DNA of 31,265 bases from positions 1-31,265 of the IMG/VR virus record IMGVR_UViG_3300037483_000960. One strand, given 5' to 3'. Shown here one piece after another: positions 1-31,265 of this stretch. The notes below the pieces were generated by a model. That model saw only the letters and a program-made list of their open reading frames with translations, was not told the DNA's origin and searched no databases. The first letter of the stretch is position 1, and every line of letters begins with the position of its first letter. Source of the stretch: a virus (taxonomy: Duplodnaviria > Caudoviricetes). The translations under genes and the position numbers were made by a program.

Positions 1-400
1 CGATGAGCACGCTGTCGAGCAGGATGTCCACGTTGGCGCCCGGGAACGCCGTCCCGGCGATGGTGACGTCGGGAGCCCCGGTGCCAGCGAGGTACGTGGA
101 CCCGTCGAGTGGTGAGGTGATGGTGGGAGGGGGAGGAAGCTCCCCGGTGACGGAGACGATGGACAGCGCAGAGGTGGTCCCGTTGACCGTCTGCTGCAGC
201 TCGATCGTGTGCGAACCGAGGCCTGCGTTGAAGGTGTACGCGAAGGCCCCGGCGCCGTCCGCCGTGACCGTGTCGATGAGCACGCTGTCGAGCAGGATGT
301 CCACGTTGGCGCCCGGGAACGCCGTCCCGGCGATGGTGACGTCGGGAGCCCCGGTGCCAGCGAGGTACGTGGACCCGTCGAGTGGTGAGGTGATGGTGGG
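1..400. repeat. Exact 127-bp direct repeat (1-127 = 274-400), period 273 bp = 91-aa Ig-like unit
   Basis: Direct comparison; the first copy is cut by the window edge. Confidence 0.95.
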
Positions 401-2503
401 CTGCGGCAAGGGCACGTCCACGACCTCACCCTCACCCGTCACATGGATGAAGTCGCGGAACACGTCGTTTGGGTAGGACTCGGAGACGTTCCGGGCGTAC
501 TGCATCTCCGAGGCAAAAGGCGTGATGTCGATGCTCTTCACCAGCATGGCCTGCGTCGCCCAGTCTGCGTTGCGCCCGGCCCATTGAATCGCGCCGCTCG
601 GGAACCAGACCCCCACCCAGAAGCGTCCCGGGATGCTCGGGACATGAGTCCTCGTGGTCTTCCGAAGCACGCCGTCGATGTAGAACTCCACTCGCGGGTC
701 CGAGTCGAGGTGCCAGTCATATCCGAGCTCGTGGAACTGGCCGTCCGCCAGGTTCACGCCGTGCTGCACGAAGTCGTCGGTGTACTCCGACCAGTACACC
801 GGATCGTTCACCGGGCTGTAGAGCGGGTCGCTCTGCGGAACGTCCTTGTTCGGCACGTCCCAGTTACGCAGCTCGCCCAGCCAGCAGTTGAACCGCGAGG
901 CGGTGAAGGTCACCGCTTCCTGGTTGGGCGTCGACTTGAGCGCGGTCGGGAACTCGATGTCGATCTCGTGGTTCCGCACGGTGTAGAAGCCGTCGGCCTC
1001 GCTGCCCGACGTGTGCAGCCCGTCCGCCTGGTGCTGCGCCATGACCTCGCTGCCCGGGTAGCCCTCCTCATAGTGAAAGGACCAGAGGGCGTTGCAGACC
1101 CCTTCCACCTGGACGGGCTTCAAGACGACCCTGTATCTCCCCGGGCCGTAGTAGTCGCGAGAGATCAGGCAGGCACCGATGCGCGTATTCACGCCGGACG
1201 GCTGGCCCAGCCGATCCACTCCCTTCACCGGACCCGCGTAGAGGTTCCCGCAGGCCGTGAGCTCGCACAGGCCCGTGAGCCGGTTCACGGTGATGTTGTC
1301 ATTGGTGACGCCACCGTTCGCGCCGCCCCATTGCTTGTGTCCGACCATCAAGGCGGCGTGGATCTGAGGCATGGAAGATGCTTCAAAGCTGATGTGCAAG
1401 CCCATGCTGCGAGGCTTGAATGACCTCACGGTGAAAAAGCGCTTGGTGGAGTCCGCGTGCCCAGGCACTCGACAGATGATCCAGTAGTTGCCATCCGCGA
1501 GGTCGGGGACCGACATCGTGAGCTTGCTGGCCGTCTGCGAGAGGAGGTACGCACCCACGTCGTGCTCGACGCCGTTTGCGACTCCCTTGAAGATGATCTG
1601 GAGCTCCGCTGTCGGGTCAATCACGGCCGCGACGACGGCCTGCGCTGACATGGCGGCGTTGCGTATCGACAGGTCCCTGCAGACCCCCGTGAGATACACG
1701 GTGGAGCTCGCGCCGCTCAAGCCCGCTCCGATCTGTATCGGCACGTCGGTGGCCGGGATGAAGTACGACGACGGGTTCACCGCAACCGAAGCGAAGCTGC
1801 CGGTGTGCGTCTGCAGTTCCAGGACGTTTGGAGCGCCTGGGCGGTGACGGAACGCGAATCCCGTCCACCCGTTGACGGCTACCGTTCCTGGCGCTGTCAG
1901 CTCCTGGACGGATGCGCCGTTCTGGATGCGGGCGTGGAGAACGCCGTCCGATGTGAACCAGACCGCGATGTTCTGGGTGAAGGAGCCGGAGAAGATGACG
2001 AACACGTTCTCGCCGGCACTCGGCCATGCCTTGGGCTTCACCTTCCCGGCGATCTCCCAGAACCGCAAGCCTGTCCCGTCGCCGCCGAGGAGCCCGAGGA
2101 GATCGTAGTTGGCGCCGCCCGTCGCTGGCAAGGACGCGTACTGCTGAGAGGCTGCCGAGAACGCATAGGCCGGCACGCCGTCTTCGACGGTCGGGAGAGG
2201 TAGCGGCGTTCCGTGGAGGTCCAGGCTGCCGAAGTTCTCGCAGGCGTCGGTGCGCGTACCCCTGAGCGTGTAGAACGCGCCGACAGCAGGCGCTGGAGCG
2301 ATGATGTTCGAGAGGCCGTACCCGTTGAGCTCGAGCCCTCCCTGTAGAGGACTGCCCGACCTATACAAGAGGGCCTGAACGTCAACGAGGCCGCTCTGGA
2401 CCGCGACCTCCGCGGAGTAGGTCTCGAGCCACTTCCCGTTCAGCCCGAACAGCGCAAGCCTTTGGGGTTTCCATACACCGTTGTCGAAGACCAGGGTGGC
2501 CAT
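1..2503 (-). CDS. Virion-associated glycoside hydrolase: LamG/ConA-like region, GH16 catalytic domain and C-terminal Ig-like repeats (3' end beyond window)
   Basis: Not in the ORF track because it has no stop in the window. Manual translation from ATG 2503 (MATLVFDNGVWKPQRL...) stays open to base 1. It contains ALWSFHY..NHEIDIEFP (EIDIE at 953-967), DGQFHELGYDW and VEFYIDG, then PTITSPLDGSTY..VTIAGTAFPGANVDILLD repeats. Confidence 0.85.
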   Translation of the reverse strand, partial: MATLVFDNGVWKPQRLALFGLNGKWLETYSAEVAVQSGLVDVQALLYRSGSPLQGGLELNGYGLSNIIAPAPAVGAFYTLRGTRTDACENFGSLDLHGTPLPLPTVEDGVPAYAFSAASQQYASLPATGGANYDLLGLLGGDGTGLRFWEIAGKVKPKAWPSAGENVFVIFSGSFTQNIAVWFTSDGVLHARIQNGASVQELTAPGTVAVNGWTGFAFRHRPGAPNVLELQTHTGSFASVAVNPSSYFIPATDVPIQIGAGLSGASSTVYLTGVCRDLSIRNAAMSAQAVVAAVIDPTAELQIIFKGVANGVEHDVGAYLLSQTASKLTMSVPDLADGNYWIICRVPGHADSTKRFFTVRSFKPRSMGLHISFEASSMPQIHAALMVGHKQWGGANGGVTNDNITVNRLTGLCELTACGNLYAGPVKGVDRLGQPSGVNTRIGACLISRDYYGPGRYRVVLKPVQVEGVCNALWSFHYEEGYPGSEVMAQHQADGLHTSGSEADGFYTVRNHEIDIEFPTALKSTPNQEAVTFTASRFNCWLGELRNWDVPNKDVPQSDPLYSPVNDPVYWSEYTDDFVQHGVNLADGQFHELGYDWHLDSDPRVEFYIDGVLRKTTRTHVPSIPGRFWVGVWFPSGAIQWAGRNADWATQAMLVKSIDITPFASEMQYARNVSESYPNDVFRDFIHVTGEGEVVDVPLPQPTITSPLDGSTYLAGTGAPDVTIAGTAFPGANVDILLDSVLIDTVTADGAGAFAYTFNAGLGSHTIELQQTVNGTTSALSIVSVTGELPPPPTITSPLDGSTYLAGTGAPDVTIAGTAFPGANVDILLDSVLI

Positions 2504-2505
2504 GT

Positions 2506-3180
2506 CTACTCAGTCACGATCCACTGTTCGCCGTCCCAAGGGATGCTGTTGGGCGCTCCCGCGCTGACCGTGCGAAGAGGCACGTACACCGGCGCGCTCT
2601 CGGCCGAGGTCCCGCTTCCGTTCGAGGCCCTGGCGGTCAGAGCAGAACCCGGCATGAGTTCCGGCACATTCAGCGACCAGGAACCGCCCGTGCCGACAGG
2701 CACGAGCCCCGCGACCGAGCCGTCCACCAGCAGCGTCACAGTGGAGCCCGGATCCGCGCTGCCGGAGACGACGGTCTCCGCGATCCACGTGACCGTCGGC
2801 ACCGCCGGCACGTCGCCAGTCGCGGGCCACGACCCCGAGACGAGCCCGAGATCGGTCGTCGCGACGAACGACAGCGAGAGCTGCCGCGCCGCTCGATGGA
2901 ACGCGAGATCCAGCGTCGGCAGCCCAGTCACGTGCGGCACAGCCAGGATCGCCTTCTTGAAGACCGATCGAACGAGCGAGAGATTCGGGTTCTTGACGAG
3001 GACCTGGTCGAAGTAGGGCATCCCGACAGTCGGGTCGATGAACCACTCCCCTTTCACGAGCGAGAGGCTGGTCTCTATGGCCTGGCGGACCCAGGCCGCC
3101 CCACCGACGAGCTGCAGCTGCCCACCCGAGAGGTCGAGCTCGTTGCCGCCGCGGAGCTTGAGATCGAAGGTGTCCGGCAT
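2506..3180 (-). CDS. Baseplate wedge protein (Mu gp46 / gp25 / DUF2634-like) with C-terminal Ig-like domain
   Basis: VRQAIETSLSLVKGEWFIDPTVGMPYFDQVLVK motif, then VSGSADPGSTVTLLVDG..GSWSL Ig-like segment. Confidence 0.75.
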   Translation of the reverse strand: MPDTFDLKLRGGNELDLSGGQLQLVGGAAWVRQAIETSLSLVKGEWFIDPTVGMPYFDQVLVKNPNLSLVRSVFKKAILAVPHVTGLPTLDLAFHRAARQLSLSFVATTDLGLVSGSWPATGDVPAVPTVTWIAETVVSGSADPGSTVTLLVDGSVAGLVPVGTGGSWSLNVPELMPGSALTARASNGSGTSAESAPVYVPLRTVSAGAPNSIPWDGEQWIVTE

Positions 3181-3194
3181 GACCGAGCCTTGCG

Positions 3195-3548
3195 CTACTG
3201 GCCCATCTTGCGAAGGACGATGGTGAAGAAGCCGCCGAGCTCATCCCAGGGCTCGACGGACTCGACCTCGTAGGTCGCGCCGCGGTAGACGACGCGATCG
3301 GAGAGCGAGCCGCCCGCGGTCGCCACGCGAAGCTCGGTGGTGGTGTAGAGCTTCACCCGCTCGCGTGACCGCTCGCCCTCGGGAAGCCGCAAGAGGTCGC
3401 GTGACCCGAGCGGCTGCACGCACCCCGTCAGCACGAAGGACTGGGTCGCGCCCTCCTGGTAGACGCCGCCGGTGGTGGTCCCGGGCGTCGGCCGCGTGAC
3501 GTTGTAGGTCCCGGTCGCGAAGGACGAGATCGCGTCGGCGAGGCTCAA
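3195..3548 (-). CDS. Head closure / head-tail adaptor protein
   Basis: GCVQP..DLLRLPEGER..SDRVVYRGATYEVESVEPW; TTG start overlapping the upstream TGA; GAGGAGGAG RBS; gene position. Confidence 0.75.
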   Translation of the reverse strand: MSLADAISSFATGTYNVTRPTPGTTTGGVYQEGATQSFVLTGCVQPLGSRDLLRLPEGERSRERVKLYTTTELRVATAGGSLSDRVVYRGATYEVESVEPWDELGGFFTIVLRKMGQ

Positions 3549-4135
3549 GGCTCCTCCTCGCCGACGATGGTGGCGCTACCTCGGTGCGCGGTGGGGCCGA
3601 TCCCTCGACCCGCCAGGACGACGGCGTGGTCGATGGCGGCGACGAGCCGGCCGGTGTCTACGAGCGGTCGTGGCGCATCCTTGGCGGGCGTCTTCCGCCA
3701 GCTGCCCTTGCGCTGCTTCGCCTTGACGGTCGAGGGCGCGAGCGGCGGCGGAATGCCAGAGCCTTCGAGGATCGCGTTCTTCATGTCCGACTTCATCTTC
3801 ATGCCCATGATGTTGAGGACATTCGAGATAGTCGTCTTTCCGTCGTAGACGGCTGGGATGAGCTTGCGCAGGAGCTCGAGGTACTCCTCGCGCTTCGCGT
3901 CGAAGGTGCTGCGGATGAATGAGCGCTCCGGGACGTGCTCCGTGCCGAACTCATGGATAGCCGCGAGCACCACATTGGTCATGACCTCGGCTGTCGTCTT
4001 CGCTTCGGCCTGGTGCTCGACCGCTGCAGCCTTCTCGCCGAGCAGGCCGATCTTGGCGTAGGAGTCGCGCCCGCGCAGGGAGCGCAGAGTCTCCTTGAGT
4101 GCGTTCCATCCGAGGTCGCGATCGGTAACGCCCAT
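3545..4135 (-). CDS. Neck / tail-completion protein (HK97 gp10-like)
   Basis: LAAIHEFGT..VPERSFIRST and PPLAPSTVKAK..PLVDTGRL motifs; start taken as ATG 4135 (TGATG coupling). Confidence 0.8.
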   Translation of the reverse strand: MGVTDRDLGWNALKETLRSLRGRDSYAKIGLLGEKAAAVEHQAEAKTTAEVMTNVVLAAIHEFGTEHVPERSFIRSTFDAKREEYLELLRKLIPAVYDGKTTISNVLNIMGMKMKSDMKNAILEGSGIPPPLAPSTVKAKQRKGSWRKTPAKDAPRPLVDTGRLVAAIDHAVVLAGRGIGPTAHRGSATIVGEEEP

Positions 4136-4479
4136 CAGATCACCGAGAAACCGAGGCCGAGCGTTGCGCGAAGGCGGAGGTAGGCCTGGCCGGCGAGGCT
4201 TCGCTCGTAGCCTTGGGTTGAGCTGTATGGAGCGACCGCGTAACTCCTCGAGACGCCGCCCACGCTTTCGCTCTGAACCTGGCCGGTGAGGAGCTCTGGA
4301 TGCGCGAGGAAGAGGCTGTGAGCGGCGAGGTGGATGGTGGCGAGGTCGGTTTGCGCGCCCCACACGGCAGCGGGGACGAGTAGGGCCGCGTCACCGATGG
4401 CCGCGGTCCATTCGCTGGGGTCGGTGACCGGGGCGAGCTTCGGCCAGCGCGCGAGAATGTCGGCCTGGGCGACCGCCAT
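4135..4479 (-). CDS. Head-tail connector (DUF4054-like)
   Basis: HLAAHSL..QVQSESVGGVSRSY..LAGQAYLRLR; position downstream of the capsid gene. Confidence 0.8.
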   Translation of the reverse strand: MAVAQADILARWPKLAPVTDPSEWTAAIGDAALLVPAAVWGAQTDLATIHLAAHSLFLAHPELLTGQVQSESVGGVSRSYAVAPYSSTQGYERSLAGQAYLRLRATLGLGFSVI

Positions 4480-4482
4480 GCT

Positions 4483-4707
4483 CTACCCTCCCCGCTCGAG
4501 CTTCAGCATCGCCTCGCGGAAGGCGGCGTCGCACCGCAAGCGGTCGCACCAGACCCGCGGACCATCGCCACCGGGCGGATTCACGCTCCGTACCCAATCG
4601 CTCGGAGCCGTGAGGTTCACGTGCCAGTCGTACGTGAGCGGCGACCGCGTCTCGATCTCCGCGCCGCACAGCTCGCACTTGAAGATGAGATGGACGAAGA
4701 CGGGCAT
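4483..4707 (-). CDS. Small Cys-containing hypothetical protein (possible Zn ribbon)
   Basis: CELC..CDRLRC; fills the gap between neighbours; GAGGG RBS-like site. Confidence 0.6.
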   Translation of the reverse strand: MPVFVHLIFKCELCGAEIETRSPLTYDWHVNLTAPSDWVRSVNPPGGDGPRVWCDRLRCDAAFREAMLKLERGG

Positions 4708-4716
4708 GGTCCCTCG

Positions 4717-5112
4717 CTACTTCTCCTTCGGGACCTCGATGTTCTTCATCTGGAGCTCGATCGCGTCGAGGACCGGCCGGCGCCGTTCCGCGCTCGACCA
4801 CTTCTCGAGCAAGCTGCGATCGACGGTACGCTTCACGAGGTCGAGCGCCTCGCGTTGCTGGTACTTCCCTATCTCGGGCGCGGAGCGCGTCACCTTGAGG
4901 GCGCCCGTGCTCAAGTAGTGCTTCACGAGCTCGATCTTCTCCGCCTGTTCCCAGGCCGCTTCGTCGACCTCGTTGAGGCCTGGCAGGAGAGCGTCCTTGG
5001 GAGGCAGTGGAGCACCGGCGGAGGTCGCCTGAACAGCCGGCGTCACGCGCAGCGGAAGATCCGCGATGCAGTGGATCCGGTCCTCGCAGTTCTCGACCAT
5101 TATCGTTCGCAT
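4717..5112 (-). CDS. Hypothetical phage protein downstream of major capsid
   Basis: LLPGLNEVDEAAWE segment; C-terminal E-RR-VLDAIE helix; GC-rich third positions. Confidence 0.7.
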   Translation of the reverse strand: MRTIMVENCEDRIHCIADLPLRVTPAVQATSAGAPLPPKDALLPGLNEVDEAAWEQAEKIELVKHYLSTGALKVTRSAPEIGKYQQREALDLVKRTVDRSLLEKWSSAERRRPVLDAIELQMKNIEVPKEK

Positions 5113-5146
5113 ATTCTCTTTCCTGCCTGTCCTTCTAAGAAGGGAA

Positions 5147-5173
5147 CGCCCGCGCCAGCAAAGGCCGCGGGCG
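5147..5173 (-). terminator. Possible intrinsic terminator after major capsid gene
   Basis: CGCCCGCG (5147-5154) / CGCGGGCG (5166-5173) inverted repeat followed by TTCCCTTCTT on the minus strand. Confidence 0.45.
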
Positions 5174-5200
5174 CCTCACTCGCGAGTGAAAGGCGCGTCG

Positions 5201-6142
5201 TTAGATGCCGTCCCCGTAAGTCACGCTCATAGGGTAGGGACAGATCACCCCGCCGATTTCCCCTTCACACGGAACGTCAACGGCGAGGTTGCGAAGCTGG
5301 GGGGGCTGCTGGGTGAACTCCATGGGGATCTCGAGCGTGAGCTTGTCGGGGCTGCGCTTGTACGCGATCATGCGGTCGGTCCCGCCCGCGCCCGCGCCCT
5401 TGCAACGGAACCAGGGGATGACGGTCTTGATGAACGGGTTCGACCCGAGGAAGAACTTCAGGATGGTGGTGTCGGAGACCGAGGCGCGCGGCGTCGATGA
5501 CGCGTAGTTGTACTGATCGATCGGGAGCAGGAGGGTGTCCGGCATCTCGATGCCGTTCGTGAGGCCCACGCTCTTGTTCGATACGCCGTTGAAGTCGCGG
5601 ATGATCTGGTCAGGGGTCTTGTTGATGAGCAGCGCAGAGCCGCCACCACCACCAGCCCCGTCGGCGGGGACCGTGTAGACGTTCGCGTTGGGAAGCGTGA
5701 GGAGTCCGAGAAGGCCCTCGGAGTTTCCGAGCGCGGAGACCACGTCGACAGCGAGCTCGAAGCCGAAGCGCGCGGCGGAGGCCTTGCGCCCATCGAGGTT
5801 GACGTTCGACATGATCGAAGCGCGCAGCTCGCGATTCGAGTAGCCGTAGGCGATGCCGTACCCGTGAACGGGAGACCGCTCTTCGCGGACCTTCACGTCG
5901 GCGCGCGGCAGATTGTCCGAGTACGACCGGATGCGCTGGGCGAGGCCGACCTTGTCGAAGATGTCGTACTTGATGGTCTCGGCGCCGGCCGGGACTTCGT
6001 GCGACACGGGGATGAGCTGTCGACCGAGGAAGTCTGGGTAGGGCTGCTCGTAGACCTTCGACTTCACGTACTCGAGTTTCCTCTCGATGAACGCGTTGTC
6101 CGCGGCATCGAGATGGGGGATGTGAATGCTGACGCGCGGCAT
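5201..6142 (-). CDS. Major capsid protein (DUF2184 type)
   Basis: 313 aa; ERKLEYVKSKVYEQPYP..LIPV, GLLGLLTLPN, KTPDQIIRD, PDTLLLP, GGVICPYP..DGI; AGGAG RBS. Confidence 0.9.
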   Translation of the reverse strand: MPRVSIHIPHLDAADNAFIERKLEYVKSKVYEQPYPDFLGRQLIPVSHEVPAGAETIKYDIFDKVGLAQRIRSYSDNLPRADVKVREERSPVHGYGIAYGYSNRELRASIMSNVNLDGRKASAARFGFELAVDVVSALGNSEGLLGLLTLPNANVYTVPADGAGGGGGSALLINKTPDQIIRDFNGVSNKSVGLTNGIEMPDTLLLPIDQYNYASSTPRASVSDTTILKFFLGSNPFIKTVIPWFRCKGAGAGGTDRMIAYKRSPDKLTLEIPMEFTQQPPQLRNLAVDVPCEGEIGGVICPYPMSVTYGDGI

Positions 6143-6163
6143 GGTCGCTCCTGTTGGTCGGCG

Positions 6164-6673
6164 TTAGCCGTTCGCCGTGAAGACGTTGATGTAGAGGGGA
6201 ACGATCGAGCCCGCGCCGCCGGACTTCTTGAAGTAGGCGCCTACGACGGCACGCGCGCTCGCGGTGTCGGCGCTCTTCCGCCAAGCGCCGAGCACCGAGC
6301 CACCGGGACCAGACTCGAACCGGACAAAGGCGTTGTCTCCCTGGACGACGGCCTCCTCGACCTTGACCAAGACGACGCCCTCTTCCATGAGGTCGAAGCG
6401 ATCGTCGGTGGGAATGCCAGCATCGCTCGCCCACGCTGTGGAGCCGATCGTGTTGACGTCGTGGCGGTGGACGGCGATGCCGGCGAGCTTGTCGCCGGTG
6501 GCGGCGAGGTAGACCGCCTCATCGTCGTTGGTGCCCTTCTTCATGGCGACGCCGAAGGGCATGGGGGCGCCGGTCTTGTTCACGGCGCTGGCGATGCGCC
6601 GCGGCCCCTCATCGGCGATCTGGCCGGGGAAGCCAACTGCTGGAGCGAGGGGGTAGCTGGTGATCCCTGGCAT
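6164..6673 (-). CDS. Head decoration / cement protein
   Basis: GFPGQIAD..MPFGVAM..EGVVLVKVEEAV; lies between protease and capsid genes. Confidence 0.75.
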   Translation of the reverse strand: MPGITSYPLAPAVGFPGQIADEGPRRIASAVNKTGAPMPFGVAMKKGTNDDEAVYLAATGDKLAGIAVHRHDVNTIGSTAWASDAGIPTDDRFDLMEEGVVLVKVEEAVVQGDNAFVRFESGPGGSVLGAWRKSADTASARAVVGAYFKKSGGAGSIVPLYINVFTANG

Positions 6674-6721
6674 GTTCTCTTCTCCTGTCGAAGCGCTTTT
6701 GCGGCGGGGAAACCTTCGCGG

Positions 6722-8416
6722 CTATGCCGTCATGCCGACGTTGGGTTTCTTCCAGGCGTCCTCTGACGTCTTGGTGTTCTTCTTGTGGACCTCGTCAGCG
6801 TCCAGGTGCTCGGGCTCGTCCTTGCGATCTTGAGGAGCACCCGTCGCGCCGCGAGCAGCGGCGAGGCCCCGCGAGGCCGCGGTCTTCTCTTGCGAGACGA
6901 GGGCGCCCCGGTAGACCGCCTCCACGAAGGCGTCCGGCTCGCCGTCGAGCTTCACGTCGGGGAGGATCTTCATGATGACGGCCTCCTTGATCTTCCGGTC
7001 GGAGAGCTCATCGATCTTGGCCTGGGCGCCGAGGATACCCTTGGCCTTGTCTTCGAGCGCGACGCGGGCGCGGATGAGCTGCGGGAGGGCGTCCTGGGCG
7101 TCCTTGCGCGTCTTCTCGAGCTCGGTGACCTTCGATTCGGCCACGGTGGCGCGGGCGCGGAAGGCGTCGGTGTCGGCCTTCGCCTGGGTCGCGGCCTGCG
7201 CGGCGTCGGCGCGAGCCTGCTTGAGCGTCTTCTCCGACCCGTCGGCCCTCTCGTCACGCGCGGCGAGGGCGCGCTCGATGAGCTGTGCGCCCTGATCGTT
7301 CGCTACCTCGACCTCGATGCCGTCGATCTTGATCTTCACCATTCGATCCTCGGTGGTTCGGTTCTTGGGGCCTGGCAGCGGCTCGTCACAGATCCCGCGT
7401 ATCGCCACCCCGTCGGCCGTGTCCAGCTTGAGCCGCAGATCGGGCCCGCCTCGGGCAGTGCCGACCACGGCAACGTGATTTCCGCGGATGTTCCGCTGGA
7501 TGCAGTCGTAGCGCTGGCCCTGGTACTCCCCGGGCGCGTCCTCGAGGTCGCACGTGTAGCCGCAGGAGAGCTTGTCCTTGCCGGCGGTGACGGCTTTCAC
7601 GAGGTCGGCGTCGGTGATGAGGACGGTGGCGCGGACCTTGTCTCCGTCGCGCCTCACGGTCTCGCCGAGGTGGCCGCGCTGGTACTCGCGAGTGTTTTCG
7701 GAGTCGAGGAGTCCATCGGGAGGATGGTTGTCGGTGATGGGGACCATCGCGAAAGACGCGAGCGCGTCGGAGTGGAAGACGACGTCCTCGGGCCGGAGCT
7801 CGCGGCGCATCGAGCCGTCACCGCGGCGGTACTCCTGGATCCCGGTGCGCGCGATCGCGGCGTCCGCCTTGAGCCAGCCGTTGGGAAGGAGCGTGGGGCC
7901 ATCGAGGCGCTCGATGACATCGAAGCGTCGGACGGTGCGCGTGATGGCGCTGTCCTTCTTGGTCCTCTCGAGCGTCCTGCTGTAGCCGCTGGCCTCGGTC
8001 GCCCGGCGCGACATCAGCGCGGCCTCGTCTGTGCTGTCCTCCGCGCTACCGCTTGGATGCGTCCGATGGAACTGTGCGGCGCGGACGTGCTGGACCCATG
8101 CCTGCTCGTGCGCGTTGCCGCTCTGTGAGTGTAGGCCGTGCTCGTCGACCTTGGCGCGGTGGAAGCGCGCCGCCTCATTGTGGGAGCGCTCGTCCTTCGC
8201 CGACCCGGCAGCGGCCCAACGACCGTGATCGTCGCGAGGCACCTCGGCATCGCTACGCTCAGTGTCGCCGCGCTCCTTCTCAGGGGGGGCGCTGGCGTAG
8301 AGCGCTCGCTGCTGCGCCTTGGCGTCCTCCTCGGTGTCGTGCTCCCCGTGGACCTCGCCGGTCTCCGCGTTGACGCACGCCCATCTCTCGCCTCGCTTCT
8401 CGACCGCGTATGGCAT
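6722..8416 (-). CDS. DUF2213 prohead protease/scaffold with N-terminal extension
   Basis: IARTGIQEY..VPITDNHP..LSCGYTCDL..QRNIRGNHVAVVGTARGG; coiled-coil C-terminus. Start moved to ATG 8416 (MPYAVEKRG) because upstream DNA is low-complexity/promoter sequence. Confidence 0.88.
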   Translation of the reverse strand: MPYAVEKRGERWACVNAETGEVHGEHDTEEDAKAQQRALYASAPPEKERGDTERSDAEVPRDDHGRWAAAGSAKDERSHNEAARFHRAKVDEHGLHSQSGNAHEQAWVQHVRAAQFHRTHPSGSAEDSTDEAALMSRRATEASGYSRTLERTKKDSAITRTVRRFDVIERLDGPTLLPNGWLKADAAIARTGIQEYRRGDGSMRRELRPEDVVFHSDALASFAMVPITDNHPPDGLLDSENTREYQRGHLGETVRRDGDKVRATVLITDADLVKAVTAGKDKLSCGYTCDLEDAPGEYQGQRYDCIQRNIRGNHVAVVGTARGGPDLRLKLDTADGVAIRGICDEPLPGPKNRTTEDRMVKIKIDGIEVEVANDQGAQLIERALAARDERADGSEKTLKQARADAAQAATQAKADTDAFRARATVAESKVTELEKTRKDAQDALPQLIRARVALEDKAKGILGAQAKIDELSDRKIKEAVIMKILPDVKLDGEPDAFVEAVYRGALVSQEKTAASRGLAAARGATGAPQDRKDEPEHLDADEVHKKNTKTSEDAWKKPNVGMTA

Positions 8417-8430
8417 GGCCCCCACGTATC
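8414..8430 (-). promoter_or_regulatory. Putative late-gene motif GATACG-TGGGGGCC-ATG
   Basis: 17-bp exact match to 23278-23294; 11-bp core also at 20387-20397. Confidence 0.65.
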
Positions 8431-8645
8431 GCAGCGCGCCCGCTCGCGCGCCCACGCGCCCCACGCGCCACGCCCTCCCCACGCGCCCCACGGCCCCTCC
8501 CCACGCCCTCCTCGCGACCTTCCCGCGCGCCCCACGCCCGCGCCCATGCGACCTCCCCACGCGCTCCCCTCCCCCGCGCCATGGCGCGCCATATGGCCGC
8601 CGCTCGCCCCTGCGCGGCCTCCCACGCCCCTGCAAGCGCCCGCGA
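8431..8645. repeat. C-rich low-complexity intergenic tract with recurring CCCACGC units
   Basis: Strong C>G skew on the + strand; diverged similarity to 11380-11580. Confidence 0.7.
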
Positions 8646-8675
8646 GCGACCTGTTTAGGCCCGGTTCTCCTGCGC

Positions 8676-8738
8676 TTACCCGAATGGCGATCTTGTCTTG
8701 CGTCCAGGTTTGACCTGCGACCGTGGATAAGGCATACT
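8676..8738 (+). promoter_or_regulatory. Island promoter P1
   Basis: TTACCCGAAT 8676-8685; TTGACC 8710-8715; 17-bp spacer with CGACCGT; CATACT 8733-8738. Confidence 0.85.
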
Positions 8739-8768
8739 CGAAACATCAAAGGCGAGGCACACGACGCA

Positions 8769-8957
8769 ATGCGACGACCAAATACGAACAGACCCAGAGG
8801 CAGGGCTTTGCACTATCAAGAGATCATCTGTACTGCCCCGATGGCGGACGCCGAGCTCGGGGAGGCGCCCTTCGCTGGGCTCACGGACAGCAGCGATCCG
8901 GCCTGGAACAGCGACGATCACGCGGATGACGAGCGCAGGACGGCTCGCGGCACCTGA
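8769..8957 (+). CDS. Small hypothetical protein (62 aa, acidic C-terminal half)
   Basis: First ATG after P1, GGCGAGG upstream; stop lies next to the RBS of the following gene. Confidence 0.45.
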   Translation: MRRPNTNRPRGRALHYQEIICTAPMADAELGEAPFAGLTDSSDPAWNSDDHADDERRTARGT

Positions 8958-8970
8958 GAGGAAAACACCC

Positions 8971-10317
8971 ATGGCGAAAATTGAGCTAACCATAGAGCAG
9001 CACTATGTTGATTGGGGCTTGGCCGAGGCCGTGCGCGAATTTGTTCAGAATGGCCTGGATGCTGAGCAGGACGGGCACGCGTTCACGGTCTCATATGACG
9101 CGCGAAAGGAGTCGCTCCTGTTCGTGTCGGAGGGCGCGAGCCTCACGACGCGCACGCTACTGCTCGGCTCGACAACCAAGCGGGAGCGGTCGGACCAGAT
9201 CGGGAAATTCGGCGAGGGGTACAAGCTCGCGCTCCTGGCGTGCGTGAACGCGGGCCACCCCGTCGTGTTGCGCACGGGAGACGAGCGATGGGTTCCCAGC
9301 ATCGAGTGCTCGATGAAGTTTGGGGGGGCAAGGGTGCTCGTTATCTCGACGCTCAAGCGGCCGACGCAGAGCCTCGACGCGGTGAGTATCGAGGTGGGCG
9401 GCGTCACTGGGGAGGCATGGCAGGAGATCCGCCCTCGGTTCCTGTCGCTCGAGCCCCCGCTCGAGACTGCGCGGTCGGAGGGGCAGGGGACGATCCTCCT
9501 CGATGAGGAGTACGCGGGGAAGGTCTACCTGAGCGGGATCTTCGTCCAGAAGATCGATGATTTTCGGTATGGCTACGACCTTCCGGCGCGGCGCGTGTCG
9601 CTCGACCGCGACCGGCGCATGGTCGATCGCAGCCAGGCGGAATGGGCTATCGCGCAGCTCTGGGGGGCCGTCTGCGAGCAGGATCCCGAGCACCTCGACG
9701 CCTTCATGTCGCTCTTGAGCTCGGGCGCGCCGGACGTGCGTTCCGCGCGATACGGCTCTGCGACATCAACCCTGGTGAAGCAGGGGCTCGCCGCGCTCTT
9801 CCGCGAGCGGTTCGGTGACACGACCCTGCCGGTGTCCTCCGAGGAGGAAGGCGAGCAAGCTCGAAGCATCGGCCGGCGTGGCGTGGTGGTTTCGGCGGAG
9901 CTGCGAGAGATCCTGTGGCCCGAGGTCGGGAACCTGGCGACGGCGCGAGACGAGCTCCGCCGTCAGGTCGCGACCGAGGTTGAGATCGAGTCCCTCGCCG
10001 CGAGCGAGGCGCAGCACTGGGCGCGAGCGGTCTCGCTCGTCTCGCGCGTCCGGCCGCACCTTCGTCTCGCCCAATTCAAGATCGTCGAGTTCCCCTCGCC
10101 CGATCTGCGCGGCCTCTACAAGTCGGAGCCTGACAAGGACTCGGAGATCCAGATCTCCCGCTCGACCCTAGCCACCTTCAAGTCTGTCCTCACGACCGTG
10201 GTTCACGAGGTCGCGCACGACACGGCCGGCGGCGCACGCGATGCCTCGATCGACTTCGAGCTCGCGCTTCAATCCCTCTGGGCTGACATCGTCCAGAGCC
10301 TCGCAACCCCGAGCTAG
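8971..10317 (+). CDS. GHKL-type ATPase fused to C-terminal HEXXH metallopeptidase-like domain
   Basis: AVREFVQNGLDA (N box), LLLGSTTK, IGKFGEGYKLA (G2 box); LTTVVHEVAH near the C-terminus; GAGAGG RBS. Confidence 0.8.
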   Translation: MAKIELTIEQHYVDWGLAEAVREFVQNGLDAEQDGHAFTVSYDARKESLLFVSEGASLTTRTLLLGSTTKRERSDQIGKFGEGYKLALLACVNAGHPVVLRTGDERWVPSIECSMKFGGARVLVISTLKRPTQSLDAVSIEVGGVTGEAWQEIRPRFLSLEPPLETARSEGQGTILLDEEYAGKVYLSGIFVQKIDDFRYGYDLPARRVSLDRDRRMVDRSQAEWAIAQLWGAVCEQDPEHLDAFMSLLSSGAPDVRSARYGSATSTLVKQGLAALFRERFGDTTLPVSSEEEGEQARSIGRRGVVVSAELREILWPEVGNLATARDELRRQVATEVEIESLAASEAQHWARAVSLVSRVRPHLRLAQFKIVEFPSPDLRGLYKSEPDKDSEIQISRSTLATFKSVLTTVVHEVAHDTAGGARDASIDFELALQSLWADIVQSLATPS

Positions 10318-10364
10318 CTCCGCGTCCAGTACGCGACCGTGGTTGACACTCACCGTGAGGCCCC

Positions 10365-11375
10365 ATGATGTACGCTGAGACGCTGGATCCCTCGATGCGC
10401 GGCCTCCTTGCCGCGTGGACGCTCCCGCCCGCTCGGCGGAAGGCGATCCTCGCCGGTGCGGAGCTGCGCATCGAGGGCCTTATCGCGGCGGGGTACCTGT
10501 CGCGGTTCCCGAACGGCGCGCTCTATCTCGCCGACGGCGGAACGCTCGTATTGGGCCCGAAGATGAGGGCAACGCTCGAGGAGCTCGCGATGGTCATGCG
10601 CGCGAAGGGCGAGCCGTTGCCAGCGGCGGCGGGGCCGAGGATCGCGGCGCCGGCCGCTCCGCTCGAGGGGGGCGGCTACCGTGCCGAGTGCATGCGCCTG
10701 CGCGCGACGGTGGCGCGGCTCGAGGAAGAGCTCCGAAGCGTGGGGAGCGCGAGGCCGCGCGCCTCGAGGCCGAAGGCCTCCGCCGCGGACCCGTTCTCGA
10801 CGCCGGCCAGGGCACTCGTCGCGTGGTACGCGGCGGCCGGGCCCGACGCCTTCCATCTGCCCGGCTGGCGGAAGACGGTCATGGACGATCACGGGCGCCT
10901 CTCGCCGGAGGCGTTCGGGGCGGCCATGCTGGAGCGGGTCGAGGGGACGCGAGCGCTCGCCGCGAGCTCGGCGGCCTACCTTGCCGCGGGCGAGGCCGCC
11001 ACGGGCAAGGGTTCGGGCACCTACTACTGGCATCCGCGCCTGCGCTGCTACGTGCGGGCGCCAGCGCGGGGTGAGGCACGCGACGCCTTCGAGCGGGAGG
11101 TCCGCGCGCAGTACCAGGAGGCTCGCCGCGCGAGGATCCTGGGCGAGCGGCGAGCCGGCCAGCGAGCTCGCGCGGAGAAGCGCCGGATCGCGAAAGCGGC
11201 GGCCGAAGACGTCGGCGCATGCCCCCGGCACGCGCCCATCGCCTTCCGAATCCGTCACGCGCTCGAGGCGAGCCGAGCGGCTCGGAAGGCTTCCCACTTC
11301 CCGCGCACGCGCAAGCGCCCGCGCGCGAACACGCGCCCGCGCAAGCGGCGCTCGCACCTCAAGCTCGTCTCGTAA
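10365..11375 (+). CDS. Hypothetical protein, Arg/Ala-rich basic C-terminus
   Basis: 336-aa ORF co-oriented with neighbours, GC-rich third positions; no family recognised. Confidence 0.6.
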   Translation: MMYAETLDPSMRGLLAAWTLPPARRKAILAGAELRIEGLIAAGYLSRFPNGALYLADGGTLVLGPKMRATLEELAMVMRAKGEPLPAAAGPRIAAPAAPLEGGGYRAECMRLRATVARLEEELRSVGSARPRASRPKASAADPFSTPARALVAWYAAAGPDAFHLPGWRKTVMDDHGRLSPEAFGAAMLERVEGTRALAASSAAYLAAGEAATGKGSGTYYWHPRLRCYVRAPARGEARDAFEREVRAQYQEARRARILGERRAGQRARAEKRRIAKAAAEDVGACPRHAPIAFRIRHALEASRAARKASHFPRTRKRPRANTRPRKRRSHLKLVS

Positions 11376-11379
11376 CCGT

Positions 11380-11580
11380 GCGCGCCTGCGCGGCGCAGCG
11401 CGCTCGCCGCGCCTCCTATCCCAGCGCGCCCGCGCCCGCGCGAGCCCCGCGCGCCCTCCCCTACCCCACGCCCTAGCCCCGCCATATCGCGCGCCCCCAC
11501 GCGCCATACGGCCCCGCGCGGCACCGCGATGCCCCGCGCACCACTCCCGCCGCTCCCTTGATCCCCTGAGCGCGCCCCAA
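11380..11580. repeat. Second C-rich low-complexity intergenic tract
   Basis: C skew; shares CCCCACGCCCT and CGCGCCATAYGGCC with 8431-8645. Confidence 0.65.
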
Positions 11581-11612
11581 AGGCCGCTAGAATTGACCCG
11601 GGTTTCCATCAC

Positions 11613-11675
11613 TTACCCGAATCGCTATTTTCTTTTCCGACCGTACTTGACGTGCGCCCGTAGATGAGCGATACT
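11613..11675 (+). promoter_or_regulatory. Island promoter P2
   Basis: TTACCCGAAT 11613-11622; T-rich tract; TTGACG 11647-11652; 17 bp; GATACT 11670-11675. Confidence 0.85.
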
Positions 11676-11723
11676 CCAATCATCGAAGGGCAACCAAGCC
11701 CCCGAAGAAAAGCGAGAGACACG

Positions 11724-11879
11724 ATGACTGCAAAGGCCCTGAAGACCCTCCACCACAACGCCGCAGTGAAGGCGTGGGTCACCCGCAACGCCAACCTGAA
11801 GGCCGCGGCGAAGGCGGCGAAGGCCTCGCAGTTCGTCCCGCTTCGCCTGCGCTTTCCTTCTGCGGCTGCGAAGGCCTGA
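11724..11879 (+). CDS. Basic Ala/Lys-rich peptide, 51 aa, one KAWxTR motif
   Basis: MTAKALKTLHHNAAVKAWVTRNAN...; paralog at 13927; GAGAG RBS-like site after P2. Confidence 0.75.
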   Translation: MTAKALKTLHHNAAVKAWVTRNANLKAAAKAAKASQFVPLRLRFPSAAAKA

Positions 11880-11885
11880 GCGGTC

Positions 11886-11949
11886 GGGCGGCCCCAAGGG
11901 GCCGCCCCCTCACCAGACCTCTCGAGCTCGCTCGAGGGGCCATGCGAGG
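11886..11949 (+). ncRNA. Twin-hairpin cis element, copy A
   Basis: GGGCGGCCC/GGGCCGCCC stem abutting CCTCACC-AGA-CCTCTCGAG-CTCG-CTCGAGGGG-CCA-TGCGAGG. Confidence 0.65.
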
Positions 11950-11983
11950 GCGCAGCACACACACATCACGGAAGGGACACACC

Positions 11984-13117
11984 ATGGCGGTCATCGCGCA
12001 GACGACGGAACAGCGGCAGGTAGCGCAGGGCAAGCTCGGGGCGATCATCCAGGCCGGGCGAGCGAAGGCCGCGCAGGGGCTCGAGGCAATGCAGCGCGAA
12101 TTCAAGATGCGCAAGGATCTGCGCGTGCGGCCAGGCGCCATCGACATCGAGACCGTGGAGAGCGACGGCGGGTTCAAGTGGAGGCCCGTTGTCGTCGACA
12201 AGAAGGCCGGGACGCGCGTCGCTTTCGAGATGACGGGCCACGCCCGCGGCCAGTTCCTCTCACGCGCCGGGATCCCGGGCGCGTTCGTCGACACCCTCGT
12301 CCAGCACGGCCAGGCCGAGCTTCTCCGTGAGAACATCCTGAAGGTGCTTCCCCATGAGTCGGCCGATGGCCTCCTCGTCCGCACGGTGGGCGACACGGCC
12401 AAGGCGTTCCTCTCGCCCGCGTACAAGTGCCTCGACAACGCGCTTTTCTTCGACACGTTCGTTGAGGAGTCGCTCAAGGCGAAGCTCGTCCCCTACCGCG
12501 GCGAGGTGTCCGACACGCGCGGCTTCCTGTCCTTCCTGCGGCCCGAGATCGTCGAGATCGCGCCCGGAGAGTTCGTGGTTCCGGGCGTCGAGATGCGCGG
12601 CTCGGACTACGGGAACGGCGCGCAGGAACTGAATGCGATGTTTCTGCGCCTCCTGTGCCTGAACGGAGCGGTCGGTTACGACATGTTCCGCAAGATCCAC
12701 ATCGGCCGCCGTTTCAGCTCGGCCGAGTACGGCGAGGACAATGTCATCAAGCTGTCGCAGAAGACGATCGAGCTCGACGTCTCGACGGTCCGATCGGCGC
12801 TGTCGGATACGATGAAGGGCGTCACCAAGCACCTGGACGCCTTGACCGAGTCGCTTCGCGAGGCCGCCACGAAAGAGATCAACGTCGAGTCGACAATCTC
12901 CGTGCTGAAGAAGAAGGGGCTGAAGACGGCATCGCTCGCGAAGGTGAAGGCCCTGTATGAGAACGAGGCCTTGCCGGTCGAGGCGCTCCCGGCCGGCCAG
13001 GGCGCGTGGAGGCTCTCGAACGCGCTGTCCTTGCTGGCGAACGCGACGAGCGACGTGGACGAGGCCGCCGACCTCCGGGACGCCGCCTATGCTGTGCTGC
13101 CCATGCCGAAGGCCTAA
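11984..13117 (+). CDS. DUF932-like protein
   Basis: LLVRT..AFLSPAYKCLDN..GSDYGNGA..FLRLLCLNG..KIHIG..AWRLSNAL; GGAAGGG RBS. Confidence 0.75.
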   Translation: MAVIAQTTEQRQVAQGKLGAIIQAGRAKAAQGLEAMQREFKMRKDLRVRPGAIDIETVESDGGFKWRPVVVDKKAGTRVAFEMTGHARGQFLSRAGIPGAFVDTLVQHGQAELLRENILKVLPHESADGLLVRTVGDTAKAFLSPAYKCLDNALFFDTFVEESLKAKLVPYRGEVSDTRGFLSFLRPEIVEIAPGEFVVPGVEMRGSDYGNGAQELNAMFLRLLCLNGAVGYDMFRKIHIGRRFSSAEYGEDNVIKLSQKTIELDVSTVRSALSDTMKGVTKHLDALTESLREAATKEINVESTISVLKKKGLKTASLAKVKALYENEALPVEALPAGQGAWRLSNALSLLANATSDVDEAADLRDAAYAVLPMPKA

Positions 13118-13123
13118 GAGTAT

Positions 13124-13188
13124 GGGCGGCCCCGGGGGGGCCGCCCTCTCACCCGACCCGCCGAGGAGACTCGGCAGGCCAGGTGAGA
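13124..13188 (+). ncRNA. Twin-hairpin cis element, copy B (diverged, compensatory changes)
   Basis: TCTCACC-CGA-CCCGCCGAG-GAGA-CTCGGCAGG-CCA-GGTGAGA after the GGGCGGCCCC hairpin. Confidence 0.65.
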
Positions 13189-13219
13189 AGCGCAGCACTC
13201 CAGCGGAAAGGAAGCCGTC

Positions 13220-13783
13220 ATGCAGGCGACTCAAGCGGCGTTGCTCGCGGCGATAGCTACCAAGCGGCCCGACCCGAAAGATCTCATCGGGAAGAAGAAC
13301 CGGATCCCGAGCGGACCCGACGAGATCCCGACGCCGGGCGTCAGCCGCCTGGGCTTCTCGGGCGTCATGCGAGGTCTCGCGAATAAGGGCCTGGTCGTCT
13401 GCTACCCCGGACCCTCCGTCAGCCTCACCGTGAAGGGCGTCAAGGCGTACCTCGAGAGCAACGCGTCCGCGCCAGCGCCCGAGCCTGCCCCCGCGCCCGC
13501 GCCCGCGCCCACCCCGAAGGGCAAGGCCCCCCGCACGCCAGCGCCTACCCCTGCGACCGTCGCCGAGCTCTCCCCCGCGCAGAAGGCGTGGGTCACGCGC
13601 CGCGCAACGGCCGCGGCGAAGGCCGCCGAAGCCTCCACCCCCGCGCCCGCGCCGAAGGGCAAGCCCCCCCGCGCGCCAGCGCCTACCCCCGCGGCCGGCG
13701 GCGAGCTCTCCCCCGCGCAGAAGGCGTGGGTCACGAGGCGCGCGATGGCCGCCGCGAAGGGCAAGGCCCCCGCGCCCGTGTAG
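13220..13783 (+). CDS. Putative winged-helix protein with Pro/Ala linker and two LSPAQKAWVTRRA repeats
   Basis: L..KGLV...LTVKG wing-like motif; 138-bp internal duplication; paralog at 14243. Confidence 0.75.
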   Translation: MQATQAALLAAIATKRPDPKDLIGKKNRIPSGPDEIPTPGVSRLGFSGVMRGLANKGLVVCYPGPSVSLTVKGVKAYLESNASAPAPEPAPAPAPAPTPKGKAPRTPAPTPATVAELSPAQKAWVTRRATAAAKAAEASTPAPAPKGKPPRAPAPTPAAGGELSPAQKAWVTRRAMAAAKGKAPAPV

Positions 13784-13813
13784 GAGCCAGAATTAGCCCC
13801 GGGGTTCCATGAG

Positions 13814-13876
13814 TTACCCGAATAGCGATTTTCTTTTGCGTCCATGCTTGACGTCCGACCGTGGATAGGGCATACT
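13814..13876 (+). promoter_or_regulatory. Island promoter P3
   Basis: TTACCCGAAT 13814-13823; TTGACG 13848-13853; 17 bp with CGACCGT; CATACT 13871-13876. Confidence 0.88.
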
Positions 13877-13926
13877 CAATCATCGAAAGCGAGGCACACC
13901 GCCCCGCAAGGAAAAGAGAGAACACC

Positions 13927-14139
13927 ATGACTGCAAAGACCTTCAAGAGCATCCGCCACGCAGCCGCAGTGAAGGCCTGGAACACCCGCAACGCGAACAG
14001 CCGGAGCGCGATCGCAGCGAAGGCCTGGAAGACCCGCAACGCCAACGCGGCGAAGGCTGCGGAGGTGAAGGCCACGGTGGTGAAGGTGGCGAAGGTGGTA
14101 GCGGCGAAGGCGAAGGCTGCGAAGGCGAAGGCCGCCTGA
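13927..14139 (+). CDS. Basic Ala/Lys-rich peptide, 70 aa, two KAWxTR motifs
   Basis: MTAKTFKSIRHAAAVKAWNTRNANSRSAIAAKAWKTRNAN...AKAKAA; paralog of 11724. Confidence 0.78.
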   Translation: MTAKTFKSIRHAAAVKAWNTRNANSRSAIAAKAWKTRNANAAKAAEVKATVVKVAKVVAAKAKAAKAKAA

Positions 14140-14147
14140 GCGAGCGC

Positions 14148-14210
14148 GGGCGGCCCGAAGGCCGCCCCCTCACCCGACCTCTCGAGCGAGCTCGAGGGGC
14201 CGTGTGAAGG
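14148..14210 (+). ncRNA. Twin-hairpin cis element, copy C
   Basis: GGGCGGCC-CGAA-GGCCGCCC then CCTCACC-CGA-CCTCTCGAG-CGAG-CTCGAGGGG-CCG-TGTGAAGG. Confidence 0.65.
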
Positions 14211-14242
14211 ACCGCAGGACAAACCGAAGGAAGGGACGCACC

Positions 14243-14818
14243 ATGACCGACATCGAGAGCGCACTACTCACCGCGATCGCCACATCCAGGCCGGACCCGA
14301 AGGACATGGTCGGGAAGAAGGGGAAGGTTCCCAGCACCTACAAGGCCTTCCCGATCGAGGGCATCACTCGCCGAGGGTTCGGCGGTGTCGTGAATGCGCT
14401 CATGCGCAAGGGTCTCGTGGCCTGCTACCCCGCGCAAGGCAAGGAGCCGATCGGGATCGCCCTGACCGCCAAGGGGCTCGAGGCCTATCGCGCCCTGCCG
14501 CCAGCCCCCGCGGCGAGCGAACCCGCGGCCCCCGCGAGCGAGCCTGCCCCCGCGCTCGAGGTCGCCACCCCTGCGCCCGCGAGCGAGCCCGCGCCCGCGC
14601 CCATGCCCGTGCCCGACGAGGCCGCATGGGCGGCGCAGATCGCGTCCTACATCGCGACCAGCATGCCGGTTGCCCCACCACCGAAGCCCACGCCCGCGCC
14701 CGGAACCGCAGGCCTGTCCCCCGCCCACAAGGCATGGGTCACGCGCCGCGCCATGGCCGCCGCCAAGGCCGCCGCGGAAGCCGCGCAGATCGCCAGCGCG
14801 GCCGTGTCGCCGAAGTGA
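14243..14818 (+). CDS. Paralog of 13220: putative winged helix, Pro/Ala linker and LSPAHKAWVTRRA
   Basis: Shared ALL.AIAT.RPDPKD..GKK..GF.GV...L..KGLV.CYP..LT.KG..AY. Confidence 0.78.
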   Translation: MTDIESALLTAIATSRPDPKDMVGKKGKVPSTYKAFPIEGITRRGFGGVVNALMRKGLVACYPAQGKEPIGIALTAKGLEAYRALPPAPAASEPAAPASEPAPALEVATPAPASEPAPAPMPVPDEAAWAAQIASYIATSMPVAPPPKPTPAPGTAGLSPAHKAWVTRRAMAAAKAAAEAAQIASAAVSPK

Positions 14819-14831
14819 CGCCACGACGGAA

Positions 14832-14863
14832 GGGGGCTTGTCGCGCTCGCGCCACAAGCCCCC
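14832..14863 (+). terminator. GC-rich hairpin, possible terminator
   Basis: GGGGGCTTGT / ACAAGCCCCC perfect 10-bp inverted repeat after the stop; no U tract. Confidence 0.5.
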
Positions 14864-14914
14864 CCCTCCCTACCCGCACCTACCAGACCAGCGCGATTAA
14901 TGTTGCGTCCATGC

Positions 14915-14943
14915 TTGACATACGACCGTAGATAGGCGATACT
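14915..14943 (+). promoter_or_regulatory. Island promoter P4
   Basis: TTGACA 14915-14920; 17 bp with CGACCGT; GATACT 14938-14943; CAATCATCGA leader as in P2 and P3. Confidence 0.88.
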
Positions 14944-14993
14944 CAATCATCGAGGGACGGGGCAAGGGGCCCCGAAGAAAACGGAGAGACACC

Positions 14994-15719
14994 ATGAACA
15001 TCGCCGACAAGATCAAGAAGCTCCTGGCCCTCGCGCAGTCTTCCAATCCGAACGAGGCCGCCCTCGCCGCGGCTCGCGCGCAGGAGCTCATGGTCAAGTA
15101 TGCGATCGACGAGGCGCAGCTCGCGGGCACGCCCGGCCATGTCGAGGAAGAGATCAAGTCGGAACCAATGAGCGGAAAATACGGCGCCGTGCAGCACTGG
15201 CACGCGCAGCTCGCCGACGCGATCGCGCGCTCGTTCTTCTGTCGCGTCTACTTCGTCCCCCGCGGTGACGTCTACATGGTTGGTCGGGCCACGGATCGCG
15301 AGGCCCTCCGCGCCACCTACCTCTACCTCCTGGGCGAGATCACGCGCATGAGCGACTCCGCATGGATCGCCGCGCGAGCGGGCCTCCCCATGCTGAAGAG
15401 CCAGCAACTCGGCGGGTACGCGATCAAGTGGAAGCGCGCCTTCCATGTCGGCGCCGTGGCCACGGTTCGCGAGCGCCTCGTCTCGAGCCTTCGAGAGCTG
15501 AGCGCCGCCGCGCCCTCCGCCAACGGGTCGGCCCCGAGCGTCGCGATCGTCCTCGCCGCGCTGCAAGAGGCCGTTGACCTCTACGTCAAGAAGAGCCTCA
15601 ATCTGCGAACGACCTCGAGCCGGCCCGTCAACCCGAGCGGCTACGAGCAAGGGCAGAAGGCCGGCTGGTCCCTCAACCTCGACGAGCGCGCCGGTGCCAG
15701 CAAGCGCCTTGGCTCCTAA
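14994..15719 (+). CDS. DUF2786-domain protein
   Basis: IADKIKKLLALAQSSNPNEAALAAARAQELMVKYAI N-terminus; GYEQGQKAG C-terminus. Confidence 0.85.
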   Translation: MNIADKIKKLLALAQSSNPNEAALAAARAQELMVKYAIDEAQLAGTPGHVEEEIKSEPMSGKYGAVQHWHAQLADAIARSFFCRVYFVPRGDVYMVGRATDREALRATYLYLLGEITRMSDSAWIAARAGLPMLKSQQLGGYAIKWKRAFHVGAVATVRERLVSSLRELSAAAPSANGSAPSVAIVLAALQEAVDLYVKKSLNLRTTSSRPVNPSGYEQGQKAGWSLNLDERAGASKRLGS

Positions 15720-15789
15720 AGCCGCCCCCTACTCACCCGAAGGGCCCGGAGCGCACGGCGAAGGTGGCGAAGGCCGCCTGAGCGAGCGC

Positions 15790-15853
15790 GGGCGGCCCCG
15801 AGGGGCCGCCCCCTCACACGACCTCTCGAGCGAGCTCGAGGGGCCATGCGAGG
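15790..15853 (+). ncRNA. Twin-hairpin cis element, copy D
   Basis: GGGCGGCCC/GGGCCGCCC then CCTCACA-CGA-CCTCTCGAG-CGAG-CTCGAGGGG-CCA-TGCGAGG. Confidence 0.65.
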
Positions 15854-15880
15854 CGCAACACAGCGAAGGAAGGGGACACC

Positions 15881-16093
15881 ATGAGCGCACCGAAGAGGAA
15901 GCTCGTCACCGTCGAGAAGGTCGTCGGTGGGCGCGAGGATGGCATGTGGATCTGCCGCGACTGGCGCCGTTGCTTCATCCTTGTCCGCGGATCCAGGCGC
16001 GAGGCACTCGAGGATGGGCTCGCCTACGCCATCGGCCACGCCGGCCGCGCGTGCCTCGACCTGTCGCTCTTCGATGTAAGCCTCGACCGCTAG
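15881..16093 (+). CDS. Hypothetical protein, 70 aa
   Basis: GGAAGGGG RBS and ACACCATG start context as in other island genes. Confidence 0.7.
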   Translation: MSAPKRKLVTVEKVVGGREDGMWICRDWRRCFILVRGSRREALEDGLAYAIGHAGRACLDLSLFDVSLDR

Positions 16094-16113
16094 ATCCCCA
16101 GGAGCCCGCAACC

Positions 16114-16590
16114 ATGGAAACCGATCACATGTACACGCTGAAGGGTCACCACGAGCTCAAGACCTCAGACGGCTACGCCATGGCCGGGTGGCTCTGCTGC
16201 GACGGGGTGAAGATCGCCACCTACGAGGACGGCGGATACGGCGGCGAGATGCGCGTGGACTACGTCGGAGGTGGAACGGGAGCAGTGGCGGCCGAGGCCG
16301 CGCTTATCGCGCACCTTGCTGCGCTCCCCCCGATGCCTGCAGGCTACGAGGGCGGCGAGCCGATGGCGTGGGACGTCTCTTGCTTCATCGGGCACCTCGC
16401 CGACGCAGCGGCACACGAACGGCGCTTGAATCGGCTGTGCATGAGAAACACGGTGTTCACCGTCCCCGGAGACCCAGAGGGCGAGCTCCACACCCTGAAA
16501 GTCGCCGTCAGCGACAAGGCACGCGCGTTCGTCCTGCGGAAGTACCCGGGCGCCGTCATCCTCAACGATCGCGTCGTCAAGAAAACCTAG
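16114..16590 (+). CDS. Hypothetical phage protein, 158 aa
   Basis: AGGAG RBS; DGVKIATYEDGGYGGE segment; start moved to ATG 16114. Confidence 0.7.
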   Translation: METDHMYTLKGHHELKTSDGYAMAGWLCCDGVKIATYEDGGYGGEMRVDYVGGGTGAVAAEAALIAHLAALPPMPAGYEGGEPMAWDVSCFIGHLADAAAHERRLNRLCMRNTVFTVPGDPEGELHTLKVAVSDKARAFVLRKYPGAVILNDRVVKKT

Positions 16591-16597
16591 CCCGTAC

Positions 16598-16626
16598 TTG
16601 ACGTGCGACCACTTTCCGCGCATGCT
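16598..16626 (+). promoter_or_regulatory. Island promoter P5 (variant spacer)
   Basis: CCGTACTTGACGTGCG identical to P2; TTGACG 16598-16603; 17 bp with CGACCAC; CATGCT 16621-16626. Confidence 0.7.
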
Positions 16627-16647
16627 GCAAGGAGGAGGCACCACCTC

Positions 16648-17223
16648 ATGCCGAAGGCTGCGACCGCCCGTAGACCACTGGAGCGCCAGCGCCGCGAGCG
16701 CGGGGCCGCTGCGCTGCGCTCCTTCGAGACGATCCGTCTACTGCTGGCCGAGCCTCAAACGAAGTCGGGCCTCAAGGAAGAGCTGGGGTGCTCTATCTCG
16801 AGTGTCGAGCGGCTGATCCAGGACATCGAGGGCGCTGGGTTGACGCTCGACTCGGAGCGCTCCGCGCCCAAGCTGAACGCCGAGGGGGCGCCGAAATACC
16901 ACTCGGAGAGCGGGCAATATGTGCTGTACCGGCTTCTTCCTGAGACGCTCACGCGACGTCTCGCGTCGCGCAGGCGGCGCGATAACGACTCGACGACCGC
17001 ACAGCTCCTCGACATGATCCACCTGCTCGAAGGGAAGAAGCACACGCCCGGAGATCTCGCGAAGCGACTCGAGTGCTCGCGCAGGACGGTCGAACGACTC
17101 TTCCACGTGCTCCGCGGGGCGGGCCTCACGCTTGACAGCGAGCGTAGCGGACGAGAGGTGTACTACAGTCTCCCGAGCGAGACGCTCGCAACCATGCTCG
17201 GGCAGGCCGCACTGAAGGGATGA
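16648..17223 (+). CDS. Tandem winged-HTH protein (two HTH_11 / WYL-regulator-type N-terminal domains, no WYL domain)
   Basis: Repeats LGCSISSVERLIQDIEGAGLTLDSERS..LYRLLPETL and LECSRRTVERLFHVLRGAGLTLDSERS..YYSLPSETL; AGGAGG RBS. Confidence 0.8.
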   Translation: MPKAATARRPLERQRRERGAAALRSFETIRLLLAEPQTKSGLKEELGCSISSVERLIQDIEGAGLTLDSERSAPKLNAEGAPKYHSESGQYVLYRLLPETLTRRLASRRRRDNDSTTAQLLDMIHLLEGKKHTPGDLAKRLECSRRTVERLFHVLRGAGLTLDSERSGREVYYSLPSETLATMLGQAALKG

Positions 17224-17235
17224 AGGAGGCTGAAA

Positions 17236-17655
17236 ATGGCGATGAGCATGGAGCGGCGCGCAAACCTCTGGAGCTTGGGCGAGAAGATCAGGACGGCCGC
17301 GCCCATGGAGGCCACGGACGACGCGGAGCTCGCGAACGCTGTACCGGAGCTGCTCGTGGAGATCGATCGGCGAAGGGCCGAGGCGGATAAGCTCCTGGCA
17401 GCGGCCGAGGCGGACGACCGACCCCCGTTCGCACGCAGGATTGCGGCCTCCCCGCTCGACCTGAAGACCCTCGACGAGACGAGAGGGGTCGCCCGCAAGC
17501 TCGCGACGGGCGCAGCGACCGAGGATGAGGTGGGCTACCTCGCCGCCGAGGCGCCCGACCTGCTCGAGGAGCTGGAGCGGCTCGAGGGGATCATCTACGG
17601 GCGCTTCGGCTGGACCGAGGAGGATTTCGAGAAGGGCGGCGTCAGAATCGAGTGA
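17236..17655 (+). CDS. Hypothetical acidic helical protein
   Basis: GGAGG RBS; internal repeat AVPELLVEIDR / EAPDLLEELER; converges on the ART gene with a 14-bp overlap. Confidence 0.7.
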   Translation: MAMSMERRANLWSLGEKIRTAAPMEATDDAELANAVPELLVEIDRRRAEADKLLAAAEADDRPPFARRIAASPLDLKTLDETRGVARKLATGAATEDEVGYLAAEAPDLLEELERLEGIIYGRFGWTEEDFEKGGVRIE

Positions 17656-20383
17656 GGCTGTCCTCTTTCGCGCCACGCTTCGAGAGGCCTACCGGACTCG
17701 CGCCCAGGTACTCGCCGTCGAGCACCGTGTAGCCGTCAGTCGTCTTATAGACCTTGTTGATCTGCCAGCGGCTGTCGCGGTTCGGCAGGAGCTCATGCTC
17801 GCTCGTCCAGTAGCGAACACGCGTACCGGCCGGCATGCGGATCCGCATGAGGACCGCCTTTGTTTTGTCACTACCCGCGAACTCGATGGCCTTATCTATC
17901 GAGAGCGAGTGTGACGAAAACCCCTCGTCATGGAGGATCCCGCTCTTGCCAGCCAGGACGCTTGCGGGATCCTTCGCGAGCTTCCCGTACTTGAATCCGC
18001 GCCACACCACGAAGTCCCGGGGCGTCTCAGGGGCGGCGTTCAAGGCCTCGGTGAGCGCGCGCAGCATGTCCGCGTTCTTTCCGTCCTGGACATTGCCACC
18101 TCGAAGGTGGTCATTCATCCACTCGAAGCCGATACCCTTGAAGCTGCCCATGGCGTGCTGCATCGCGCCCGAGAGCCACTTGCTCCACTTCTCGAAGGGG
18201 CCGGTGGTCTTCTCCTTTATCTCCTGGTCGGCGTGATTCGGGTTCTCCCCGCCGAGCTGCTCTTGGGCCTTGTGCCTCTGGAGGCCGAGGGGCTTGGCCT
18301 TCCACGTGCCACCTCCGGCCTTCGGTGACTCCGACGCGGGCGACGGCTCCGGTGGCGCTGTGGCGTTCCCCTCGAACTTCTTGAGGTAGGCCGAGGCCTC
18401 TTCGAGCTTCCCCGCCTTGATGAGCTTCGAGTAGGCCGCCTTGTGGCCGGCCTTCATGGTGGAAGGCTTCGCGCCGGCGTTCTGGTGAGGCGCTGGAGGC
18501 GCCGCCTTTTCCGGCTCGGGCTCGGGCTCGGGCTCGGTCGCCGCGGGAGCGGTCTGTGTCGGGGGCGGCGGTGGCGCGTTCGCAGGGAGTACCCACGGCT
18601 TCCCGGTCTCAGGGTCGAGGGACGGCTTGCTCGCGCCGGATGCTGCCTGCGCGGTCGAGGTCTGCTCCTGGAGGAGGTGAGCCTGGGCCGCCACGTAGGG
18701 GAGCCGCTCCTCGCCGGTCTCCTTCGGCGTGAGGCCGTGCGATGACTGCGCGTGGATGTTGGTCGGGGTCTGTTCGGCTTGCTTTGCCTGTTCAGCCTCG
18801 ATCGCCTTGGCCAGGTGCGCCTCGGCGTTCGGGATGACCTTCTGGTGCCAGATCTCGAGCTCGTGGAGGTCGGTGGTCTTCGCCGCGAGCTCGTGGTTCT
18901 CGGCCAGGCTCGCCTTCCACTTTTCGATGTCCGGGCTCGTGAGCTTGGCGAGGGTCGCCGCCTCCGCCGCGTTGCCCTTCTTCGTCAGCGCTGCCTTCAC
19001 CCCAGGGGTGAGCTTCGGGAGCGGGTTCTGTTCGTGGTGAAGACCGCCCTGGAACTGGCCGCCACCGGGCTGGCCGGCGGGGATGCGCAGGAACTCCTCC
19101 TCGTTCCAGTCCTCACGCGCGCCGTCCTGGTGCGCGAACTTGAACGGCTTGCCCTGGACACCGCCGATGAGCTTCTCGAAGTCGCCACGGATCGATTCCT
19201 TCCGAGCCACCGCGGCCTTGACGAAGGCCTCGCCCTTCCCGATGGACTCTGCGTAAGGCCGCACGAGGCTTGCGAACCGTTCGCTCGGGATGGCCTCGAC
19301 CTTGGCGATCGTCGGCGCGAGCTCGTGCGGGTTCCACTTCACGGACCCGTCGCCGACGCCCTTCCAGAACTGATTGTAGTAGGGCGGTTTCTCGCCGTAT
19401 ATCTCGGTGTTGGGCTGGTAGTGGACGTCGAGCTTGTCCTTGCCGAAGTAGCGGTAGCCCTGCTCCTTGTCGATGCCGACCACGCGGCCGTCAGACGTGC
19501 GCAGGAGGTTCCCTCCGTGCGTGTCGTGCTGGCTCATGACCCAGTCGAGAACGTGTTCCTGGGCGACGTCGAGCTTCTCGCGCTCCGTGAGCTTCGAGGG
19601 CTCGACCTGGGCGAGGTTCGAGGGGCTCCCGAGCGAGAGGATCGGCTGGAGGGTGCCGAGCTTGCCGTTGATGGTCGCGGCTGCGACCGGGACGTGGTCC
19701 TTGACCTCATGTACGACCTCCGCGAAGGCGACCTGGGCATGCACGGCATAGGGCTTGGGCTCGTTTGTCCCCTTCACCGTCGCGGCCTTGAAGAGCCAGC
19801 GCTGGCCGGTGGCGTCCTTGTAGACGTCTTTCTCGCCCGCGCCGCCCATGTCCTTCCCGCTCTGCTCGAAGGTGAGCGCGTCCGGCGAAGGCACCGAGAC
19901 GCGAGAGAGCGCGGCGAGCGATCCAGGCGCCGCAGCGGACGCGACCGGCGCTGGCGGCTCATGCGCGGCCGGAGCCAGGGGCTCATGTGGCGCCGCGGCC
20001 GGCGTCGGCTGTGTGGCCGGCGCCGAAGCCTTGGCGAACTTTCCGCGGTAGGCCGCTGCCGCCTCGTGCTTGCCTCCCGCGACGAGCTTCGAGTGGTGAG
20101 CCTTGTGCGCAGCGTTCATGCCCGCGGGGAGGCCGTGGGCAGTGGTCCACTGGCCGCCCTTGCCGCGTGGGACGTCTTCCCATCCGGCGTCGGAGCGGTC
20201 GCGCAGCTCGGCGAGGAACGCCCATCCGAGCTTCTCGAGCTTCGCCTTCTGTGATGGCGAAAGAGACAGCGGGGCGGAGTCAGCTCGGAGCACCTTTGGG
20301 CTTGGCGCGCCTCGGCGGTGGAGGACGACGGTGCGTCTCGCGGCGACGTCGGCCCTGAACTGTGCGAGCTTCCTGCTGTTCAC
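17642..20383 (-). CDS. MuF-adjacent multidomain effector: HipA/PI3-4-kinase-like domain plus C-terminal VIP2-like ADP-ribosyltransferase
   Basis: Kinase: MGGAGEK..RWLFK..LDWVMSQHDTHGGNLL..VVGIDKEQ. ART: VVWRG..DEGFSSHS..SEHELL (R-S-E triad). Start GTG 20383 or 20392. Confidence 0.82.
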   Translation of the reverse strand: MNSRKLAQFRADVAARRTVVLHRRGAPSPKVLRADSAPLSLSPSQKAKLEKLGWAFLAELRDRSDAGWEDVPRGKGGQWTTAHGLPAGMNAAHKAHHSKLVAGGKHEAAAAYRGKFAKASAPATQPTPAAAPHEPLAPAAHEPPAPVASAAAPGSLAALSRVSVPSPDALTFEQSGKDMGGAGEKDVYKDATGQRWLFKAATVKGTNEPKPYAVHAQVAFAEVVHEVKDHVPVAAATINGKLGTLQPILSLGSPSNLAQVEPSKLTEREKLDVAQEHVLDWVMSQHDTHGGNLLRTSDGRVVGIDKEQGYRYFGKDKLDVHYQPNTEIYGEKPPYYNQFWKGVGDGSVKWNPHELAPTIAKVEAIPSERFASLVRPYAESIGKGEAFVKAAVARKESIRGDFEKLIGGVQGKPFKFAHQDGAREDWNEEEFLRIPAGQPGGGQFQGGLHHEQNPLPKLTPGVKAALTKKGNAAEAATLAKLTSPDIEKWKASLAENHELAAKTTDLHELEIWHQKVIPNAEAHLAKAIEAEQAKQAEQTPTNIHAQSSHGLTPKETGEERLPYVAAQAHLLQEQTSTAQAASGASKPSLDPETGKPWVLPANAPPPPPTQTAPAATEPEPEPEPEKAAPPAPHQNAGAKPSTMKAGHKAAYSKLIKAGKLEEASAYLKKFEGNATAPPEPSPASESPKAGGGTWKAKPLGLQRHKAQEQLGGENPNHADQEIKEKTTGPFEKWSKWLSGAMQHAMGSFKGIGFEWMNDHLRGGNVQDGKNADMLRALTEALNAAPETPRDFVVWRGFKYGKLAKDPASVLAGKSGILHDEGFSSHSLSIDKAIEFAGSDKTKAVLMRIRMPAGTRVRYWTSEHELLPNRDSRWQINKVYKTTDGYTVLDGEYLGASPVGLSKRGAKEDSLTRF

Positions 20384-20397
20384 CTTCCCCACGTATC
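20384..20397 (-). promoter_or_regulatory. Putative late-gene motif GATACG-TGGGGAAG before GTG 20383
   Basis: Same core and same 8-nt spacing to an in-frame start as at 8430 and 23294. Confidence 0.6.
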
Positions 20398-20417
20398 AAG
20401 GGGGCGCAGCAGGGGCG

Positions 20418-21275
20418 TCAGCCGGCCTCGCCAGTCAGCTCGGAGATGAGATCCTCGAGCAGCGGCTCCGCCCAGCAGCGGCAGTTGACCTCGTCACCCG
20501 GGACCATGGGCTCACCGTCTCGGCCTGGCGGCGGGTCGTCCCACCGGAAGACCTTGCCCTCGAGCCGCTCGTGATCCTCGCGCACGCGGTTATCACGCAT
20601 CGTGCGCCACCTGAAGCTATCAACGCCGAGATCGCGCTGGCGCTCTTCGTTGAGGGCGCCGCAGAACTTCCCGACCTGGTCGCGTGCGACGAGCTGAGCG
20701 TGCCTTTCGGCCACGCCGGTCCTGGCCTCGATGGTATCGGCGAGGCCTTCCCAGCGCACGCCCTCACGCATGCCGCGGATCACCTGAGCCTCGACGTCAT
20801 CGAGGTATCGGACCGGGATGGACTTCACGAGCGTGACGTTCTCGCGCGTGAATGCCTCGACCTTGGGGGCGAGCCAGGGCTCGGCCTTGATGATGTCGAT
20901 GCCGAAGGCGGCCTGGAACTGCTTCCCGAGCTCCCTTTTCTGGAAGGAGGCGGTCCGGTTGCCGATGCTGCGCGCGACCTCGGCGAAGCGTGTATTCGTC
21001 CACTCCTTGAAGAAGTCGCGAGCGATGGAATCGAAGAAGGCCTTGAAGTCGATCGCGTCGCTGTGCACGGCGTCACTCCTGTCCGGGCCGTAGGTGCGCG
21101 CGAGCTCGGCGAACCTCGGCTTGAGAGCGGCGAGCACGCGCGCCTTGATCTCCCGGACCATGGTGCGGAGGGCGGCGAAGTAGCTCATGCGGATCGCGTC
21201 GGGTTGAAGCTGGTGGGGTAGCGCGCGAGCCGTCCGCAGCCGTCCCGAGCGAGCAAGCATAGCGTCGAGCCTCAC
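20418..21275 (-). CDS. Head morphogenesis protein (MuF / SPP1 gp7 family)
   Basis: LVARDQVGK..FRWRTMRDNRVREDH..PGDEVNCRC. Confidence 0.92.
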   Translation of the reverse strand: MRLDAMLARSGRLRTARALPHQLQPDAIRMSYFAALRTMVREIKARVLAALKPRFAELARTYGPDRSDAVHSDAIDFKAFFDSIARDFFKEWTNTRFAEVARSIGNRTASFQKRELGKQFQAAFGIDIIKAEPWLAPKVEAFTRENVTLVKSIPVRYLDDVEAQVIRGMREGVRWEGLADTIEARTGVAERHAQLVARDQVGKFCGALNEERQRDLGVDSFRWRTMRDNRVREDHERLEGKVFRWDDPPPGRDGEPMVPGDEVNCRCWAEPLLEDLISELTGEAG

Positions 21276-21616
21276 CGGATCTCTCCCGCCTGGATGTGGC
21301 CGTGCCAGTGCCCGGCCCCGCTCGCGTCCACGCTGGGTTCGAGCGAGAGCGTCTCGAGCGTGTCGCCCGTGCGCGTCCAGTGGAGGCCAGGCGGCACCGT
21401 GATGACGTCGGGCACGCCCTTGGGCGGCCAGAGCGCCGGCCAGAGCACCGGGTACGCGAGCGAGATCGGTGGCCCGCCGTCGAGGGGGTTGGCGAACGCC
21501 ACCGCTACGCGGACGAGGCGTTCAGCACCGGCACAGTGCGGGCAGACGAAGGAGACGCCCTGACCTTTCCGGCCGGGCTCCGCGAACCAGCGCGGGTCGA
21601 GGTTGACGAGCTTCAC
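21272..21616 (-). CDS. Small Cys/His protein (DUF6527-like)
   Basis: FVCPHC..LSLEPSV..HWHGHIQAGE; GTGA overlaps with both neighbours. Confidence 0.7.
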   Translation of the reverse strand: MKLVNLDPRWFAEPGRKGQGVSFVCPHCAGAERLVRVAVAFANPLDGGPPISLAYPVLWPALWPPKGVPDVITVPPGLHWTRTGDTLETLSLEPSVDASGAGHWHGHIQAGEIR

Positions 21617-23280
21617 GGCGGCGCTCCACCCTTCGGCTTCTCGCCTGGCTTCGGCGCCTTGGGCTTCGCGCCGGCGGGAGGGTCCGGCGGCGCGCCGGGC
21701 GGCTTCGCGCCGGCGGGAGGAGCGCCAGGAGGTGGTGGACCTCCGCCGGGCACGCCGACGACCGGGGGCGGCTTGGGCGGGCCGCCGGGCTCGCCAGGCG
21801 CGGGATCGTCGAGGGACTCCGCCTCGTTCTCGATTCCCGCGGCCGTGTTGTCGGCCATGGCCTTCCGCAGCTCCTTGTCGATGTGGATCTCGGCGTCGAA
21901 CTGGTCACCGCCGAAGTGAGAGACCGCGGCCTCCTCGGGCATGATGACCTGGGCGCCGATCCACGCCGCGTCAGCCTGCGCGACCTTGAGCCTCCGACCG
22001 GCCTCCTCATCTGGCGACAGCTGCGTCAGCGGACGCCACACGAGAGACCAGTTCTCGGGAACGACCCCCTTGGTCGGGCCCTCCTTCGCGAGGAAGAGGA
22101 GGTGAACGAGCCGCTCGAGGGGATCGCGCATGACCTCGTCCTGCTGGCCAGCCATGCGGTCCATCCACCAGTTCGCGTCTTGCTTGCCGGTGGCGTTCAG
22201 GCCGGCGGGGCTCTGACCCATGAGCCTCGTCACGGGCATGTCGGCCGCGGCAGCGAGGCGGTTCGCCATCCGGTCGAGCAGCTCCGGGAGGCCCGTGACT
22301 GGCGTCGTCTTGCGCTCGAAGTCTTCGACCGGCCCGCCGGCTCCGTCGCCCGCGTCGAGCAGCAGCGCGCGCAGCAGGGACCGCGACTCGTCGATCATCT
22401 CGAGCCGAGCCCGGACGAGCTTCTCATTGCCGGCGGCGAGGGCCTCGTAGAGGCCGCGCATCTTGAGGACGGCCTGCCCGAAGTCCTGGGTGAGGTGGGC
22501 TGCGCCGCCGTAGGCTATCCCGAAGTCCTTGAGCACCTCGATCATGCGGACGAAGACCGAGTCAGGCCAGCCGCGATTCTCGCGTTCCTGCCGGCGAGAG
22601 ACCCGGACTCCCTCGAAGCGGAGGACCCGCGACTCATGGACGATGGTGGTCCCCGCAGTGGGCGTGACGCGCATCTGCAGGCCGCCCGGTATGCCCTGCG
22701 GATAGATCCAGTAGGTCTCAGGCTCGCCATACCCTTCGTCCCCGGGATCCTGGTAGTACGTGCGCGGGCAGGCTTCCCAGGCGTCGAAAACCGTCAAGAA
22801 CCGGATGCGCTTGAGCGATGCTTCGCGCAGAGGCAACGAGATATCGGACACCCCGTCATCGGCGCCGACGAGGAGGATCGCGCCGCCATAGGCGCGCTGG
22901 CGCATGATCGCCTCGCGCACGCGGCCCTGAGCTTTCAGGCGCTTGAGATCCTTCTCGACGAGCTCGGCGTCGGCCTTCGTCTCGGAGATCTCGTCTTCGG
23001 CTTCGTTCTCGATCTGGACGTCGAGCCAGCGGCGAGTCATCTCGCGGGCGGGCTCCTCGACGACCTTGGCGGCCATGTCGTCGCCGCGCCAGAGCTCCTC
23101 GCATTCGACCCAGGAGAGCCTGGTGTAAGCGACCCGGCCGGCGGTTCGCTTGTCGCGGGCGGTTCCTAAGCCGGTGAGTGCATTTTCCCAGCCGTCGATC
23201 TTCTTCAGACCGATGACCTTCCGCGGCGTGGGTGTATCCGCCGAGTCCTTGCGCCGGGCCGCGGCACGTGTTCGCGCCAT
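21613..23280 (-). CDS. Portal protein (DUF1073 type) with Pro/Gly-rich C-terminal tail
   Basis: DGWENALTGLGTARDK, RAYGGA, IVHESRVLRF, AAADMPVTRLMGQSPAGLNATG. Confidence 0.92.
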   Translation of the reverse strand: MARTRAAARRKDSADTPTPRKVIGLKKIDGWENALTGLGTARDKRTAGRVAYTRLSWVECEELWRGDDMAAKVVEEPAREMTRRWLDVQIENEAEDEISETKADAELVEKDLKRLKAQGRVREAIMRQRAYGGAILLVGADDGVSDISLPLREASLKRIRFLTVFDAWEACPRTYYQDPGDEGYGEPETYWIYPQGIPGGLQMRVTPTAGTTIVHESRVLRFEGVRVSRRQERENRGWPDSVFVRMIEVLKDFGIAYGGAAHLTQDFGQAVLKMRGLYEALAAGNEKLVRARLEMIDESRSLLRALLLDAGDGAGGPVEDFERKTTPVTGLPELLDRMANRLAAAADMPVTRLMGQSPAGLNATGKQDANWWMDRMAGQQDEVMRDPLERLVHLLFLAKEGPTKGVVPENWSLVWRPLTQLSPDEEAGRRLKVAQADAAWIGAQVIMPEEAAVSHFGGDQFDAEIHIDKELRKAMADNTAAGIENEAESLDDPAPGEPGGPPKPPPVVGVPGGGPPPPGAPPAGAKPPGAPPDPPAGAKPKAPKPGEKPKGGAPP

Positions 23281-23294
23281 GGCCCCCACGTATC
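23278..23294 (-). promoter_or_regulatory. Putative late-gene motif GATACG-TGGGGGCC-ATG
   Basis: 17-bp identity with 8414-8430. Confidence 0.65.
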
Positions 23295-23396
23295 AGGGCG
23301 CGGGGCACGCTGTTTCATGAGCCGTTTAAGCCAGTAGCCGTCGCAGGGTCTCCCTGCGCACCATGGCGAGCTCCGCTTGGTGAGCGTATCGCACGC

Positions 23397-24920
23397 TCAC
23401 CGCTCCGCCATGGTTCGCAGGAAGTCGAGGTCACCGCTCTTCGTCGAGGCGTGGGCGTAGACCAGCGAGTCGCCTTTGTCCGGGCTGCGGCCGAGGCGCT
23501 TCACGAGCTCGTCCTTCGACTCGACCTGGATGCCGCGAGCGGAGAGGTGCCAGGTCGGCGCGCAGAGGTCGACGCGCAGCTCGGGATCCGGGGGGATGCA
23601 CAGATCCTGGCCGCTCGTCGGGTCGAGCGCCTCGCGCAGCCTCCACCACCACTGCGCGCGGAGGTTGGCGAAGGCGAGCTGGCCGCTCTTGTCGCGCTTC
23701 GTGCCGTCACGCGCGCCGCCGTTCAGGGCGACCACGCGGCTCTTCAAGGGACTGCGGAGGTGGTCATAGACGCTCGTCCCCACGCCGATCACGTCCACCT
23801 TGACGAGCGCGTCGTCCGTGCGCGCCTGAATGACGAGCGTCGCCACAGCTGGACCGTCCGGCGTCGATGACCCCGGATGCACGAGCTGCTCCGCGAAGTA
23901 GTTGTCGAAGGCCGGGGAAAGAACGGTCTTCGCGCCACCACCTCGAGCGACGTCAACGCCAAGCGCGGTCATGGGCGTGTCGGGCTTCTCCCGCTTGACC
24001 CAGCGCTCCTGAGCCTGCCGCACCCATTCCGAGGGGATGATCTGGTAGGCGTTGTCCTCGCGGCCGGCGCGGAAATCGCCGTAGAGGAGCTTGCTCCGCA
24101 AGGGCTCGGGCAGCGCCTGGAGCGTCGCGACGTAACCGGCTTCGATGAGGTAGGGGTTGTCCTCGACGCGCGCTGGGATGAACGTCCTCGAGCGCGGCGT
24201 CACGAGCTCCCCGTCGATGCGCACGGGATCGCCGCTCTCGAGCTCGACGTCCTTGCCGTTGATGGTCGAGTACCAGCGCAGCTCGCCTGGCTTCGCGGGG
24301 TGGGGGTGGCGATCGTTGATCCACGGCCCCCAGAAATCCATGACCCACTCGCCTTCGGCGGTGGTGGGGGGGTTGCCGGTACCGACGATCCGGCAGCGCT
24401 GGCCCTTCACGACGGTGCGGTTCCAGCCTGTCACGTACCGGAACTGTCGCTCCGAGAACTCGGTGATCTCGTCGAAGGCGTAGAGGTCGTGAGGCTGGCC
24501 GTGGTAGTCGGTGACGTCCTTCTCGAACTGGATGGAGCCGAAGCGGACCTGACGCCCGTCCTCGAATTTCCAGCGCAGGCGTCCCTCGTTGAAGGAGTCC
24601 TTGGGGGCGGCGAGGCCTTCGGGGTTGTAGATGGCGCGGCTTCGGTCGATGATCGCAGGGAGCGACGTGGAGACGCGCCGGAAGATGATCGAGCGGTGAT
24701 GGTGATACCGCGCGAGCCCGAGCACTAGATCCGTCTTCCCGCCGCCTCCGGCTCCTCCGAACAGAAGGATGTCAGCCTTGCTCTCGAGGGCCTGAGTCTG
24801 AGGGCCCGGGAGCGGGGACCACTTCCACGGGGCCTTGAGCAGGGAGTCCAGCTCTTCTCTGTCCGACTCGGTCAAGTAGGGCAGCGATGCGAGCAGCGCG
24901 TTCGTCATCGGTGATGCCAT
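23397..24920 (-). CDS. terL: Terminase large subunit
   Basis: Walker A GGAGGGGKT, Walker B LYAFDE, coupling motif TGNP, nuclease LGVDVARGG and SPDKGDSL; start uncertain (24944, 24920 or 24908). Confidence 0.93.
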   Translation of the reverse strand: MASPMTNALLASLPYLTESDREELDSLLKAPWKWSPLPGPQTQALESKADILLFGGAGGGGKTDLVLGLARYHHHRSIIFRRVSTSLPAIIDRSRAIYNPEGLAAPKDSFNEGRLRWKFEDGRQVRFGSIQFEKDVTDYHGQPHDLYAFDEITEFSERQFRYVTGWNRTVVKGQRCRIVGTGNPPTTAEGEWVMDFWGPWINDRHPHPAKPGELRWYSTINGKDVELESGDPVRIDGELVTPRSRTFIPARVEDNPYLIEAGYVATLQALPEPLRSKLLYGDFRAGREDNAYQIIPSEWVRQAQERWVKREKPDTPMTALGVDVARGGGAKTVLSPAFDNYFAEQLVHPGSSTPDGPAVATLVIQARTDDALVKVDVIGVGTSVYDHLRSPLKSRVVALNGGARDGTKRDKSGQLAFANLRAQWWWRLREALDPTSGQDLCIPPDPELRVDLCAPTWHLSARGIQVESKDELVKRLGRSPDKGDSLVYAHASTKSGDLDFLRTMAER

Positions 24921-25356
24921 CGCGGAACTCCATCGGCTTGCCATCCGCGCCCGTGTGCTCGAGGCGGGTCGGCGCCTCGGTGCCCTCGAGCTTCATGCGA
25001 AGGGCCTCCGTGCGAATGATGACCTCGGCGCTCCGCGGATCGCCCTTCCTCGCCCAGTGCGCGGAGACCAAGGCGTCAAGCCGGCGCCGCGTGAGCTCGG
25101 CCGCCTCCGTTGCGAGCCCGAGCGTCCGCTCCTGAGTCTCGGCCATCGCGCGCCGGTAATGCTTGTGCGCGGCCTGTTTCGACATCCCGAGCTGCCGGCC
25201 GATGGTCTCGAACGTCACCCCCATCACGCGCAGGTCGAGCACCTTGCGCCGCGCCTCGGCCGCCCGCGCCGCCGAGCCACGACCAGGCCCCTTGCGCGGG
25301 GCCGCCTCCGGCACCAAGGGCGCCCCGCCAGGCGGAGGGCCCGCGTCAACCGCCAT
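24772..25356 (-). CDS. terS: Terminase small subunit (HTH-containing)
   Basis: VLDLRVMGVTFETIGRQLGMSKQAAHK HTH; RLEHTGADGKPM tail; directly upstream of terL. Confidence 0.78.
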   Translation of the reverse strand: MAVDAGPPPGGAPLVPEAAPRKGPGRGSAARAAEARRKVLDLRVMGVTFETIGRQLGMSKQAAHKHYRRAMAETQERTLGLATEAAELTRRRLDALVSAHWARKGDPRSAEVIIRTEALRMKLEGTEAPTRLEHTGADGKPMEFRDGITDDERAARIAALLDRVGQRRAGLPAQGPVEVVPAPGPSDSGPREQG

Positions 25357-25408
25357 ACGTCAACCTCTTCGCGTCCACCCCTCCCACGTACCACTCCCTC
25401 ACGCGAAC

Positions 25409-25437
25409 TTGACATACGACCGTGGGTGATATATACT
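25409..25437 (+). promoter_or_regulatory. Promoter P6 of the island family, probably leaderless
   Basis: TTGACATACGACCGT identical to P4; 17-bp spacer; TATACT 25432-25437; ATG 8 nt later with no RBS. Confidence 0.85.
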
Positions 25438-25445
25438 CTTTATGC

Positions 25446-26219
25446 ATGGGCGAGACGACCGCAATAAACTGGTGTCACTCCACGTTCAACCCGTGGCTAG
25501 GCTGCGTGCAAGTCGATCCGGCGTGCGCGAATTGTTACGCGGCGGCAATCGACAAGCGGACGGGAGGGGCGCATTGGGGTAAAGGCGCGCCTCGCCAAGA
25601 GACGAGCGAGCGGTACTGGAAACAGCCGCTCATCTGGAATCGCGCCGCGGCACAAGCCGGCGAGCGCCGCCGAGTTTTCTGCGGATCAATGTGCGACTGG
25701 GCCGACAAGGAGGCGCCGAAGGGCGCGCTCGCGCGAGCTTTTGACCTCATCCGCAAGACACCGCACCTCGACTGGCTGATGCTGTCCAAGCGAGCCGACC
25801 GGATCGCGTCCTTGCTCCCGAAGGACTGGGGGGACGGCTATCCGAATGTCTGGATGGGCGTCACGGTCGGCGATGTGAAGGGCCTTTGGCGCGCGGAGGC
25901 GTTGCGCGGGCTCCCCGCCGTCGTGCGCTTCCTCTCGGTGGAGCCGCTCCTCGAGAGCCTCGGAAAGCCGAACCTGCGCGGCCTCGACTGGATCATTGCC
26001 GGCGGCGAGAGTGGCCCGAGGCACCGCCCGATGGATCTCGAGTGGGCGCGCGGCGTGCGCGATGCGACGCACGCAGCCGGCGGCGCGTTCTGGATGAAGC
26101 AGCTCGGCGGTTTTCCGAACGCGAGGCACGAGCTGTGGGAGATCCCTCCCGATCTGCGCGTCCGAGAGATGCCCAGGGCGCGCGCTGTCCGTCACGGTCA
26201 AGGGTCGCTGTTCACGTAA
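25446..26219 (+). CDS. Gp37/Gp68 (DUF5131) family protein
   Basis: TAINWCHSTFNPWLGC..CANCYA, RVFCGSMCD, RFLSVEPLL, DWIIAGGESG, FWMKQLGG. Confidence 0.9.
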   Translation: MGETTAINWCHSTFNPWLGCVQVDPACANCYAAAIDKRTGGAHWGKGAPRQETSERYWKQPLIWNRAAAQAGERRRVFCGSMCDWADKEAPKGALARAFDLIRKTPHLDWLMLSKRADRIASLLPKDWGDGYPNVWMGVTVGDVKGLWRAEALRGLPAVVRFLSVEPLLESLGKPNLRGLDWIIAGGESGPRHRPMDLEWARGVRDATHAAGGAFWMKQLGGFPNARHELWEIPPDLRVREMPRARAVRHGQGSLFT

Positions 26220-26235
26220 GCGAAGGGGGCTCATC

Positions 26236-26619
26236 ATGTGGATCTTCTCGAAGGTCGGATTCTTCTCGGTGGTCCAGGCGGATCCGCGCAAGGACCAGCC
26301 GCTACAGCTCATGGTGAGGGCGCGGGTCGCCGACGATCTGCACGCGCTGCGCTCGAGGTACGCGCCCGAGCTCGGCCCGACGCTGCACAACGCCGGCACG
26401 GACTATCCCTACCGCGCGATCATCACGCGCGAGGGTTGGGCCGTTGCGATGTCGCAGATCGCGCTCGACCTCGATTACCGCAACTTCAAGAATGAGGTGG
26501 AAGCGCGCCAGGGCCCGGCGCGGCACGACCTGTACGCGAAGGTCTGGGGCGTCATGTACGGAGCCGAGGGCAAGCTCGGTCAGACGGGCCGCGCGCCCTC
26601 GAAGACGAGGGCGCTGTAG
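26236..26619 (+). CDS. Hypothetical protein (MWIF..GFFSVV type)
   Basis: AAGGGGG RBS; LMVRAR..TDYPYRA..LDYRNFK. Confidence 0.75.
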   Translation: MWIFSKVGFFSVVQADPRKDQPLQLMVRARVADDLHALRSRYAPELGPTLHNAGTDYPYRAIITREGWAVAMSQIALDLDYRNFKNEVEARQGPARHDLYAKVWGVMYGAEGKLGQTGRAPSKTRAL

Positions 26620-27236
26620 ACGACCTCCGCCTTCGACTGGCCTTGGGCTTGCCAGATCTTGACGATCGTGACGCTGGCGCGTCTGGCCCAACCCCTCCGC
26701 GCCATGTCCATGAGGTCGCCCACGTGACTCTTCGTCGAGGGGCCGTCCCTACCCTTGAGCCCGGCGAGCTCGCGCATACCCGGCGGGATATGCGTGTACC
26801 CGAGCGCGAAGGCGGAGCCATCGGTGAGGACGAGCGCGCCGCGTTCGCCCGGCGCCCACCTCCTCCGAGCCGCCAGGATCACCGCCTGCTCCCACGGTGA
26901 GCCGTAGGCGTCCAAGTCGAAGACGTTGAAGCGCCCAAGGTCTATCGCGCGCATGAGCCGCAGGTTATCCGCGACGAACCGCGGCGGGTCCTCACGATGC
27001 CACGGTCGCTCATCACAGCCCACGTAGAGCGCCGCGTCCTTCCATACGCCCCGGTACATTTCCCCCCGGCCGCAGAAGGCATCGAAGACGCGGGCCTGGT
27101 GGATCTCTTGAAGAACGCGCCGCCTTAGATCGAGCTTCGCCTCTTGCGCCTGCGGGCTGTTGTCGATCTTCTTCGAGCCCACCGGCGGCTTGCCCTTGTT
27201 CTCGTGGTTCCGCGCGTACTTGGTCCTGTTCATCAT
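26580..27236 (-). CDS. Putative class I SAM-dependent methyltransferase
   Basis: VFDAFCGRG (motif I-like) and FNVFDLDAYGSPW; ATGA overlap with the ParB-like gene. Confidence 0.65.
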   Translation of the reverse strand: MMNRTKYARNHENKGKPPVGSKKIDNSPQAQEAKLDLRRRVLQEIHQARVFDAFCGRGEMYRGVWKDAALYVGCDERPWHREDPPRFVADNLRLMRAIDLGRFNVFDLDAYGSPWEQAVILAARRRWAPGERGALVLTDGSAFALGYTHIPPGMRELAGLKGRDGPSTKSHVGDLMDMARRGWARRASVTIVKIWQAQGQSKAEVVYSALVFEGARPV

Positions 27237-27832
27237 CGGGTGGTCCCGACCTCGACCTCTACGCCAGGGAGCTCCTCGAGGGCGTCGCGTAGCTTCTCGA
27301 TCGCGTCCATCTGGAGCGGCAGGGGCCCCTGGACGCTCAGCCAGAAGCGATCGCTCGTGAGGGCAGAGACGTCGACCTCCTCGACGGTCACGGGATCCCC
27401 GTCGTCCTCTCCCTCGGGCTCCATCGAGAGGAGGAGCTCGCGCAGTCCTCGGTCCTCGGTCTCCACTCCCTTGAGTAGCTCGGCGAGCGCAGCATCATCC
27501 ACCGTCGCCATCTCGCCGATGGGGTCGAGCGTGGCGAGCGCGAGCCGCTCCTCTTCCGGCGACAGATCCACGTAATCCACCGGGACCGGCTCGCTCTTTC
27601 GCGCGGCTTCCTCGACGCGGGCGTGACCATCGATGATCCGCCCGGTCGCCCGGTTGACGATGACCGACTTCACCCAACCGATCTCGGTGAGCGAGCCGGA
27701 AAGCGCTGCGCGCTGGGCTTCTCCGTGGCGGCGGAAGTTCAAGGGGTGGGCCTGGAGCTTCGCGGCGGGGACGAGCTCGTGGGCGACGATACGGTTGCGG
27801 AGGACGGCTTGGGGTCGTTTCTTGGAAGCCAT
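27233..27832 (-). CDS. ParB/Srx-like N-terminal domain protein
   Basis: LQAHPLNFRRH..SLTEIGWV..IIDGHARV..VPVDYVDLSPEEE. Confidence 0.85.
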   Translation of the reverse strand: MASKKRPQAVLRNRIVAHELVPAAKLQAHPLNFRRHGEAQRAALSGSLTEIGWVKSVIVNRATGRIIDGHARVEEAARKSEPVPVDYVDLSPEEERLALATLDPIGEMATVDDAALAELLKGVETEDRGLRELLLSMEPEGEDDGDPVTVEEVDVSALTSDRFWLSVQGPLPLQMDAIEKLRDALEELPGVEVEVGTTR

Positions 27833-27872
27833 AGGTACCAGGGCCTATAAGGAACAGAAGCGGCCCCGCGCG

Positions 27873-28877
27873 CTACAGCCTAACCTTGCTCGCAAGGTGC
27901 TCGGCCGCCTTGGTCCCACGCCTCGCGCGGTTGTCGTCGTAGTGGCGAAGGGTGCTCGGATCCTTGTGCCTCGTGAACCCGGCCACCTCTTGCCACGTCA
28001 TGCCCGCGTCGAGCAGTTCCGTGGCCGCGGTATGCCGTAGTCCATGCGGCCGGCAGAGCCTGCCGACCGTGCTGCCCCACCTGGCCGCGATCTTCGCCAC
28101 CCCGCGCCCGGTGAGCCGGCCCATCACTTGCCCCGTGACAGCGCTCCAGCCGAAGAGGAGCGGACCCGTGGACTGCGAGGGACGCACCGCGAGCCAGGCG
28201 CGGAGGACCTGGAGGACGTCGGGAGAGAGAGCGACCCACTCGCGCTCGAGCCGGCCCTTGCCCAGGATGGCGATCCTTCCACCGGCGACGTCCACGTGCT
28301 CGACGTCGAGCGAGACGACCTCGCCGCGGCGCAGTCCTTGGCCGTAGAGGAGCGCCAGGAGCGCCCGGTCGCGAGTGGCGCGGACGCCTTCCCGGCCGCG
28401 CAGATCGCGGGCGATAGCTCGCACAGCCGAGAGCCCCGGCCCCTCCGTGTCGCGGTAGCGCTGCACCTTGACGCTCGGGGTCTCGAGCTCCCACGGGACC
28501 ATGGAGAGGAGCTTCGCGAGCCGCACGGCCGCGCGAAGGTTCGAGATGCGCAGGGCCACCGTCCCCGGTGCACAACGCCCGAGGAGATCTGCGCGGTAGT
28601 CGAGGGCGAGGAGGTTCGCGGGGCCATGTCCGGCGCGAAGGAGCTCGGCGAGCGCAGCGTCCGGGCCGAGCTTGCGACCGAAGCGCCGCGTGAGGTAGGC
28701 GGCGAAGTCGTTGGCCGTCGCCGCGTAGCTCTTGCGCGTGTTGTCGTTGCGGCCAGAGAGCCACGCCTCGTACAGCCGTCTCGAGCCATCGGCGTCCACG
28801 CGCAGGGGCGCGACGAGCGGTGCATGGCGGGGTAAGGCAAGGGCGAGACGCTCGGCCTCCATGGCTCCACGTCTCAC
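27873..28877 (-). CDS. XerC/D-like tyrosine recombinase
   Basis: RDRALLALL..GLRRGE, GKG, PHGLRH, TRH and HY catalytic residues; no obvious arm-binding domain. Confidence 0.9.
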   Translation of the reverse strand: MRRGAMEAERLALALPRHAPLVAPLRVDADGSRRLYEAWLSGRNDNTRKSYAATANDFAAYLTRRFGRKLGPDAALAELLRAGHGPANLLALDYRADLLGRCAPGTVALRISNLRAAVRLAKLLSMVPWELETPSVKVQRYRDTEGPGLSAVRAIARDLRGREGVRATRDRALLALLYGQGLRRGEVVSLDVEHVDVAGGRIAILGKGRLEREWVALSPDVLQVLRAWLAVRPSQSTGPLLFGWSAVTGQVMGRLTGRGVAKIAARWGSTVGRLCRPHGLRHTAATELLDAGMTWQEVAGFTRHKDPSTLRHYDDNRARRGTKAAEHLASKVRL

Positions 28878-29542
28878 GGCGCCAGCGCGACCTTCACGTC
28901 GTCGGCGTCGCTTTCGATGGGCAGCCGAGCGACGTAGCCCGGCGGCACGTCGATGGTCGGCACCGGGTAGTCGGCCAGGATCGCGAGACGCCGCTTCTGG
29001 CGCTGTATCCCCGCGTCCTTGCGGAAAAACTGGTAACTCGCGCGATGAGCCTTGGACTTCGAGGCCCAGTCCTCCTCGGCCGAGTAGCTCGCGCGCACGC
29101 GGTACTCGCGGCCGAGCGAGCAGGCGCCCGATCCGCAGTAGTCATGGATGGGCGCTTGCTTGCCCGGCCACCGAGCGGCTTGCCGTTGAATGCAGCAGGA
29201 GACGGGCATCCCCGCCCCCTGGCCAGTGTCGACGCCGTAGCGAGGGCAGGAGACGTGGGCGGAAGGCTCGAGTCTTCCGGCGATCGCGCACCGTACGAGC
29301 TGCGCCGTGGTGATGAGGTTCGCGAAGCCGAGCGCGGCGGCCTTCTTGCGCAGGAGCGCGAGTTCCCGGTCTATGCGCGCCCTCTCGATGACGCTTTCCC
29401 GGCGTTCGCGGTCGGAGCGCGCTTCGCACGGCGCGAAGCTCTCTCGAGGGGGCCTGGGGGTGCGGGCGAGGGCACGTAGCTGGTCGCCGCCCGATGGGCG
29501 GCCCAACGGTGAATCCCAGTCTGCCCGGCGCCAGAGGATCAA
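28874..29542 (-). CDS. Cys-rich hypothetical protein
   Basis: GC-rich third positions over the C-terminal ~180 aa; TTG 29542 overlaps the upstream TGA; start uncertain. Confidence 0.55.
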   Translation of the reverse strand: MILWRRADWDSPLGRPSGGDQLRALARTPRPPRESFAPCEARSDRERRESVIERARIDRELALLRKKAAALGFANLITTAQLVRCAIAGRLEPSAHVSCPRYGVDTGQGAGMPVSCCIQRQAARWPGKQAPIHDYCGSGACSLGREYRVRASYSAEEDWASKSKAHRASYQFFRKDAGIQRQKRRLAILADYPVPTIDVPPGYVARLPIESDADDVKVALAP

Positions 29543-29823
29543 GCGCGGTTGCCATGGTCTCGTCTCTCGGCGCTTGTCACGTCGACCGAGCGTTCCGGCG
29601 GCGCTTCCTGGTGCAAGCTGGGCAAGCGGTGCAAGAGGTGCAGCTGGTGCAGCTGGTGCTCGAGGCGTTCGAGCTCGCACGCGGGGATGCGGTACGGGCC
29701 GCGGTCGGCGAGCCGACCAGCAACGACGTCGCCGTGCTTGATGCGTCGGATGAGCGTCCAGCGGCTGATGCAGAGCCGCCGCGCGACTACCGCAACAGGG
29801 AATCCCCTCCGCTGCTCGGTCAT
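29539..29823 (-). CDS. Excisionase/MerR-like HTH protein
   Basis: FPVAVVARRLCISRWTLIRRIKHG..GPYRIPACELERL; tail has 9-bp-period HQL repeats. Confidence 0.72.
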   Translation of the reverse strand: MTEQRRGFPVAVVARRLCISRWTLIRRIKHGDVVAGRLADRGPYRIPACELERLEHQLHQLHLLHRLPSLHQEAPPERSVDVTSAERRDHGNRA

Positions 29824-29987
29824 GTAGCGTCGGGGAAGAGCTCCTCTTCCCCACGCGCCAGCAGGCCGGGCCCGCGTTCAAGTGCCATCGGAGGCCTCCG
29901 GTGCTCCCGCCACTTCTACACCTGGGCGGGGCGCCGGTCCTAACCGGGGCGCAGGCGCGCTGCGTTACGAGTCGCGGACGCGGGCTC

Positions 29988-30557
29988 TCACGTTTCGTCC
30001 TTGGCCGCGTCGGGCGGAGGAAGACAGCCCGCGGGATGGTGCGAGGCGGCCTCGCCAGCCTCGCAGTTTTCCCACCAGCCAGGAGCGCCCGTCACCTTGC
30101 CGCAGGCGCACGAGACATACTCCTTCGGCGTGGGAGAGAGCGGAGTCGCTCGAGACCACGGCATGGGCAAGTTCCACTCGCGCGCCATGCGCTCGATGAC
30201 CGGGATGATGGTTTCGTCGCCCTCGGCCTTCGCGCGTTCGATGCACGTCGCCGGATCCGTCGAGATCACGTGGAACGTCACCTGTGCCCTTGAGGCGAAC
30301 CGCTCGACCCAGGCCTCGCGACGTTGCGTCGACACGTTGGTCGCGTCCACGATCACCGCCTCGTGACCAGCATGGAAGAGCGCGTCGACCATCGCGAACG
30401 CCATCGCCCAGACGAATGGCTCGGCCGGAGCGAAGAAGCGCTGGCCATGCAGCGCGTAGCGGATGCTGTCGGGATTGACGATCGGGCGGCCCGTTGTGAG
30501 GGCCCATGTTGTCTTGCCGGCGCGCGGTAGGCCGACGGTGATGATGAGGCGGCTCAT
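29988..30557 (-). CDS. P-loop kinase (AAA_33 / polynucleotide-kinase-like)
   Basis: TVGLPRAGKTT, NPDSIR, VIVDATN..RR, TCIERA. Confidence 0.85.
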   Translation of the reverse strand: MSRLIITVGLPRAGKTTWALTTGRPIVNPDSIRYALHGQRFFAPAEPFVWAMAFAMVDALFHAGHEAVIVDATNVSTQRREAWVERFASRAQVTFHVISTDPATCIERAKAEGDETIIPVIERMAREWNLPMPWSRATPLSPTPKEYVSCACGKVTGAPGWWENCEAGEAASHHPAGCLPPPDAAKDET

Positions 30558-30579
30558 CGCACGGCGAGCGGGCTCGATC

Positions 30580-31062
30580 TCACGCGAAACCCGTACTGAC
30601 ATTCACCGCCACGGCCGCGGCGAGCCGGAGGCGGGCCAGCTCGCTCTCGAGCTCCCGCACCCTGGACAAGAGCGGGTTGCAGCCGGCGAGCGCTTCCCAG
30701 AAGAGTATGGCGGTCTCGTCGAGCGTGTAGCCCTCCCCAAACTCCACGTTCCCGTCCGCCTTGATCGTGACCAGCGGGCCACACGGTCCTCTGAGCGTAA
30801 GCGCGTTGCTGATGACGCCGACCAGTCGACACTGCCCCGGTACGGACACTGGAGTGGGCAGTGGCTCGGGCCTGCGGGGCTCGAGGGCGGCCATGGCGTT
30901 CAGGACGGCCGCGCGGAGCTCTCGGACCTCCGGCTGCAGCGCCGCCAGGCCCTTGGGCGTGTACCAGTGATCTGACCACTCGTGCGTGGATGCCACCCCC
31001 TGAACAGCCTCTATCACCTTGATGAGGGCGGCGCGCACCGGGCCCTGCTCTTCCGTTGCCAT
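30580..31062 (-). CDS. Hypothetical phage protein
   Basis: Co-oriented ORF; purine-rich region before ATG 31062; VEFGEGYTLDETAILFWE; start could lie further upstream. Confidence 0.6.
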   Translation of the reverse strand: MATEEQGPVRAALIKVIEAVQGVASTHEWSDHWYTPKGLAALQPEVRELRAAVLNAMAALEPRRPEPLPTPVSVPGQCRLVGVISNALTLRGPCGPLVTIKADGNVEFGEGYTLDETAILFWEALAGCNPLLSRVRELESELARLRLAAAVAVNVSTGFA

Positions 31063-31265
31063 CGTCTTTTCCTTCCCCCCCCCTCCTATCACGTACCCCT
31101 CATTTGCCTGGTCGCGCTCGATGGTGCGCAGCCGCTCTTCTAGCCCGAGTTTACCGCCCTCGCACATCCTGAGCTCCTGAGATACCATCCGGGCCCTTGC
31201 TGGGTGCGGCCGGGACGTGTTTTGTCTGATCCGCGAAACGTATGACCTAATCAGGCGGCTCCGTT

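Follow-up and report, generated by a model that had tools for sequence, protein, structure and literature searches.

According to the excerpts available to us, the promoter-early stem-loop (PeSL) cassettes of T4-type phages are repeated units of ~100 nt with a sigma70-like promoter, an AT-rich upstream part, a ribosome site and a start codon, which occupy a variable region, each ahead of a gene of unassigned function, and whose copies are proposed to recombine with one another and so shuffle the genes (PMC2839356, PMC4122927). In IncN plasmids, the passages at hand describe conserved upstream repeat (CUP) regulons with ArdK, in which several accessory units stand behind a shared promoter repeat and loss of regions is attributed to repeat recombination (PMC3490853). 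Reg576 likewise controls the establishment genes of p576, with establishment promoters that are repressed, as far as the extracts describe them (PMC9723621, PMC6294495). For the early RNase III signals of T7 a minimum helix of 11 bp is given in the extract that we used (PMC3867540), and the corresponding part of an SPP1 review names no repeat mechanism (PMC6316719).

Here we describe an island of ~9 kb with about 12 accessory genes (8431..17655), antisense to the flanking head genes of an uncultured, GC-rich, non-T4 sediment phage. The window analyzed is 31,265 nt of IMGVR_UViG_3300037483_000960. An earlier sequence-only reading recognized no described system in this combination of parts; to judge from the excerpts, it comes close to the PeSL cassettes and to the CUP regulons of plasmids, and by analogy the array is likely best read as a PeSL/CUP-like early accessory array. 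A literature search on DUF932/DUF2786, anti-defence and repeated promoters, with KAW outside its terms, returned no paper on the island or motif. Our preferred reading, which we hold with a little better than even confidence, is an accessory array of repeated promoter and hairpin parts, likely expressed early via host RNA polymerase, whose units are shuffled by homologous recombination.

Results

The island is flanked on the left by a head maturation protease/scaffold gene (DUF2213; 6722..8416, minus strand; Pfam E 4e-44, PHROG 530) and on the right by a 916-aa ORF (17642..20392, minus strand) with an ADP-ribosyltransferase-like (ART) C-terminal domain (PF03496 E 8e-5, just under the cutoff). 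The motif GATACGTGG lies 5 nt upstream of the protease start (8422..8430, minus strand), with additional copies at 20389-20397 (ART) and 23286-23294 (portal). These three matches compare with 0.11 expected for a pattern chosen from these very sites, and the motif also stands upstream of ATG/GTG codons in two relatives (L112, L114); it is likely a late-promoter element. Because GATACGTGG marks all three of these starts (protease, ART, portal), unlike the island promoters, the island sits between late transcription units and not within one operon. Of the earlier proposal that it was inserted antisense into the head operon, the antisense orientation therefore stands and the location inside an operon does not; the island does have a promoter class apart from that of the structural genes. 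In run X1, which may be the source, single contigs cover 6932-12430 and 15769-21500 at depth 28-31, similar to the head genes, and identical island pieces recur in study X2 at ~3x. Since even-depth contigs bridge both, the junctions between island and head genes are no assembly artefact. A C-rich, G-poor spacer (8431..8640, plus strand) separates the divergent late motif from the first promoter repeat, P1, and a second C-rich tract (~11401-11575) lies upstream of P2; a relative (G002) carries a comparable tract at the same place, where its contig stops.

The promoter repeat P is real: a scan of 8000-18000 found four consensus copies, all on the plus strand, against 0.4 +/- 0.7 in shuffles, and a weaker fifth copy adds to them. 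The four, with sigma70-type -35 boxes at 8710, 11647, 13848 and 14915, can be aligned across ~93 nt at 73%: P1 (8660..8752, TTGACC-17-CATACT), P2 (11597..11689, TTGACG-17-GATACT), P3 (13798..13890, TTGACG-17-CATACT) and P4 (14903..14997, TTGACA-17-GATACT, with leader). The weak variant P5 (16598..16626, plus strand; TTGACG-17-CATGCT) was missed by the consensus scan, its -10 box having only 3/6 matches; both of its boxes are identical in the relative L033, and it contains the spacer box CGACC. This box occurs in seven of eight promoter copies, including the tandem-HTH gene's own promoter, with one change in P2, and the other spacer positions vary. A sixth copy, P6 (25409..25437, plus strand), lies outside the island upstream of an antisense DUF5131 gene, and the DUF5131 product matches two PADLOC candidate models. 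Leader stems near P are small (z -0.2 to -3.0), and a single hairpin unrelated to the twin hairpins described below lies upstream of P4 (14828..14871, plus strand; z -2.8). A possible degenerate P remnant, weakly aligned, is seen at 10322-10342 upstream of orf336. As for the claim that most starts share one context, exact ACACCATG is found at 4/13 island starts, which are its only four copies in the window, and near variants at ~4 others. The pattern count of 8 vs 0.76 is circular, because the pattern was derived from the counted sites.

The twin hairpin H has also proved real, with four plus-strand copies, folding z of -2.4 to -3.4 and compensatory changes: H1 (11886..11949), H2 (13124..13188, a second subtype), H3 (14148..14209) and H4 (15790..15853). 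In H1 a 9-bp GC stem is followed at once by an irregular stem of 19 positions. In the alignment 89% of cells are paired, 87% within the long stem, which usually has an A-C mismatch and which holds all five of the pairs changed on both sides. The covariation score was reached by 0/500 shuffles, a count that gives no probability as it comes from six related sequences. H follows a stop codon and precedes the ribosome site of the next gene; it was not called in the terminator scan and has none of the U tract expected of an intrinsic terminator. These sequence features make RNA processing, rather than termination, the likely role of H. A model built from the copies recovered no other complete H within the window and, over 96 loci, gave strong matches in the relative L032 alone (partly a source of the model), with all others at E 0.1 or worse. 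Rfam gave no match to the island at gathering score. The database search with both repeats that had been suggested brought up no new array: the H pattern matched nothing in viral and genome contigs, nor did the P pattern in viral contigs. A similar twin hairpin lies immediately upstream of DUF932 in another locus (L015).

An imperfect palindrome immediately 3' of stop codons, in a window that also encodes a XerC-like tyrosine recombinase (27873-28877), would suit an integron-like array, with H as a site in single-stranded DNA at which the phage recombinase acts. We nevertheless consider this extremely improbable and reject an integron cassette array: the recombinase scores 31 bits over a 57-aa stretch against a cutoff of 265 for the integron integrase model and is closest to XerC, and attC core boxes, by inspection against their consensus, are absent from the H alignment. 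Furthermore, the traces of exchange reach into coding sequence, as expected of homologous recombination. Directly ahead of H4 lies a scar (15720..15798, plus strand), an H-junction fragment and then the end of the peptide 2 coding sequence, which continues into H4 and of which 33 nt are identical to 14124-14156. H1 is identical to H4 at 59/64 positions and to H3 at 53/62, vs 43/64 to its positional ortholog L032a, which itself shares 56-57/64 with H2 and L032b. The DUF932 genes of the window and L032 are 84% identical despite the unlike hairpins in front of them. Judged by these identities, the hairpin before DUF932 has been replaced by a paralogous type.

Twelve plus-strand ORFs had been counted in the island; the layout holds 13, of which orf62 (8769..8957) is doubtful (GC3 0.73 vs 0.80-0.90 in the other 12; no Pfam match). 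The first gene after it (8971..10317) encodes a 448-aa protein (PHROG 6077, E 4e-62; 104 phage records) labelled GHKL/HEXXH, a label that holds in part: GHKL comes from a sub-cutoff match of the N-terminus to sacsin ATP-binding domains (NF047352, E 1e-6), and the C-terminal HEXXH was read from the sequence. A PDB sequence search with it gave no match, and it adjoins DUF932 in another locus (L020). It is followed by orf336 (10365..11375; no family match) and peptide 1 (11724..11879; 51 aa, Lys/Ala-rich, one KAWxTR motif). The 377-aa DUF932-like protein (11984..13117; PHROG 1362) has no Pfam match of its own. Its identity is supported by a predicted fold that matches a DUF932-named viral model (E 6e-15), together with weak Pfam matches in 7/37 family members. 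Against the PDB, Foldseek found nothing at E<=0.001 (best VIA Z 6.3; OB-fold chains at 5-6, within background).

Two paralogs, wKAW1 (13220..13783) and wKAW2 (14243..14818), flank peptide 2 (13927..14139; 70 aa, a paralog of peptide 1 with two KAW motifs, 17 K+R and no scoring homolog). wKAW1 joins a predicted winged-helix domain through a Pro/Ala linker to two KAWVTRR motifs; the winged helix that had been assigned to both rests on weak structural look-alikes. Among 1.84 billion proteins wKAW had four strong representatives (two being the window's own) and seven weak matches, with none among GenBank phages. KAW-like tails also occur on a 33-aa peptide and an AAA ATPase at L126, in an array that is punctuated by promoters and hairpins and runs antisense to a ParB gene. 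The 241-aa DUF2786 + DUF7168 protein (14994..15719; PHROG 421) is secure from Pfam (E 1e-13, 7e-9). After orf70 (15881..16093; no family match) and orf158 (16114..16590; member of a phage family, Atlas look-alikes at TM 0.72-0.81, mostly viral, no Pfam match) comes a tandem-HTH protein (16648..17223), a candidate repressor of the P promoters. Its double HTH is supported by HTH_11 over two stretches (E 4e-13); homologs are found in L033 (56%) and L051 (40%, single HTH), and its alignment matched nothing in viral contigs. The last gene, orf139 (17236..17655; no family match), overlaps the ART stop by 14 nt. All 13 ORFs are on the plus strand.

No cargo gene matched a characterized protein in Pfam, PHROGs, NCBIfam, PADLOC or the PDB (orf62 against Pfam alone), and the suggested host-takeover or anti-defence function accordingly found no support there; the immediate expression proposed along with it is a prediction. 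PADLOC returned generic HTH and ATPase stretches and no defence model for the island proteins. This last result weighs against a lysogeny-phase moron or defence island, whose genes, expressed by a prophage from constitutive host promoters, would protect the host, with the hairpins as attenuators or as Rho- or factor-dependent terminators. Morons typically lie antisense within late regions. That position, the XerC-like recombinase, a toxin-antitoxin-like pair at the same location in L033, the candidate-model matches of DUF5131 behind P6 and the C-rich tracts upstream of P1 and P2 all suit such an island. However, a ribosome site comes directly after H, which lacks a U tract, and lysogeny is here an assumption; we think this explanation rather improbable.

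Three close relatives, all short fragments, were compared. In L033 (DUF932 85% identical) a Mom gene is followed by P directly ahead of DUF932, without peptide or H; after DUF932 the H is truncated, and a toxin-antitoxin-like pair (Gp49/HTH) takes the place of six window genes, with P5 and the tandem HTH next. L051 (70%) retains an antisense block that converges on MuF; this block carries unrelated small genes and a single HTH, and neither P nor H was detected in its 3.4 kb. In L032 the order peptide-H-DUF932-H-wKAW is retained over the available 1.5 kb. Two distant phages without the island (G001, L123) have MuF followed by the protease within ~800 and ~250 nt. The clusters of DUF932 and of both wKAW proteins have members on contigs of equal size (9578, 8668 nt), which suggests a conserved core. 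A single-protein DUF932 search of viral contigs gave no match, and a MuF search of collections gave one distant locus. In genome contigs DUF932 matched two MAG loci (47% and 28%), too distant for host assignment. A general association of DUF932 with repeat arrays was unsupported: repeats were found near it at 7/56 distinct loci and, in the paired comparison with distant stretches, at 5 vs 4 of 43.

Since the relatives differ in gene content and in the hairpin copy before the same gene, an early array reshuffled between repeats is likely. The proposed exchange of cargo through the repeats thus stands in part: cargo differs in L033 and L051 and hairpin copies have been exchanged or converted, but L032 has a fixed order, and in L051 the cargo differs yet no repeat was detected. 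Contigs of both runs held no credible repeat-to-repeat deletion joints or mini-circles, in assemblies that drop rare variants; the joints seen were short-sided and distant from the repeats, or else corresponded to other repeat copies within the window itself. Two paralog pairs make up four of the 13 ORFs, which counts against exchange because local duplication then accounts for much of the repetition. The paralogy of peptides 1 and 2 and of wKAW1 and wKAW2, the order conserved in L032, the variation of L051 without detected repeats and the lack of enrichment near DUF932 would all be expected of a mostly fixed early operon, in which a promoter-peptide-hairpin-wKAW unit was tandemly duplicated, the repeats were homogenized by gene conversion and cargo differences arose by ordinary illegitimate recombination. 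Such an operon fits less well with H4, which precedes an unrelated gene and bears the peptide tail scar, or with L033, where precisely the peptide+H unit is missing, from between start contexts that resemble each other, and where the cargo switches inside H. Moreover, P also stands ahead of the GHKL, DUF2786 and DUF5131 genes. We regard a fixed operon as unlikely, though deserving serious attention.

Discussion

Our preferred reading of a shuffled early array starts from observed parts, hairpin covariation, a structural-start motif, cargo differences and one hairpin replaced by a paralogous type. Like the PeSL units as excerpted, the island has a repeated sigma70-consensus promoter with an AT-rich upstream region ahead of uncharacterized genes. 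Unlike their composite of promoter and stem-loop, the promoter and the hairpin of the island belong to distinct repeat families: H lies at least 200 nt downstream of P, after a gene, and is an intratranscript element with an irregular long stem between stop codon and next ribosome site. The phage has six P copies in 31 kb, against ~50 per genome in PeSL phages, and mini-circles and terminator activity belong to the PeSL descriptions, whereas the island is known from sequence alone. With the CUP and Reg576 systems, so far as the extracts go, the island shares accessory units behind a common promoter repeat and a co-located candidate repressor with a related promoter of its own; it differs in its phage head-gene context in place of a conjugative leading region, in its additional hairpin part and in a repressor binding that is predicted. 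Family scans found no ard, ssb or anti-restriction families among the island proteins.

The host-takeover module of SPO1 has clustered host-type promoters and small genes. The island resembles it and, on the extract used, the T7 early region in such promoters and in long irregular intergenic stems between small genes; the 19-position stem of H, with its mismatch, exceeds the T7 RNase III minimum of at least 11 bp. In contrast to both, the island lies mid-genome between head genes and, as far as known, not at the first-injected end; no T7 or SPO1 gene homologs were found for it, and cleavage of H is a prediction.

In the mechanism we propose for the shuffled array, the P sites would be host sigma70-type promoters that fire upon DNA entry or induction, and if GATACGTGG marks late starts, the island would be expressed apart from the head genes. 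Within the transcript H would be a processing or stabilizing signal, most probably an RNase III-type cut in the long irregular stem, and such a cut would separate off every following gene together with its ribosome site. The tandem-HTH protein would likely bind the CGACC box of the P copies, including its own P5, and so turn the array off, though common descent of the promoter copies could explain shared spacer boxes. The basic KAW peptides and tails would likely bind nucleic acid, and together the cargo would likely help the phage establish against the host. Gene units would likely be gained, lost and duplicated through homologous recombination between repeats. A more far-reaching idea, which we offer as a long shot, is that the KAWxTRR peptides and tails serve as portable nucleic-acid-binding modules that recognize the array's own hairpins much as lambda N recognizes nut sites. 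Peptide, hairpin and promoter would then together make up an expression socket that regulates itself and into which anti-host genes can be swapped, a design that would recur in unrelated uncultured phages, as at L126 and L015.

In conclusion, the data provide a basic motif, KAWxTRR, a candidate late-promoter motif, GATACGTGG, and a readable example of one hairpin copy swapped for a paralog type. If our reading is true, the P and H sequences flag about a dozen uncharacterized genes that act early, and they can be used to find further cargo in this phage group, with a shortlist for counter-defence and host-takeover screens. Repeat-driven shuffling would then extend beyond the T4-type phages, to an array that keeps its promoter and its hairpin apart.

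Results

The window, a virus contig that fills its whole record of 31,265 nt (GC ∼68%), encodes terminase, portal, MuF, a 916-aa ORF whose end is ART-like, protease, cement and capsid on its minus strand. The gap that separates the ART-like ORF from the protease gene is occupied by 13 plus-strand ORFs. The sequence-only reading had counted twelve. All are indeed on the plus strand, but orf62 is a doubtful gene, since its GC3 is 0.73 as compared with 0.80–0.90 in the other twelve. In run X1, a possible source run, both island junctions were bridged by single contigs at a depth equal to that of the head genes, and identical island pieces were present in a second study at ∼3x. The 916-aa ORF (17642–20392, minus strand) follows MuF, shows by eye a kinase-like middle part and may truly start at a GTG at 20383; it is not at the same place in G001, L123 or L051. 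A 127-nt exact direct repeat (1–127 and 274–400) lies at the contig start, inside the tail-gene region.

The window has three copies of the motif GATACGTGG (8422–8430, 20389–20397 and 23286–23294, minus strand), a few bases upstream of the protease, ART and portal starts, respectively; the motif also precedes start codons in the relatives L112 and L114. From this placement we infer a late-promoter element; as a candidate late promoter it would yield leaderless messages. The island had been read as an insertion into the head operon. It does lie amid head genes, but with GATACGTGG at these three starts its place would be one between separate late units: the island genes point away from the protease start and run towards the ART stop, and late transcripts would have no need to traverse it.

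Of the phages retrieved through capsid or MuF, G001 and L123 have a MuF–protease interval without the island, L114 has different same-strand genes plus a tmRNA upstream of the protease, and G002, the closest, ends in a C-rich tract, like the one in the window, ∼200 nt upstream of the protease, which argues that this interval is a variable slot. The tmRNA gene (L114:1180–1508; capsid 83%) matched Rfam RF00023 at 72 bits and was missed by ARAGORN.

Two repeats recur within the island. The promoter repeat P spans ∼90 nt and contains a sigma70-type −35/−10 pair (−35 boxes of P1–P4 at 8710, 11647, 13848 and 14915), with four calls between 8000 and 18000 against 0.4 ± 0.7 in shuffles. P5 (16598–16626) is a weaker copy whose boxes are identical in the relative L033, and a sixth copy, P6 (25409), stands upstream of an antisense DUF5131 gene. 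A CGACC box directly past the −35 is retained in seven of the eight copies of the window and L033; the remaining spacer is variable. P6, DUF5131 and orf127 form a second antisense unit (25409–26619, plus strand), convergent with a possible methyltransferase and a ParB-like gene. The DUF5131 protein matches the PADLOC candidates PDC-M41B and PDC-M30B, and in L126, an unrelated phage, a radical SAM gene is convergent on similar neighbours.

The twin hairpin H (11886, 13124, 14148 and 15790) consists of a 9-bp GC stem followed directly by a 19-position irregular stem, 6–8 nt past a stop codon and upstream of a ribosome site. When six copies were aligned, 89% of cells were paired and five pairs of the long stem had changes on both sides; these copies are related, and shuffle counts are therefore not probabilities. 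H is without a U tract, a terminator scan made no call on it, and an Rfam search matched it to no family. All three intact proteins ending just upstream of H (11879, 13117 and 14139) terminate in KA or KAA, an ending shared by the DUF932 relatives in L032, L033 and L051; such ends, which we take to resemble a C-terminal degradation signal, possibly act as one.

With respect to the cargo, the labels DUF2786 and tandem HTH were borne out by firm Pfam matches, and the predicted fold confirmed DUF932. The 448-aa protein falls in PHROG 6077, with relatives in 104 phage records, and weakly matches a sacsin-type ATPase. A KAWxTR motif, present six times, is common to two basic peptides and to two proteins with a predicted winged helix (wKAW, a very narrow family). 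As no island cargo gene matches any characterised protein, the proposed anti-defence role is without direct support. In another virus DUF932 adjoins the counterpart (37%) of the GHKL-like gene for the 448-aa protein (L020:10001–12262).

Distant DUF932 loci carry unrelated repeats of their own: promoters in several copies, with a long hairpin downstream of DUF932 (L010:9140–12410, also with ACACCATG-like starts), a twin hairpin upstream of DUF932 (L015:2220–3810), and promoter-terminator repeats (L094:1–2110). L126, found via the KAW motif, has in one region (6400–10986) small genes set apart by hairpins, a promoter that is repeated and an XRE-type HTH; a KAW-like tail of 68 nt is duplicated there, once on a 33-aa peptide and once on an AAA ATPase.

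Discussion

Two lines of evidence bear on the claim that cargo is exchanged through the repeats. First, the window and L032 differ in the type of hairpin that precedes DUF932, despite 84% identity of the DUF932 genes: the window copy belongs with H3 and H4 (59/64 to H4), the L032 copy with H2 (57/64 to its neighbour in L032, 43/64 to H1). Secondly, H4 lies downstream of DUF2786 but carries 33 nt that exactly repeat the peptide 2 tail and the first part of H3, and a piece of a different H comes before these 33 nt. The switch and the scar are compatible with homologous recombination, or with conversion, among the copies, but by themselves are no proof of foreign gene capture.

The close relatives, three metagenome fragments, divide on this point. 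L033 (85%) has a Mom gene, P directly driving DUF932, a truncated H, and then a toxin-antitoxin-like pair, P5 and tandem HTH; in L051 (70%) the block convergent on MuF is made up of DUF932, a single HTH and small unrelated genes. Gene content thus differs, but neither P nor H was detected in L051, and L032 (86%) retains the order peptide end, H, DUF932, H, wKAW, an order probably also conserved on longer contigs that are represented by protein records alone. Also against exchange, four island ORFs are paralog pairs, contigs of two runs held no credible repeat-to-repeat joint, and repeats near DUF932 (7 of 56 distinct loci; paired control 5 versus 4 of 43) were not enriched.

The island would work in the manner of the PeSL cassettes known from T4-type phages (PMC2839356, PMC4122927) and of the CUP or Reg576 establishment regulons, and H is similar in shape to a T7-type RNase III signal. 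However, P and H are separate, not the composite promoter-stem-loop that those PeSL accounts describe, and an integron reading was rejected on the integron tests; the island is therefore set apart as a variant of PeSL-like arrays. Most likely, host polymerase would fire the P promoters early, H would be cut, or would fold, so that the messages are stabilised separately, the tandem HTH would later repress P via the shared CGACC box, and the repeats would act as recombination points.

Follow-up and report, generated by a model that had tools for sequence, protein, structure and literature searches.

A twin-hairpin element without an Rfam listing is repeated four times in successive gene gaps of a phage fragment, the 31,265-nt stretch of DNA that was analysed as a whole (the window); the mechanism put forward for it below is a proposal. 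All four copies (A to D, Table 1) lie on the plus strand at a spacing of 1.0-1.6 kb. A 20-base core pattern was matched four times with no mismatch, while shuffled sequences gave a mean of 0.07 matches and none of 100 reached four, which bears out the four repeated copies claimed by the first-pass annotation. The predicted plus-strand fold consisted of two abutting hairpins in every copy (z -3.1 to -5.5), and in 4/4 copies the folding energy was lower on the minus than on the plus strand. The layout was the same throughout, with a stop codon, 6-8 nt, the element, 27-34 nt and an ATG with a Shine-Dalgarno-like site. The sequence AAG-GCC-(GCC)-stop said to precede the element, and the Shine-Dalgarno-like site and ATG said to follow it, were likewise found at all four copies, but the stop in front of copy D ends no credible gene: it belongs to an orphan tail and lies 60 nt after the true stop of the DUF2786 gene. 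The predicted fold left the Shine-Dalgarno site mostly unpaired (0.45-0.83), so masking of this site is not how the element works. At E 1 the covariance model did not call a degenerate candidate for a fifth copy at 15721-15755.

Table 1. Features of the gene island that carries the four element copies.
Feature	Position	Strand	Remarks
Promoter block P2, repeated	11597..11689	+	sigma-70-like TTGACG-17-GATACT at 11647-11675; consensus match only
51-aa Lys/Ala-rich ORF, KAWxTR motif	11724..11879	+	ends 6 nt before copy A; no Pfam or PHROGs match
Copy A	11886..11949	+	hairpin 1 11886-11907, 9 bp; hairpin 2 11908-11949, 19-position stem, loop CTCG
377-aa DUF932-like gene	11984..13117	+	between copies A and B; phrog_1362 E 7e-22
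Copy B	13124..13188	+	hairpin 1 13124-13146, 10 bp; hairpin 2 13147-13188, GAGA loop, three A-C type mismatches
187-aa protein, two KAWVTRR motifs	13220..13783	+	downstream of copy B
Promoter block P3, repeated	13798..13890	+	site at 13848-13876
70-aa Lys/Ala-rich ORF, two KAWxTR motifs	13927..14139	+	ends 8 nt before copy C
Copy C	14148..14209	+	hairpin 1 14148-14167, 8 bp; hairpin 2 14168-14209, loop CGAG
191-aa paralog of the 13220 protein	14243..14818	+	downstream of copy C
Separate single long hairpin, C-rich tail, no U tract	14827..14868		end of P3 unit
Promoter-like site P4, TTGACA-17-GATACT	14915..14943	+	
DUF2786/DUF7168 gene	14994..15719	+	
Orphan tail, a copy of the final part of the 13927 ORF	15761..15789	+	25/29 bases identical; directly before copy D
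Copy D	15790..15853	+	hairpin 1 15790-15811, 9 bp; hairpin 2 15812-15853, loop CGAG
70-aa ORF	15881..16093	+	downstream of copy D; no Pfam or PHROGs match

The copies belong to an island of plus-strand genes with promoters of sigma-70-like type, which lies within the head module of the phage fragment and is likely transcribed early, by host polymerase. The fragment also encodes a tyrosine recombinase. A scan of the window returned four promoter-like and six terminator-like sites, with no element copy among the latter. The copies lay 211-1449 nt from the nearest -10 box (copy A 211 nt, copy C 272 nt), and no promoter-like site was obtained behind any of the four in the consensus scan. C-rich tracts precede P1, P2 and P4, and the first codons of the 13927 ORF resemble those of the 11724 ORF. 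The 377-aa protein was assigned as DUF932-like from Atlas neighbours that carry DUF932 on 18-61% of their members (score 0.97); it had no direct Pfam match.

Three more copies, one of them truncated, were found in two related metagenome contigs (loci L013 and L014), so far the only other sequences from which the element is known. Across the six full copies, hairpin 2 is a single continuous 19-bp stem with scattered mismatches and no bulged bases: 96 of 114 cells (19 positions in each copy) are Watson-Crick paired. The first-pass annotation had described a conserved 3x3 internal loop in this stem. Such a loop is not conserved, because its middle G-C pair forms in all six full copies and the stem of homolog L013a is perfect over 19 bp. 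The changes from C-G to G-C and from T-A to C-G that it had reported for copy B, together with the GAGA loop, were seen as claimed; what it had left unmentioned is that copy B also loses one pair, at position 7 from the loop, where a C-A mismatch stands against T-G in copies A, C and D. Its statement that structure rather than sequence is conserved is correct for the inner stem, but hairpin 1 and the outer CTCAC arm of hairpin 2 are almost invariant in sequence. Hairpin 1 itself is a perfect stem, and the loops vary.

Double-sided changes were counted at 7 of 27 pairs (12 such cells), a value that none of 500 shuffles reached; this covariation comes from about two lineages. The loop of copy A is the reverse complement of the loop of copies C and D, a template-switch signature. 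Template switching can produce compensatory changes in one step (PMC8794818), and some of the double-sided changes could stem from it. Among nine distinct non-Watson-Crick types, five were of the A-C type, which can wobble only on the minus strand, and one was a G-U on the plus strand (one-sided binomial about 0.11, calculated by hand). On the plus strand, three copies carry three different GNRA loops (GAGA, GGGA and GCGA). The length of the hairpin is ordinary, as Markov controls yielded 7-16 raw matches at 14/19 pairs; 15/19 pairs were reached in the window by copies B, C and D only.

The truncated copy, at L014, keeps hairpin 1 and has lost the outer 3' arm of hairpin 2; a pyrimidine-rich tail follows instead of a ribosome-binding site, and the unit of peptide gene plus element before the DUF932-like gene is missing from this locus. 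Copies within one genome were more alike (L013a and L013b 89%, A and D 92% identity) than copies from the same slot of two genomes (A and L013a 67%). From these comparisons the copies appear to serve as recombination points; no joint linking two copies was observed in the contigs looked at.

The search for further homologs was wide. Three DNA patterns, including the promoter pattern, gave no further copies in viral contigs. With a looser pattern, 12 unrelated viral contigs were found in which CTCAC stands directly behind a stem like hairpin 1. None of them had hairpin 2, and in six the stem stood shortly before a purine-rich site and an ATG. A covariance model run over 43 sources recovered the seven training copies and their minus-strand images, and beyond these returned weak matches with E of at least 0.03; it found nothing in eight further loci or in three phage records whose capsid protein is 82-89% identical. 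Annotated phages and plasmids contained no meaningful match to the element, a single-protein scan of viral contigs with the DUF932-like protein gave nothing, and an alignment search with KAWVTRR led to one locus, which lacks the element. The Rfam scan that had been called for likewise gave no match to a known family, with no match in the window at the gathering threshold of Rfam 15 and seven chance-level matches (best E 0.51) at E up to 10 in 8400-17700. In each of two metagenome runs that contain the phage, copy B was matched by a single other contig, over 36 nt at 80%, although repeats tend to be lost from contigs. A REP-type repeat of the host would occur in many copies in the host chromosome, and such an identity of the element is not supported.

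The slots that the element fills here, on either side of the DUF932-like gene, hold type II hammerhead ribozymes in one clade of relatives (4 of 30 related loci, protein identity 47-49%). Hammerhead_II matched directly upstream of the gene at L016, L017, L019 and L042 with 28.5-32.5 bits (E 0.009-0.097), which is below the gathering score of 37, and directly downstream at L042 (50 bits) and L017 (32 bits); two more matches above the cut-off lay one gene further on. For clustered hammerheads that flank prophage genes, the proposed role is to divide long transcripts into messages of gene size (PMC3088659). The clustered type II hammerheads described there (RF02276) resemble the present copies in their slots and in that several copies flank single genes, but the element lacks the hammerhead core, so that the comparison concerns only how the two might work. 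No RF02276 match was obtained in this genome at E 10, and the core strands (CUGANGA and GAAA around a three-way junction) were absent from a core scan of the window.

By analogy with T7 early RNA, we favour, at somewhat under even odds, a reading in which hairpin 2 would be a cut site for a host RNase III-type enzyme and hairpin 1 would shield the upstream 3' end. A plus-strand message made from the island by host polymerase would fold into the twin hairpin, a host double-strand RNase would cut the 19-bp hairpin 2, and the upstream message would be protected at its newly formed 3' end by the short GC-rich hairpin 1, which would yield gene-sized messages of differing stability; as a side effect, the copies might act as crossover points that shuffle genes. 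The minimum helix for RNase III is 11 bp and cellular substrates are usually shorter than about 20 bp (PMC1540722, PMC3867540). Measured by an intramolecular helix of at least 11 and typically up to about 20-22 bp, the 19-bp hairpin 2 exceeds the minimum and falls into the substrate range. The polycistronic precursor of T7 early RNA carries five RNase III signals (PMC3867540), and signals such as R1.1 share with the element that they are repeated long intergenic hairpins in a region read by host polymerase, of similar stem length and tolerant of mismatches. Unlike these, the element is much richer in GC, has a second short abutting hairpin and no fixed internal loop, and shows no preferred fit to the E. 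coli proximal and distal boxes, and cutting is here a prediction.

The six full stems were scored with pair counts obtained in vivo for E. coli (Table S4 of PMC6212723), although the host may not be E. coli-like. With this matrix, the best register reached a mean of -8.84 compared with -8.50 ± 0.53 for column-shuffled stems (p 0.73), and its cut would lie at a distance of only 4-5 bp from the loop. In the register favoured beforehand, copy A scored lower than the 5th percentile of the E. coli sites that were modelled; one register placed five of six copies inside the modelled E. coli range and copy A outside. A register with the CTCA arm as proximal box, spotted by eye, failed the matrix test. 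At position 2 of the proximal box, A-U or U-A pairs are favourable, and E. coli RNase III is blocked by a G-C pair there (PMC1540722); the stem of hairpin 2 is GC-rich. The possible processing or stabilising role considered in the first-pass annotation gains indirect support from the hammerheads that one clade of relatives has in these slots and from a sufficiently long stem, but the E. coli pair matrix picks no register. The uniform position between stop codon and ATG, the inner stem that changes in sequence while it keeps its pairing, the three different GNRA loops, and the hairpin 1 retained at L014, where no ribosome-binding site follows, also speak for cutting; the 5:1 lean of the mismatches to the minus strand, hammerheads from one clade only, covariation from about two lineages and the template-switch signature speak against it.

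REP stem-loops of hosts act as a barrier to 3' exonucleases, and a stalled-ribosome effect is known for E. coli REP sequences, where hairpins stand close behind stop codons. It is possible, with a smaller probability than for cutting, that the hairpins here stay uncut and form a leaky terminator without a U tract, or a 3'-exonuclease barrier, that grades expression along the operon; read-through would then be permitted by the 3' arm of hairpin 2, which would mask the C-rich tract behind hairpin 1. Another U-less hairpin with a C-rich tail does end the P3 unit, the C-rich tracts ahead of P1, P2 and P4 fit such a role, and so do the 12 unrelated contigs that have the hairpin-1-like stem and CTCAC without hairpin 2. 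The loss of the 3' arm at L014 exposes a C-rich tail, but this argument comes from one locus. Termination in vivo is known for the PeSL stem-loops of T4-type phages (PMC2839356). Against this, a terminator in the middle of a unit would silence the downstream gene unless a fresh promoter followed, and no promoter-like site follows any of the copies; a barrier would make the 19-bp second stem superfluous. No U tract follows either hairpin on either strand at the four copies, in agreement with the earlier view that the element is not a canonical intrinsic terminator.

Rather unlikely is a role mainly at the DNA level, with the element as a single-stranded hairpin of the minus strand or as a homology patch that marks cassette borders for shuffling, in the manner of PeSL or attC. 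Integron attC sites possess RYYYAAC and GTTRRRY core boxes and extrahelical bases. The lower minus-strand folding energy of all copies and the 5:1 lean of the mismatches point in this direction, as do the likeness of copies within a genome, the orphan piece of copy C's upstream gene at copy D, the missing peptide-plus-element unit at L014, the tyrosine recombinase on the fragment and the presence of one motif in each successive gap, which is the attC arrangement (PMC5737381). Although the element shares with attC one imperfect palindrome after each gene and better pairing of the minus strand, identity with attC is not supported: neither core box occurs near any of the four copies, there are no extrahelical or bulged bases, and the recombinase scored 31 bits on the integron integrase model TIGR02249, whose cut-off is 265. 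Moreover, homogenisation is expected of any repeat and shows no purpose, and the GNRA loops point to a plus-strand RNA. PeSL cassettes of T4-type phages (PMC2839356, PMC4122927) are described as repeated intergenic cassettes with orphan genes, sigma-70-like promoters and signs of recombination, as seen here, but in them promoter and stem-loop form one unit. In the window these are separate repeats (four promoter-like sites apart from four copies), so that no single cassette exists, and the element is two-stemmed and promoterless.

Slightly less probable still is an RNA that is bound, uncut, by a phage or host protein (for example a KAWxTR protein of the island) and so tunes translation or decay. 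The near-invariant hairpin 1 and outer CTCAC arm would suit such a site, and the copies travel with KAWxTR-motif genes; however, the loops are free to vary, the core has no unpaired conserved base, and family searches detected no RNA-binding domain in the island proteins.

It is very improbable that the element is itself a new class of self-cleaving RNA which took the place of the hammerheads. Its slots are equivalent to those of the hammerheads in the related clade, and such reasoning from slots was the route to the classes twister, pistol, hatchet and twister-sister (PMC6765202), but the element comprises two plain hairpins that lack conserved unpaired residues, a junction strand and a partner for a pseudoknot, the stem of one copy is perfect, and no ribozyme family matched up to E 10. 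By-eye comparison with the hammerhead, HDV-like, pistol, twister and twister-sister layouts gave no fit.

Equally improbable is the HK022 put-like option of the first-pass annotation, an antiterminator RNA to which RNA polymerase would be bound; it is not supported. With its two abutting stems, a length of about 65 nt and host-type promoters in front, the element resembles put (65-70 nt), and copies A and C stand at a distance from the -10 box close to the 270 nt of putR (PMC9378689). As described there, however, put is promoter-proximal, with one copy per promoter acting over 10 kb by persistent antitermination that involves the beta-prime zinc-binding domain, and needs a bulged stem I, a triplex, essential bulges and specific unpaired or non-canonical bases. 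Here, hairpin 1 is perfect, hairpin 2 can be, and four copies recur every 1.0-1.6 kb in successive gaps, up to 1449 nt from the -10 box.

What purpose self-cleaving ribozymes serve when they are clustered in phage operons has been called an open question (PMC6765202). If the element only stabilises or attenuates messages, it would be an ordinary regulatory repeat of phages and of limited interest. If, as favoured here, one lineage uses a protein-cut hairpin with a protective stem in the same slots in which its relatives carry hammerheads, selection would act on the intergenic cut and not on the ribozyme itself, and the hammerhead and twin-hairpin loci would form a pair that allows a direct swap test.

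The element copies A to D were recovered at the positions assigned in the first-pass annotation, with a 20-base core matched four times without mismatch (0.07 matches expected by chance). Every copy folds into two abutting hairpins (z -3.1 to -5.5), of which hairpin 1 has a stem of 8-10 G-C pairs and a loop that varies, and hairpin 2 is best drawn as a single ungapped stem of 19 positions with a four-base loop. The 3x3 internal loop drawn earlier in hairpin 2 had to be abandoned, since all six full copies form a G-C pair at its center and one homolog is mismatch-free. The proposed order of stop codon, element and ATG was retained for the spacing, the element starting 6-8 nt past a stop and ending 27-34 nt before an ATG, but the stop ahead of copy D lies in an orphan tail that matches the flank of copy C at 25 of 29 bases. 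The Shine-Dalgarno site downstream of the element is mostly unpaired.

An alignment of 14 out of 38 DUF932-like proteins was used as query for homologous loci, and 30 were obtained (21 metagenome, 8 viral, 1 genome). Two of these, L013 and L014 (protein identity 85-86%), harbor the element. In L013, full copies flank the DUF932-like gene on both sides, and in L014 a single copy follows the gene; its hairpin 1 is intact, and hairpin 2 has lost its outer 3' arm. Across the window and 42 loci, the covariance model recovered the seven copies (four in the window, three in L013 and L014) without any further convincing match; the element is known from three sequences. No Rfam family matches it, and it is described in no paper found in a search conducted largely without subscription journals and without the supplements of PMC5737381, which hold many phage motifs. 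The unrelated genes ahead of the element all terminate in AKA or KAA, residues that could belong to the DNA cassette or represent a C-terminal degradation tag. In L014, a two-gene pair resembling, by eye, a RelE-type toxin and an HTH antitoxin is located between the DUF932-like and HTH genes, in place of the KAWxTR and DUF2786 genes.

Pairing holds in 84.7% of the cells of the seven-row alignment, and double-sided changes were observed in 7 of 27 pairs (as high in 12 of 500 shuffles) and in 12 cells (0 of 500 shuffles), a count lowered by the partial misalignment of L014 in hairpin 1. Since the copies represent about two lineages only (A/C/D and B/L013/L014), the covariation is below R-scape grade. 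Copies A, C and D are 86-92% alike, the L013 pair 89%, and the two copies ahead of the DUF932-like gene in the window and L013 67%. The loop of copy A and that of C/D are reverse complements of each other. As template switching can invert a spacer and repair a stem in one step (PMC8604942, PMC8794818), some of the compensatory change may be mutational in origin.

Type II hammerheads were detected in the same slots of four further loci. An Rfam scan of 18 of the 30 loci yielded three at gathering score, a permissive scan of eight of those 18 gave eight matches in four loci (five of the eight under the Rfam cut-off), and a core-motif scan of all 30 confined matches to L016, L017, L019 and L042; the remaining 24 loci showed neither element nor hammerhead. 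In each of the four, a hammerhead lies directly 5' of the DUF932-like gene (28.5-32.5 bits, cut-off 37), at most 7 nt from the preceding stop codon in three. The hammerhead pairs flank this gene, with one more gap enclosed in two loci; in L042 and L017 the second hammerhead follows the stop of the gene itself, the same layout as copies A and B. Because the four loci group in a single clade (100/100; 47-49% identity), which is not sister of the window's clade in the tree, they count as one independent observation.

Coordinates of the element, the hammerheads and neighboring features (window unless a locus is named)
Feature	Position	Strand	Remarks
Copy A	11886-11949	+	twin-hairpin element
Copy B	13124-13188	+	twin-hairpin element
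Copy C	14148-14209	+	twin-hairpin element
Copy D	15790-15853	+	twin-hairpin element
Hammerhead pair	L016:1932-1996, 3617-3686		type II, GC-rich contig
Hammerhead pair	L017:6546-6616, 7797-7843		type II, GC-rich contig; one with very short stem I
Hammerhead pair	L019:1863-1927, 3556-3625		type II, GC-rich contig; one with CUGAAGA
Hammerhead pair	L042:1225-1289, 2487-2550		type II, GC-rich contig
AKA/KAA gene ends	11879, 13117, 14139; L013:18, 1261; L014:2506		
Toxin/antitoxin-like pair	L014:2686-3462		
Plus-strand island	8660-17655	+	inside head module, opposite orientation to it
93-nt promoter repeat	8660-8752, 11597-11689, 13798-13890		shorter versions at 14914 and 25408
C-rich, G-poor tracts	8431-8610, 11431-11520, 14851-14910	+	just before promoters P1, P2, P4
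Candidate late promoter	8430, 20397, 23294, 25392, 31097	-	(G/T)ATACGTG or GGTACGTG, then G-rich run
KAWxTR motif (six)	11769, 13583, 13721, 13972, 14020, 14729	+	four island ORFs
825-aa gene	17642-20119	-	adjoins Mu F-like gene
127-nt exact direct repeat	1-127, 274-400		contig start, within repeated tail-protein segment
tmRNA gene	L045:1180-1508		related phage; 1 kb ahead of head protease gene

The window spans an entire linear virus record (31,265 bases, estimated completeness 37%, ~68% GC), and its DNA is present in two runs, both labelled sediment metagenomes. The head module is encoded on the minus strand (terminase, portal, Mu F-like protein, DUF2213 protease, cement protein, major capsid protein), and a plus-strand island of ~9 kb, most of whose genes are unnamed, separates the Mu F-like gene from the protease gene. 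In the 65-kb relative G002, whose capsid protein is 82% identical, these two genes are ~0.8 kb apart and the island is absent. Four sigma-70-like sites were found in the island against 0.4 expected, three of them inside the 93-nt repeat, and from these host-type promoters we infer that the island would be an early region. Upstream of its -35 box the repeat carries a block of 50 conserved nt, which may be an operator or a UP element. The strongly C-rich tracts resemble Rho loading sites, with a comparable tract in locus L043, and the candidate late promoter stands directly ahead of several minus-strand genes and of the L043 protease gene. The KAWxTR ORFs, which gave no family match, comprise two short Lys/Ala-rich peptides and two proteins whose N-terminus may be a winged helix (TM under 0.5). 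The 825-aa gene encodes a C-terminal domain resembling ADP-ribosyltransferases (Pfam E 6e-5, narrowly missing the cut-off) and had no tblastn match in G002.

What is shown is the anatomy of the element and its slot equivalence with the hammerheads; beyond that, we tentatively regard the element, with a confidence that stays short of probable, as an RNA processing cassette. In this reading, polycistronic RNA transcribed from P2-P4 by host polymerase would be cleaved at hairpin 2 by a double-strand RNase, leaving hairpin 1 to protect the 3' end of the upstream message, and the downstream message would begin shortly before its own ribosome-binding site. For the RNase III site suggested in the first-pass annotation the stem length suffices, but support from a sequence signature was not found, the matrix being that of E. 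coli, from which the host's enzyme may differ. E. coli RNase III requires a helix of at least 11 bp and is blocked by a G-C pair at proximal-box position 2 (PMC1540722); cellular substrates are usually below ~20 bp, and T7 early RNA carries five RNase III signals (PMC3867540). When ten stem positions were scored in every register with in vivo E. coli pair counts (PMC6212723, Table S4), the best mean score was no better than that of column-shuffled stems (-8.84 vs -8.50 +/- 0.53, p 0.73), and this register puts the cut just 4-5 bp from the loop. With a register chosen beforehand by visual inspection, the scores of five of the six copies lay inside the range modelled for E. coli, and copy A scored below the 5th percentile of that range. 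The main rival, possible if rather unlikely, is that the same structure stays uncut and serves as a leaky U-less terminator or an exonuclease barrier; that it is not a canonical intrinsic terminator was confirmed.

Evidence on the strand of action is mixed. Three different GNRA loops (GAGA, GGGA, GCGA) and the constant position between stop and start argue for plus-strand RNA, while two observations favor the minus strand. The folding energy is lower there in all four window copies, and of nine distinct non-Watson-Crick types 5 were A-C type, 1 G-U and 3 other, the 5:1 split alone not being significant. A role at the DNA level is considered improbable. As in attC sites of integrons, one motif occupies each gap (PMC5737381); an attC identity was rejected, as core boxes are absent and the recombinase scored 31 bits on the integron integrase model (cut-off 265). 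Signs of exchange between copies, namely the higher identity within a genome than between the two copies ahead of the DUF932-like gene, are shared with PeSLs, the stem-loop cassettes of T4-type phages (PMC2839356, PMC4122927), but the element lacks their promoter. No abundant host repeat resembling the element was found in two metagenome runs, a negative that carries little weight, as repeats are lost from contigs. A protein site is very doubtful and a new ribozyme highly improbable, and a role like that of the HK022 antiterminator put, offered earlier, is hardly to be expected, since the defining features of put (PMC9378689) are absent.

Clustered hammerheads were reported by Perreault et al. 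to flank single prophage genes, were shown to cleave, and were suggested to process long transcripts into gene-length messages (PMC3088659); a review calls their purpose unresolved (PMC6765202). The slot common to the element and the hammerheads would offer an inexpensive way to test why phages make cuts between these genes.
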